Assembly (NCBI GenBank): GCA_030141605.1
Contig: JAQGDQ010000189.1
Coordinates: forward strand, 186,001 to 250,000
DNA: 64,000 nucleotides
Reading direction: 5' to 3'
From: Tubiluchus corallicola
Lineage: Eukaryota > Animalia > Priapulida
Part shown: positions 1 to 64,000 of the stretch, piece by piece
How the letters are laid out: each line of letters opens with the position of its first letter
Position numbering within the stretch: the first letter of the stretch is position 1
The notes under the pieces: model-generated
The model's input: the letters and a program-made list of their open reading frames with translations, nothing else
Databases searched by the model: none
What the model was told of the DNA's origin: nothing
Made by a program: the position numbers and the translations under genes

Positions 1-237
1 ATATTTGTGACAGTGCAGCATGTTATAACTCATTTCTTTTTGTGACAGTGCAGCATGTTATAACTCATTTCTTTTTGTGACAGTGCAGCATGTTATAACT
101 CATTTCTTTTTGTGACATTGCAGCATGTTATAACTCATTTTTTGTGACAGTGCAGCATGTTATAACTCATTTCTTTTCGTGACAGTGCAGCGTGTTATAA
201 CTCATTTCTTTTTGTGACATTGCAGCATGTTATAACT
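1..237. repeat. ~35-bp tandem minisatellite (TTTTGTGACAGTGCAGCATGTTATAACTCATTTCT)
   Basis: About 7 direct copies, ending ~20 nt before the QKI acceptor at 258-259. Confidence 0.95.
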
Positions 238-259
238 AGTTTGTTTTTGTTTTTTGCAG

Positions 260-3200
260 CCGGACGGTGAGGACGATCTGAAGAAATCGCAGTTGATGGA
301 ACTGGCTATAATGAATGGAACATTCAGAGATACAAGTGGTACCACGCAGACACCGCAAAAGCTGACCCAGCAGCGTAAGTCATTCGCTATGGAGCAAATA
401 TAGTAAACTCTGCATAACTCAAATTTTCGCCTAGAATGTCGGCGGAACGGATGAAATCCTTCGTTTTTCCCACAAAATACATTGCTTAACTCAAACAAAA
501 AATTATAGTCCATTTAAGCAAAATATGCGTCATTTACTTCACCTAACTCAATTTATACTCTGGAAAAATAGAAAACAACACAAAAACAGGATTGTCTTCC
601 GGGAAAATTCAGATGTCTTACAAGTTGCACCTCCCCATTATTTTTTCCGGGATTGACCTTAATTGAACTTAATTGATCTTTCCGCGAAAGTCTACTACCA
701 CGTAGTAACACTTTACTTTATCAGACATGACTGATAAAATAGGATCAGTGTTGATGAAACTGGGCACAGGACTTGGAGCAGATGAAGATAACTGAACACT
801 TAACTGAGAGTGTGAAAATAATTGAACTACTGATGGCAGTACCTATGACATTGGTAGCCCCACTGTCATATTGTTTGACAGTGTTGTGTACATGTACTTT
901 TGTAACATAAAAAAATCGTGTTTCACTACATAATTTGTCATTCTTTATGTAATTGTCATCAAATCTCGTTATTCATGTAGAGAAGGGTCGAACTTTCTGC
1001 CTTCTATTTAGCTAGCCGTCTGGAGGAGGGGTTTAGAGTTTCTGTGCTAGAAAATGGTCAAGTATCATGTCAAAGTTTTTTCGGTCCGGCTGGATTTCAG
1101 TTATGCGGACTGTAGTGAATTCTTGAAAGAACCAATCAGCACCTGGTAAACTTGACAAGTATCATGTCAAGATAGGAAACGGCACATGAAATTTAAAGTT
1201 TTATTAAAAACGGGACAAGTTACCTTGTCTGTAGTTAACAGAGTGAGTGCAAATGAAACAGCAATGTTACCTTCCTTACCTTTAAAGGAAGACAGTATGA
1301 TTTTTGATATGCTACCCCATTTTCAAGTACAGAAAAAAGTATGCATTTTAGCACCACTAATACTGCAAAAGCATATCTGGGAATTGAATAATAGATTACA
1401 GTTTTAGTTAATAGCGAGCGAGTCCAACTATTGGTGACATCACAAACGAACATAATTATGAACAGCAAAAATATTTTACGAGCGTGTTGCATGTGTTTGT
1501 GAAAGGGAAGATTGAAGTACAGTTCTACTGTAAGATATTTAGTGTGTTGTACAAAAACTAGGCAAGTTATAAGATAAAAATCCCAATTTCAAATTTACCA
1601 CTGTGCTCACACTTGAGCTGTTGGACATGTGCAGTACTTTACAAACTAACACATCTGAACTGAGTGATACAGCACCTTTTTTATGTGCAACGCGTTTCCA
1701 AAATGCAGACACTACTGCTGGTTTAATTAGCAAATGGCAAAATTAAACAGTGAAGAACTAGTGGCGCGAATGTGAAATTGTGTTTGTGTGGAAATAATTT
1801 TTTCACGTAACTCATTTGTGAAAAAATAGTATGTTTCCTTTCAATATTTTAAAGAGCAGATTGTTTATACATACAGGGATGAGAATGACAAATTGTAAAA
1901 AACTCTGAAACAGGCCGGGGGTTCCTAGGCCCCCGTAGGGGTTCAAGGGGGCGAAGCCACCATTGGAGCCAGCAACAAATTGCAATTTTATGACCATAGA
2001 GAGCCTCTAAGTGGACTCAAAGTATCAATTACCTTGTTTCATGCATAATTTAAAATACCCAACTATCAAGGATACATGATACCTAATTGTCTCAAAAACG
2101 CCTAAGTACTGGCCGTTCCTATGCAAAAGTATAAAAAAAACTGTCTGCAATTGACTCAAATAACTCGGCATAATTGATTCTATATTTTTATACGTAGAGC
2201 TATACATGAGGTTACACTGATGTACGCGATGTAAACAAAGTGACGGGCTGCCAACTAGCGGTCAGTTTGTGAAATAATGTACTGGGTCCGTAAAAATTTT
2301 CTCGACGAATTTACGCGATTTACAAAAATGGCACTACTGGTCTTCCAAAAACTCGGAATTACACGTATCCGTGGAAAATTCTCATCCCTGTTAAGTCTCT
2401 TAGGTCTTGTTTTCTTAAAAAATGTTCTCTTATCAAAACTCTGTTTGTTCTGATGTATTCGCCAGTGTATATTTCAGAATTCTGGACAAAAGTTTTAACG
2501 TATGTTTTCTTTCACTTTAGAACAAACTGCCAGATTGATTGCACCACCGATGACTCTGCAGTCTCCCACTCTACGCTCCCCCACCGCGGTCGGCCACCCC
2601 CTGATCGTGCAGCCGAGATTTCACGTGCCCACATCTCAAGCACTGATGGCGGGCGGTCTGCCTCCGCCGCTCGTCTCGCCACCGGATCATCACGGGGTCA
2701 TCCTCTCCCCGTACGACTACCAAGCGTACCTGACACCCACCCTGCTGGAGTACCCGCCGCTCGATCAGCACGTGCAAGTCGGTGGGTTGCTTACAAGATA
2801 ACGCATTTTGCATGAATTTAGTTTAGATTTCTTGTCCGACAGGTGGCGCTAAGATTGTGCATGAAATAGTGGCGCCGCATTCTGGAAGAAAGAGCGTAAC
2901 TCTTTCACGATGACCGTGCTTAGTCATGTAGTTGACTGTTATGACAGTATTATAATCAAGATCAAAATATGTGAAGTAATTCCATTGTTATAACTCAATG
3001 TTTTGAAGAGAATATATTATAGCTTTACGAGGTTCAATGGCAGAAATCATGTAACTTATTAAACGCACGGTTTTGGATCATTAAATATATCGTTGCTGCT
3101 TTTGTAGTTAGTGATACATAAGCTGGCAAAACTTAAATGTTCTCATTCACATTTCTCATGTCGTACAATGTAAATAGTTTGATGCGATCATTACGAAGGT

Positions 3201-5264
3201 TCACGCGCCGCCGTTCTAAACCAGATGCCGTTTTTCGGACGTTTCTTGGCATGTTTCATGTCGAATCTCGTACAAAAGCCTTTAGTTTAGCTGCAGCTCT
3301 CTGTGCAAGTTGAAACTCGTTACACTCGATCATGTGCAACTAGATGTAATGGGGCTGATTGCAAATATCAGATATTCTATATTATATTATAGTTATTATA
3401 TTACATGAATATTTATATATTATATAGAATTTTTTCTTGTCTTGTGATTTGGTGACTGGTGAATTTATTCATATATTAATTGGGTTTGTCAGGGATGGGA
3501 TATGATAGATTATATTTGATGATTTATGTTGTATATTTTGTAAGCTGCCGGGTAGAACGGTGCATCGTCATTCAGGTAAAATGACTAGAACTATTCGGGA
3601 CCAAACGTGAACGCAACTTGTAAGCTAACTACGACGACGATGTTCATGTAATCATTAACCTGCGAGCGCGTCTATGTTAGCTTGCGTTGTTCTGTAGAAT
3701 TTAGCAACGTTTGCGCCCGGAAAACGATTTTTCCCGTTAGCGATAACTGTTTGTCAAGAATTCATCGAAAGTTTCTAACGTGCCACATATTTGCCTGAAA
3801 TTATATTAGACCGACAGATTTTATTGGTAGATTTATGATGTGTTGAGCTGTCTGTCATTTTAGTGCACAACGTACTCATGATTTTTGTTAATGCGTAACT
3901 ATAGTTGAGTTTTTGTTTATTTTATTTTCATCATTTTTGCCTGTTTTTTGTTACGATTGATATTTTGTTTGATGTCCTGCACATTTGGTGACTTGCTTGC
4001 TGCTTGATAGGTACTGCGGTTAGTTTCATTTTAGAATGATGTGTTTGGAAAGCTTTGACTTTTTGCTTGAGTTTATATCTTATTGTAGGTAGATGTTCTG
4101 TGATTTTTTTCGCACCTGTGTGTTGGGTTTGCCGTAGGTCACTTACGTGAAATGAAGTTGTTGTCGTTGTTGTTGTTTTATTTTTATTTTTACGACTCGC
4201 ACTTTTCTGCTTGTATAATTACAGTGGCGTAGCAAGTGTTTGAGGCGCACAGGGGCGAAATAACTTCCGGCGCTCTACCCCTTTAATGTTTCGACTTGCC
4301 TCGTGGGCGAAGCCACAAGTTGTGCACATTTTTGAGTCCCGAGGCCAGATTTTCGTTTTTCGACATGATTGGATAAAGATGAAAGAATTTTTTCTAAGAA
4401 TCACCCCGAGTTTGATTAGTGGTACTGCAGCAGAGTAACTCTTTTCTAGGCATGAATTGCTGAATGAATATTCAGCTGCTGCATTAAAACATGTAAAGAT
4501 TGTAAAAGATACAGAACACTACAGGTTTTCACAAAAATACATTCTGCATTTAGAGAAACGTCACTGTTTCTCCCAAAATTATGGATCTGCTAAGCCACAT
4601 GACACCCCCCCCTTAAGTAACAACATTAGCCTTTTTTTCTAAGCTGTATGTGGTAATCAAGTCAGCTATGATGATCTCTGACTAGGAAATTTTGCTGTAG
4701 TTTGAAAACTTTTGTTAATTATTTTGTTACTATCTGATTAGTAATTAATAATTAACAGTCATAGAACTCGATGAATTTTGCGCCCTGTCTCCCTTGCTTA
4801 CTGTCCCCCCACCTTGCTACGCCTGTGTATAATTATGAGTAGAACCACCATTGTAGCTGAGCACGTTGCATGCTACACATGTTGCACGCCATGCACAAAT
4901 TTGTAATTGTTGTGTATATTGTTATTTGACAAATAAGATGTTGATATTTTTCCAGTGCAATTAAATTTCAGTTTCACCGAGTCTGTCATTCGATACATTT
5001 GAATATTTCCCTTATGTCATTCGATACATTTGAAGATTTCCTCTTATGCAATCTTGTAACTCACTTTTTTACGTACTAACTGACACTTACTAATGCTAAA
5101 TTGTAATAATTCGGATTTCGTAAGCCCATTTCAGATGCATAACCCACGGACTGATTTACTAACCAATCATGTCTTCTCATCCAGGTGCAGTTGCCAAGCA
5201 GAGGCGACACATTGCTAACGTCAGAGACCACCCCTACCAGAGGGGCGCCGTCTCAATGTCCTAG
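260..5264 (+). CDS. QKI: Quaking/held-out-wings STAR RNA-binding protein, 3' part (5' exons lie upstream of the window); long nuclear-type isoform
   Basis: Exon 260-374 encodes PDGEDDLKKSQLMELAIMNGTFRD (QUA2 motif). Exon 2521-2781 is Pro-rich, with ILSPYDYQAYLTPTLLEYPP. Exon 5185-5264 encodes GAVAKQRRHIANVRDHPYQRGAVSMS*, matching the QKI-5/How(L) R..HPYQR tail. All introns are GT-AG with consistent phase 1. Confidence 0.93.
1282..1860. mobile_element. Non-autonomous DNA transposon with Kolobok-like termini (TTAA-AGG...CCT)
   Basis: Starts TTAAAGGAAGACA and ends TGTTTCCTTTCAA. Homologous copies lie at ~12120-12740 (inverted), ~16541-16970, ~52888-53490 and ~62640-62780 (partial). Confidence 0.7.
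1874..2390. mobile_element. MITE with TIR CAGGGATGAGAAT (hAT-like)
   Basis: CAGGGATGAGAAT...ATTCTCATCCCTG; an inverted copy lies at 21782-22304. Confidence 0.85.
2521..2801 (+). CDS. QKI: QKI short-isoform terminal exon (read-through of the donor at 2782, ending GGLLTR*)
   Basis: Reading past G|gtgggt gives GGLLTR-TAA, resembling the Drosophila How(S) tail GGLFAR (recalled). Confidence 0.7.
4222..4827. mobile_element. hAT-family MITE
   Basis: TIR CAGTGGCGTAGCAAG / CTTGCTACGCCTGTG, with a perfect 8-bp TSD TATAATTA. Confidence 0.88.
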
Positions 5265-6784
5265 AAAGGTTAGTTACCGTAGCATTTCGTCTCGTTTCAT
5301 AACTGGCAGCTCGCTCGTGTGTTTTTTTAACATTCGTTCATCTATCAGTCTACGACGAGCACTTTCAGAGTTCGATGAGTGACCGCACTACGCGCTGCTC
5401 GGCTCTGTAAGTGACCCCTTTCCCTCTAGTCACTATGACTTATCGTAGCCAATTAGAGATGTGATAGTTTCAGCGTTTCACCTTCCCGTTTTTTATCCTC
5501 GCCTGTTCCGAAATTAACCCCCCTATTTTAAACACAAAAGATGTGGTCAACTTTTACATTTTTACAAAGCAGTTGCTTAGCGACAGATTTGAGTATTGTG
5601 TATAAATCATCGTTGTTGCGATTAAATTGACGTGTTGTAGTTAAATAGCTTTGCTGCATTACTGTGGCGGTACATTTGTAATTTTGTTGAAATTCTGTTA
5701 CAAGCAAGCACGTTGTTGTTAAAATTTTTGGCCTTTTGGCACCAGTGTATGTTGACGGGGATCGTGTCGGTTCGCGTTCGACCAGCGAGCTCCGACACGT
5801 TCCAGATTTTTGCTCAATCACTGCATAATTATATTTATACGAGTTTTGACCGATTTATGTATATTTGAACGTGTTCTGTATATTTTGAATGTACTTGTGT
5901 ATTTTGGGGATTTTTTTTGAATGGGATTTGTCACGTCCTTGAATTTGATATGTAAAATATTTGATCTATTTAAGCACTTCATAATAAATTACTGCAAACG
6001 CCTATACTCATTATTTTTCTTTTCTTACGATCGTTAATTAGTGTGTGTTTACAGATATGATACAAACAAAGTCACGTGTTCGTCAATTTCTTTCTACTAA
6101 CTACAGCAACATCGTTAACTTTTGTTGATAAAAACTCTCTCTTCATTGCGTTTAGTGGTTATTATTTTTTAAATTTTAACGATTAACGTTTAACTGATGG
6201 TTTATATAACAGTTTTATCTTGCTAGCTGATTTGTCTCCTGCTTCTACTAACACTGGCTTCATGATCATTATTTGAAGAATAACTGTTTCTTGCTGTTCT
6301 TATCTTTTTGCGCTGTATCATCTGCGTTTTCTGATAGGAAATCCTGTCTAACGCATTTAGTGCACCATTGATCATGAAGAAGTGTTTGGAATTGGCAGCC
6401 GACACTCGTTACCTAGTAATAATAAATTAATAATCGTTCATTTTCTTAACCAATAATATTTCCTGTCCTATACTCAGGTGCCGTGTTCTTTGCACTAACA
6501 TTGTTTCTTTATTGTTTAACATCTAGCTACACCACTGGTCTGCAAACTAACAAATCCCACCCTCCGCTGGTCACGTGACCATGGATAGGCGAGCTGATTG
6601 GTAGAAACGAACCAGGGGGACTAACAAGTGATGGATGGACTGCTTATGTGCGTGGGATTCATGCTTCATAACTTAACACCTACTACTACTGCTCTGTAAG
6701 ATGTTATGTTGTATCGAAGCTACTAACAAAAAGATCATTCATTCTGTTCGCTCTTATTAACATGTGGTACGGTGCGTTACTAAC
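5074..6784 (+). promoter_or_regulatory. Cluster of Quaking response elements (ACUAAY) around the QKI long-isoform exon and 3' UTR
   Basis: ACTAAC at 5075, 5158, 6096, 6247, 6494, 6546, 6620, 6722 and 6779, and ACTAAT at 5089. Confidence 0.7.
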
Positions 6785-8037
6785 TTCACTGGTAAGAAAC
6801 ATTTGCAGACAATGTGCCTAGTTTAGGCAGAGTGTGTCAAACTTTTCTAGCTACATGTATATTGCATTATATCGTAGAAATTGTCAACAAGCTATTCATA
6901 CTTTAACTTTGCTTGACTGCTATACCATTAGAGACCGAAAAAGATCATCTATGGATCAAGCAAAAATACAATTGCTTGGCTACCGTAGTATTTATTGTAG
7001 ATTTAAGTGAATTTCACAACAGAATCGGTTATTGTAAACTAAAATAAGTTTTCCAAACGTGGCAAAATCTCTACAAGTAAGCACATGCCATTATACACTA
7101 AACTAAAAAGCTGATCAAGTAATTTGGAGGTACAGTTGAACAATCATATTATCTGAAGTGGAAGCAAATCTACATTGACAAGTCTGGAGAAATGTGAGAG
7201 ATTATTGGTGCAAAATATTCAGTCTGCCACTTGTTCTTAAGTTCACAGCAATAACGTTAACATTAACCTTTACAGTATGCATCAATGATTTAAGATTCTC
7301 TTTATTCATCCTACCAGTGTGTGCCTCATTATTGGTTACTTCTGGTTGAAATGAACACTGCCATCTGTAGGAGGTGATTGTAACTTGTGTGCTGCCATCT
7401 GTAGGAGGAGATTGTAACTCTTCTGTTGTTTGTGTACACAGTAGGATACTTGTTAGTTTTGCAGGCCATTAACTGTGATTAAAGCTTTCTATGAGATAAG
7501 TGGAAAAAAGTTTTTTTAAATTCACCCTGTACAAGTTAGTTATAAAAGCTTTGATCACGTTTAGATCTGATTACTATAATGTGAGAAATAAGATCGCTGA
7601 CATAATCAAATGCCCAGAAATGCATTTTTGAACATGGTTTGTGCCAATAGCAACTGTTATTTCGAGGCAAGCGTACTTATTATTGACTGAGAGCACGGAT
7701 TATTTTAGCGCTACTGTCGTTGTCGATGAAGCATCTCTTAGTATTTGGATTGAATGGCGAATTGATGCTTTCATAAAGTGGTTTTATATAGGTATGTCGC
7801 GCACCATCTCATGAAAAATTTCAGGTGTTGCGACTACATTTGCATAATATTTGAATTTCAACATTAGGATTCCACTTTAATGCCGAATGTTTGCAAAATA
7901 TTTTACAAACAGCGTATTGTATCGTCTAGACAAAGAATGACAAACATTACCTAATAATTTAGTTATAATCATTGCTATCCTTAAGTACTGCAAAAAGTTT
8001 TTGCTTCTGAAATTAAGATGTTTCTAAAAACGTTATA

Positions 8038-8585
8038 CAGTCAACCTCGGGTATAAGGTACTTGCTTATAAGCGACCACCAACACCGGTCCCAATTCTTC
8101 GTAACATTTTTCCTATGTAAAAATCTTCGTATATAAGGTACTCGGATATAAGGGACATTTGCCTATAAAGGACCACCAACACCTGTCCTGATTTTTCGTA
8201 CCGTTTTTCCTTAAAAAAATCTTCGTATATAAGGTACTCGGATATAAGGGACTTTCGGTTATAAGATATCTTCAGGTTCCTCGTAATAGGAACCCAGGTA
8301 AATTACCTCACATATAAGGAACCCTATGATCAAAGTGAAATTGATCGATTTTTAACCTCAACTTTTCGCAAACTCGGCCTTCGAACAGCTCGGTTTCTAC
8401 AGTCACATTCATCTCTCATCACTGAAGGAGCTTCCTGCATACCCCATAAAAATATGGGTAAAAGTACAGAAAAGAACAGATCTAAATACACCCTGAGTCT
8501 GACTCGACTTCAGCTATAAGGGACATCGGATTTAAGGGGCAATATTTTCCTGTCCGGAGGTGTCCCTTATATCCGAGATTGACTG
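8038..8585. mobile_element. pogo/Tigger-like MITE
   Basis: TA-CAGTCAACCTCGGGTATAAGG ... CCTTATATCCGAGATTGACTG-TA, with internal sub-terminal repeats. Confidence 0.88.
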
Positions 8586-8924
8586 TAGATTACATACTTG
8601 CATTGTTCCAGAAGGTTTTGACTTTGATTACTGCAAATGAATGTCCACTAATTACCATCATGAACATACACACATACATATATATATATTTAGAACATTT
8701 TTAATATTAGTTAGGTATACATAAATACTATACAATTGTAGTATATATTATAGTTTATTTGCCATTGTTTTGACTTTATTGGTACTAGAACATTTATTCA
8801 TCGTTGTATCAAAAAATCGTCACTTATTGTTGAATTTTGTTGTGAATCTCGTGATGTGCCATCTTGCCCACATGGGGGCACTTGTGTAGACTGTACGCAA
8901 GATAAGAATTTGTCTTCCTCATGT

Positions 8925-9170
8925 CCACAAATGACTGATAGAACAGATTATAAAGAATAACAATTAAATAAACAAATTATTAAAGTTTGCCTGTAGATGG
9001 CGCCAGCTACAAACTAATGTTAAATGGGTTTTAATTAATCTGAAAGGCCATTTCGTGCTCTTGCAAATGACTGATAAAGCTGTTTATAAAGAATAACAAT
9101 TAAATAAACAAATTAATAAAAAAGTTTACCTTTAGATGGCGCCACCTAGAAACTAAAACTTAAAGGGCTC
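8925..9170. repeat. ~135-bp tandem duplication (2 copies)
   Basis: CAAATGACTGATA...TAAAGAATAACAATTAAATAAACAAATT...TAGATGGCGCCA occurs twice. Confidence 0.8.
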
Positions 9171-9335
9171 TAGGTAATTTTAAAGGCTGTTTTGTGCACC
9201 TGTTTTATTGCATGAGTAAAGGTCCTTATGTTTGTTTAAACTTTTTGTACTTTCTGATTTTTTTGGAAACTGGAATTGAACACTCGCTGAAAGAGCGTGT
9301 TGTCAAACGCTACATGATTGTTACAAAGTAATTAA

Positions 9336-10619
9336 CCCTTAGGCGACCAAAAGGTTTTTGTATTACGATGAAGACCAAGCGGGGTAACAAATTACCCCAA
9401 AAAAATTTTGCTTAATATGTGTTACTAACTGGATAGAATGACCAACTGGCCATTGAAGAGTTCCTGGTAGTATAAAGCCAAGTTCAAATTGGCATAGGGT
9501 TACCATATTGTCTGAGTTGAAAAAGAGGACCACATGTCGAGCATTTGGCTTCCCAGTAATACTGACCTGCGCGAAAACACGGGTACTTGGCCTTCATTTC
9601 ATCTGTAAATGCACACTGTCGTTTCAACGTTGCTACTTTCTAATTAACTTTTACCAGTTGCTCAAAACTGCAAAACAGCAAAACTATACAAATTTAAAAA
9701 AATTCACATAAAACACAAACAAAATGGCTCCTGGAAGCCAACGTCATTTTAGGTCGTTAGCGAATACACCGAGTATCGACAGCAGTGTGAGTCGTGTGAC
9801 CCATATTGATGTGCGCATCGCTTACTTTTGTCAGTAAATATGTACACAAAGCTTTTACAAGGGTTGCATTTTGAGGTGTTAGCAACATATTGTATTGAAA
9901 ATTAACGAGCTTTTCTTTGTCTTGTACTGTCGTACACCTCTGCAGTTGGCAACGTCCGTACATACTTACGGATTGAGGCAAAACCCGGACAGAGGCCCAA
10001 AAAGAGGAAACGCGGACGTATGGTAACCCTAAATTGGCGTAAATGTCTGTGGGCTCCGAGGATAAAATTGGTGTTCCACCATGTTGCTTATCAAGTCTTG
10101 TGACAACTCTTCTAGTTAGCATAATGATTTTCACTGTTTAATTCTGAGACATCCACTTTATCTTCACTTAATGGATGTTCTAAAATTTCATCTTTATCAG
10201 CTGCACAGCAAAAGTTGCCACCATATTACTAAATGAAAAATGACCACAAACATGAAATTTCCTCAGCAAATCATTAGAAAAATGAGGCTTTACAGAGCTC
10301 TAGGTTGGCATGGAGGTTTGCAGCACTACTCAGTTGTCAAGGTAAACAAACTGCGTTGCTACAAAGAAACTGTGTAAACTGCAAAATTTTGCCTACATAA
10401 AAGACAAAAGCGGGGTAATAAGTTACCCCACATCAGGTGATATCTGGCACTTGAGCTTTGTAAATGCATAGTACTTTTCAACAAAACCAAGGTATGATTG
10501 TAATAAATTAAAAACTACATAATCACTACTGTTTGAATATTTTTCATGCTATACGTCAATATAGAAATGTGAGCAAACATTCCTCGGGTGATTTTTACCC
10601 CACCGTGGTCGGCTAAGGG
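9336..10619. mobile_element. Non-autonomous piggyBac element
   Basis: TTAA-CCCTTAGGCGACCA ... TGGTCGGCTAAGGG-TTAA; no transposase ORF. Confidence 0.88.
9495..10031. mobile_element. hAT MITE nested in the piggyBac element
   Basis: TIR TAGGGTTACCATA / TATGGTAACCCTA; TSD AATTGGCA / AATTGGCG. Confidence 0.85.
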
Positions 10620-12119
10620 TTAACCTTTGACAATAAGTTTAGGGCAAGTCAATAGGAAGCATCAGTAAAGGCCCAAGTGTTTATACGAGTCACTGTAATG
10701 GCCAGAGGAGTGGATATCAATGGTAAAACGTTGTTTCCAAAATAGGCTATTTTCGATTTTTGCTACAAAACTTGCCGCTTAGGCTTGGAGGAACTGTCGT
10801 CTCAATGTGATTCTGCCCCCAAGATGTAAGGTGGTGATTTTGAATACAATTTGAATACATTTTTACACTTGCGCCATCTACAGATTGGTTCGTGAATTAT
10901 CACAGAAATGTTTTCACTTTAAATAAAACATTTTTAAGTGAATTAACGGCTACTGTAGCAGTAACAAGTGGAAAGCCATAATTATGTGATCTAAAAAAAT
11001 GAGATATTGTTTGTGTATGTATAAACAAGAGCTTATATTGTTTGTATATGTACAAACAAGGCCTTTCGGATTAACAGTGCCAAACATAATACAGTAGCCA
11101 AAAAATCGCCATTATTAAGGTTTGTTCACACTGTTCATGTCACCTATCTAATTAGTAATAACTTTCCGTGATTTTACTCTTGATTGCGAGTACGATAAAC
11201 AAACGCCGTTGATGCCTTATAAAGAAAATACTCATGTTATTGTTGTACAAGTAAAATGTTCTATTTTTTATGGCAAAAGTTTGAATATTTTAGTGTTTAA
11301 ATAGACAATTGCATAATGTAGTGAAAAAATGTTCTAGTTTTCTAAACTTTGTATAACACCGTCTTGCAAAGAGTTAAGAAATGATAAAATTTTAGTTTCT
11401 ATGTAACAGTTTTCTATGATACCAGAATTTGTAAAGTACTTAGTTTATTTTGGTATGAAGAACCATGTTACTTGTCGCATTGTTGTAGTAAATGTTAACA
11501 ATGTTTATAGTAAAAAAATGTACATTTATCAGAACTATGTCAGGCCTATGAAGGTGTTATAATTTGTTTTCTAAAAATAAGAAAAAAAGCGTTGAAAAAC
11601 AGATTAGATTTGCAGAAAAGATGGACAAAGAGATGATTTTTTTTTGTTTTGAGAGATAAATACTTGTATTCTATGCTAAATGATTACAATTCTGATGTCA
11701 AAAATGACTAAAGAGTAATTATAGAAATATGCATTCATATGGAAATAATTTGCACTAGTAATAAACTATATTGCATATCATAAGCTTTGTGTTCATTGTT
11801 CACTGAATTCTTTTAATTTTTATTATTGTATGATGATCTCTGAATAAGAATTCAAGCTAGATAAAAAGGAAAAAACTTTGTCTAATGGCTTAATGCTGGT
11901 TGGCAATGCTATTTCAATTCCGACTGTTGACCTCGAATTTTTAGCTGTCAGACAACAGAAATCAAATAAGTATATCAGAGCTAAGTAAGAATAAGACAAA
12001 CTAAATCTTGTATAAGAAAAAGAAAGCTGATGTACATTTAGATTAAACAAAGAAATAAACTTATGTACACCAACATTACAAGCAAATAAGTTAAGAAAAT
12101 GTATGCCTTTTTGAGCCTC

Positions 12120-12742
12120 CCTGTATTAGCAAAACCGGACCCAATCTTAAGCTGCAGGTCAAAACAATCTACTATTTAAAATATTCAAAGGAAACATACT
12201 ATTTTTTTAAAAATGACTTACGTGAAAGAATTATTACCACACAAACACAATTTCACGTTCGCGCCACTAGTTCTTCGCCGTTACATGCATTTCACCATTC
12301 GATAGTTAGACGGGCACTAGCACCTGCACTTCAGAAACACATTGCACAAAAACAGGTGCTGTACCTCTCAGTTCAAATGTGTTAGTTTGTGACAAACTAC
12401 ACACGTTCAACAGCTCATGCATGAGCACAGCAGTAAATTTGAAATTCCATCTTAAAATGTACCTAGTTTTAGTACAACACACTGAATATCTTACAGTAAC
12501 ACTGTACTTCAATTTTCACTTTTGCAAACACATGCAACACGCTCGCAGGATATTTTTGCTGTTGAAAATCATGTTAGTTTGTGATGTCCTCATTAGTCTA
12601 GCTTGCCCACCATTAATTAAGATTTTAATCTATTATTTAATTATCAGAAATGTTTTTGCAGTATTATTTGTGTCATGATGTATCCTGTACCTTTAACAAC
12701 GGGGCAGTATATGAAAAATCACACATGAAGTTTTCCTTTGAG
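12120..12742. mobile_element. Kolobok-like non-autonomous element, inverted copy
   Basis: Largely reverse-complement homology to 1282-1860 and 52888-53490. Confidence 0.7.
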
Positions 12743-12808
12743 CAATTTCAGCCAAATTTCTCACTTGAAATATCCTTTTTCCAACTCTGCTTTTTCAAGT
12801 TTTGTTTA

Positions 12809-13396
12809 AATTATTTCCAGCATGAAACATGCCCGTTTCAAATGCTCATTGATATCTAATTGCTAAGACTTCTGCACTGAATTATTTCCAGCATGAAACA
12901 CGCCCGTTTCAAATGCTCATGATTGCTAAGACTTCTGCATTGAATTATTTCCAGCATGAAACACTGCCGTTTCAAATGCTCATTGATATCTAATTGCTAA
13001 GACTTCTGCATTGAATTATTTCCAGCATGAAACACGCCCGTTTCAAATGCTCATTGATATCTAATTGCTAAGACTTCTGCATTGAATTATTTCCAGCATG
13101 AAACACGCCCATTTCAAATGCTCATGATTGCTAAGACTTCTGCATTGAATTATTTCCAGCATGAAACACGCCCGTTTCAAATGCTCATTGATATCTAATT
13201 GCTAAGACTTCTGCATTGAATTATTTCCAGCATGAAACACGCCCGTTTCAAATGCTCATGATTGCTAAGACTTCTGCATTGAATTATTTCCCGCATGAAA
13301 CACGCCCGTTTCAAATGCTCATTGATATCTAATTGCTAAGACTTCTGCATTGAATTATTTCCAGCATGAAACACGCCCGTTTCAAATGCTCATGAT
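12809..13396. repeat. 71/63-bp tandem minisatellite at the BTF3 3' end
   Basis: About 8.5 units of AATTATTTCCAGCATGAAACACGCCCGTTTCAAATGCTCAT(TGATATCTA|G)ATTGCTAAGACTTCTGCATTG, mostly alternating long and short. Confidence 0.95.
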
Positions 13397-13825
13397 CAGT
13401 TTATTTTTCCAGCAAATAACAAATTCAAAATCCACGTAAACAGCATTTCATTGTAAACAAACAAACAAACAACTTCGTTTATAATGTTTCCAGAAAATGC
13501 AATTAGCTCAACAATGTAACTGTTTCAGCTACAAGACACTGGCATGCTTGAACCGTCTAAAAAATTTGCGGAGCAGATATAGCAAAATGAAACTAAAGCT
13601 ACAGTGACACGAAGGTACAATTTTCTCAAAAAACAAAAAAAAATCAAACCATTAAAATGCCTAAAAATACAATAATGAAATGAATGGACAGTACTGTACA
13701 CAATGACCAGATGGCGCTGCTATTACGCACGAATGCCCACAGCGCCATCTGCACGCAATAACTCGATTTAATGCCAATGCACAAACGTCATAGAAAAATT
13801 AAATTCCGTAGAAGGTACGCTTATG

Positions 13826-16800
13826 TTATATTCCCTCTGTTCTCGACGGTTCATCAAAATTCTCCACTAAATCTGAAACCAAATAAAGACCCTTTTTAAA
13901 ATGTGAAAATGTAATAAAATCACAGTCAACAATAGGGTCCACTTAACTGCCTCAGGACAACACCACTCTTACAAGACCTATAGCATTTCTATTACTGTAC
14001 GAGCACAGACAGAGCATAACTAAATCGTATATACTAATTCTACTGGTATGTTACATATATATATATATATAAGATTCGAGGCTACAGCTCCGACGACGGC
14101 ACCATTTGCGGCGATCTATACATCAGACGAAAGGTCTCAATCTAGTGTCGTGCCATTGGGGGTTTATTTTCCGAATCGGGCCCACCTATGGGTGTCATAG
14201 GTGTATTTAGAATTTGCGAGAGGACCACGGCATCGCGTAACGGGCATTTTCCCAGACTCAACTCCGGATTTTTTCAAAATTTTGACCAAACAGCATGCGG
14301 AAAAAACGTTCTAGCGGCGCCTGGTGGGACTTTCAGAAGGAGATATGCGGCTCTTTAGAAAGAGGAAGAACGGGGCTACACGATGATGTGGGCTATATTT
14401 TAGGACACGTCCACCGAAAGGAGTATCGACGGGTTAATTAGATGTTCTATTTTCGGCAATTTTCGCTTGGAAAACTGCTCACGCAAAGCCATTGTTATGA
14501 CGTAATCCATTATACTCTGTTTATAGCTTCAATTCAGTAAAAGCTGCTGCTGGCTTTGCGTTAGGTTAGCACCTAGCAATCCTAAAATGTTTGACTGATC
14601 AATATCTTTAGCACGTATTTCATCTCAATCACTTGCAGTTCTGAGGTAGGACATATGCACCTCTGAACGTGGTTAAAACACCCCTGCCGTTACAACGTCT
14701 AATCTTATCTAAGCTTTGTTTTAGGAGGCAGACAAAGAGTACCTACCTGGCACTTCATCGTCGTCATCATCAATACCATCCGTCGCAACTGGTACTGGTC
14801 CACCTGCTGGGAAAAAATTGTAAATTGTAAATAAATTATTGTAGATAAAACTAGATTAAACAAATTGTAAAACAGTAAATTGGCAATGAAGAAAATCGTT
14901 ATTTATTTCACTAACAAAAATAGAAAAAACACATTACTTATTACAATTCCTGAGTATATAATAGATAATAACAATTGAACCACAATGGGATAATCGTTTT
15001 ATTTTTTAATCAGTTTACAAGACCACACAGCGTGTTGAACTCGCGAAGCCATTTTTTCCAACTTGCATCCTAAGATGACAATTAGTAAAAACAATGAAAT
15101 GCAAAATTAATCCGGCATGTCTCAATGGATTCTTAAGCAAAAGTTTTCCAAAAACTATATGCATCTCATGCCAAATATTTGGGTATCTGTGTTTTGGGGC
15201 TAGGAAAAGTCATAGAAAAAGTCGCAATTAATTTTGGCCATGGTTAAGATTAGGATTAAGGCTATTTTTTCTGTGACTTTTTTATGTGTGAGTTTTTTAC
15301 CTGTGTCTTTTTTACCTGGATTCAATTTCTAATGTCTTTTTAAAGTTTAGATTGCGCTATTAAGCACTAACTTTACACCTGTTAACTTGTACAATGACCT
15401 TGAGAATTCAGTTTTACTTGTTTAACCTGACTTTGAAAATCTATTTTGGGTCAACAACTAACATTAGCTCAAAGAGCTATTATCGTCGACTGTAAATAAC
15501 AACCTACATCTACATAACAGAGACTATTATTACCCCACTTTTACCCTAAATACCACGGCGTCAGGCAGGGCAACAGCAGGTACCTTTTTTAAAGTCTTTG
15601 GTATGACCCGGCTGCTCGTTCGAACTCAAGACCTCCCAGACGGAAAGCAGACACATTACCACTAGACTAAACCATCTGGTCTGTGTATATACTATGTATA
15701 TACTTGTATAGTAGTAATAGGCAACATCCGTCGTATAACTGCATCAGTCAGTTAATTGGGTCAAAACACTTTCTGCCAAAGTGAGTCTATTAAACAGTGC
15801 CTACTGTACTTACCGTTTTTATTCGAGTATAACGCGCACCCCTAATTTCCGATGAAAAATCAGTATAAAATTTTGTTTCACTTTTTCTCGGCTCAGACCA
15901 AGCATTGTAAGTGACAAACGTTGTTGAACACGTGCGTTGTTGAACAACTCTAGTGTCTAACATTCGTCTCTGGTGCAGTGAATTCTCGACTAGCTGCTCG
16001 ATTTCCGTGGGTCAGGCACCGTCTGACAAACCATCTAGACTTTGCGCCCTCTGATAAAGTCTGCTGATATTGATACACTCAGCGTGTCAGCCCAGCCCTC
16101 GTTTATAACTCGCATTCAAACTTTGAGTTCTTTTTAGGTAGAAAATATTGCGCGTTATACTCAAATAAATACGGTAACTTTCTACAACTCACCACTAGAC
16201 TGCATGCTGGCTCCGAGGCTACTCAACCTCTTTAAACTCGTCAAGCTTTCCGCGCCGAGCTGATTTAGGATACCCGGCAGCATCTCTGTGATCTGTTTCT
16301 GTTCTGCGTGACCCGTGATGGCGAACGTGTTGGCGGCCAGCGACGCCTGCACCTTGGGGTTGTTGAAGTGGATCACCGACCCGTCGTCTTTGATCATGTT
16401 CACCTTTATAAGAGAAAAATGAGTAATAATTTTCAAATAACTTGTCTAAAATTTTACACCAGGTGGTGCTAGCATAAAAGTTCTGCCCTACACTGCCTTC
16501 ATCAGACACTGCCTTCAGAAAAAATGCTTCCAGAGATGCATTAAAAGAAGACACGATGGTTTTTCATATACTACCTCATTTTCAAGTCCGATAAAAAGCG
16601 GACAGTTATTGCTGCACAAGCGTTTCCGATAATTAAACATTATACATTTAATATTTCGTATATTAATCGATTATATTAGATTTTTCGTATATTAATTCAT
16701 TTTCAAGTTCGATAGAAAGTATACATTTTAATGCAAACAATACTGCAAATGTTTTTCTCATAATTATAGATTAAAATCTTAAAATAAACGGTGGGCGAGC

Positions 16801-18833
16801 CCAACTATTGATGATATCAAAAAATAACATAATTTCCAACAGCAAAAATATTCCACGAGTGTGTTGCACGTGTTTGTGAAAGCGAAAATTGAAGTGCAGT
16901 GCTACTGCAAGACATTCAGTGTGTTGTACTAAAATTAGCCAAGTTTTAAGATAAAAATTCAAATTTCAAATTACACATGTTTGTTTCATTTTACACAGTA
17001 TTAAAACAATAGCTAAAAATTTTCTAAAGCAGCAACCCCAGGAATTTTAGCTACAAGCTGCCACTCGTACCCAAGTCTGATTTTTGTTACCCGCTTACAC
17101 ACTAACGAGCATAGCATGTGATGTTGCTTTACAACTTTGCAACAGTAACAAACGTGTAACCAATAACTAACAACAAACTCCACTTTTCAAATAAATATAA
17201 AGGCGTTGAAGGCATGGACATAAATTGTAAAATACCTCTTCAATTCCAGGAATATTGTTTACGGCTAATTTTTTTAAGGAGCTTTGTAATTTTTTGTCGT
17301 CTGTCGTGGCCGTTCTATGTACGACTTTCTTTTTTCTCCGAGCGGATCCCTGGAAAAAAGCTTGACATCATTACGCTGTAATTCATTTAGCCAAACTAAC
17401 TGCTGCTCCAATATTCTATGTAGCTTCTCCTTTAAAAATAAAATTTTTCGTCATAATTTTCTGAGTACATTCTTCTCAGAACTTTGCGTGGCAAAATACT
17501 AGGGTTGTAACGATACACCTAGATCGCGATACTAATGTCACATGACGATACACCTAGATCACGGTACGATACACATCACGATACTAATGTCACATGACGA
17601 TACACCTAAATCATGATATGATACACATCACGATACTAATGTCACATGACGATACACCCGAGTTAATGTTTTCAAGCTTTGCAAACTAGTAGCCATTGAT
17701 AACAAGTGCTAAACATATTCTATCAATCAATAATTTTAGGCTCATTAAATGCTCAAATAACAAGACAAAGTTTGAGCTGCAAAAAACGCATTTTTGAAAA
17801 AGTCACAAAAAATGACAGCAAGTCACAAAAGAAATAAATTATATAGTCTGGAAATCAGTTTAAATTAAAATGACAAAAATCAAAAATGTACTAACAAGCC
17901 TCGAATAATCAACTCATTTAAAAATGCATCTGAAGAACAGAAATCTAACATTAAAAAACAGGAAAGTATCGAAAAACAACATAAATAACCATCAGTGATG
18001 ATAACACATATTATATGCATTTCGGCATTTACAGGTAAACCGGGCGATTGTTTAGACTCAATCTCATTTTAATTTACTGTCCAAAATATACATTTTCTTA
18101 CCCATAAAAGTTAACAATTGTTCCTTATATTTGAATAATTAGCTTAGAAAGTTAATTAACTGCAACCGAACACAGCTATTGCTTATGACTGAAACTAACC
18201 ACAGTTTGTGCAATGCTAGGCGTCTTCCCTTGTGCGTCAAGCACGTTTGCGTAAGTGTTACTGTTTAAACGCATGACGTCACGAAAATGGGCTTTACATC
18301 ATATGACGTCAGAAACTAACACTGCAGTTCATGATCATGCTTATCACGGTACCGCCTTCTATTTGATGGCCACACGAATGTGACAAAAAGGCGCCGCTGC
18401 CAATCTTAGTAGATTCACTGAGCCGCGCGTAGCTTTGAAAGTTTAACAACATTTGAGAATCCTAGGTAATTATTATCTAATCTAAGCTTTGATTTAAAAA
18501 ACTTATTGTAGTTTTTAATATTTCAGAGCATTCTTTATTCTGAACTAATGTTTACACAATTATCTGGTTTTCCTTTAAAAATATTTGAAGTGGAAAGTTA
18601 GTGTACCCAATGTTACTGTTTTTACTTTTTAAATCAGTTAGGAAAACAGCAACTGAACATCAAAGACAAAATTTACGAATCAGAAGTTCAATTTCAACAA
18701 GCACATTCAATTCAAGATCTTTTTTCCTAGCAAACATTAACTGACGAAAGCAAATAACGATGTTTCAACCAGAAGTTACCTTTCCGCCTATCCGCACTTG
18801 AGACTGAAGCTGCTTAAGTTTTTCTGGATTCAT
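13826..18833 (-). CDS. BTF3: Basic transcription factor 3 / nascent polypeptide-associated complex beta subunit, 161 aa
   Basis: Coding exons (-): 18780-18833 [18 protein letters not shown]; 17236-17349 [38 protein letters not shown]; 16193-16403 [31 protein letters not shown]...; 14747-14806 ...DDDDDEVP; 13826-13872 [15 protein letters not shown]. All GT-AG, total 486 nt. A probable non-coding first exon has its donor near 20177. Confidence 0.97.
14055..14565. mobile_element. Dispersed repeat attached to a (TA)n tract, unclassified
   Basis: Inverted homolog at ~29430-30105 (GCACCATTTGCGGCGATCTATA...GAAAGGTCTC); both copies abut (TA)n. Confidence 0.75.
15541..15680 (-). mobile_element. tRNA-derived SINE (probably MetaSINE type)
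   Basis: Minus strand has A-box TAGTCTAGTGG and B-box GAGTTCGAAC, then GGTCATACCAAAGACTTTAAAAAAGGTACC, resembling the Meta core domain as recalled. Confidence 0.7.
15813..16174. mobile_element. pogo/Tc1-mariner-type MITE
   Basis: TA-CCGTTTTTATTCGAGTATAACGCGCA ... TGCGCGTTATACTCAAATAAATACGG-TA, inserted ~17 nt from a BTF3 donor site. Confidence 0.88.
16541..16970. mobile_element. Partial Kolobok-like element with internal duplication
   Basis: Homology to 1282-1600 and 52888-53200. Confidence 0.65.
17500..17660. repeat. Short tandem repeat (CGATACAC...CGATACTAATGTCACATGA) at a hAT-like end TAGGGTTGTAACGATAC
   Basis: About 3 direct units. Confidence 0.7.
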
Positions 18834-18941
18834 TTTTTAAAACCTGGAAAAATTATAAAAATTAATACAAATTTCCACATATGTAAGTGGGTAGGTAAAG
18901 AACTAGTTTTTAAAGGGAAAGAGGCTTTGCGAATTTTAAAA

Positions 18942-19299
18942 TACATTCATATCTCGGTTTACTGGACATATTTACCGATGCTAAGCTAATACACTAGGTG
19001 CCCTGTATGACTCACGGTAAAGTAGAATCAATCATCTAATTGTCTCAAAAACGTCTACGAGCCTCCTATGCAAAAGTATATAAAAACTATTAACTCAAAT
19101 AACACTGCATAATTGACTGTATACTTTTATACAAAGAGATATACACGTGGCTACACTGATGTAAACAAAGTAACGGCCCGCCAACTAGCAGTGAGATCGG
19201 GAAACAACGGACCGCGGGGGACTTTTTAACAGTCCAGATTTTGTCAGATTCTTCCAATATCTGTGAAAGCGAAGTCCGGCGAACTGAGATACGAGTGTA
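18942..19299. mobile_element. MITE family with TIR TA-CACTCRTATCTCGGTTTGC
   Basis: TACATTCATATCTCGGTTTACTGGAC ... GTCCGGCGAACTGAGATACGAGTGTA. Other copies lie at ~37505-38130 and ~43851-44285. Confidence 0.8.
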
Positions 19300-19409
19300 T
19301 GTCCCAAAAATCTTCCCATGTCACTTCGTATTACGCTTTTCAACCCGTTTGAAAAATTTGCGTGACCGAAAAAGAAAATTTTTGGAAGTTTAAAATTACC
19401 ATGCCAGCT

Positions 19410-19622
19410 GGTAAAACATCTCTGGTTCACTATTCCAGTGTGCACCAGAAAACGTCGCTGCTTCGCTATCCCAGCATGCCCCAGAAAATGTTACTGGTTC
19501 ACTATCCCAGTGTGCACCAGAAAACATCACTGGTTAACTATCACAGTGTACAGCAGAAAACGTCACTGGTTCACTATCCCAGTGTGCAGTAGAAAACGTC
19601 AATGTTTCACCATCCCAGTACA
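19410..19622. repeat. 36-bp tandem repeat (CAGAAAACGTCACTGGTTCACTATCCCAGTGTGCAC)
   Basis: About 6 diverged copies; it explains the spurious ORFs 19362..19632. Confidence 0.9.
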
Positions 19623-20199
19623 TTTTCATTAAATACCAGTTAGTAATAATGTTATGGACAATTTTATTATTTAGTGAGCATTTCTATTATGTTATCTCAA
19701 TATAGTGATCCACTTTGTGTTTGTGACAATGCCTTTAGCAGCATCAGTCTGAAATTTTAAGCCTCCCGAGTTAGTGAAACTGACTATTACCAAGGCTCCC
19801 ATATTATTAAATTTAAAAATGTACTAAATTTGCCTTTATTAAATTTGTATTAGGGACACTTGGTTAGTACTATGGAATATATCATAAAGTAATGTAACGA
19901 ATAGTGGAAATTGCAAACTAAGCAATTCCCACTTGCCTGAGTAACTGTATTCAACATACAGACTATGTTCAAAATACCGACACCTAACACTACTCACTAG
20001 GCTAAAAATAGAACAAACAAATTAAGAAACGCAATATTTATACAATACATAAACAGTTTTGATAAAAAACGAACGGAAGCAAGATTGATATGAATCAACG
20101 ATAAGATCACAGATTTATAACATGCAGCGAAAAATGGAAAAAATATCTCACAATGACTAAAACTACACGAGGTTTACCTATAATATCTAATATGTCTGA

Positions 20200-20582
20200 A
20201 GTCTCCAGAAATCACGTTTTCGTTAGACAATTTTTTTTCATTTATACTTAGAAAGTGTGAAATTTTAACAAATTTAACACTAGGAATGCACAATCGATTT
20301 TTTTCTGCTTGTTCTATGAATTAAATTGTACGTTCGAATCGTAATTACTAGATATATTTTTTCATTTATATCTACACGTGACGTCATTTTCGCGGGAACC
20401 CGGTGCGGCACTACCGTTCCACGAGCGTAGAAGCCTTTATGTTGTTGAGATTGCAAAATTATTGTGCTAGTTTTTCTTACATTGTTTACTGAGTTTTTTT
20501 CTTAATTTTGAATTTATATATTAATTCTTTTGCACTGTTTATACTTAGCTGGAAACTTTAAATAATACTTTCTTGCTACAAA
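20200..20582. promoter_or_regulatory. Bidirectional BTF3/NASP promoter
   Basis: Lies between divergently oriented genes. Overlapping E-box CACGTG (20375), CRE TGACGTCA (20379) and E2F site TTTCGCGGGAA (20388). Confidence 0.7.
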
Positions 20583-23500
20583 ATGGCCAAAGACGATGAT
20601 ATTAGTGAACCTTCTACCAGCAAGGAACAGTGGTAAACTATTATAACCTAACTTTCTTCGGGTTTTACTTACCAAAAAATGTATGTTACAGAAGCAAGAC
20701 AGTAAAATATATTAGTTAGAAGTGTTAGCTTACACGCTCACTGTAAAGTTTGTTAAGTCAGCATGTATTGTCTAGTAATATAGAAGAATTAGTTATTAAA
20801 AGAATAATTAAACTTGCATTATATTATTTCTAATTTTTATTTCTGTGTTAATAGTGTGCTACTGTTGTAAAGACATCTAAGTGTAACACACTTGCAGTAT
20901 AAATGTAAATATTTTCTATTGGTTTCTTTTTTAATGGTTCTGAAGAAAGTTAACTTGTATGCAATCACATAATTAATATACAGTAAGACTGTTGAACACA
21001 AATTGAATTTTTGAGGTATATTTTTTTATAGTGAAACCGATGTAGACAAGGTTGCAGCCACTCTATTTGCTGAAGGGAAACGTCATTTAATAGTAGGTGA
21101 AGCAAGTCAAGCAGTAGACAAATTTCAGGAAGTTTGCAAACTTTTGTAAGTTATCCAGCCTTTTTCTTGGTTTTTTCTTAGTTCTTCCGTTGATATGCAA
21201 GGCAAGCAAGAAACAGACTCTCAGAAAACAGATAATGTTTTAGCAAAACTTAATTTTGCTCTCAATCTTTCAGACTGCAAAGCTTTACAGGCCAGTCCTT
21301 AATATTGTAGAAATTTACATTATGTAAATTATTAAACTAAACGTCCCATAATGAAAGCTGAAAGCCTTTTTATTGCTTTGTTTAAATTATCTACTGTTGT
21401 ACCAGTCTGTGGCACTGTTATGATTACGGCTTAAGCAAGTGCACTCATAGAAACCCCATATTCGTCCACAAAGTAATTGGAAATTAAGGTTTTAAACTTT
21501 GCTAGGATTGGTGCAGCAATCGCCATGGCAACAAATTATTCCATTCATTTACTACTTTCACAGTAAATCAATATTCACGAATGTAGAGACGTGACCGCTT
21601 TCTGAAAAGTTTTTAAATATGCTCTCTAGTTTTTGATTCAACAACTAAGTTAAAAATATTTTTGGCGCAATGTTTTCTTTCCCAGACTTTGTTTTATAAA
21701 CCTCAATAAAATCTCCAAGCCATCTTCTGTATCTTAATTCAAGTGCGGTCAAATGGAAATACTTCAATCTTTTGAAATATGCATGGATGAGAATTTTCCG
21801 CGGATATCCGGAATTCCCAGTTCTTGGAAGACCAGTAATGCCATTTTTGTAAATCGCGTGAATTTGTTGAGAAAACTTTTACGGACCCAGTACATTATTT
21901 CACAAACTGACCGCTAGTTGGCAGGCCGTCACTTTGTTTACATCATGTACATCAATGTAACCACGTGTATATCTCTGTGTATAAAAATATAGGATCAATT
22001 GTACGGAGTTATTTGAGTCAATTGCAGACAGTTTTTATATAATTTTGCATAAGAGCTGCCAGTACTTGGGCGTTTTTGAGACAATTAGGTATCATATATC
22101 CTTGATAGTTTGGTATTTTAAATTATTCATAAAACAAGGTAATTGATATTTTAAGTCGACCTAGAGGCTCTCTATGGTCACAAAATTGCAATTTCTTGCT
22201 GCCTCCAATGGTGCTTCACCCCTTGAACCCCACTGGGCGCTTAGGTGGCCCCAAAACCTCCGGCCTGTTTCTGACTTTTTTGCAATTTGTCATTCTCATC
22301 CGTGAATATGTGAGATTTTGTACAACCAGATATTATTCTTATAGCACACCCTAGAACTCCTTCCATAAGCAATGCGTCTTTCTGAGGGCGACAAGAAAAA
22401 TACTTCTGTTTTTTTATCACAAACGTGGCCTGGAATTTTATAATTTTCTTTGTTCACAAGCATATATGAGTGCATAACATGGACATAATTTAAAACTGTT
22501 TAAAGAGCTGCCACATCTTGACATTCGTAAATATTCACTTTCTGTGAGATGTATGAATAAATGGAATAATCTGGCTGCCATGGTGATATAGCCGTACCAA
22601 CTTCAGTAAAGTTTAAATCCTTAATCGACAATTATTTTGCAGAAAAATATGGGGTTTCTATGAGTGTACTCGATTAATCCCTATAATGACAGTATAACAG
22701 TATATATTTAATTTAAAACTCTAATGCAGTCATATAAAAGCGAATTTTTTAAATTTAAAATGCAATAATTACTATAATATCATTGTTTTGGCAAACATCT
22801 AATCATGCCTTTCTACGGTTAACTCTTGGCCGGGGTTGCCGTTTTGTGTGATGCTGATTATTGTATTGAAGGCTAGAAGTGTCACATTTTCAGCCAAATC
22901 AGCGCATTAACGGCCGAATAGTGTTGCCGTTTATACCATAATTATCACAACATACGTTCATGCCGTACCAAAAAGAGTCTATACAATAATTTAGTACTGC
23001 AAAGCAAAAAACTAAGACAAATGTGCATTGAAAAAATTTGAAACATACTACTAACCATACTACTAAAATAAACAAACTGAATTTAATATTCCACGATTTA
23101 GCTTCGAACATTCACAAAGCTTTAAAAAAATTTGAATATTTTTTTTCCTTCCTACTAACATCTTTTGGCCGGTCTGATAATGGGGATTTCAAAGCTGCAC
23201 ACGGTATTTTAGCTGAGGTGTGACCAAACCAGTGTATAATTTCATTTTCTTTATTTCTTGATATTATGTGCCTCTTTGTCACCCGCAAGATTTTACTTGC
23301 TTTTTAACATAACGTTTCAACCTTTTAATTTTATATACAACACTACTTTTTTGATTTGTCGGTAAATGCAGCTAACTATTTTATACACTTTTTTGCTGTA
23401 TTTAAAAATTATATGTGTTCTTTTTTTAACTTTTTTTAGAGCTGAAAAATATGGTGAGGTTGCTTTTGAATGTGCAGACGCGTATTATCATTATGGCGCT

Positions 23501-26500
23501 GCCTTGCTGGATCTGGCTAGAGTGGAAAATGGGGTTCTCGGAAACGCTTTGGATGGAGGTAAATTAGTAATGAAGTTCTCTCTCATATTGGCACACTAGT
23601 GTGCAAGTGATGACTCGTCCTGCGATAATAAGTGACCTGCAAGTTACTAGAGTACGGTTCTCACTAGATCTGAAGTGACCTGCACGTTACTAGAGTACGG
23701 TTCTCACTAGATCTGATGCGACCTGCACGTTACTAGAGTACGGTTCTCACTAGATCTGATGTGACCTGCACGTTACTAGAGTACCGTTCTCACTAGATCT
23801 GATGTGACCTGCGCGTTACTAGAGTACGGTTCTCACTAGATCTGATGTGACCTGCACGTTACTAGAGTACGGTTCTCTCTAGATCTGATGCGACCTGCAC
23901 GTTACTAGAGTACGGTTCTCACTAGATCTGATGTGACCTGCATGTTACTAGAGTACGGTTATATTTCCTAGAGTTACTAGGAAATATTTGATGATGTCCT
24001 GTATTCGGAAAATCCGGAGGATTTTTTCCTAGCAGGATCTTACTTGAGAACAAGAAAAAATTAACTAGGCAAGGTTCTACCTAGCTGCTAAAACTGTTAC
24101 TATTACAATAACATGGGATGCGAGGCGTTGTCAAGTGTATGCAAATGCATTGTCTGGTACAGCTAACATTTAATCGTCAGTCGCTGGAACTGTGAAAAGG
24201 CTTATTGTACCGCGCTACGCGATAATTTGAGTCACGGGTTTCGAGTTACGCGATTTTCATTAAAGGGGAAAACGAAAGGGAAAATCCGTTCTTCAAGATC
24301 TGTTCGAGATACGCAAGAATTCGAGTTATGTCTCTTTGAGTGACACATACTAGGTAATTTACTGTTTAAGTTCCGGTGTTTTAACTGCTAGGCTGATTAT
24401 AATAAGACGAAGCATCACACACAAGAGCCTGTGAGCATCTGTGTTGTTATAGACAGGAAAGTTGTTTTCAAGGATTTGGCAGTCAAGCTCTCAGAGAACG
24501 TTCGCAAACGACAACTAATAATGTCTCTGTTCTTCAACTAAATTCCAAAGTTATGAAAAATATCTTTTCTCAATTTTATGAGTTTATAATACGGTTTATA
24601 ATAAGTTTAAAATTTTGGCATTTATAGACTTTTACGTTTTTCAGTGTCATTTTCAAGCCGTAGCAGGTACATTTCTGTATTTCTTAAATGATAATTAATA
24701 ATTAATTAACAGTTTTCATTCTTGGTGTCTTTTCCTTTAAATGTATAATCGCTCTGAAAACTTCCATTTACATGTCGTGAACGTTTTCTTAACAGTTTTT
24801 GTTCATTTGCAGCTCCGATCAATGAATCCGAAACTGAAAAAGACAAAAACGATAGTCAGTTTGAGAATGTAGAAGCCATGACAGGTACATTTCTTGTCTC
24901 ACGAAACAGTTTTGACTCGTTTTTGCTTCTGATTTCTCATTTTGCTTTGTGCAACCTATAACTTCTATGTTAATTTCATTATGTAATAGGGCTGAGACAG
25001 TTGGACTTTTTAACTGAAGCTACGAGTCCATGTTCACGTGATGCGTGATCTGTGATCCGTAATGCGTAATACGTATTGACTGTTTTCACGTGTCCGTAAA
25101 CATTGTGCGTATCAACAAAACTGACGGCACTCTTTCTGCCATTTTTGGTCGCTATTCGTGAAAATTGCAAGTAATAATTTTTTAGAAACCATGTTTCAAT
25201 CGAAATTCAGCTGTGACATTAGCTTGTTATTGTACTATTAGACGGAAGAGATACAGAAGAAAGCACAGGTTTTGGGTGCACACCATTTTGCAGAGTAGAG
25301 AACAATATGGCATGTACTATCATTAAAAACTGCAGTTAGATGTACAGCACATAACTACATGCTTATTCCACTTTTCACAAGTGTTGTTGTTTGTACGTCC
25401 TACGGTGACCAAAACTCACCTAACTAGAATTTTCAGAAAACTAAGCAGCGAAAATGTTCACCGGAAACTTGAAAACTCTCAATAATCACCTAGGCAAAGA
25501 CTATTTCCCATGTGTGTATTGCTGCGTGATGCGTGTTCGGATGATAGTGATCACGTTCAAATGAATATGGATCACACATGGAAACTCTTCTGCACAAACT
25601 GTTGTATACGCATTACAGATCACGCATTACGTACACATATAGTCGTACGTTAAGTGTCTAAACGTTATTAACTGCGATCCGTTAACCTTTCCCGATGACA
25701 TCATACCAAAATACCGAATACACATGACGAACTAATATGAAGAAATTGCTTATTTCTAACCCCATTATATAATCATAGAAATTCACTCAACTTGGTATTT
25801 CTTTAGTTTACGAATAAATTATGAGCCATTTTAAATCTTTGAAGAAGTTTTTGAACAACAAAATTCAATTTATGAAGAAATACCTGCGACGCAATTACCC
25901 CTCCGAATCATGATGTGTTTACTGACACGTCGTAGAATCACCACGCGTGCAAACTCGTAAGAATAAGCGGTGAGGTTCAAATCTAGCATGCGCCAGCGAG
26001 AATGTCCAACATGGCGGGCATCCTCGTAACACACGCGAGTGAAAAACTTTTTACAATTTACCATTTGGAGGCTTCTAAGGCAACCAGATTAATTGAAACA
26101 ATGTTGTTAATAGTACAGTTTTATGTAAGCGGGACTTTGCTAACTGCGTACGAAAACTCATCATTACAACTCGGAAAAGATACAAGGTTTCATTATTATG
26201 GATACGTAGAAAACTCGACTAAGTAACGATTAAACGGTTAGTGATTTTCTAAACTGTTAATCGTCTCAGCCTTATTATGTAATTTTAGAAATTTTTGTCG
26301 TATTTTGACTCTGTTTAACTTCTTTTTTGTTTGTAAAGAAGATGAGAAGAGGACGCTGTCAGAGGAAGTTGGCAAAGCGTTGGAAGAGAATGCGGAGGAA
26401 CTGGATCGATTGAAAGAACAGAAAGACGAAAAAGGTGAAGGTAGGTTTTGTGATGTTTTCATTTTGCTAAGCTGATCTAGTTATTTTTCCATTCTATTAA

Positions 26501-28812
26501 TAATTCCAAACTGCTTTTACCGGGTGGAAGTGAACAGCTTTAAACTTTCAGCAGACATGTTTACAGCAATAGTGCCTGTTTTTTACGCTATTTGCTTCAG
26601 CATGAAGATTGCTGGTATTGCTTGTGTTACAAGCATGGCAGCAGAAAAACTACTAAACGGAAGTGGTGCTACCAAACCGCTGGCGTAGCATTGTCTATTT
26701 TTATTGTCGTTTATTGGCGTAGCATTGTCGTTTCTTTTATTTTAGAATTCTGCCTGCCCAATGTCTACAATAGACGTGACGGGCGTATGATGATGATATG
26801 ATGATGACATAAAAACTACCATTCTTGTTACGGAAGTGGTGCTGACAAGCCACTGGCGTAGCAGTGTCTAGTTTTTTGCTGGATTACTGATGCGTTTACT
26901 GATATGACATAAAAACTAAGCAATATATTCATAAATTGCTGAAAATTTTTATAAATATCTTTCACATTCTTTAAAAAACTAAGGCTGTTCGGGTAATTAA
27001 ACTGTTGCGTATATTTTTTCTCTTACCTGCTCTAATTTTTTCCATATCGGTGTTTCACAGTCGGTAGTTTTACACATACAAAAACAGAAATTCAAACATT
27101 GCAAAGTCCGGCGAAAATTTCTGCTGGATCGGATCACAGGATCCATTATAATTTGCAGATATCCGGATCCGTTGCGTCCGTTAAAAAGCTTCGCAACTTT
27201 TGAAACCTTCTTACTCTGTTTGTATAATAACGAGTGTTTTTAACGCAGATGATACCAAGGAGAAGGAAGAGGAAGCTTCCGGCGTGAGCAAAAAAGAGGT
27301 TGACGAAGAAAAGAAAGAGGAGGAAAAAACTGAAAAAGAAGCGGCAGAGAAGACGAATGAAGTAGCCAAAGTAGTAGAGGAGGCTGAGGAAAAAGAAGAT
27401 GACGGCAACGAGGAAGGTGAAGATGAAGAAGCTGAAGATGAAGAGGAGGAGACAGCGGAAGGAGAGGGTGATGCCGCTGCCGATAGTAGTCAAAGCGAGG
27501 GAGAGGTGAACGAATTATTATGTTGTTTATGATGTACAATCAAACCACTTCTGGGTACCCGCCATCCGCCAGGCAAATTAATATACATACTTGTTCAATG
27601 GGGGAATACCTAGTGCTACTGACCTAGATATTATGCCAGCTGTACGAACCTGCTATATGCTCTGTTGAGTCACAGACGCTGACCAGACGTCACGTGTTGT
27701 ATAAAATAATGCATGTTTTCATGCTGTATGGTACATGTACATCGTACAGTCATCATAGGACGATATTGATAACTCTGACATTGTTATCAATGCTACGTTC
27801 AGTCACAGACACTGACCAGACGTCACGTGTTGTATAAAATAATGCATGTTTTCATGCTTTGATTGTTTTCAAGCTGTATGGTACATGTATGGTCATCATA
27901 GTGTGATAGTGACTCAGACATTGTTATCAATGCGCTATGCAGTCATAATTGCACTGAGACAAGACTTGGTATTTTTTTAGCCACGAGAAATTTCATATTT
28001 GCTTGTTTTCTAAGAATCATTCAAGCAAATCCCAGCAAGAAATTTGTAGTTACGACTTGACCTTTTTTTACATGTACATGATTAGTGGAGTGGTAGGCCT
28101 ACAGCTTACTGCGTGCATATATAGGTGGCAGGTTTTTTATCTAAACAAAATGATTGGATCAAAGATAATTGGTTTTTAGTGAGTAATTAATTCACAAATA
28201 ATTAATTTCATAAATTTCTTTTAATTCATTAACCGCTACAGTGAAAATTGAGAGCTCTAAACAGTTTACGCAATGTTCCCTCGCTACTTCGCGGTTCGTT
28301 TATTGCTGACTCGCTGTTTCGCGAGTTTTCAAAATTATTAATGTGAAATTTTTCGCGGTATTTTCGCTGTTTAGTGGGTTTTTGTGGTACTCCATCTATT
28401 TTTGCACATGCGTAGTTCGTATTGTACAGTAATGTATAAATTTGATAAATTTTGCATAAAAAAATCACAAAATGTATCAAAATATATTAAAAATATTAAT
28501 TCTAACATTAAAAGAATATTATAAATCGTAACAAATTACTATTTACAATAAATAGTGTATTTATTCGGCGTATGAATACACACCAAAAACAAAATGTAGT
28601 ACCTGCGCCCGCTTGAAATGCTACTTGCCGATGTGAGATTGTACACAACACACGATTGGTTGATTGTTGGAAAGCTTTTTAAAAGGTGCATGCACAGTAT
28701 GGGAAAAGTTATTTAGGGAATGGGAAATGGTTATGTATGAGAGTGCGGGGAGGGTTTATAAAAACCTAAAATAATGTATACCTACTAAAATAAGTATAGC
28801 GTCCCTACTTCG

Positions 28813-28846
<34 letters not shown>

Positions 28847-31800
28847 AACACTCGTTAAACCGGACTAATTGGGGGAGGGGGGTACGGTTTAGCTGATTGT
28901 CCGATTTATCCGATATGCCTATACATGGTCTATATTATACAGGAATAATCACCTTAATAAGGCCTATATACATTGCACTATATACTATACTGTATATTAC
29001 TTTAAAATAGTTAACCTGTGAGGATAAAGAAATTAGCGAGTGCTTTCGATGGGGTAAGCAAACTGAATTTTGGCGGGAATCGTAGCAGCCTGAGCGGCAC
29101 CGCGAGCCGCTTCGACCTGTCAATGGCTCGTGGTGAGTTGGTAGGCCGTGTTGTGTTTAGCGCTCCGGCTCGGTCGGAAATCGGTCAGTTTCCTTTACCA
29201 CAGATGACGTCCGTCTTATCCGATATCCGGGCTAACGGGGTCCGGTTTAACGAGGGTCGACTGTATATATCAAAACTGTGGTTCATTGTTTGGCTAAGTG
29301 CTAGAAATAATATTATACTAGCAAAGGCCCCGCAAAAGATTTTGCGTATAAATACACGTGTAATGAATAATACGCGAACATCCTACCTAGTCCTCATTTA
29401 TAACACTAAGCCCGTAACATCCTGCCTACTTACCTAACGCAAAGCCAGCAGCGTTTACTCCTGCCTACTGTATGTTGCAAAGCAGCTTTTTGCTGAATTA
29501 AAGTTATAGAGACAATGGATGACGTCAGCACAATGGAATGCGGTCAACACGGTTTTCTAAGCGAAAAATGTCGAAATTTGCGGAAAATAAAACACGTAAT
29601 TAACTCGTTGATACTCCTCTCGGTGGACCTGCCCTAACATATAACCCACATCATCGTGTAGCCCTGTCCTTCCTCTTTGTAAAGAGCTATAAATCTCCTC
29701 CCGAGAGTCCCACCGGGCGACGCTAGAACGTTTTTTCTGCAGGCTGTTTGGCCAAAATTTCGAAAAAATCGCGAGTTGGGTCCGGGAAAACGGCCGTTGC
29801 GGGACCCCGTGGCCCTCTCGCGAATTCTAAATCTGCCTACTACACCCACCGCTGAACGGGCTATCTATCCATACCCAGCACCCCCCTCGGCCCGTTCTCT
29901 ACATCTCAGCCGTATAACTTTTGCAAAAAACGGCCGAAAAAGGGCCATTTTTGGGGGGTTTTCGCCTCCCCCTCCTCCCGGTGGGCCCGATTCGAAAAAT
30001 AAACCATCAATGGCACGACACTAGATCGAGACCTTTCGTTTGATATATAGATCGCCGCAAATGGTGCCCTCGTCCGGGCTGTAGCCTCGAAAATTATATA
30101 TATATAAATTAAGCCCATACCAAGAATATTAATATAAGAGTAAGTATAGATTGCTTATGTAGGGCGCCGCTTCTTTCTTTTGACACCGAGTTGCTTGTTT
30201 ATATGCACTCAGCTTATCATTGTTATCTGCTGACAAGTAGAAAATTGCGCAGATTTTTAACAATTCCGACTCCTTTAGCAATAAATTCACAGGCGACTGC
30301 GATTCCACGGCTTGGAAGTTTCTATAATTACAGTTGTGTCCTTCTAGCGATGAAAAATATCTGAGTTTTCAATTTACCTTGCATAAATTTCGTTTTAAAT
30401 GAATAAAAAAATCTTTGTTTTATTTAGAATCCTGACGATGTTCCCCATCTGCAGTTGTCGTGGGAAATGTTGGAGTTGGCACGAACCATATTCTGTAGGA
30501 AGGAGGACGAGGAATCGAAGTTAAAGGTGGCTCAGGTGTTCCACAAGCTGGGTGAACTTGGCATGGAGCAAGGTTTGTACCGGGGTTTTACGATAATTTG
30601 CACAAATGCACATTTTAAAGTTGAGACGGGTAACCATTTTAGCCTTGTGTAAGAATTCTATATTCTTGACCTTTAATGAATCCAGCATTCATTAGACTTA
30701 CGCAGCAGTGATATAAATGCAGCACATTGGCATTATAGGACCTTTACAAGGTTGAGACGGTTAAACATTTAACTGACTGCTAATTGGTGTAATCGTTTAG
30801 AAAATCACTAATAGTTTAATCGTTGCTTAGCCAAGTTTTCATTAACCTTGCGTGCATTAAGACGTACAAGGTTGAGTGAAATTCTATGATTATGTAGCGG
30901 GGTTAATGTTGTGCAATTTCTTCCTATTAGTTCCTTATGTGTATTTGATATTTTAATAAATGTATGACGTCATCGGGAACAGTTAAACTTTTAAACTTTT
31001 AACCGACCGCAATTAATAACGTTTAAACACTTAATTAAAAAGCTTAATCGTCTCAGCTCTAACACGTTTACGAATTTCTGTCGATCCCCCAAGAGTTCAT
31101 CAATGACGTCAAATACTAAAGCACTCAGAAGACAACCGCGTTTTTCTTTAAAGTACTCACAAAAATTTGTTTTGTTATATAAATAGTAGCATCAGAAAAT
31201 ATTGCAAAATAAGAATTTCGTTTCTGTACTGTGTGGAACGCTGTTGGAACTGCAGCGCCCCCTATTTTCACTCGATGTTGTCTTTTTTCTTTAGTTCTTT
31301 CTCTATACTTATACATTATATAATCCTTAAGCTTAATGTCGGTAGCCATTTTCTACTTTGTGAAAAAACTACAAAAATCATTGTGTGAAACTGCACACTT
31401 CACAGTTCCAGCGATGCGGTGTTTGGCTGTCGTGTTCATGTGGCCATACGCACATGTCTGAGATAAGAAGCTGCACGCTAGGTTGTTGTCAGGGTTCCCA
31501 AGATCAGGGAAAATCCTTGAAAATACGGGCTATCCTGGAAAAGTCAGGGAAAAAGATGATTTGCTAAAAAGTCGGGGAAAATGATGAAAATAGGGCGAAA
31601 AGTCTGGGAAATTGGAAAGGGTTGCAAAATTAATCACCGTAAACCGATATTTTTCCAAACATATTTTTCAGCGATTCGTGTTCAAACAAAATTTTGTTCT
31701 TTCAGGCTCCCAGTTTTGATTTCTGTTCCAAAAATAATAATTGGATTAAGAAAGTTTATTTAATGTCATTAGTGTAATCTTTATAACACTACTGTAACTG

Positions 31801-34800
31801 TGCCGACACATTATGTATCAGTATATGTATGAATGTTTGAGCATGTATACTAGTAATGCAATTTCTGCTTATCTTGGTCATGGAAAATCAACATTTGGTC
31901 CGGGAAATTTATTTTAAAATTCTGTGGGAATCCTGTGTTATGCGAAAGGAAGGTCGTCTTTCTTTTTAACTAAATTTTCTTTTTATGTTTCTTTCGTTTT
32001 ACAAAATATTAAAACAATGGCTAAACGTCTTTTGAAGCATCACCCCCACTAATTTTAACTAAGAGCCACCATTGTTTCTGAGGCAATGTTGACTGTGCTG
32101 TGACAGTTTAGGTCGTAAACTGTTTGGTTTTCTTTGCAGAAACGTACGAACAAAGTATTAACGACTTCAACGAATGTTTGAAACTCCAGCAAGAGCATTT
32201 GGACGAAGATGATAGACTTATTGCGGAAACGTATTCTTTTACAGTAGAGTATTTCAATAATAACTGGTCAGCCAATGCCTTGTTCTTCCTGGAGTAAATG
32301 CAGACAGTTCTCTTGGGCTGTAGCAAGCAGGCGATCAATAAAATAGTGTGTACGTTCATGCAAGTGTACACCAGACTAAGCTACTCAATGGGCTAAGTTG
32401 CAATGTCGGGAAAGGGTGTGGCTGAAGTTAGTGTAGACTGTTGTAGACTGGTTCACTCTGGTGGTTGAGACAAAGAATATGAAATTGTGTTGAACTGTGG
32501 AGACTGAAGTTAGTGTAGACTGTACAAACTTTCTCTGTACCAAAGTGTCCTTGTACTAAACTTTCTCTGTACCAAACTTTCCTAGTACCAAACTTTCTCT
32601 CTACCAAACTTTCCTTGTAACAAATTTTCTCTGTACCTAACGTTCCTTGTACCAAACTAACTTTATCTGTACCTAACTTTTCTTGTACCAAAGTGTTTCT
32701 CTGTACCAAACATTCCTTGTACCACAGTGTTTCTCTGAACCGAACTTTCCTTGTAGCAAACTTTCTCTGTACCGAACTTTTCTTGTACCAAACTTTCTCT
32801 GTACTTAACCTTTCTTGTACCAAACTTTCTCTGTACCAAACTTGCCTTGTACCAAACTTTCTCAGAACGAGACTTTCCTAGTACCAAACTTTCTCTGTAT
32901 CAAACTTCTTGTACCAAACTTTCTCTGTACCATTCTTTGAAATCATCTCACAATACAAGTAAATATTCTGCCACCTCTTTAAGAAACTCCATGAAAATCC
33001 CCATATTAGAAGCCCACAGAGATTATCAAACTCTCCTGTTTCTCTATAAATATATCAACAATATTAATTCTCCTTTCAAAAACAATAAGCTCCCACTTCT
33101 TAAAAACCCCAGTATGAATAACAGAACACTAAATTTAAGAAACATTAGAACGAACAACCAATATGGAAAGAATTCCATTACTAAGCAAGCAATACAACTT
33201 TGGAATTCATTACCGACATCACTAAAACACAGCAGCTCTTTATCAATATTCAAGTCTAAATTAAAAAAAACATTTAATGACTCGTTTTGAATATCCGACA
33301 TACGAACACGATGATACTTACTCAAATCATAATTTTATTTTTCCTAGACCTTACTAAACTAGTTTATATTTTATTTTTTGAATTTCTAGATGCACTTATA
33401 GTTTAGCTTGCACCAGATGCATTTGCCCAGAACAGTGTATGTTTTTTATATGAACTAACACTGATTGTCTGTCTTTTAATATGATGGTCAATGTTTTAAA
33501 ATGGCAAATAAAGATTTTACTACTACTACTGTACCAAACTTTCCTAGTCCCAAACTTTCTCTGTACCTAACTTTTCTTGTATCAAACTTTCTCTGTACCA
33601 AACTTTCTCTGTACCTAACTGTCCTTGTATCAAACTTTTTCTGTACCTAACTTACCTAGTACTGAACTTTCTTTTTACCAAACTTGTTCTGTACAATTTT
33701 TACCTTGTACTATATTTACTTGTACCAAAAGTATTTGTCAAAGCTTCACTAACATTGTAATTACCAGTTCCATTACTCTGTTACCAAATTTTCCCAGTAC
33801 GACAATTTTTCTATATCAAAAATTCCTAATAGCAAATTTTCCAGGTTAAAAATTTCCTCTTACCAAACTTTTTCTTAGTTTTTTATTATAAATGTCGCAA
33901 CCTATGGACTGGGTATATTTTTCTTGTACATATACAATTATTGCTAGCTCCATAATAATTGCATTTTCATTTTGAGTACAACTACATTATCAAGCCTTAA
34001 AAATATGTAATGGCCACCAATAAATAAAAAAATATAAACAAAATGAACCTAAAAGACTGTATCAACAGTCCATGTTTAGAATTAAATATACAGCAACAAT
34101 TTCTCCAAGACGCCATGCTTCCTTATTTACATCTGATAACAGTGCTTAGGCAAACTGCGTCTTATTTACCAGGATAAGTTTTCTGTTTGTTTGCATCACT
34201 TTGCTGTGATTAAGGTACAAAGGTCAGTCCTAATGTCAAGATAAACAATATGCACAAATTTTACTATCACAGCTTGTGGAATTATTTGCTAGAACATCAT
34301 ACTATCTCGTACAAGTTTTCGTGCTTGAAAATAAAATAGAGCATAAGACCATTTTGTATGCTGTTTGTATGATATTTTTGATACACAATATATATTAGCT
34401 ACTTCGGTTTTTCTGCTACCTGACTAAAATATTACAGTGCGAAGTGCTTTTGATTGTTGATATGGAAAAAATCGAGGAACTTATTTACAGTGTGTCAGAC
34501 GCCAATCAAAAATTGGAACTCGAGACGTTACTAACTGGTTACCAATTTGCTCATCTTGGTGCAGACAGAACACAACGGCTCAACAACCTGCTACATGCTG
34601 CAACGTACTTTAACATGCCTGAGCATGTTGATGAACTTCTCAACAGAGGAGCAGAAATAGAAAGTCTATCACCAATCACTAAAAAACGTTCAGAGGGAGG
34701 AACCCCCCTTGGAGTTGCATGTTGTTTGGGACATACCTCTCTTGTTGAGCAACTGATTAAACGGGGTGCTGACATAAACTGTCTTTCTAGAAGCAATGGA

Positions 34801-37800
34801 TGGTCGCCTTTAACAATAGCAGCTTCACAGGGACATACAGAAATTTGTGAAATGTTGTTGTTTCATGGAGCAGAAGTTGATGGCTTCCCAGAAAAGTATA
34901 AAATACGACCTATACAGCATGCATCACAGGAAGGCCACACTGAAATAGTGAAGCTGTTAATTAAATATGGCGCCAAAATTGATGAAGATCCTTACATTTC
35001 AGTTGATGGTCATCCGCCCCTCCATGCTGCAGCATTTCAAGGACAGTTTGGAACCCTTTTTCTGCTTCTTAAAGGTGCAAATGTCTTCTATGCAGATATA
35101 AACGGTAATATCGCTCTGCATTTGGCAGCAAGGCAAGGAAATGTTCATTGTGCAGCACTTCTGATTTTTGCGGGCTCTGACATTCTGGCAGAAAATAATG
35201 ATGGTGAGACCCCACTTTCCATAGCATGTATGAAAGGTAGACTGGATGTTCTTGAACTAACATATAAAAATATACTAGAGAGGTATTCGCACAAAGTAGT
35301 AAGGCAGATAGTAAATGAACGTTACACTGGAGGAAGTTTAATTCATCTGGCTTGTCAAACTGCTCACTTGTCAGCTCAAAGTGTAGATGTTGTTAAATAC
35401 CTCACTGATGTAGGTGTTCACACCGAAACGTTAAATGAATCTCATGAAACGGCTTATGACATGTGCATCCGACGAGCTTACGAAAAGGCATTGAACCAAA
35501 ATTACAAACAAATTGCAGGACTTTTTCTTTCTTATCGGTACTTTCAAATGTGGCAAGAAGTGTCTTCAGAGCTTTCTGTCACAAAGGATGATGAAACAGT
35601 GTCAAAAAACATTTGTGGAATGACTCCACAGGATTTGGTTTCCATGCCTGGACTAGGAACAATTTCAAATGTGGAAGAATTTGACTATATTAGAACCATT
35701 ATAAGGAAATTGTTAGGTGCTGTTAGCAGAATTCTTTACGAAACTCATCGCATAAGATTTGTGCCCATACTTGTTGGCAGTTCGGCTTGTGGAGTAAAGA
35801 TTGGCCAGCCAGATGAGTTTGATTTTTTTGTTGTGGTACAATATGATAAGCTGCACGGAGATTTCACAGCAGATTTACGAAAATTAAAGGAGACATTTTC
35901 CCAATCCCTGTGCAGAGCCGTGGCAACTGGTTTGCAAGAAGAGGAATTTAAAGAAAAAATTGTGCCAAACAGCTTTCCACATGTAGTGGAATGGAATAAA
36001 GTCTGTACATGTTTGAAATTATGTGTTCTGTTGCCAAACAAAAAAATAGCAATCTCTGTAGATGTGACACCATGTGCTGAAGAAGAGGGAGTACCAAAGA
36101 ATGCCAATGATAAATGGCCAGAGGATGTCAACAGTTATCACTACGTGCTCAAACCAGTTGAATCAAAAACAAAAGTTGAACCCGCATTTGCTGTTGCTGA
36201 ATGTGGATTTATAGAGAACTTAGACAACAACCATAAGATGGTGTTGATCCTCATAAAGGTGCTAGTAAAGCCTGTCCTGTATTCTTGCAACAAAGAAATA
36301 CATTTATATCCCAGTCATCTTGCTTCAACATTCCACTCCTGTTTGGTCAGTGCAGATGTCAACTTGCCAGAATTATACAGAGGAATAAAGTATCAACCAG
36401 ATAAGGTCATTGACTCATATATGATAAAAGTGGCCTTCTTGCATGAAGTGGTTACCACTATAGATGGCTGGGGCACAGAAAACTTGAAAGCTTGAGCTGT
36501 CTCTATATTCCAGTACATTGGACATTGTTGCCGAGAAGGCACAATGTTTCACCCACTTCTAAATGATGTCAATATCTTAGAAGATCTGAAACATAAAGAA
36601 ATGAGTGGCATTCCATTGTTAAAATTGGCAGAAGACGCAGCACGTGCTATAGAAAACAAATTAGCTGATGGCACCATACCATCAAATGAAGGTCTAATGG
36701 AACCAAAGTTTGAAAAGTACCATGCTATGCTAAAAACACATGCACTAAATCAGGCGGAAGTAATATGGGTCAAGGCGGCAATTGAGAGATTTGTATTTAA
36801 GATCCGTTTGGGATTGGATAGAACAAAGTGATAAGAAACATCAAAGTGCATCTTAGAAATGCATTAGTCATTTGGCTAAATCTAGTCATCAGAAATCCAA
36901 TGTTTTAATAAGTATTACACAAAATCCAAGCAAATATTTGTATTTGGGAACTCAATGTACATTATCACTTGTACGAAATCGACGTATGCAAAAAATTTCA
37001 ACTGTCCAGTCACAACACTCTGATATACTTTGGCCTCAAGTAGCAGAAAAGTCATAGGTCTTATAAGACGTATTTTCAGTGGCGCGGTCCTGAAAGAGTT
37101 AATCTAGGTTTCAAATGTAGCCTTGTTCACATGGGTTAATTGCCACTGATGGGTCTGGAAGTGCTTCCTTTTCAATTGTGGTGTTCATGGTCTCCATTTG
37201 AATGAATCCTTAGCCTCTTGACAGACATTATAATATCGGTTTAGCTTACAACTACGACAGAAAGTACGAAGACGCCGTCAAGTATTTTGAAAATGCCGTG
37301 AGGATCATCGAGGGAAAAATCTGTAAGTTTTTCTTTCTCGTAGCGAATCATGTTGCTTTGTGCTACAATTGTTAAATTTATGAATTCATTTTGTGCCATA
37401 ATTCTTGAATTATTAGTTCATGATTTATGAATTTGCACTGGTGACTTTAATGATATCACGATCAAAGTTGTTAAACACATTATTGTACATTGTTAGTCAA
37501 CATGTATGCTCACATCGCACATTGGTGGACAAAAACGGGGAGACGTCAGTCTGCGTTTTCCGGTCCGTATTTACTGACACTAAACTAATACACTAGGCGC
37601 TGTGTATTAGGGTCGTGGTAATGTAGAATCAATTGCCTAATCGTCTCAAAAACGTCTAGTACGCGCTTCTCCTACACTAGGCGCTACGTATCAGACTTGT
37701 GGTAATGTAGAATCAATCCCCTAATCGTCTCAAAAACGTCTAGTACGCGCTTCTCCTACACTAGGCGCTACGCATCAGACTTGTGGTAATGTAGAATCAA

Positions 37801-39033
37801 TCCCCTAATCGTCTCAAAAACGTCTAGTACGCGCTTCTCCTATGCAAAAGGATATAGAAACTATCAGCAATTGACTTAAATAACTTCACATAATTGACTC
37901 TAATTAAGCCAGTTAAACACGCTGACATACAAGCTACACACGTGTCGTTACACGCTGCTTGGTTACATTGATGCAATGATGTAAACAAAGTGACGTCACA
38001 CCAACTAGCAGTCAGCTCGCGAAACAGCAGACTGTGTCCGTAGTACGCGGGACTTTTTAACGGTCCATGTTTTGTTCGATTTTTCCGATATCCGTAAAAG
38101 CGACGTCCGGCAAACCGAGATATGAGTCTAATACAAAATAACACAGTTGTTTGTTTAGGGATTCTATTATTTTACTGCACTTTCTACTGTGGCTGGACTG
38201 GACACTTAATTTATAAACTTTTGTCCATTTGTAATTTATTGTTAATCATTAGGATGTAATCTTTCAAATTTGTCTTTTTTACTTCCAGCAAAACTTCGTG
38301 ATGCTTTAGAGAAAACAGATGAGACGGGTGAGTATAGAAAGTTGAAAGGTTTTGTCAAACATCCCCAGGCTTTAAAGGAAAAGACAAGTCATTTCTCATT
38401 TGTCAATTATAGAGCATAAACCTAAAATAAACTACCTCTGAATAGAAATTTTCAGGTGTGATGGTTGCCGTCATTCGCTTAAAAATTTTGATGTAACTGG
38501 GAGACTTCGTGAATTTCCGTAAGCGCATCGTGGCTTTCCGTAAGCGCACCGTGGCTTTCCGTAAGTGCGTGCTGCTTAAACTAATCCAAACTTCTGCAGC
38601 TTACCTAATGTTCATGCAAAAATATCACACAATTAGCAATCTGTTTTTTTTTAATCATCCCTTATTTTTCGTCAGCCAATGAATGAATGACGTCATTGGA
38701 AGAAGAATGGGTATTGAAAATAGAAGCACCCAAGCATGAAGTGATCCCGACTAGAAAGTGATTTTACTAATTACAGGAGGCGCTTGTCGCAGTTTCATTA
38801 CTAAATGTGTCAAACACTTTTGGAGAATATTGAAATCATCCTAATTTATCAGAAGGCCTGGCTTTTCTTTTAAGATCTTAGGCTCGTCGTCAATCCATTA
38901 TTCTGTGATCGATCGTATGACTACTTTCACTTAATATTCTAGTAGCTATGTCTGTTGTAATGACTTTGAGTGATCTTTTTTTAATGTGCTCTTAGTACAT
39001 GCAGATTAGAAAGTCATTAAAGGAAAACACCAC

Positions 39034-39071
<38 letters not shown>

Positions 39072-42000
39072 TTCTTTATTTGTCGTTAAAATGGCTCACT
39101 CATTATAATAAAATTGAGTAATCCTCAGCGTAATGTTAAAATAACAACACTGTTCAAGACAAATGTGTCCAGTGCAGACTAAAAAAACTAAAGTGCAAAA
39201 TTAAGGGCTAATTATATACAATAAATGAACATATTTACAAACACAATATTAAAATATTTATTACAAAAATTATTTTTATTATCCAAACAATATTACAAAA
39301 ATACATTAAATTTTACATGACATATTTTACACTATATATACATTTAACATGACACAATTAACAGAAACATGCTTTACATTACATAAATTCTAGTATAAAC
39401 TCTAAATAATATTAAAGACTAGTGGTTAAATAGTTTGAGGAACAGTCGATTGAAAATGAGTAGTGAACTTTTTTATAGAACTCACAGAAGAGAAGAAAGA
39501 GGACATCAACAAGGAGCTAGGAGAATTGCGAGACGTTTTACCCGACATCCGAGGAAAGATTGACGACGCGAAGGAGAGCAAAGCGAATGTTCATTTGGTA
39601 CAAGAATCTGGTGATCAGGTATCTTTGCTTGTTTTCATTGAGGTGTTCTCTTGATCGGCTACATACATTAGTTGACTTTTGTATTGTTTTTCATCTTTGT
39701 CTTCTTCTTTCTCTTAACCTGTTTTCATATCTTTGCAAAGATAACTTTTGTTGTAAAATTAACGTTGTATTTATTTAATGAATTGGTGATGGGTTTTGGT
39801 TTGAAGTCATCTAGTCTGTCATTCATTTCCCGTACATACTTGATCTGAATTGTCGAACATCTAACGAACAAAACTTTGTCAATCATATTAAAGAATGATG
39901 CAGTAAAGAAAACAACACCCAAAAAACACACAAACAAACACCCAAAAAACACACAAACACCACCCAAAAAACACACAAACAAACACCCAAAAAACACACA
40001 AACACCACCCAAAAAACACACAAACACCACCCAAAAAACACACAAACATATAGGGCAGTGTGCCTCAAGAAAGTACAGCTATTGCATGTAATTTGTGCAG
40101 TTCTTGGGCAGTGTGCCTCAAGAAAGTACAGCTATTGCATGTAATTTGTGCAGTTCTTGGGCAGTGTGCCTCAAGAAAGTACAGCTATTGCATGTAATTT
40201 GTGCAGTTATAGGGCAGTGTGCCTCAAGAAAGTACAGCTATTGCATGTAATTTGTGCAGTTCTTGGGCAGTGTGCCTCAAGAAAGTACAGCTATTGCATG
40301 TAATTTGTGCAGTTCTTGGGCAGTGTGCCTCAAGAAAGTACAGCTATTGCATGTAATTTGTACAGTTATTGGGCAGTGTGTCTCAAGAAAGTACAGCTAT
40401 TGCACGTAATTTGTACAGTTATTGGGCAGTGTGTCTCAAGAAAGTGCAGCTATTGCATGTAATTTGTACAGTTATTGGGCAGTGTGTCTCAAGAAAGTAC
40501 AGCTATTGCATGTAATTTGTACAGTTATTGGGCAGTGTGTCTCAAGAAAGTACAGCTATTGCACGTAATTTGTACAGTTATTGGGCAGTGTGTCTCAAGA
40601 AAGTGCAGCTATTGCATGTAATTTGTGCAGTTATTGGGCAGTGTGCCTCAAGAAAGTACAGCTATTGCATGTAATTTGTGCAGTTATTGGGCAGTGTGCC
40701 TCAAGAAAGTACAGCTATTGCATGTAATTTGTGCAGTTATTGGGCAGTGTGCCTCAAGAAAGTACAGCTATTGCATGTAATTTGTACAGTTATTGGGCAG
40801 TGTGTCTCAAGAAAGTACAGCTATTGCATGTAATTTGTGCAGTTCTTGGGCAGTGTGCCTCAAGAAAGTACAGCTATTGCATGTAATTTGTACAGTTATT
40901 GGGCAGTGTGTCTCAAGAAAGTACAGCTATTGCATGTAATTTGTGCAGTTATTGGGCAGTGTGCCTCAAGAAAGTACAGCTATTGCATGTAATTTGTGCA
41001 GTTATTGGGCAGTGTGCCTCAAGAAAGTACAGCTATTGCATGTAATTTGTACAGTTATTGGGCAGTGTGCCTCAAGAAAGTACAGCTATTGCATGTAATT
41101 TGTACAGTTATTGGGCAGTGTGTCTCAAGAAAGTACAGCTATTGCATGTAATTTGTACAGTTATTGGGCAGTGTGCCTCAAGAAAGTACAGCTATTGCAT
41201 GTAATTTGTACAGTTATTGGGCAGTGTGTCTCAAGAAAGTACAGCTATTGCATGTAATTTGTACAGTTATTGGGCAGTGTGTCTCAAGAAAGTACAGCTA
41301 TTGCATGTAATTTGTGCAGTTCTTGGGCAGTGTGCCTCAAGAAAGTACAGCTATTGCATGTAATTTGTACAGTTATTGGGCAGTGTGTCTCAAGAAAGTA
41401 CAGCTATTGCATGTAATTTGTGCAGTTATTGGGCAGTGTGCCTCAAGAAAGTACAGCTATTGCATGTAATTTGTGCAGTTATTGGGCAGTGTGCCTCAAG
41501 AAAGTACAGCTATTGCATGTAATTTGTACAGTTATTGGGCAGTGTGCCTCAAGAAAGTACAGCTATTGCATGTAATTTGTGCAGTTATTGGGCAGTGTGC
41601 CTCAAGAAAGTACAGCTATTGCATGTAATTTGTACAGTTATTGGGCAGTGTGCCTCAAGAAAGTACAGCTATTGCATGTAATTTGTACAGTTATTGGGCA
41701 GTGTGCCTCAGAAAGTACAGCTATTGCATGTAATTTGTGCAGTTATTGGGCAGTGTGTCTCAGAAAGTACAGCTATTGCATGTAATTTGTACAGTTATTG
41801 GGCAGTGTGCCTCAAGAAAGTACAGCTATTGCATGTAATTTGTACAGTTATTGGGCAGTGTGTCTCAAGAAAGTACAGCTATTGCATGTAATTTGCTATT
41901 GGGCAGTGTGCAGAAAGTACAGCTATTGCATGTAATTTGTACAGTTATTGGGCAGTGTGCCTCAAGAAAGTACAGCTATTGCATGTAATTTGTGCAGTTA

Positions 42001-45000
42001 TTGGGCAGTGTGCCTCAAGAAAGTACAGCTATTGCATGTAATTTGTACAGTTATTGGGCAGTGTGTCTCAAGAAAGTACAGCTATTGCATGTAATTTGTA
42101 CAGTTATTGGGCAGTGTGTCTCAAGAAAGTGCAGCTATTGCATGTAATTTGTACAGTTATTGGGCAGTGTGTCTCAAGAAAGTGCAGCTATTGCATGTAA
42201 TTTGTACAGTTATTGGGCAGTGTGTCTCAAGAAAGTACAGCTATTGCATGTAATTTGTGCAGTTATTGAGCAGTGTGTCTGAGGAAAGTACACTTATTAT
42301 GCAGTGTATGCAGGGCAGTCTTGACCAGTGTAAACAGCGGCTTCGAGAATGCACTCAGACCCTTAGTGTGCTTTCAACAACCCTTTTTAGCGTAAATTGT
42401 GTCAAGCATTTTTTACTTCCTTAAGAGTCGACTATTAGCCATTAATCAACCCGCTATCTTTCTTCCTTAGAGTCGACTATTAGCTATGAATCAATCCGCT
42501 ATCTTTCTTCCTTAGAGTCGACTATTAGCTATTAATCAACCCGCTATCTTTCTTCCTTAAGAGTCGACTATTAGCTATTAATCAACCCGCTATCTTTCTT
42601 CCTTAGAGTCGACTATTAGCTATTAATCAACCCGCTATCTTTCTTCCTTAAGAGTCGACTATTAGCCATTAATCAACCCGCTATCTTTCTTCCTTAGAGT
42701 CGACTATTAGCTATCAATCAACCCGCTATCTTTCTCTGCTTTTTTGCAGGCTGCTGCTTCATCTGCCTTCCAAAAGACGTCAAATGAGCCAGAAAAAACC
42801 GTCACAAGTATAACACATCTGGTAAGAAAAAAGGTGAGCATTTTTCTTTCCAGCTTTTAAGATCTCGGTTTTTAGTTCACTGTTCGTTGCCGTTTATTAC
42901 CGATAAGAGGGGAATAGCCGACCGATCGTGGTATATTGACTGAACTTGGGTAATGCCAGATTTGGTTAGTGGAGAGGGAGCCACTAGGAAAATTCCTCAA
43001 CTTGCTGCTCTGAATTCATTAAGTTGAGAGAGGAAGTGGCTGGTTCTAAAAGGATCATGCGGTATAATTTTTTACATTTTGGTCCTGCCATATAGTGATG
43101 GACGATTAATCGAGATTAGAACCATACATAAATCGACATAATCGGCTGTTGAACAGTAATTCAGTTAAATAAGATTAATCGACAACAGAATATATGTGTT
43201 ACACGCTGACTGAAAAACAGTGTTATGCACAAATAAACGGAATTCTTGCATTTTTTCTTCATTTTTCTCACCTTACATAATGTGCACAATTGCAAACCTA
43301 TTCGCTTTCACGTGACGCGTGCAGTTGACATAGTAATAGAGTAGCTAATGAATGTACTTGTTTATAAAAAATAGTTTGCAAGAATGAAAATAGTAGACAA
43401 CGACGAAAACCATGAAGAAGTTTATAAGCTGTATTTCGGTGCTGCAACGTATGGAAAATGAAACACTAGGAAATTACCGCAAAAGATTAATCGCGATGTC
43501 GAATTAGAAGAACAAGATTGTAATCGAATTATAAAATTACAAAATTGTCCATCACTGCAGTTTTCTTTGTAAGTTGTCTCAGTGACACTCAGTTTTGGAA
43601 CTGAGTAGTAAACAGTACAGCTAGTCATCGACTTGTGACCGCAATACCTTCCGGCAAATTGGTCGCAAGAGAAATTGGATGCAAGTCAGGCACGTATATG
43701 AAACATGTTCACGCCCCCACCCCCGCGTGTAAGACGTTGTGTATGGCCCAGTATGGCGGCGCTCACAATGAATTTATCAAAAGATTTAACAATTTAAATT
43801 AATTTGTTTGAAAAATAGAAGGAAATATGAATTATAATTAGCTTTGCGCATACACTCATATTTCGGTTTGCTGGACAAAGGCGGGGAGATGTTGGTCCGA
43901 ATTTGCCAGTTGTCCGTATTTTCCGTTACTAAGGCGATGTAGTAGGTGCCGTGTGTTAAACTCACGGTAATGTAGAATCAATCACCTCATTGTCTCTTTG
44001 ACGTCTAGTACGTGCCGCTCCTATGCAAAAGTGTATAAAAACTGTCAGAAATTGATTCGAATAACTCTGCATAATTGACCCTAAAGCACTTAAACACGTT
44101 GATTGAACCGCTAGACACGCTGACATAAAAGCTACACGCATGTCGTTACATGCTGTTTGGATGTAAACAAAGTGCCGACCCGCCAAATAAAGGTCAGCTT
44201 GTGAAGTAACGGACAGTGCCTGAATTTTTTTCGAATTTCCGATATCTGTAAAAGCGAGGTCCGGCAAACCGAGATGTACGTGTAATTAAGTTAAGTTATG
44301 GTCGGGTCGTAAAGTGGAACAGATGTAACTCATGTATGTCTTAACTACCTGAATTAGCTACTTCGTGTTCGTGCTACTTAGAAGCCCTGAAATATGATTT
44401 TCTCCTGCAACTGTAAAATTAGTGGACATGTTTTTTTCATCAAAGTCCAGAATTCTATTCAACCATTGTTTTTTCATAGAGAAAGCCTGAAGATGAAGAA
44501 CCGATCGGTGGCGACACCTGCAAAAAGGCAAAACAAGAGGATAGCAATGGTGAACCATCAATAGTTAACGGAACAAATGGTTGTGTGGATGAACCTATGA
44601 ATGAAGCGGAGCAGGTATTCATTTGTGACGTTTGAATTTTGAATGAAACGGAGCAGGTATTCATTTGTGACGTTTGAATTTTGAGTGAAGCGGAGCAGGT
44701 ATTCATTTGTGACGTTTGAATTTTGAATGAAGCGGAGCAGGTATTCATTTGCGATGTTTGTATTTTGAATGAAACGGAGCAGGTATTCTTTTGTGACGTT
44801 TGAATTTTGAATGAAGCGGAGCAGGTATTCATTTGTGACGTTTGATTTTTGAATGAAACAGAGCGGGTATTCATTTGTGATGTTTGAATTTTGAATGAAG
44901 CGGAGCAGGTATTCATTTGCGACGTTTGTATTTTGAATGAAACGGAGCAGGTATTCTTTTGTGACGTTTGAATTTTGAATGAAACGGAGCAGGTATTCAT

Positions 45001-47516
45001 TTGTGACGTTTGAATTTTGAATGAAACGTAGCAGGTATTCATTTGCGACGTTTGAACTTTGAATGAAGCGGGGCAGGTATTCCTTTGTGACGTTTGAATT
45101 TTGAATGAAATGAAGCAGGTATTCATTTGTCACATTTGAATTTTGAACTTTGTAGAAAACAAGTTTGAAGTTTGATTGAGAAACCTGTGAAAGTCTGATG
45201 TTTGCTAGCACGTCTCACCACTTTTTTTGATGATACCGGCCTTGTGAGCTGTGATACCGCATCTTCCAGTTTAATTCTTCATTTAATGCACAAAATTTAA
45301 TTTTTAGCCATTTGATTTTTAGATGTTTGTTTTTTAAACTTGTGTTTAACAACGGTGAAACAGATGTTTTTATTACAGGCACTTAAAAACACTTATAGTT
45401 AAAACATTACCACTTTATTAAAACGTTTTTATTTACATAGTGAAAATCATGTCAAACGTTTTGACAGAGCTACTGCTGTCATCATCAGTGGTAAATTTTT
45501 ACAAACAAAAATCAGTTCGTGTAGGCAGAGCCTAAAGTATAAAACACTAATTATGTATTTAACAGAAGCCAAATAGGTAATGAATAAGCAGACCAGTAGA
45601 AAAGAAATTCATACAGTAGATTATGCACTAATTATGTATTTGCAAAAAGCCAAATAGGTAATGAATAAGCAGATCAGTAGAAAAGAAATTGATACTGTAA
45701 ATTATGCACTAATTATGTATTTACACAGCCAAATAGGTAATGAATAAGCAGACCAGTAGAAAAGAAATTGATACAGTAAATTATGCACTAATTATGTATT
45801 TACAAAAGCCAAATAGGTAATGAACAAGCAGACCAGTAGAAAAGAAATTGATACAGTAAATTATGCACTAATTATGTATTTAACAGAAGCCAAATAAGTA
45901 ATTTATACATGATTAGTGCATAATGTTCTATACTGTAGGCTTTGCCTATATAAACTTTTTGTGTTTGCAAAAATTTACCACTTATGATGACTGTTGTGTT
46001 TTGTTTCTCTCGGAAGGCTCGTAGAGAAAACCAGAAAACACGTCGTCAAATTAAACTAGTTTATTATGCGAGAATTCTACAACACAAAAGTATGAATGAA
46101 AGCGAAATGTTTACAGTAAATGTGATAATCTGGAAATGTTAGAGTGTCTGAGAATCCGAGTATACAGGAGAATGAGAGAATGTGCTTCAGCGGCAAGCTC
46201 CGCCTTATATATCAGTGCCAAGGAATATTCTAGAAAGAAACTTCTAGAAAATTCTACAAGGTAAGACGTAATTCTACTACGCTATGGAACATTCTTCAAT
46301 GTTCTATTTAATTCTAATAGATGCCATCGATCTCCACAATAATGACAGCAGTAATCCTATCGAAACGTTTGACATTTTTTAAATTAAAAATTTTAATAAA
46401 GTTGTGACGTTTTAACCTATAAAATAGTTTTAATTGCAAAAATTGAAGAGTAAGAAACAACTTGAAACAGAATTTGATACAGTAAATGATGCATCACTGA
46501 TATTAGATTTTTTAGATTTAATAGTTTTGTTTCAAACTTTACAAAGTTCATATACACATCACTAATTAATACAAATAATACAATAAATTATGACACACAA
46601 CAATGACACAAATAACAATTAACGATATAACAAACTACGCCAATGACGTCTAATTACAGAAGTAAAGTTTGCATCACTGTTTAAAATGTTCTTGCTTATA
46701 AAATTTTCACTCTTATTCAGCCTGACGTATAAACTGTATGCACATTTTCTGTGAATCACATCAAAATAAATAATATTAAGTCTAGTAGAAATATATCTGG
46801 TGCTCGAATCATATGAAAAGTTAAACAGCTTCCGTGTTGATACATTATATGCAACCTTGAGTTTGCTAAGATTGTAAGAATAAAAATGTTTCCAAGTGGA
46901 CATACAATAAAAAGTAGTGCAGTAAGCATTAAACAATTGTCTCTTCAACTGAGGCTATCTTGTATTAAATCTGTGGTTTCCTAAATTTTTGTAAGTGGTG
47001 TTGATAAGGCATTGGAAAAGTAGTGTTTTAATCGTACTGTTCAGCTGAGTCATTGCTATTATTAGAGAGATGATTCAGCTGATATCTGTAGTGATAGTGA
47101 CACAACACTGCATTTTCAGTAGCAGAGTGATAGTGGACTGGTGTTGTAAGAATATCCATTTTATTTGTATATTAAGAGATTTCTGCTTTTGTGCATTAAC
47201 TGTTTTTCCTAGGCCAGTATGCCCATTCACGTGTACCTTTTGTAGATAAACTAAACGTACAAGAAGGTGGCAACTAGCATTCTCACAAACAAAATGTTAA
47301 AATGACTGCTAAAATTTATTCGAATCGCAGAGCTGGTTTGTTGTGCCGGAACTTGCTCATTTCTTTGTTTAGCTTTTTTTTTGGAGTGTGGTCTCGTTGA
47401 ACTGCCTAGAGTTTTATCATAATTGGAGGAATGTTGTTCATGTTTTTGTGTAGGGCGTTACAGCAAAAAAGCTGGAAGACGTCTCAAAACCCATGGAAGA
47501 TACGCCTGCAAGTTAA
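20583..47516 (+). CDS. NASP: Nuclear autoantigenic sperm protein (SHNi-TPR H3-H4/H1 chaperone), ~502 aa, 14 exons
   Basis: Exons 20583-20632, 21032-21145, 23440-23558, 24813-24884, 26339-26440, 27249-27505, 30428-30572, 32140-32230, 37225-37322, 38289-38327, 39479-39618, 42750-42833, 44480-44614, 47454-47516 (1509 nt, all phases consistent). Motifs: [43 protein letters not shown], acidic tract, [56 protein letters not shown]. The first and last exons are less certain. Confidence 0.94.
21782..22304. mobile_element. MITE, inverted copy of 1874-2390
   Basis: TIR CATGGATGAGAAT / ATTCTCATCCGTG with a 6-bp flanking direct repeat AATATG. Confidence 0.85.
23632..23960. repeat. 43-bp minisatellite (GTGACCTGCACGTTACTAGAGTACGGTTCTCACTAGATCTGAT)
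   Basis: About 7.7 near-identical head-to-tail copies with no spacers. Confidence 0.95.
24987..26274. mobile_element. hAT-like element carrying a nested inverted-repeat element (~25018-25652)
   Basis: TIR TAGGGCTGAGAC / GTCTCAGCCTTA with a perfect 8-bp TSD TTATGTAA. The inner element has long imperfect TIRs containing GATGCGTGATCTGT / ACAGATCACGCAT. Confidence 0.8.
28842..29263. mobile_element. pogo/Tigger-like MITE inserted in (TA)n
   Basis: AGTCAACACTCGTTAAACCGGAC ... GTCCGGTTTAACGAGGGTCGACTG-TA. Confidence 0.85.
29430..30105. mobile_element. Dispersed repeat, inverted homolog of 14055-14565
   Basis: Long reverse-complement match, ending in (TA)n. Confidence 0.75.
30748..31060. mobile_element. 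MITE related to the 24987 hAT family
   Basis: AGGTTGAGACGGTTAA ... TTAATCGTCTCAGCTCT. Confidence 0.6.
31490..31935. mobile_element. hAT-like MITE
   Basis: CAGGGTTCCCA ... TGGGAATCCTG with internal repeated GGGAAA motifs; TSD not preserved. Confidence 0.6.
32520..33730. repeat. Degenerate ~16-20-bp tandem repeat (GTACCAAACTTTCTCT) split by a LINE insertion
   Basis: Repeat blocks at 32520-32932 and 33530-33730; they explain the spurious ORFs 32428-32887. Confidence 0.85.
32933..33530 (+). mobile_element. 5'-truncated LINE (CR1/L2 group) 3' end
   Basis: ORF2 C-terminal motif [28 protein letters not shown], then a 3' UTR with AATAAA and a (TAC)n tail. Confidence 0.8.
34462..36831 (+). CDS. Ankyrin-repeat + Mab21/cGAS-like receptor (cGLR) nucleotidyltransferase, intronless, interrupted by an in-frame TGA at 36493-36495 (possible null allele or pseudogene)
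   Basis: About 8 ankyrin repeats ([52 protein letters not shown]). NTase signature [22 protein letters not shown], third acid in ISVDVTPC, and Mab21 helix [16 protein letters not shown] 36544..36831 is in the same frame and supplies the Mab21 C-terminal motif [14 protein letters not shown]. Confidence 0.88.
37505..38130. mobile_element. MITE (18942 family) with internal ~81-bp tandem triplication
   Basis: Right TIR GTCCGGCAAACCGAGATATGAGTCTA; ACACTAGGCGCT...CTCAAAAACGTCTAGTACGCGCTTCTCC occurs three times. Confidence 0.75.
39905..40050. repeat. Low-complexity A/C tandem repeat (AAAAAACACACAAACACCACCC)
   Basis: About 6 units; it explains the spurious ORFs 39725-40091. Confidence 0.9.
40053..42290. 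repeat. 53-bp satellite array, ~42 copies, in NASP intron 11
   Basis: Unit GGGCAGTGTGYCTCAAGAAAGTACAGCTATTGCATGTAATTTGTRCAGTTATT; highly homogeneous, with no spacers. Confidence 0.97.
42415..42735. repeat. 45/46-bp minisatellite, 7 copies
   Basis: CTTCCTTA(A)GAGTCGACTATTAGCTATTAATCAACCCGCTATCTTT; ends ~15 nt before the exon 12 acceptor. Confidence 0.95.
43093..43557. mobile_element. hAT-like MITE
   Basis: TAGTGATGGACGATT ... AATTGTCCATCACTG with internal ATTAATCG repeats. Confidence 0.65.
43851..44285. mobile_element. MITE (18942 family)
   Basis: TACACTCATATTTCGGTTTGCTGGAC ... GTCCGGCAAACCGAGATGTACGTGTA. Confidence 0.8.
44598..45145. repeat. 42-bp minisatellite containing the NASP exon 13 donor site, ~13 copies
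   Basis: Unit TGAATGAAGCGGAGCAG|GTATTCATTTGTGACGTTTGAATTT; the first unit straddles the exon/intron junction. Confidence 0.95.
45400..46430. mobile_element. Foldback-type element with long inverted arms, an internal ~80-bp tandem repeat (45545-45900) and a solo LTR in the right arm
   Basis: 45450-45545 is the reverse complement of 45935-45991 + 46347-46375. Confidence 0.65.
45992..46341 (-). mobile_element. Solo LTR (~350 bp)
   Basis: TGTTGTG ... CACAATA termini with a 5-bp TSD ATGAC. TATA-like and AATAAA signals are in order on the - strand. Confidence 0.7.
46500..46950 (-). mobile_element. LINE (L2/Crack-like) 3' fragment
   Basis: [15 protein letters not shown]...KLKVAYN..RKLF is typical of the post-RT region of L2-group ORF2. 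Confidence 0.7.
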
Positions 47517-48032
47517 ACAGTTTTCTGGCAAAACTACTAGACTTTGGAACATCGAGACTGACCCGGTTACCTCTACAATTGCACCAACGCCAACAACTTC
47601 AGAAGACCTTAGTTTTTTGTATTTGTAAAATAATTGTGCTGACATTCATTTGTTAAAACCTTCTCCTGAAATGCACAATGTTGATCTGACGTAGGATTTG
47701 TAGTAAATTTGATACATTCCAGTTTTCTGTCTTATGTCATGTGGTAGACTATTTATTAGTAATCTTGTATAAATAATGTAATTTCAGTGGTTTTGTTTCT
47801 TGAATTTGTTTTCTACCAATAATGAATTTATTTATTAATCTCGAAAATACAAGTTGAAATGGAAACATGATATTCAAATAAATTTGTAGTAAAATATTTT
47901 GTTGGTATATAACTGTCTTTCGTCTTGTTGAAATCGAAACAAAACTTGTTAATAGTTTCTTACTCTGTGTGTGGAGGAGTTTTGAATGTGTGATGCTTGG
48001 GTCTGTTATCTGAAGTGATCTGGTTATTCTAC

Positions 48033-48385
48033 TAGGGGTGAGCATCGAACGTTCGAGTTCGAACATTCGAATCGAATTCGATTAGAACGAGTTTGTTTAG
48101 TTCGAACTCGATTTGAATCCAAAAAATAAATTCGAATAATTCAGCACTTCAATCACAAATGTTCCTGATCATTGAAACATCATGCAATTAGCATAATTTA
48201 GCTGTGATTTATCCACACAATTTTAAAGAAATTACTAGTTTTATTGCAGAACAAAATCTAGTGATATGCATGTTCGTTGTAAGACTAATTTTTACTGGTG
48301 GTTCGAAAATCGTTCAATCTCAATTCGAAACACTGAAGTTCGGTTCGATTCGAATTCGCTTTCTGGTAGAGAATGCTCACCCCTA
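48033..48385. mobile_element. hAT MITE
   Basis: TIR TAGGGGTGAGCAT / ATGCTCACCCCTA; TSD TATTCTAC / AATTCTAC; internal TTCGAA repeats. Confidence 0.87.
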
Positions 48386-48559
48386 AATTCTACTCTTAAA
48401 ACGCTATTAGTATGTCAGAATTATTAATAAAAAATAAATATACAAGAAATAAAGTCCAAATTTTTAAATGTTAAGTTTTATTATTTTTCTCTATTAATAA
48501 TTTAACTCAATTATACAACTGTCGTTTTCCGAACTCTTAAATAAAATGTGTCGTGGAGA

Positions 48560-48630
48560 GTGCGCAACGGATTTTTGAATGAGATTTTTCTTCCTAGATG
48601 GCGAAACGAAACCGGCGGGAAAGTGCTTAC
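48560..48630 (+). promoter_or_regulatory. Putative E2F/CHR cell-cycle promoter of DTL copy 1
   Basis: CHR-like TTTGAA (48574), TGGCGAAA (48599) and GGCGGGAAA (48614). Confidence 0.55.
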
Positions 48631-49236
48631 AGTAAAATAAGTAAATAGCAGTGAAATAATGTGGGACATTTAGGCATGATTTCGTTTCAATTTTTGTTAC
48701 TACAGCTTAAGTACCTTTGCATTATGCATTTTTAAAACAACGGAGGGTGTAGTAAGTTACATTTTTCAGGAAAAATATTCTGTTAATGTTATTACGTAGT
48801 ATATGACTTGTCAGTAAATTGGATTAGTGTTTGTAGGCTGAGGCAAATCGTGTCACCCCAGTATTTATTATAGTTGCATCTGTCTTCTCAGTGCTTCATG
48901 TCGTATGTGCTGTTTTGTTATTTTTGTTTTATTTATTTTTTGAAATTCGGACAAATAAGGACTAGGAAATATTCTATTCTGTTCAAATGGATCTAACAAA
49001 ATATTGGCTAATTTTACAACAAGTAGTAATAAAGTGTAACATACAAACGACTCTTACAAGACCTATTCTGAATGGTGCCGTCCTGAAGGAGTTGGTCTTT
49101 AATTATTTTGACTGATGCTTTAGTTAATGTCTTCCATTTATAAAATAATGATTTAAAATTTATTTCAGTTTTTTAGCTCATTAAGTGGGATAGTTCCATT
49201 TGCCAGCAACAAACTCTAAAGCAGACTCATAAAAAA

Positions 49237-50913
49237 ATGTCGAGATATCTGCAAAGCATTCCCGTGCAGACCTGTGCGAGGCAGCTCCATGGTAGGACGT
49301 CCTCAATATCCATATATTCAATGTTGGGCAGTTTCACTAGCTGTGCTGCTGACAATCATGCATTTCAGGGGTATGACTTCGAAATGGCTCCTCCTTTCGT
49401 CTGCAAGTTTTCGAGAACAGATCCGCACGTTTTTGTACTTGCCAACGAGGAAGGTACAGTGCACCTGTACGACAGCAACCTTCCAGGTGAAGCTAGTTTA
49501 ATAAGGACGTGGTCTGCTCATTCGAATGCAGTGTTCGATGTATCATGGATGCCGGGCGAATCAAAGCTTGTCACAGCATCAGGAGATCAGAAATGCATCT
49601 TATGGGATGTTACCACTAATGCACTTCTGGCCACATTGAAAGGTCACGTGTGCAGCGTAAAATCTGTAGATTTTTGTCGCGACGACAGAAATGTTTTGGC
49701 AACCGGATCGAGAGACGGAAACGTCATGATCTGGGATCTGCGAGTGAATAACAGCGGTGGATTTCATCGAGCCATGAAAGTCATTGCGAATGCACACGTG
49801 ACCCAGGAACGTGATGTCAGATCTGCACAGAACTCTAAAAAACGAAAACGTACTGCCGAATTTAAACCACATAGCGTCACCTCGGTCGCTTTTCAAAACG
49901 ACCACATGTTGTACTCGTCCGGCGCAATTGATGCAACGATAAAAGGCTGGGACTTGCGGACAGGTTACTACACCCACTTTCCAAAGTACCTGTTTCCTTA
50001 TTGTGGTAGAGGTGATCGCAGACGTGGTTTCTCACACATCATGTTCAATTCCGGATATACGAAACTTGTCGCTAACTGCATGGATAACGTGATCTATGTT
50101 TACGACTGCATCACTTTTTCGAGTGAACCCATCGCAAGGTTTGCCGGCCATTTGAACTCTTCGTTTTACGTGAAGTCCGCATTATCTCCGGAAGATCAAT
50201 TTCTGGTAACCGGATCCGGAGACGGCAATGCGTACATTTATGATTTCTCCAGACCTCGTGCAGTTCCATACGTTTTACAAGGTCATGAAGCGGAAGTGAC
50301 TGGCGTCACCTGGTGTCCAACTGACATCACGAAAATGGTTACATGTGGAGATGACACAACGATGATGTGGCGTCTGTCTCGCCAGCCGCATTCGCACCTG
50401 GACCTTGCAGGAACGGCAAAGAAGAGCGAAATTCCTTCAGGACGAATCAGTTGGCAACCTCTAAACACCCACACTGAGCTGGAGAAAACACCTAAGAAAC
50501 CGGTTCCGAAAACTAGAGCAGCATCTGCCGTTTGTTCAAGTCCGTTAAAAGAGAACAGTGGCAACATTGCAAAAGCGAGTGAATGTGCCAAATTCGGCGA
50601 CAAAGTGTGTGAATACTCGCAATCTCCAACGGCCAATTTACCAAATTCAGTTCTAGATGGTATGGGAGCACCACACGCTCAAGCGCATGTCAGTGAGAAA
50701 AAATCGGCTGCACAAAACTGGTTGAGAACTCTAAGCTTGAAAAAGCAAAAGGAGAACGGTTGTGAGAAGCGAAGAGGAAACGTGACGCCCAAATCGATCA
50801 TTCCGTCACCAAGCTTCTCAAAGACGAAGCGAAGGAGACGTTCTACTACAAATTGCAAAACACTGTTATCCTATTTTAATGCTGACCAAAACTCAAAACC
50901 TAAAACAAGCTAG
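49237..50913 (+). CDS. DTL: Denticleless/Cdt2 WD40 CRL4 substrate receptor, copy 1 (558 aa, intronless CDS)
   Basis: PPFVCKFS, LANEEG, AHSNAVFDVSW, TASGDQ, GHVCSVKSV, TGSRDGNVMIWDLR, HSVTSV, IKGWDLR, GHLNSSFYVK, GHEAEVT, SPTANLPNSVLDG, NWL, and C-terminal PIP-like KTLLSYF. Confidence 0.95.
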   Translation: MSRYLQSIPVQTCARQLHGRTSSISIYSMLGSFTSCAADNHAFQGYDFEMAPPFVCKFSRTDPHVFVLANEEGTVHLYDSNLPGEASLIRTWSAHSNAVFDVSWMPGESKLVTASGDQKCILWDVTTNALLATLKGHVCSVKSVDFCRDDRNVLATGSRDGNVMIWDLRVNNSGGFHRAMKVIANAHVTQERDVRSAQNSKKRKRTAEFKPHSVTSVAFQNDHMLYSSGAIDATIKGWDLRTGYYTHFPKYLFPYCGRGDRRRGFSHIMFNSGYTKLVANCMDNVIYVYDCITFSSEPIARFAGHLNSSFYVKSALSPEDQFLVTGSGDGNAYIYDFSRPRAVPYVLQGHEAEVTGVTWCPTDITKMVTCGDDTTMMWRLSRQPHSHLDLAGTAKKSEIPSGRISWQPLNTHTELEKTPKKPVPKTRAASAVCSSPLKENSGNIAKASECAKFGDKVCEYSQSPTANLPNSVLDGMGAPHAQAHVSEKKSAAQNWLRTLSLKKQKENGCEKRRGNVTPKSIIPSPSFSKTKRRRRSTTNCKTLLSYFNADQNSKPKTS

Positions 50914-52527
50914 TGAGCATTTTATAACATTTCAAAAACTATTTATTTTCTTAAAACTCGTTTGCGTGACTCACTCAGTGTTTTCACGGTCTTGTTGTGT
51001 GTATGGCCAGTTGCTGTAGATCAGAGGTTAAGTGTACCACAGCAATGCATCTTAAGTACAATCGTCACATGAGTTGTGGGTATAGCAAAGCCTTCTGCCG
51101 CATTAGTTCGGAAACTAACGTAACATGGAGTTTACTTAGTTATACATTAGTCTGTAGGTAAAGTGATTTACTAGCAGGATGTTGCTTAGCAGTAAGAAAA
51201 AATGAACTAAGTTAGGTTCTAGCTAGCTGTTAAAACTGTTATTATTAAAATAGGATGGGCTGCGATCCGTTATCAAGTGTACAGAAATGGGTTGTCTGGT
51301 ACACTTAACCTTTTCCCGATCATCGTCAATCGCTGGAACTGTGAAAATACTTACTGTGCAGGTTTTAAAAGTGCAAAGTAACTGTTTAGGTTTGTTTTAC
51401 TATTTTGTGAAAAGAGACGTGGATCAAAACGAATAATCTTGCTCAGAACTTTTCCTCTATAGGACGTTCACTTATCCCACTTTGGCTTTAAAATTACTCA
51501 ATATCCCTCTACTGTGACTTTTAATTTAGATTATAAATTAAGGTTTATCTTCATTGATACAAAATTTAAAGCAAAAAACACAAAAGTCCAACAGTCATTT
51601 GATGACGAATTTATTAATTAGGGTACAAGTTACACAAATTTTATTTGTGTTAATCATTTGTGCACTTAGCCAAGTCGCATCCTATTTACATTTCGTTTCT
51701 ATTTTTACGAATTCAGTTATAAAAAATCTTATCCAATTTCTATAGCCACTGTATAAGTTTCCACACGTACATAGGTTTTAACAATAATTAGGAACACAAG
51801 ATGTTCTACTTTTTTCAAAGTTACGTTTCATTAAGTTTTGTTTCTTCATTTTCTCAGTTTACCTAAATATACAGCATCCGTTTATAGTTCACAGACAAAT
51901 ATACACCATCTTGAGGCAAGTTAAATAAAAACTTACGCACCACATAGCTTGACCATCATAGCAATAATTTATAAACGCGTATAATACAGGTCTCTATAAT
52001 ACAAACAATGATAACATTCACTACAGTGAGCATGTACATAATAAACATGTAATCAGTCACATTTGTTTTCTAAGCAAAAAAACGTTGAAATAAATGAAAA
52101 AGAAACACGAGGAAATAAAGGAGAATAAATAAGATTTAGCAAATGTTCATTGTGTGACATACTAACAGAACAAATCGACTCTCGTTTGCAGGAGGTACTG
52201 TGAAAATTTACTAACCAAATACAAAAGAATTAATGAAACTATTAAAAAATCGCCAGGGAATCAGTCACAATTAACCCCCCGCCTCCCAAAATGAAAGGTC
52301 AGTACAACTTCAGTTTATCAGCAAAATTTTCTAAAACTGAATGAATTTCTAAAAATGAAAGACGATTGATGCAAAAATCGCACTAGATAATAATGGTCGG
52401 CCACAAAATTCCAGCAGGACGCAGCAGTTGGTCTACTATTGCAAAAGCCAAAAAAGCGAGGGTTAACAATGAACGTGGTACGCTGTCTGCTACGTCAAAT
52501 AAAATAACGATAATAATTAAATTAATC

Positions 52528-55127
52528 TTATAAATCCGTCTTGTAGCCTTCCTTTGTCAGTTTCATTCCCAAAGTTTTCGGACTGGTGAAGATGTTGTTC
52601 GATTTAATCTCATTTGTTTCGTTGTACGCCTTGTGCCACATCAAGTTCCTCTTTTCCACGGAGTCTCCCTGCTCCATTGCCTTCCTTCCGCTGATCATCA
52701 TCAGGCCGCAGGAGGAAACGGTAACGGCTAACGCCCACCACATGCACTTTATTCTGGCCCTGTCTCTGGCAGTTTGCATTACTTTGAACCTAAAGAAACA
52801 AAAAAATATTGTTCCACCTTGATCAACATCATGAAAATAAAATTTCTATCACAAAGTAAACGACCAAAAATATCACTGCGGTTAGAGTTAAAGGAAGACA
52901 GGATGATTTTTCATATACTACCTCATTTTGAAGTAAGATAAAAACTACACATTTTAACACAATTAATACTGCAAAAGTGTTTCTCATAATTGAATAATAG
53001 ATTAAAATCCTTATTAACGACGGACGAGCCCATCTACTGACGACATCACAAACGAACATAGTTTTCAACAAGAAAAATATTCCATGGGCGTGTGTTGCAC
53101 ATGTTTGCGAAAGAGAAAATTGAAGTTCTGCACTACTGTAAGAGATTCAGTGTGTTGTACTAAAATTCGGTAAGAATTAAGGTAAAAATTCAAATTTGTA
53201 ATTTACCGCTGTGTTCACATATGAGCTGTCGAACATGTGCAACATGTCACAAATGAACACCTCTGAATTGAGAGGTACAACACCCGTTTTTTTGTGTGCA
53301 ACACTTCCAAAATGCTGGCATTAGTGCTCATCTCAGTAGCGAATGGCGAAGAACTGGTGGCATTTGTAATAATTCTTTCACGTAAGTCATTTTTGGCAGA
53401 ATTGATGTTGCCTTTCGATATTTTAAAGAGTAGATTATTTTGACTTACAGTTTAAGATTGGGGCCAGTTTTGTTTTAATACAGTGGCTTCAAATAGATCA
53501 GTAATGTAATTTGTTTTTGTAAATAATGTTATAAAGCATCAAAGCTAATACTTTGGGTATTCAGAAGTCATACAAAAAATTATAAGAATAATTAAAAATG
53601 AGAGTTTTGAAATTACAAGAGAAAACTTGCATTTTTATTCATTAGTTCAATTAATTTCCACAAGCGTGTATTACAGTATCATAAATAACTGTTCTTAATC
53701 ATGATATTGTCTGTTCTCAAACCGCTAAAAAATGTCTAAATGAACAACTAAAACTGGAAATTTCAGGACGGAGTGGAAAACTTTATCCCTCAAAATATTT
53801 CAGTCGAACAAACTCGTGCCGACAATTAGGTTCACAGCGTTTCAGTTAAAATCAATAGATGAATTGAACCAGCTTGAAGCAAGCATGCTCAAACGGCAGT
53901 ACTGCGCATGCGCACAAGAAGCAGTAAAACACGCATTCAACATTTCTCGGCTTTCAGCTTCCTCTAAAGTGGCTGCTGGCAAATTTTTTGCAGCTTACAG
54001 CAGTCAGATTAAAATATAACAAAGTCTTAAGGCAATAATTTACAATAGTTATAATCCGTGTTGTATAAATTTGTAATCTAGGATCACGTACTTGTGCAAT
54101 ACATGAAGGACTGCAATCTGCACTTTGTTTTAAATACCAAATTAAACTCACCTAATTGTGTTTGGTACTTCCTCCATTGAGGCATATCGTTTTACCCAAA
54201 CCAACAACCTCTTATCGAATTTTGACGGGCTGTGTACGTGCGCCATCTCTGTCAATAAAAAATAGTATCAATTGCTATGAAGCTATTTATGTCAAACACA
54301 AAAAAATCAGTAATTACTACGTACAATAGTTTGCATAAATATGCGCGTGAATTAGTTGTTCAATGTTGTCCAGTTGTTCCGTGAAAAAATACAACTTTAT
54401 ATTAAAGCAAAGTTGAGAAATCTAGTATGTTGTAGCGTTATTACCCGTACATTGCTAGGCATCATTAGTAATTACAACACTGGATTAAAATTTACAAAAA
54501 TTTTAAAGTTTTTAATGCCAATAGAGATGGTGAGACCTCACTATATTAAGATAACGTGTTATTGCGTGTTATAGACATACACACACATATATATAGACAT
54601 GTACATTTGTATTACACATAATATACATGTACAGGAAAACTGTCGCTCGTGCATTCCAACATCATCATGACCATTACGGTATTGCAGACATTGAGCAGGC
54701 CGAACTCTAAACTAAATCTGCCCTCAAGACATGTAAATTAACGGCAAAGAAAACGTCACACCGCGATGCCAGTTCACAGAATAGCAAAAAGCAAATTAAA
54801 TTCAACTATATAAATTTAATATGATTTGAAATAAAGCTCAAAAAGGAATCTAGCTGCGTCGAAATAATTCAGTAGGAATACCTAGAGAAAAACAAAGCTG
54901 TTCTAATAAACTGGTTCATTTAAAACAAAATACAAAAAAGATTTTTGCATAATAATGCGATCCGGATGTCTGGTAAACGCCGTTTACACAGTAACAGCGA
55001 ACTATGATGATTAACCCAATTTTGAAATTATATTTTCCAATTTCTTACCTGTTTGTACAGCAGCCGACGTTCTAATGGTTCTCTGACAAAGACGAAACAA
55101 CGATTGTACTCCCTTTGTGCTACTCAT
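52528..55127 (-). CDS. FAM162A: FAM162-family mitochondrial membrane protein (UPF0389), 145 aa
   Basis: Exons (-): 55049-55127 (MSSTKGVQSLFRLCQRTIRTSAAVQT, presequence-like); 54152-54248 (HSPSKFDKRLLVWVKRYASMEEVPNTI); 52528-52789 (MQTARDRARIK, TM segment, SGRKAMEQGDSVEKRNLMWH). GT-AG, phases consistent. Confidence 0.88.
52888..53490. mobile_element. Kolobok-like non-autonomous element in a FAM162 intron
   Basis: TTAAAGGAAGACAG start; homology to 1282-1860 and 12120-12742. Confidence 0.7.
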
Positions 55128-55299
55128 CGTGAAATTTATAGTTACGTCAGTAAGATTCGAAAGTTTTAATTTTTTTGATTCACGCAAAGCTGAACAAATT
55201 CGAAAGTTTTAATTTTTATGATTCACGCAAAGCTGAACAACTCAAAGGTCAGACAGCTGCTGTCTGTGAGTTCAGGCTGTACCAGTACGGGCTTATGAA

Positions 55300-55430
55300 C
55301 ATCACAGATCACGTGACCACTGACGTCATACGTTCCTATGCCGCCAGACAAGCGATATGAGCAGAATCAGGAGGACAAATTCTGCAGGACAAATTCAGCC
55401 GTAGAGTCTCCAATGAGCAATGGCCGCTTC
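55300..55430 (-). promoter_or_regulatory. Putative FAM162 promoter motifs
   Basis: ATCACGTGAC E-box, TGACGTCA CRE and AATGGCCGC (YY1-like), 180-300 nt upstream of the ATG. Confidence 0.5.
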
Positions 55431-56917
55431 GTTTAATCGGTTGAAGGGTCATTTCTTGTCCATTTTACTCATTTAGTCAACACACCACGCTTACAACAAT
55501 AACCAAAGCAAACAAACGAATAACGCTGATGTCTCCAAAGTCCAAAGCAACTAGATTTTCCTGGCACCAAAAGAAAAGAGACACCTAATTTTCTGCACCT
55601 ATGCTCAAGCGAGTCATATAGTCGCTATTTGGTATTTTATTGTAATAAAATAAGCAATGGAGGTGTATGCAACACAAATTTAAAAATCCTAAATTTTTAA
55701 TCCTATTAGAACAATTCTAATTCTTGTACAATATAGCTTACAAATTTACTTTGATTTTACTTTGATTTAATTTGTTTTGAGAACTTAAAAATAAACAAAA
55801 TTTTTAAACATTCTGTTCCATACAGTTTTTAGTATTCATATGTAAATGTAAAATTAATTTAAAGCTGTGGGCTGAAATCAATTTTTTTCATAAAGAGAAT
55901 GTAACTTTAGCTCTTTTACCGTACATAGTTCTACTGTTTGAAGTTATAGCTATATATATATATATATATATTATTATATTATATTACAATATATTCTCTA
56001 TATAGAGCCACAGGCTCACAGCTGTCAAGTTTCAGATTAAGCTGTAATTTATTATAACATATGTCAGAAATGACCCGATTTCAACAATCCATAACATGAA
56101 AAAATGACACTGACATAATTTCCTTTTCAATAGATGGTTTAGAAGGCAACAACTGTTTATTATACACATATAATCGCAAATCGTGTGTAATACGTCAGAA
56201 ACTAACACATCTGAACTGAGAAGTACAGCGCCTGTATTTTTACCTATATTTTTGCAAACTGACTGTAGACCATAGCCTTAGAAACACACATTTGCAGCTG
56301 GTATAGCCACTATAATAAACACCTTAAAGAAACTAGGATCACTGAGTAATTTTATTTTGCTTTTCGCCTGTTTCAGAATTCCAGTTAACTGTCACAACAC
56401 AAAATATGCAGGGCTTATAACTTATACCTGAAAAAGAGTATAAGAACTCAGATTTTGAACTGCAAAAAAGGTCGCTATGCAAGGGTATAAAAATACATCA
56501 AAATGTGGAATTATATAAACAAATTTTGCAGTAAACACAATAAGTATCACAATATAATTCTAAATGGTTTATCACAGAGAAAAGTTGGCACTGTCTGTGT
56601 TACATAAATAAACAATAAATTTGCAGAATACAAAACTAAATATGTATCACAGCACATAAGTAATAAGTATAAACAAAAAAAGTATCTTTATAAAATTACA
56701 GTTTATGTATAAACTTGTATAAACTTTCCACAAAAATATTATAAAAACTAGAGTATCCTAAAAATACAAAATCCAGCCAAAATAGATCTTTGGTTCAATC
56801 TCACAGTGAACAAAGATGAAGAGAAAAATAAATAAAGATATTCGAATGAAAACCGAATTCGTTTAGTAAATGTTTTTTTATGAAAAAAACATTAAACAAT
56901 TATCATTCACTAAACTG

Positions 56918-57131
56918 TTATTTAGATTTTGATTTCTGTTCAGCTGCTTTTGCGGCTTCATTAAATTTCCTATGCCATTCTTTGTTACGCCTCTCCACCG
57001 AGTCGCCTCTCTTTTTCAGAGTCTTCCCTACCATAATCCCACCCGTTACGAAGAGGAGGATAGTTGCCGGGATGGAGTACGCCATGGTCTTAGCTCGTGC
57101 CTTGTCTCTTGCCTTTACCATTGTGATGACT
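56918..57131 (-). CDS. Second FAM162-like terminal exon (paralogue; 5' exons not identified)
   Basis: MVKARDKARAK, TM segment, VGKTLKKRGDSVERRNKEWH. The acceptor is in the same phase and position as the last exon of the adjacent FAM162. Confidence 0.75.
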
Positions 57132-57362
57132 CTAAAAATCATCGTAAATACCGCAAATTAAGTAGTATGGACAATTCGTGTTCGTGTCACCTAGAACTCA
57201 CGGTTTTAAATTTGAAGCCAACTGGAGAAAAACTTTGGAAACGTGCAGACACAAACAGATCAATAGCAGTAAAGGAAAGCTGTGTTAAATAATGATTTTG
57301 ATTAAATTGGTGATTAAATTAATAATTCAAGATTAAATGCTTGACGATGCAAGATTAAACTA

Positions 57363-57672
57363 TCGTCGTGGATAGAAGCCTAGTTAGGTGTGGCATCACG
57401 TGACCAGCCGATGTTCGACCGGCTGGCTCAGAAGTAAAAATTGATGATGTAATCCTTATGTGCAGAAGCTCACGGCGCATTAGGTAGTTAGACAAAAGTG
57501 TTTTGAGGCCCGCACCTCGGGAGAGATTAGGAACTGACTTGAAGACCGAGGGCTGGCATTACTATCCTCTTATATTTACCGTGTTGTGTTTGTTGTTTAA
57601 TAAATGTGTAGTTTATTAAATAAAGTCTTGATAGTTTGCCATGCCCATCGTGGCTACCTCACACGCCACACA
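57363..57672 (+). mobile_element. Possible solo LTR
   Basis: GC-richer ~310-bp block ending CCACACA, with two AATAAA signals; the 5' terminus and TSD are unclear. Confidence 0.35.
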
Positions 57673-58271
57673 ATAAACAACAATAATGAGCAAGCAGCAT
57701 TAACCACAAGAATAAACAAACTTTAATCAAATTATTTTACTATAGCATCATCATTTCGGAAACACTTTAGACCATAACTCAGGAAAATTTAAGCCTCGCC
57801 AACTCACGGAATACCCAGATAGAGATCAGACTTTGTCTTCGTTGAAAAAAATACAATCGAAGGATGAAGACACTTTATCAAAATTACGTCACCATTAATT
57901 TTCATTAACTTTCATATGCAGTATATCACTAATTTATTATTTTTACTAAATTACCATACCTGTTGGATAAACATTCGTTATTTTTCACTGAGTGCCAGAC
58001 GTTAGTTGGGGGGGGGGGGGGCATACTGAATAGAAAAGTAAAAAATAACTTCATGTAATGTAATCGGTTTTGTACTGGAAAAAACTGAAGATGTAATTTT
58101 TAATGTTAGGAAAAGTCGACAGTAAATTAATCAATTTAAACAGGTAAGTAACTTCAAAACGGTAAGCGAAGTAAGCACAAATCGGCCATACTACTGTCAA
58201 TGTTCAGTGGAGCAAAGCTGGTATTGTAAGAAAGCTTTAAGAAAGGACTAAACAGCTTTTGTAATTCTCTA

Positions 58272-58673
58272 TATTTAACCAATCACGACACGGTAAATTC
58301 AAAATGGCGTCTTCTAAACTTTTTCTATTCATGTCACGTGTTTTCAGATTATGATAATTCCCTCCATTTAACCAATCACGACATGGTAAATTCAAAATGG
58401 CGGCTTCTAAACTTTTTCTATTCATGCCACATGTTTTCAGATTATGATAATTCCCTCCATTTAACCAATCACGACACGGTAAACTCAAAATGGCTGCGTT
58501 TAAATTTTTTCTGTTCATGTCACGTGTTTTCAGATTATGATAAATCCTTCCATTTAACCAATCACGACACGGTAAACTCAAAATGGCTGCGTTTAAACTT
58601 TTTCTGTTCATGTCACGTGTTTTCAGATTATGATAATTCCCTCCATTTAACCAATCACGACACGGTAAACTCA
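58272..58673. repeat. 93-bp minisatellite built of promoter motifs (CCAAT, YY1, E-box)
   Basis: About 4.3 units, each AACCAATCAC...CAAAATGGCG/CT...GTCACGTG. Confidence 0.93.
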
Positions 58674-59090
58674 ATATGAGTATATTATAACTGTTAAAAC
58701 CGTTGTTATTAAAATAGGATGCGATGCGAGACGTTATCAAGTGTACACAAATGCGTTGTGCAGTTAACCTTTGACGTTTTAACGATCATGGTCAATTGCT
58801 GGAACTGTGAAAAGACTTACTGTGCAGGTTTTAAAGTCCAAGTCGTTTTTAAGTGCAAAGTAACCGTTTAGGTTTGTTTTACTTTTTTACTATTTTGTGC
58901 TAAGAGATGTGGATCAAAACGAATAATAAACGAGAAAACATCAGATACAAACGACTGTATTAAAGTCTCAATTGATTATTATTATTATCACTAGTGGACC
59001 TCACACCCGAACTTTGGACCGAATCGGTTTAACTAACCTTGTGTCGTAATTTTTCGATTTTGCATGGTCTTCTCGCGGACGCGTTCTCAA

Positions 59091-62000
59091 TTACCTTTGC
59101 ACTGTGCATTTTTAAAACAACGGAGGGTGTAGTAAGTTACATTTTTCAGGAAAAAAATTGTGTTCATGTTATTACGTATTATCTGGCTTGTCACTAAATG
59201 GGATTAGTTTTTGTAGGCTGAGGCAAATCGCGTCATCCCAGCATTTATTATAATTGCATCTGTCTTCTCAGTGCTCCATATCAAATGTGCTGTTTTGTTA
59301 TTTTTTGTTTTATTTATTTTTTGAAATTCGGACTAATAAATAAGGACTAGGAAACATTTTATTCTATTCTGTTCGCATGGAACTAACAAAATATTGGCTA
59401 ATAGTAATAGTAAAATGTAAAGGTGCTACTTTGCAGGTACAGGTAATAACATACAAACGACCTAGCAGTTGTATTTTGTCCGTAGCTTTTCCCAATATAA
59501 TTATTTTGTTGATGTTTTTATATATTGTTTCCCCGCCTATATTGATTCATATTGTTACCATTATTTTCAATATTTCTTCTTTTTATCATTTTTGCCTTTA
59601 TTGTTACCTCTTTTACACCAACTTACTATGTACATTGTTATTTTTTTTGTAGATTTTGTTGTAAATTTATAGGAACTCTACTTTAAAAAATAAGTTGCTC
59701 CTTCGCGACCGTAAGCGTCTGGTGCATTTTGTATGGCTTCATAAAAAACTTGGTCTCATTAAGCAGCTGTTTCATTATAATTGATAATTTTCGTAAGTTT
59801 CCGCTCCTCAAACAATGGGGTTTCCTGCAAAATTATAAATGAAATGCATTTGCCTACTTTAGGCAGATAAAAAATCGGTCTAACACGAAAACATTAAAAC
59901 GTAACTGCAGTGTTTTGCCCTGTAACAATGTACAGTATCACTTGTCTGGAATCAGCCAATGTAGAAAATTTCAACTATCCAGGCACAATACTCTGATACA
60001 TGTTGGCCTCAAGTCTAGTCTATTTTTAAGGAGAAATTCCTGTTAAAAGATGAAACAACCTTACTTTCTCTTTGGCTGATTGGTTGAGTTTTTGTAGAAT
60101 AGCAGCCGACTTGGGCTGTACCAAGCAGGCGATCAATAAAATGGTGCCATGATCACGGAAGTTTGCACCAGACTAGCTGCTCGATAGGCTAAGTTAGAGT
60201 GCCTGAAAGAAAGGGCGTTTTTCTTGTTTTTTTCCAATTAAATCACTTGTAAATGTTTAAACAATAGCATAGTCGGATACCCTGAATAAAACAGTACCTA
60301 ATTTGTAATCATTTAGTTATGTCTGTACTCATACAGCATCAAAAATGTCATAGGTCTTACAAGACCTATTTTGAATGGTGCGGTCCTGAAGGATTTGGTC
60401 TTTAATTATTTTGACTGATGCTTTAGTTAATGTCTTCCATTTATAAAATAATGATTCAAAATTTATTTTAGTTTTTTAGCTCATTAAGTGGGATAGTCCC
60501 ATTTGCCAGCAACAAACTCTAAAGCAGACTCATAAAAAATGTCGAGATATCTGCAAAGCATTCCCATGCAGACCTGTGCCAGGCAGCTCCATGGTAGGAC
60601 GTCCTCAATATCCATATATTCAATGTTGAGCAGTTTCACTAGCTGTGCTGCGGACAATCTTGCATTTCAGGGGTATGACTTCAAAAAGGCTCCCCCTTCT
60701 GTCTGCAAGTTTTCGAGAACAGATCCACACGTTTTTGTACTTGCCAACGAGGAAGGTACAGTGCACCTGTACGACAGCAACCTTCCAGGTGAAGCTAGTT
60801 TAATAAGGACGTGGTCTGCTCATTCAAATGCAGTGTTCCACGTATCGTGGATGCCAGGTGAATCAAAGCTTGTCACGGTGTCTGGAGATCAGAAATGCAT
60901 CTTATGGGATGTTACCACTAATGCACTTTTGGCCACATTGAAAGGTCACAAGCGCAGCGTAAAATCTGTGGATTTTTGTCGCGACGACAGAAACGTTTTG
61001 GCAACCGGATCGAGAGACGGAAACGTCATGGTCTGGGATCTGCGAATGAATAACAGAAGTGGATTTCATCGAGCCATGAAGGTCATCGCGAATGCACATG
61101 TGACCCAGGAACGTGATGTCAGATCTAAACCACGAAGTGTCACCTCGGTCGCTTTTCAAAGCGACCACATGTTGTACTCGTCCGGCGCAACTGATGCAAC
61201 AATAAAAGGCTGGGACTTGCGGACTAGTTGCTACACCCACTTTCCAAAGTACCTGTTTCCTTATTGTGGTAGAGGTGATCGCAGACGTGGTTTCTCGCAC
61301 ATCATGTTCGATACTGGATATACGAAACTTGTCGCTAACTGCATGGATAACGTCATCTACGTTTACGACTGCATCACTTTTTCGAGCGAACCCATCGCGA
61401 GTTTTGCCGGCCATTTGAACTCTTCTTTTTACGTGAAGTCGACATTATCTCCGGAAGATCAGTTTCTGGTAACCGGATCCGGAGACGGCAATGCGTACAT
61501 TTATGATTTCTCCAGACCTCGTGCAGTTCCGTACGTTTTACAAGGTCATGCAGCGGAAGTGACTGACGTCACCTGGTGTCCAACTGACATCACGAAAGTG
61601 GTTACCTGCGGAGATGACACAACGATGATGTGGCGTCTGTCTCGCCAGCCGCATTCGTACCTGGACCATGCAGGAACGGCAAAGAAGAGTGAAATTCCTT
61701 CAGGACGAATGAGTTGGCAACCTCTAAACACCTACACTGAGCTGGAGAAAACACCTAAGAAACAGGTTCTGAAACCTAGCACAGCATCTGCCGTTTGTTC
61801 AAGTCCATTAAAAGAGAACAGTTGCAATATTGCAAAAGCGAGTGAATCTGTCAAATTCGACGACAAAGTGTGTGAATACTCGCAATCTCCAACGGCCAAT
61901 TTACCAAATTCAGTTCTAGATGGTGTGAGAACTCTTAGCTCGAAAAAGCAAAAGGAGAATGGTTGTGAGAAGGAAAGAGGAAACGTCACGCCCGAATCGA

Positions 62001-62625
62001 AGACTCCGTCACCAAGCTGCTCAAAGACGAAGCGAAAGAGACGTTCTACTACAAAGTGTGAAACACTGTTATCCTATTTTAATGCTGACGAAAACTCAAA
62101 ACCTAAAACAAGCTAGGCAGTTGCTGTAGGTCAAAGGTTAAGTGCACCACAGCAATGCATCTTAACTACAACCGTCACATGAGTTGTGGGTATAGCAAAG
62201 CCTTCTGCTGCATCAGCTCAGTAATTTGCTCGGGAACAAGAAAAAATGAAGATTCTAGCTAGCTGTTAAAACTGTTATTATTACAATAGGATGGGCTGCG
62301 AGGCGTTATCAAGTGTACACACATGTGCTGCGTGGTACACTTAACCTTTGGCCTATTCACGATCATCGTCAATTGCTGGAACTGTGAAAAGACTTACTTT
62401 GCAGGTTTTAAAGTCCAAGTCGTTTTAAGTGCAAAGTAACTGTTTAGGTTTGTTTTACTATTTTGTGAAAAGAGACATGGATCAAAACGAACAATCTTAC
62501 TCAGAACTTTTCCTCTATAGAATGTTCACTTATCTCACTTTGGCTTTAAAATTACTCAATATCCCTTTAATGTGACGTTAATTTAGATTATAACTGATAC
62601 AAAATTTAAAGCAAAAAGCACAACA
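59091..62625 (+). repeat. Segmental duplicate of ~48712-51590 (DTL block)
   Basis: Colinear identity from TACCTTTGCA...AACAACGGAGGGTGTAG to AAAATTTAAAGCAAAAA, with indels. Confidence 0.92.
60539..62116 (+). CDS. DTL: Denticleless/Cdt2 copy 2 (525 aa, two in-frame deletions)
   Basis: Highly similar to copy 1. It lacks AQNSKKRKRTAEF (13 aa) and a 20-aa segment including NWL; the WDLR motifs and C-terminal TLLSYF are retained. Confidence 0.92.
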   Translation: MSRYLQSIPMQTCARQLHGRTSSISIYSMLSSFTSCAADNLAFQGYDFKKAPPSVCKFSRTDPHVFVLANEEGTVHLYDSNLPGEASLIRTWSAHSNAVFHVSWMPGESKLVTVSGDQKCILWDVTTNALLATLKGHKRSVKSVDFCRDDRNVLATGSRDGNVMVWDLRMNNRSGFHRAMKVIANAHVTQERDVRSKPRSVTSVAFQSDHMLYSSGATDATIKGWDLRTSCYTHFPKYLFPYCGRGDRRRGFSHIMFDTGYTKLVANCMDNVIYVYDCITFSSEPIASFAGHLNSSFYVKSTLSPEDQFLVTGSGDGNAYIYDFSRPRAVPYVLQGHAAEVTDVTWCPTDITKVVTCGDDTTMMWRLSRQPHSYLDHAGTAKKSEIPSGRMSWQPLNTYTELEKTPKKQVLKPSTASAVCSSPLKENSCNIAKASESVKFDDKVCEYSQSPTANLPNSVLDGVRTLSSKKQKENGCEKERGNVTPESKTPSPSCSKTKRKRRSTTKCETLLSYFNADENSKPKTS

Positions 62626-64000
62626 TTCAAAGCCTGTTTTTCTTGTGCAATGCATTTCCGAAATGCAGTCACTAGTGTCCGTCTATCTAGAGAATGGCGA
62701 AATGCATGCAACAGCGAAGAACTAGTGGCGCAAACGCACTACTGTGCTTGTGTGGTAATAATTCTTTCAGTCAAGTCAGTTTTGTTGTTATTATTATTAT
62801 TAATCAACTATTCTTGCAACAGGGACATGCGAGAAGTTATACAAAAATAGTATAATCTCTTTAACTATCAGAAAAAAACAAATGATTTATGCACACAAAC
62901 TACAAGTATACCCAAATTGCGTAATATATTTATTTTTTCTAAAAACACGCTTCCACACAGACCAAAATGAAAGGCAGACACAATCTTCTTTCAATGTACA
63001 GAGTTGTTCCAGCACGTAATGGCAAAACTTATGCACAATCAAACTAGTAGCTTTAACATCTGCAGTACCACATACGTTCGTGTACCTAATAAACTATACA
63101 ATAATGTCAACAGACAAATTTCATGTATTATACAACAAAAGTCTAGCACCATAATCTTAGTCAATTTATACAAGCACTCACAGTGTTATAAAAAGAAAAC
63201 AACTGTTATTAGACGTTTATAAAATGCTCAAAATATAAAAATGTCACAGCCATTTCGACTATAGCCTGCAGTCATCAAAAGTGATAGATTACGCAAGCAA
63301 ACAATCGGTATAAACAAATTATAATGCGATAGATGACAGGATGGTTTAATATAAACATCGTGTTTTGTGTCGTAAATCAACCAAATAAAAAAATTATTTA
63401 ACGGAATTGAGAAAACATCAGATACAAATGACTTTATTAAAGTCTCCATTGATTATTAACAAAAACAAGAACAACAATGGACGCGCGCTCAAATTCCGGC
63501 GCTAAACTAATTATAACGTTGCAGTGCCATCTATCGTGATTTATGTAAATTATGATTAACGAACAAACTCTCATCATTACATATAACCAGTACATTCCGT
63601 ATTGTAGACTCTGCCTATGTAAGTGGTTGTTTGTTTCTGTAATCTAACATTGATAATGACTGTGGACTGCAGTCGAAATGTCTGTGAAATTTTTTTTTAA
63701 CATTTTATAAGGTTTTAATAAAAGTTATGATAGCCTAATCTTAAATACAGCAAAAATCTCAAAAATAAGTGAGCTCACAACTTTACTCAACAAACTTTAC
63801 CCTGTCTATATACGCCTGAGTTAAAAATACTCACAAATCTAAGGCCGATGTACAAAATATAGGATCATAAGGCACAATATGAGTAAAATTTGACTATAGC
63901 AAACTATAAAAATATAAAGAATTAAAAACTAAAAACTCTAATACTAATTAATGACTAAAAACAAAAAACAAATTTTGAAAAATGTATAAAACCTACATTT

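Follow-up and report, generated by a model that had tools for sequence, protein, structure and literature searches.

An ankyrin-cGLR copy broken by a nonsense codon, probably a pseudogene, in an intron of NASP and its likely carriage there by a TTAA-ended DNA transposon

Introduction

The window (the whole stretch of DNA analysed, 64,000 nucleotides) contains, inside an intron of the gene for the histone chaperone NASP, a reading frame for an ankyrin-fused cGAS-like receptor (cGLR), and the locus raises two questions: is this gene a working sensor of a new kind, and how did it come to lie where it does? The original prediction had singled it out as the best candidate for an undescribed system. 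The ankyrin-cGLR design is already known, not new: such fusions are named in the text, the figure legends and Table S2 of Li et al. (PMC9980059), and Table S1 of that paper catalogues Priapulus XP_014668761, a member of the clade to which the present gene belongs. Protein-protein and protein-ligand roles were also already suggested there for ankyrin-cGLRs; functional studies of these proteins were not found in the literature searched, although such fusions are common. Our favoured reading, held with moderate confidence, is that a nonsense codon has broken the gene, which is likely a dead member of a multicopy ankyrin-cGLR family and was likely carried into the NASP intron by a TTAA-ended DNA transposon.

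Results

The frame at 34462-36831 (Table 1) contains only one internal stop, TGA at 36493-36495, and aligns end to end with P0002, an intact relative of 800 aa, at 50% identity. As predicted, about eight N-terminal ankyrin repeats are joined to a Mab21/cGAS fold. Pfam Ank matched seven stretches (E 8e-41), a structure model of the full-length protein had 8-9 helix pairs in residues 33-341, and Foldseek with this model returned ankyrin proteins only, DARPins among them. Because the full-length model matched ankyrins only and its C-terminal part had a pLDDT below 50, the catalytic domain was modelled separately. Alignments indicated that the linker helix between the ankyrins and the enzyme is conserved across the clade.

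Table 1. Features of the ankyrin-cGLR locus and its surroundings (positions in the window)
Feature	Position	Strand	Remarks
Single-exon ankyrin-cGLR frame	34462..36831	+	789 codons, ATG 34462 to TGA 36831, broken at codon 678
Ankyrin array, ~8 repeats	34579..35481	+	Residues ~40-340; Pfam Ank, model helix pairs, Foldseek
Linker helix	35482..35571	+	Residues ~341-370; alignments, helix 346-370 in model
cGAS/cGLR catalytic domain (predicted)	35623..36690	+	Residues 388-743, stop read through as X
G439-S440 loop and catalytic E452, D454	35776..35823	+	Invariant in 10/10 rows, alignment A3
Third catalytic acid D534 (SVDVTP)	36061..36063	+	Invariant in 10/10 rows
Premature TGA, codon 678, helical lobe	36493..36495	+	CGA (Arg) in other copies
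5' non-coding flank common to other copies	33897..34461	+	Identical loose end 33897 in 4/4 runs
Right arm of abundant repeat, internally deleted	36953..37102		Ends ...GAAAGAG/TTAA, TTAA = 37099-37102; piggyBac-like terminus (inferred)
Second piece, same repeat family, same orientation	32312..32416		Near left intron end; 83% to 60110-60195
Host intron, NASP histone-chaperone gene	32231..37224	+	GT..AG, 4,994 bp; same strand as ankyrin-cGLR

The catalytic domain contains LVGS (437-440), DEFD (451-454), SVDVTP (with D534) and SYMIK (652-656), giving the triad E452/D454/D534; the third Asp and the SYxxK helix are intact, as had been stated. The predicted GS-x(9)-DEFD motif is also present, with a spacing of ten residues rather than nine (GS-x10-DEFD, i.e. 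GS-x11-E-F-D as in the human cGAS sequence). The published active-site pattern of cGLRs, h[QT]GS-x8-20-[DE]h[DE]h-x50-90-h[DE]h (PMC9980059), corresponds here to LVGS-x11-EFDF with the third Asp 80 residues further on; a Val occupies the Q/T position, and likewise in the catalogued XP_014668761. The marks of a vertebrate-type cGAS, a zinc thumb and a basic DNA-binding surface, were not found in the domain: the interval from the conserved Glu to the conserved Lys is 20 residues with no H/CC/C cluster, against 32 with this cluster in human cGAS, i.e. the thumb region is 12 residues shorter, and the pI is 5.99. The predicted lack of a zinc thumb was thus borne out.

In the HMMER searches proposed with the prediction, Ank was clear and Mab-21 was weak. 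The stop-truncated product had no Pfam Mab-21 match at E<=0.01 and the isolated domain had one at E 0.062, while Mab-21_C lay exactly at the cut-off (24.1 bits, spanning 648-714) and only when the stop was read as X. A phmmer search with the domain against the PDB sequences gave no matches at E<=1; a search with a five-sequence profile reached cGAS at E 3e-13 and matched both of its parts. The model of the domain alone, with the stop read as X, had a pLDDT of 83 and a pTM of 0.83. Its top Foldseek match was the oyster Cv-cGLR1 (8gjw, E 8e-11), and VIA-align superimposed it on mouse cGAS (4o6a) with Z 23.4 and an rmsd of 3.1 over 292 residues, in agreement with the cGAS-like structure that had been expected. 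In total, the profile search and the structural comparisons establish a predicted cGAS/cGLR fold. Vertebrate cGAS and Cv-cGLR1 share with the domain this fold over 292 residues (Z 22-23), the triad with its spacing and the S-Y-x-x-K helix; by contrast, identity is 13-18%, and the present protein lacks the zinc thumb, has an acidic instead of a basic domain, and carries an ankyrin N terminus and an extra C-terminal helix that lies past model position 356 and is unaligned.

The host gene is identified as NASP by an SHNi-TPR match above the Pfam cut-off and by exons at 30431 and 39481 that match human NASP chains (E 2e-7 and 2e-4); the exons that flank the intron join in frame and without a stop. 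The ankyrin-cGLR in this intron appears to belong to a multicopy family of similar copies, as judged from SRA contigs. Per run, 332-1,346 contigs aligned to the gene, most of them 80-99% alike, and in run X1 the summed contig depth over the gene was 2,000-6,500 against 191-201 for window-identical contigs, a measure that does not equal true copy number. The copies have the non-coding flanks of the gene in common. Upstream of 33897 the main group of copies parts from the window; the next 30 letters that it has there contained no terminus and had no match within the window. The original prediction did not include this genomic setting, i.e. the NASP intron, the multicopy family and the TTAA end of the repeat.

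On the right, the sequence common to the copies stops at the TTAA terminus of a piggyBac-like repeat. The repeat is abundant, with five pieces in 64 kb, and its arm in the intron matches 59926-60014 and 60340-60396 at 82-84%. Summed contig depth was 113,409 at the repeat and 193 past its end, with one contig continuing past the TTAA; moreover, the flanks behind 37102 vary, with 35 and 24 contigs having unlike flanks (agreement 0.4). These varied flanks may come from repeat copies that lack the gene. Diverged contigs bridge the gene end, the 3' flank and the repeat arm at 36689-36880 (run X4, 16 differences) and at 36813-37042 (run X3, 13 differences), single contigs being too short to span gene, terminus and flank together. 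The score of the second repeat piece, near the left end of the intron, was reached by none of 500 shuffles and none of 483 random window pieces. Homology to the repeat extended to the stop codon was borderline (its score was reached by 23 of 500 shuffles and 12 of 494 window pieces), and its extension to the intron start, the score of which was reached by 140 of 500 shuffles, was not supported. Within the intron, neither a left terminal repeat nor a left TTAA was detected, and no transposase was found; the best left-terminus score (31.5-35) stayed below the 95th percentile of shuffled sequences (36), and a minisatellite and a LINE piece fill the left side.

The termini of piggyBac elements follow the rule YY..RR. 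The right arm has a piggyBac-type end, with TTAA, varied flanks and an AG before the TTAA, at odds with the 5'-RR..YY-3' termini of Kolobok. The composite-like KolobokP transposons (PMC9587614) resemble the locus in their TTAA end and in having an internal region flanked by directly oriented pieces of a single repeat; a structure of this type was not supported, as the terminus here is RR-3' (AG), not YY-3', and the presumed direct repeat has no short inverted repeat at its borders. A processed retrocopy was also rejected, since neither a poly(A) signal (AATAAA/ATTAAA) in 36830-37230 nor an A tail was found. Viral contigs contained no relative of the domain and no match to the terminus motif. 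Altogether, we consider that a TTAA-ended DNA transposon likely carried the gene into the NASP intron.

A possible but less probable account has the same broken ankyrin-cGLR in a family that grew by tandem or segmental duplication, with the transposon end as an old neighbour that was copied along and not the vehicle. It draws on the left terminus and transposase that were not found, on the abundance of the repeat in the window, and on the upstream minisatellite flank, which is common to at least one other copy or allele (contigs in runs X1 and X3); moreover, the DTL genes nearby arose by a tandem duplication that also took in an end of this repeat, and extreme cGLR expansions are already on record (PMC9980059). 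However, duplication does not readily accommodate the stop of the common sequence at the TTAA with one-contig depth beyond it, nor the second piece of the repeat at the left end of the intron, and a tandem array is unlikely in the intron of a housekeeping gene. The repeat being abundant, its adjacency to the gene could be an old chance event, later copied by segmental duplication.

The TGA at codon 678 cuts off 111 residues. The cGAS-aligned part of the model has 356 residues, and the stop falls at residue 291 of these and also inside the Mab-21_C match, so the product as written loses model residues 291-356 and with them a complete helix bundle. Base 36493 is C (CGA, Arg) in all seven covering SRA contigs, from four runs, and P0002, P0004 and P0005 have Arg in this column; the stop was seen in the assembly alone. 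A hidden intron over the stop was rejected, as none of 43 GT..AG pairs gave an in-frame intron that has a strong donor and removes the stop. Among the coding differences from other copies, 22 of the 29 listed are non-synonymous (counted from the 31 coding rows shown of 416, two being dropped beside gaps); neutral evolution predicts a share of 0.72-0.78 (p 0.84), an omega of 0.3 one of about 0.45 (p 0.001). Diversifying selection would yield the same ratio as neutral decay. Based on the stop in the helical lobe, the CGA elsewhere and a replacement share that fits neutral decay, we conclude that the copy is probably a pseudogene. The member at this site is broken; the cGLR status of the family is unaffected. 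The assignment to the cGAS-like receptors was therefore right for the family, while this copy is most likely dead. The title and reasoning of the original prediction omitted the stop, and the TGA was named only in its proposed test.

It is unlikely, in our estimate, that the gene at this site is functional, the TGA being either an assembly error or a null allele that segregates in an otherwise intact immune receptor gene shaped by diversifying selection. A T at 36493 is present in none of the SRA contigs, the lesion is the only one in 789 codons, the triad is intact, and the high replacement share also fits fast-evolving immune genes. Yet contigs lose rare variants; at the neighbouring sites 36420, 36444, 36461 and 36467, too, they lack the letters of the window, i.e. 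the whole window haplotype is missing there; moreover, CGA>TGA is a common CpG transition.

Less likely still is that the family acts as a scaffold, either non-catalytic or non-cyclising; the Mab21 fold and the ankyrins would then signal through protein contacts and make no second messenger. The serines of the RLSFS strand of cGAS have a role in NTP binding, and in the alignment to human cGAS they are replaced by Ala. Moreover, the N-lobe hairpin is shortened to 21 residues, against 38-51 in 5/6 clade relatives (~17-30 missing), and shrimp Mab21 proteins are reported to act through IKK-epsilon (PMC12928593). Against a scaffold, the G, S, E, D and D residues and the S-Y-x-x-K helix are invariant in 10/10 aligned rows, and 11 of the 12 clade members have the GS..[DE]h[DE] pattern. 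Finally, read-through of the TGA, as selenocysteine or as a leaky stop, to make the full protein was rejected as highly improbable: the frame is open and homologous for 111 residues past the stop, but other copies have the Arg codon CGA, the clade rows have Arg or Ile and never Cys (6/6), and no Rfam family, SECIS included, was found at E<=1 in 32000-38000.

Discussion

For intact copies of the family, several points bear on the trigger. The pI of the catalytic domain is 5.99 here and 5.57-8.43 across all 12 clade members, compared with >8.5 in DNA- and RNA-sensing cGLRs. Because the domain is acidic and all 12 members have kept their ankyrins, a non-nucleic-acid trigger is modestly supported for the intact copies; of the protein-ligand sensing originally proposed, this is the part that the acidic domain favours. 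Acidic auto-active cGLRs such as Pd-cGLR (PMC9980059) are similar in their low pI and in the non-nucleic-acid ligand proposed for them; the present family differs in adding an ankyrin array, a candidate ligand-binding module.

By analogy with the family, the predicted cGAS-fold domain of intact copies would join two NTPs with E452/D454/D534 and metal, and the cyclic dinucleotide product would act on STING. The acidic domain suggests a trigger other than plain DNA or RNA, and the ankyrins, held in place by the conserved linker helix, would most likely bind a protein ligand and gate the enzyme. A bolder proposal, which we regard as tentative and doubtful, is that the whole ankyrin-cGLR was amplified as piggyBac-type cargo into ten or more scattered, diverging copies whose ankyrins sense different protein ligands; the family would then be a mobile repertoire of protein-triggered cyclic-dinucleotide synthases, with the intronic copy as a casualty. 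If the transposon carriage is true, it would explain the expansion of the cGLR family, and jumping DNA may be spreading it. This copy, being probably dead, is a poor reagent; the acidic, always ankyrin-fused clade (n=12) supplies candidates for cGLRs with a trigger that is not a nucleic acid.

Among mobile elements, the multicopy Pack-TIRs of animals, for example Ssk-FB4 (Tan et al., PMC8277862), similarly join a host gene and its flanks to the arm of a terminal-repeat transposon in several copies. By contrast, only one terminus was found here, it is TTAA-ended, and the cargo would be an entire immune receptor of 2.4 kb. Animals have few multicopy Pack-TIRs, four in the reference-genome set, and the main text of that paper does not mention piggyBac (PMC8277862).

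The clade of 12 had an SH-aLRT of 99 in a tree from a quick search that used 67 of 70 rows and was rooted at the midpoint. The closest named relative of this copy is XP_014668761; like it, Priapulus caudatus XP_014668761 and XP_014666123 have N-terminal ankyrins and a cGLR domain with LVGS, DEFD, the third Asp and the clade motif WNKVC, and they are 27-28% identical to it across the catalytic domain. Neither was found in the screen table of PMC9980059. This copy differs from both in its premature stop, its shorter N-lobe hairpin, its membership of a recent multicopy family and its position next to a transposon end within an intron of NASP. Ankyrins were present on 110 of 144 new profile matches, and metagenome contigs yielded one distant stand-alone cGLR (L001, 31% identity).

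The reading frame encodes an ankyrin-cGLR

The query gene runs as one intron-free frame from ATG 34462 to TGA 36831, with a single in-frame TGA inside it (36493-36495, codon 678). The original prediction of about eight N-terminal ankyrin repeats was borne out, as Pfam reports seven ankyrin stretches and the full-length structure model has eight to nine helix pairs within residues 1-341. The predicted catalytic motifs are present (G439-S440, E452-F-D454, D534 and SYMIK at 652); however, the spacing is GS-x10-DEFD, the same as in the human cGAS sequence, and not x9. The zinc thumb is absent, as predicted: the corresponding stretch has 12 residues fewer than that of human cGAS and no H/CC/C cluster.

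Pfam matches to the catalytic domain were weak (Mab-21, E 0.062; Mab-21_C at the cut-off, on the read-through only), a Pfam scan of ORFs gave no Mab-21 match in the query, and phmmer gave no match of the domain among PDB sequences. A five-member family profile matched cGAS with E 3e-13, spanning the NTase core and the helix bundle. A domain model built on a 10-row alignment (pLDDT 83, pTM 0.83) matched oyster Cv-cGLR1 and cGAS in Foldseek (E 8e-11), and 292 of its residues aligned with mouse cGAS (Z 23.4, rmsd 3.1). By Foldseek and structural alignment, the modelled domain therefore has the predicted cGAS/Mab21 fold on which the original prediction was staked. We conclude that the query is a real ankyrin-cGLR, correctly recognised at the outset.

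The first four relatives recovered, 723-804 aa in length, all combine ankyrins with Mab21. Just one of them has a name, XP_014668761 from Priapulus; Li et al. list it in Table S1 and its ankyrins in Table S2, and in text and legends they mention cGLRs fused to ankyrins, for which they suggest roles in protein-protein or protein-ligand interactions (PMC9980059). Thus, the design is a known, catalogued kind and not the undescribed system proposed. When 1.84 billion representatives were searched with a profile, 1,002 matches reached E<=0.001; among the best 150 of these 1,002, our own profile found ankyrins in 110 of 144 new relatives, and of the first 40 Pfam confirmed 30. A WNKVC motif is shared by 12 proteins, query included; they group as a single clade (SH-aLRT 99; quick tree, 67 rows), and all 12 have ankyrins. 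No functional study of a cGLR-ankyrin fusion was found among titles and abstract openings, and term searches gave no occurrence in either PMC10732462 or PMC10855445. A metagenome contig (L001:1530-2930) carries a stand-alone cGLR-like ORF, a 466-aa open stretch with an intact triad and without WNKVC.

The copy in the window is most likely a pseudogene

The TGA at codon 678 corresponds to model residue 291, within the 356 aligning to cGAS, and costs the query 111 residues. All seven covering contigs (four runs, two samples) have C at 36493, giving CGA, and the closest relative, an intact 800-aa protein, has Arg at this column. T at 36493 is in none of the covering contigs; the window's letters are absent from the contigs at four neighbouring sites as well, and the lack of T is therefore not specific to the stop. 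None of 43 candidates was a strong-donor intron able to splice out the stop, and no RNA family was found near it.

Among the differences listed between the query and other copies, 31 were coding and 29 remained after two beside gaps were dropped; 376 further rows lie outside this count. Of these differences, 22/29 change the protein, which fits neutrality (expected 0.72-0.78, p 0.84) and not purifying selection (0.45 expected, p 0.001), diversifying selection yielding the same ratio as neutrality. In total, the query copy is most likely a pseudogene.

Related copies and a TTAA-ended repeat

The query gene sits within a GT..AG intron of 4,994 bp (32231-37224) that belongs to a NASP gene on the same strand. 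The piece interrupting the minisatellite in this region, which we take to be a LINE 3' end from its appearance, has no Pfam match. At least one further copy or allele of the query gene has the end of the minisatellite flank as well.

Features of the window around the query gene
Feature	Position	Strand or orientation	Remarks
TTAA-repeat piece	13943-14025	opposite	longer
GC-richer repeat	14030-14548; 29429-30136	inverted copies	about 520-700 bp; two copies, 79-86% alike
Another repeat, inverted pair	25650-26259; 30790-31034	inverted	around three NASP exons; arms 80-89% complementary
NASP histone-chaperone gene	about 26345-39619	+	multi-exon, hosts the insertion; exons checked: 30430-30573, 32141-32230, 37225-37322, 39480-39619
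TTAA-repeat piece	32312-32416	same as right arm behind gene	near left end of NASP intron
16-bp minisatellite	32520-33729		interrupted by apparent LINE 3' end, about 32933-33530, ending in TAC repeats
TTAA-repeat piece	49052-49093
DTL/Cdt2 (denticleless)	49177-50913; 60536-62116	+	two intronless copies, 92% alike
TTAA-repeat piece	59926-60396		longer

Many related copies of the gene are present in the sequencing runs. In one run (X1), depth summed over the gene was 2,000-6,500, whereas contigs matching the window exactly reached 191-201. This suggests some ten to thirty copies or alleles, such depth not being equal to copy number. About 560 bp upstream are also common to the copies, the major group of which departs at 33897. 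Downstream, the common sequence continues into a far commoner repeat, with a depth of 113,409, whose end is TTAA 37099-37102; past that point the depth is 193, and the contigs run on into flanks that differ from one another. The gene end, the 3' flank and the repeat arm are joined by diverged contigs that cover 36689-36880 and 36813-37042.

TTAA with an AG-3' end presumably marks a piggyBac-like element; by the rule in PMC9587614, the same end rules out Kolobok. No left terminus of a transposon around the gene was found in the intron, and no transposase among ten ORFs scanned. Because the shared sequence ends at TTAA with unlike flanks, although neither a left terminus nor a transposase was found, we lean slightly towards a transposon having carried the gene to its present site. 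Multicopy Pack-TIRs are known in animals but rare (PMC8277862), and our literature searches listed no paper describing a cGLR carried by a transposon. The likely transposon-linked expansion of the ankyrin-cGLR family is worth attention.

Elsewhere in the window, the oppositely oriented TTAA-repeat piece may be the other terminus of the repeat, and one copy of the GC-richer repeat interrupts the TTAA-family piece at 13943. The DTL/Cdt2 copies belong to units duplicated in tandem, at about 48706-51591 and 59086-62631; each DTL/Cdt2 copy begins 80-140 bp behind an end of the TTAA-family repeat that also flanks the query gene. A 53-bp satellite (42.5 copies, 96% matches) occupies 40049-42292.

Trigger of intact copies

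In the cGLR family, the catalytic triad, with bound metal, links two NTPs into a cyclic dinucleotide, which STING reads. By analogy, intact copies would use triad and metal to make a cyclic dinucleotide from two NTPs and so activate STING. The N-lobe hairpin is shortened in the query (21 residues vs 28 and 38-51 in clade relatives), casting some doubt on the predicted activity of its sub-family.

DNA- and RNA-sensing cGLRs have a pI above 8.5 (PMC9980059); we obtained 5.99 for the query catalytic domain and 5.57-8.43 for the WNKVC clade, and our value for XP_014668761 (8.3-8.4) is near the published 8.2 (PMC9980059). The linker helix between ankyrins and enzyme is conserved in alignments. The trigger of this clade is a second point worth attention: because of the acidic domain pI, the constant ankyrin fusion and the conserved linker helix, intact copies are most likely triggered by a protein ligand that acts via the ankyrins, with perhaps an even chance of this being right.
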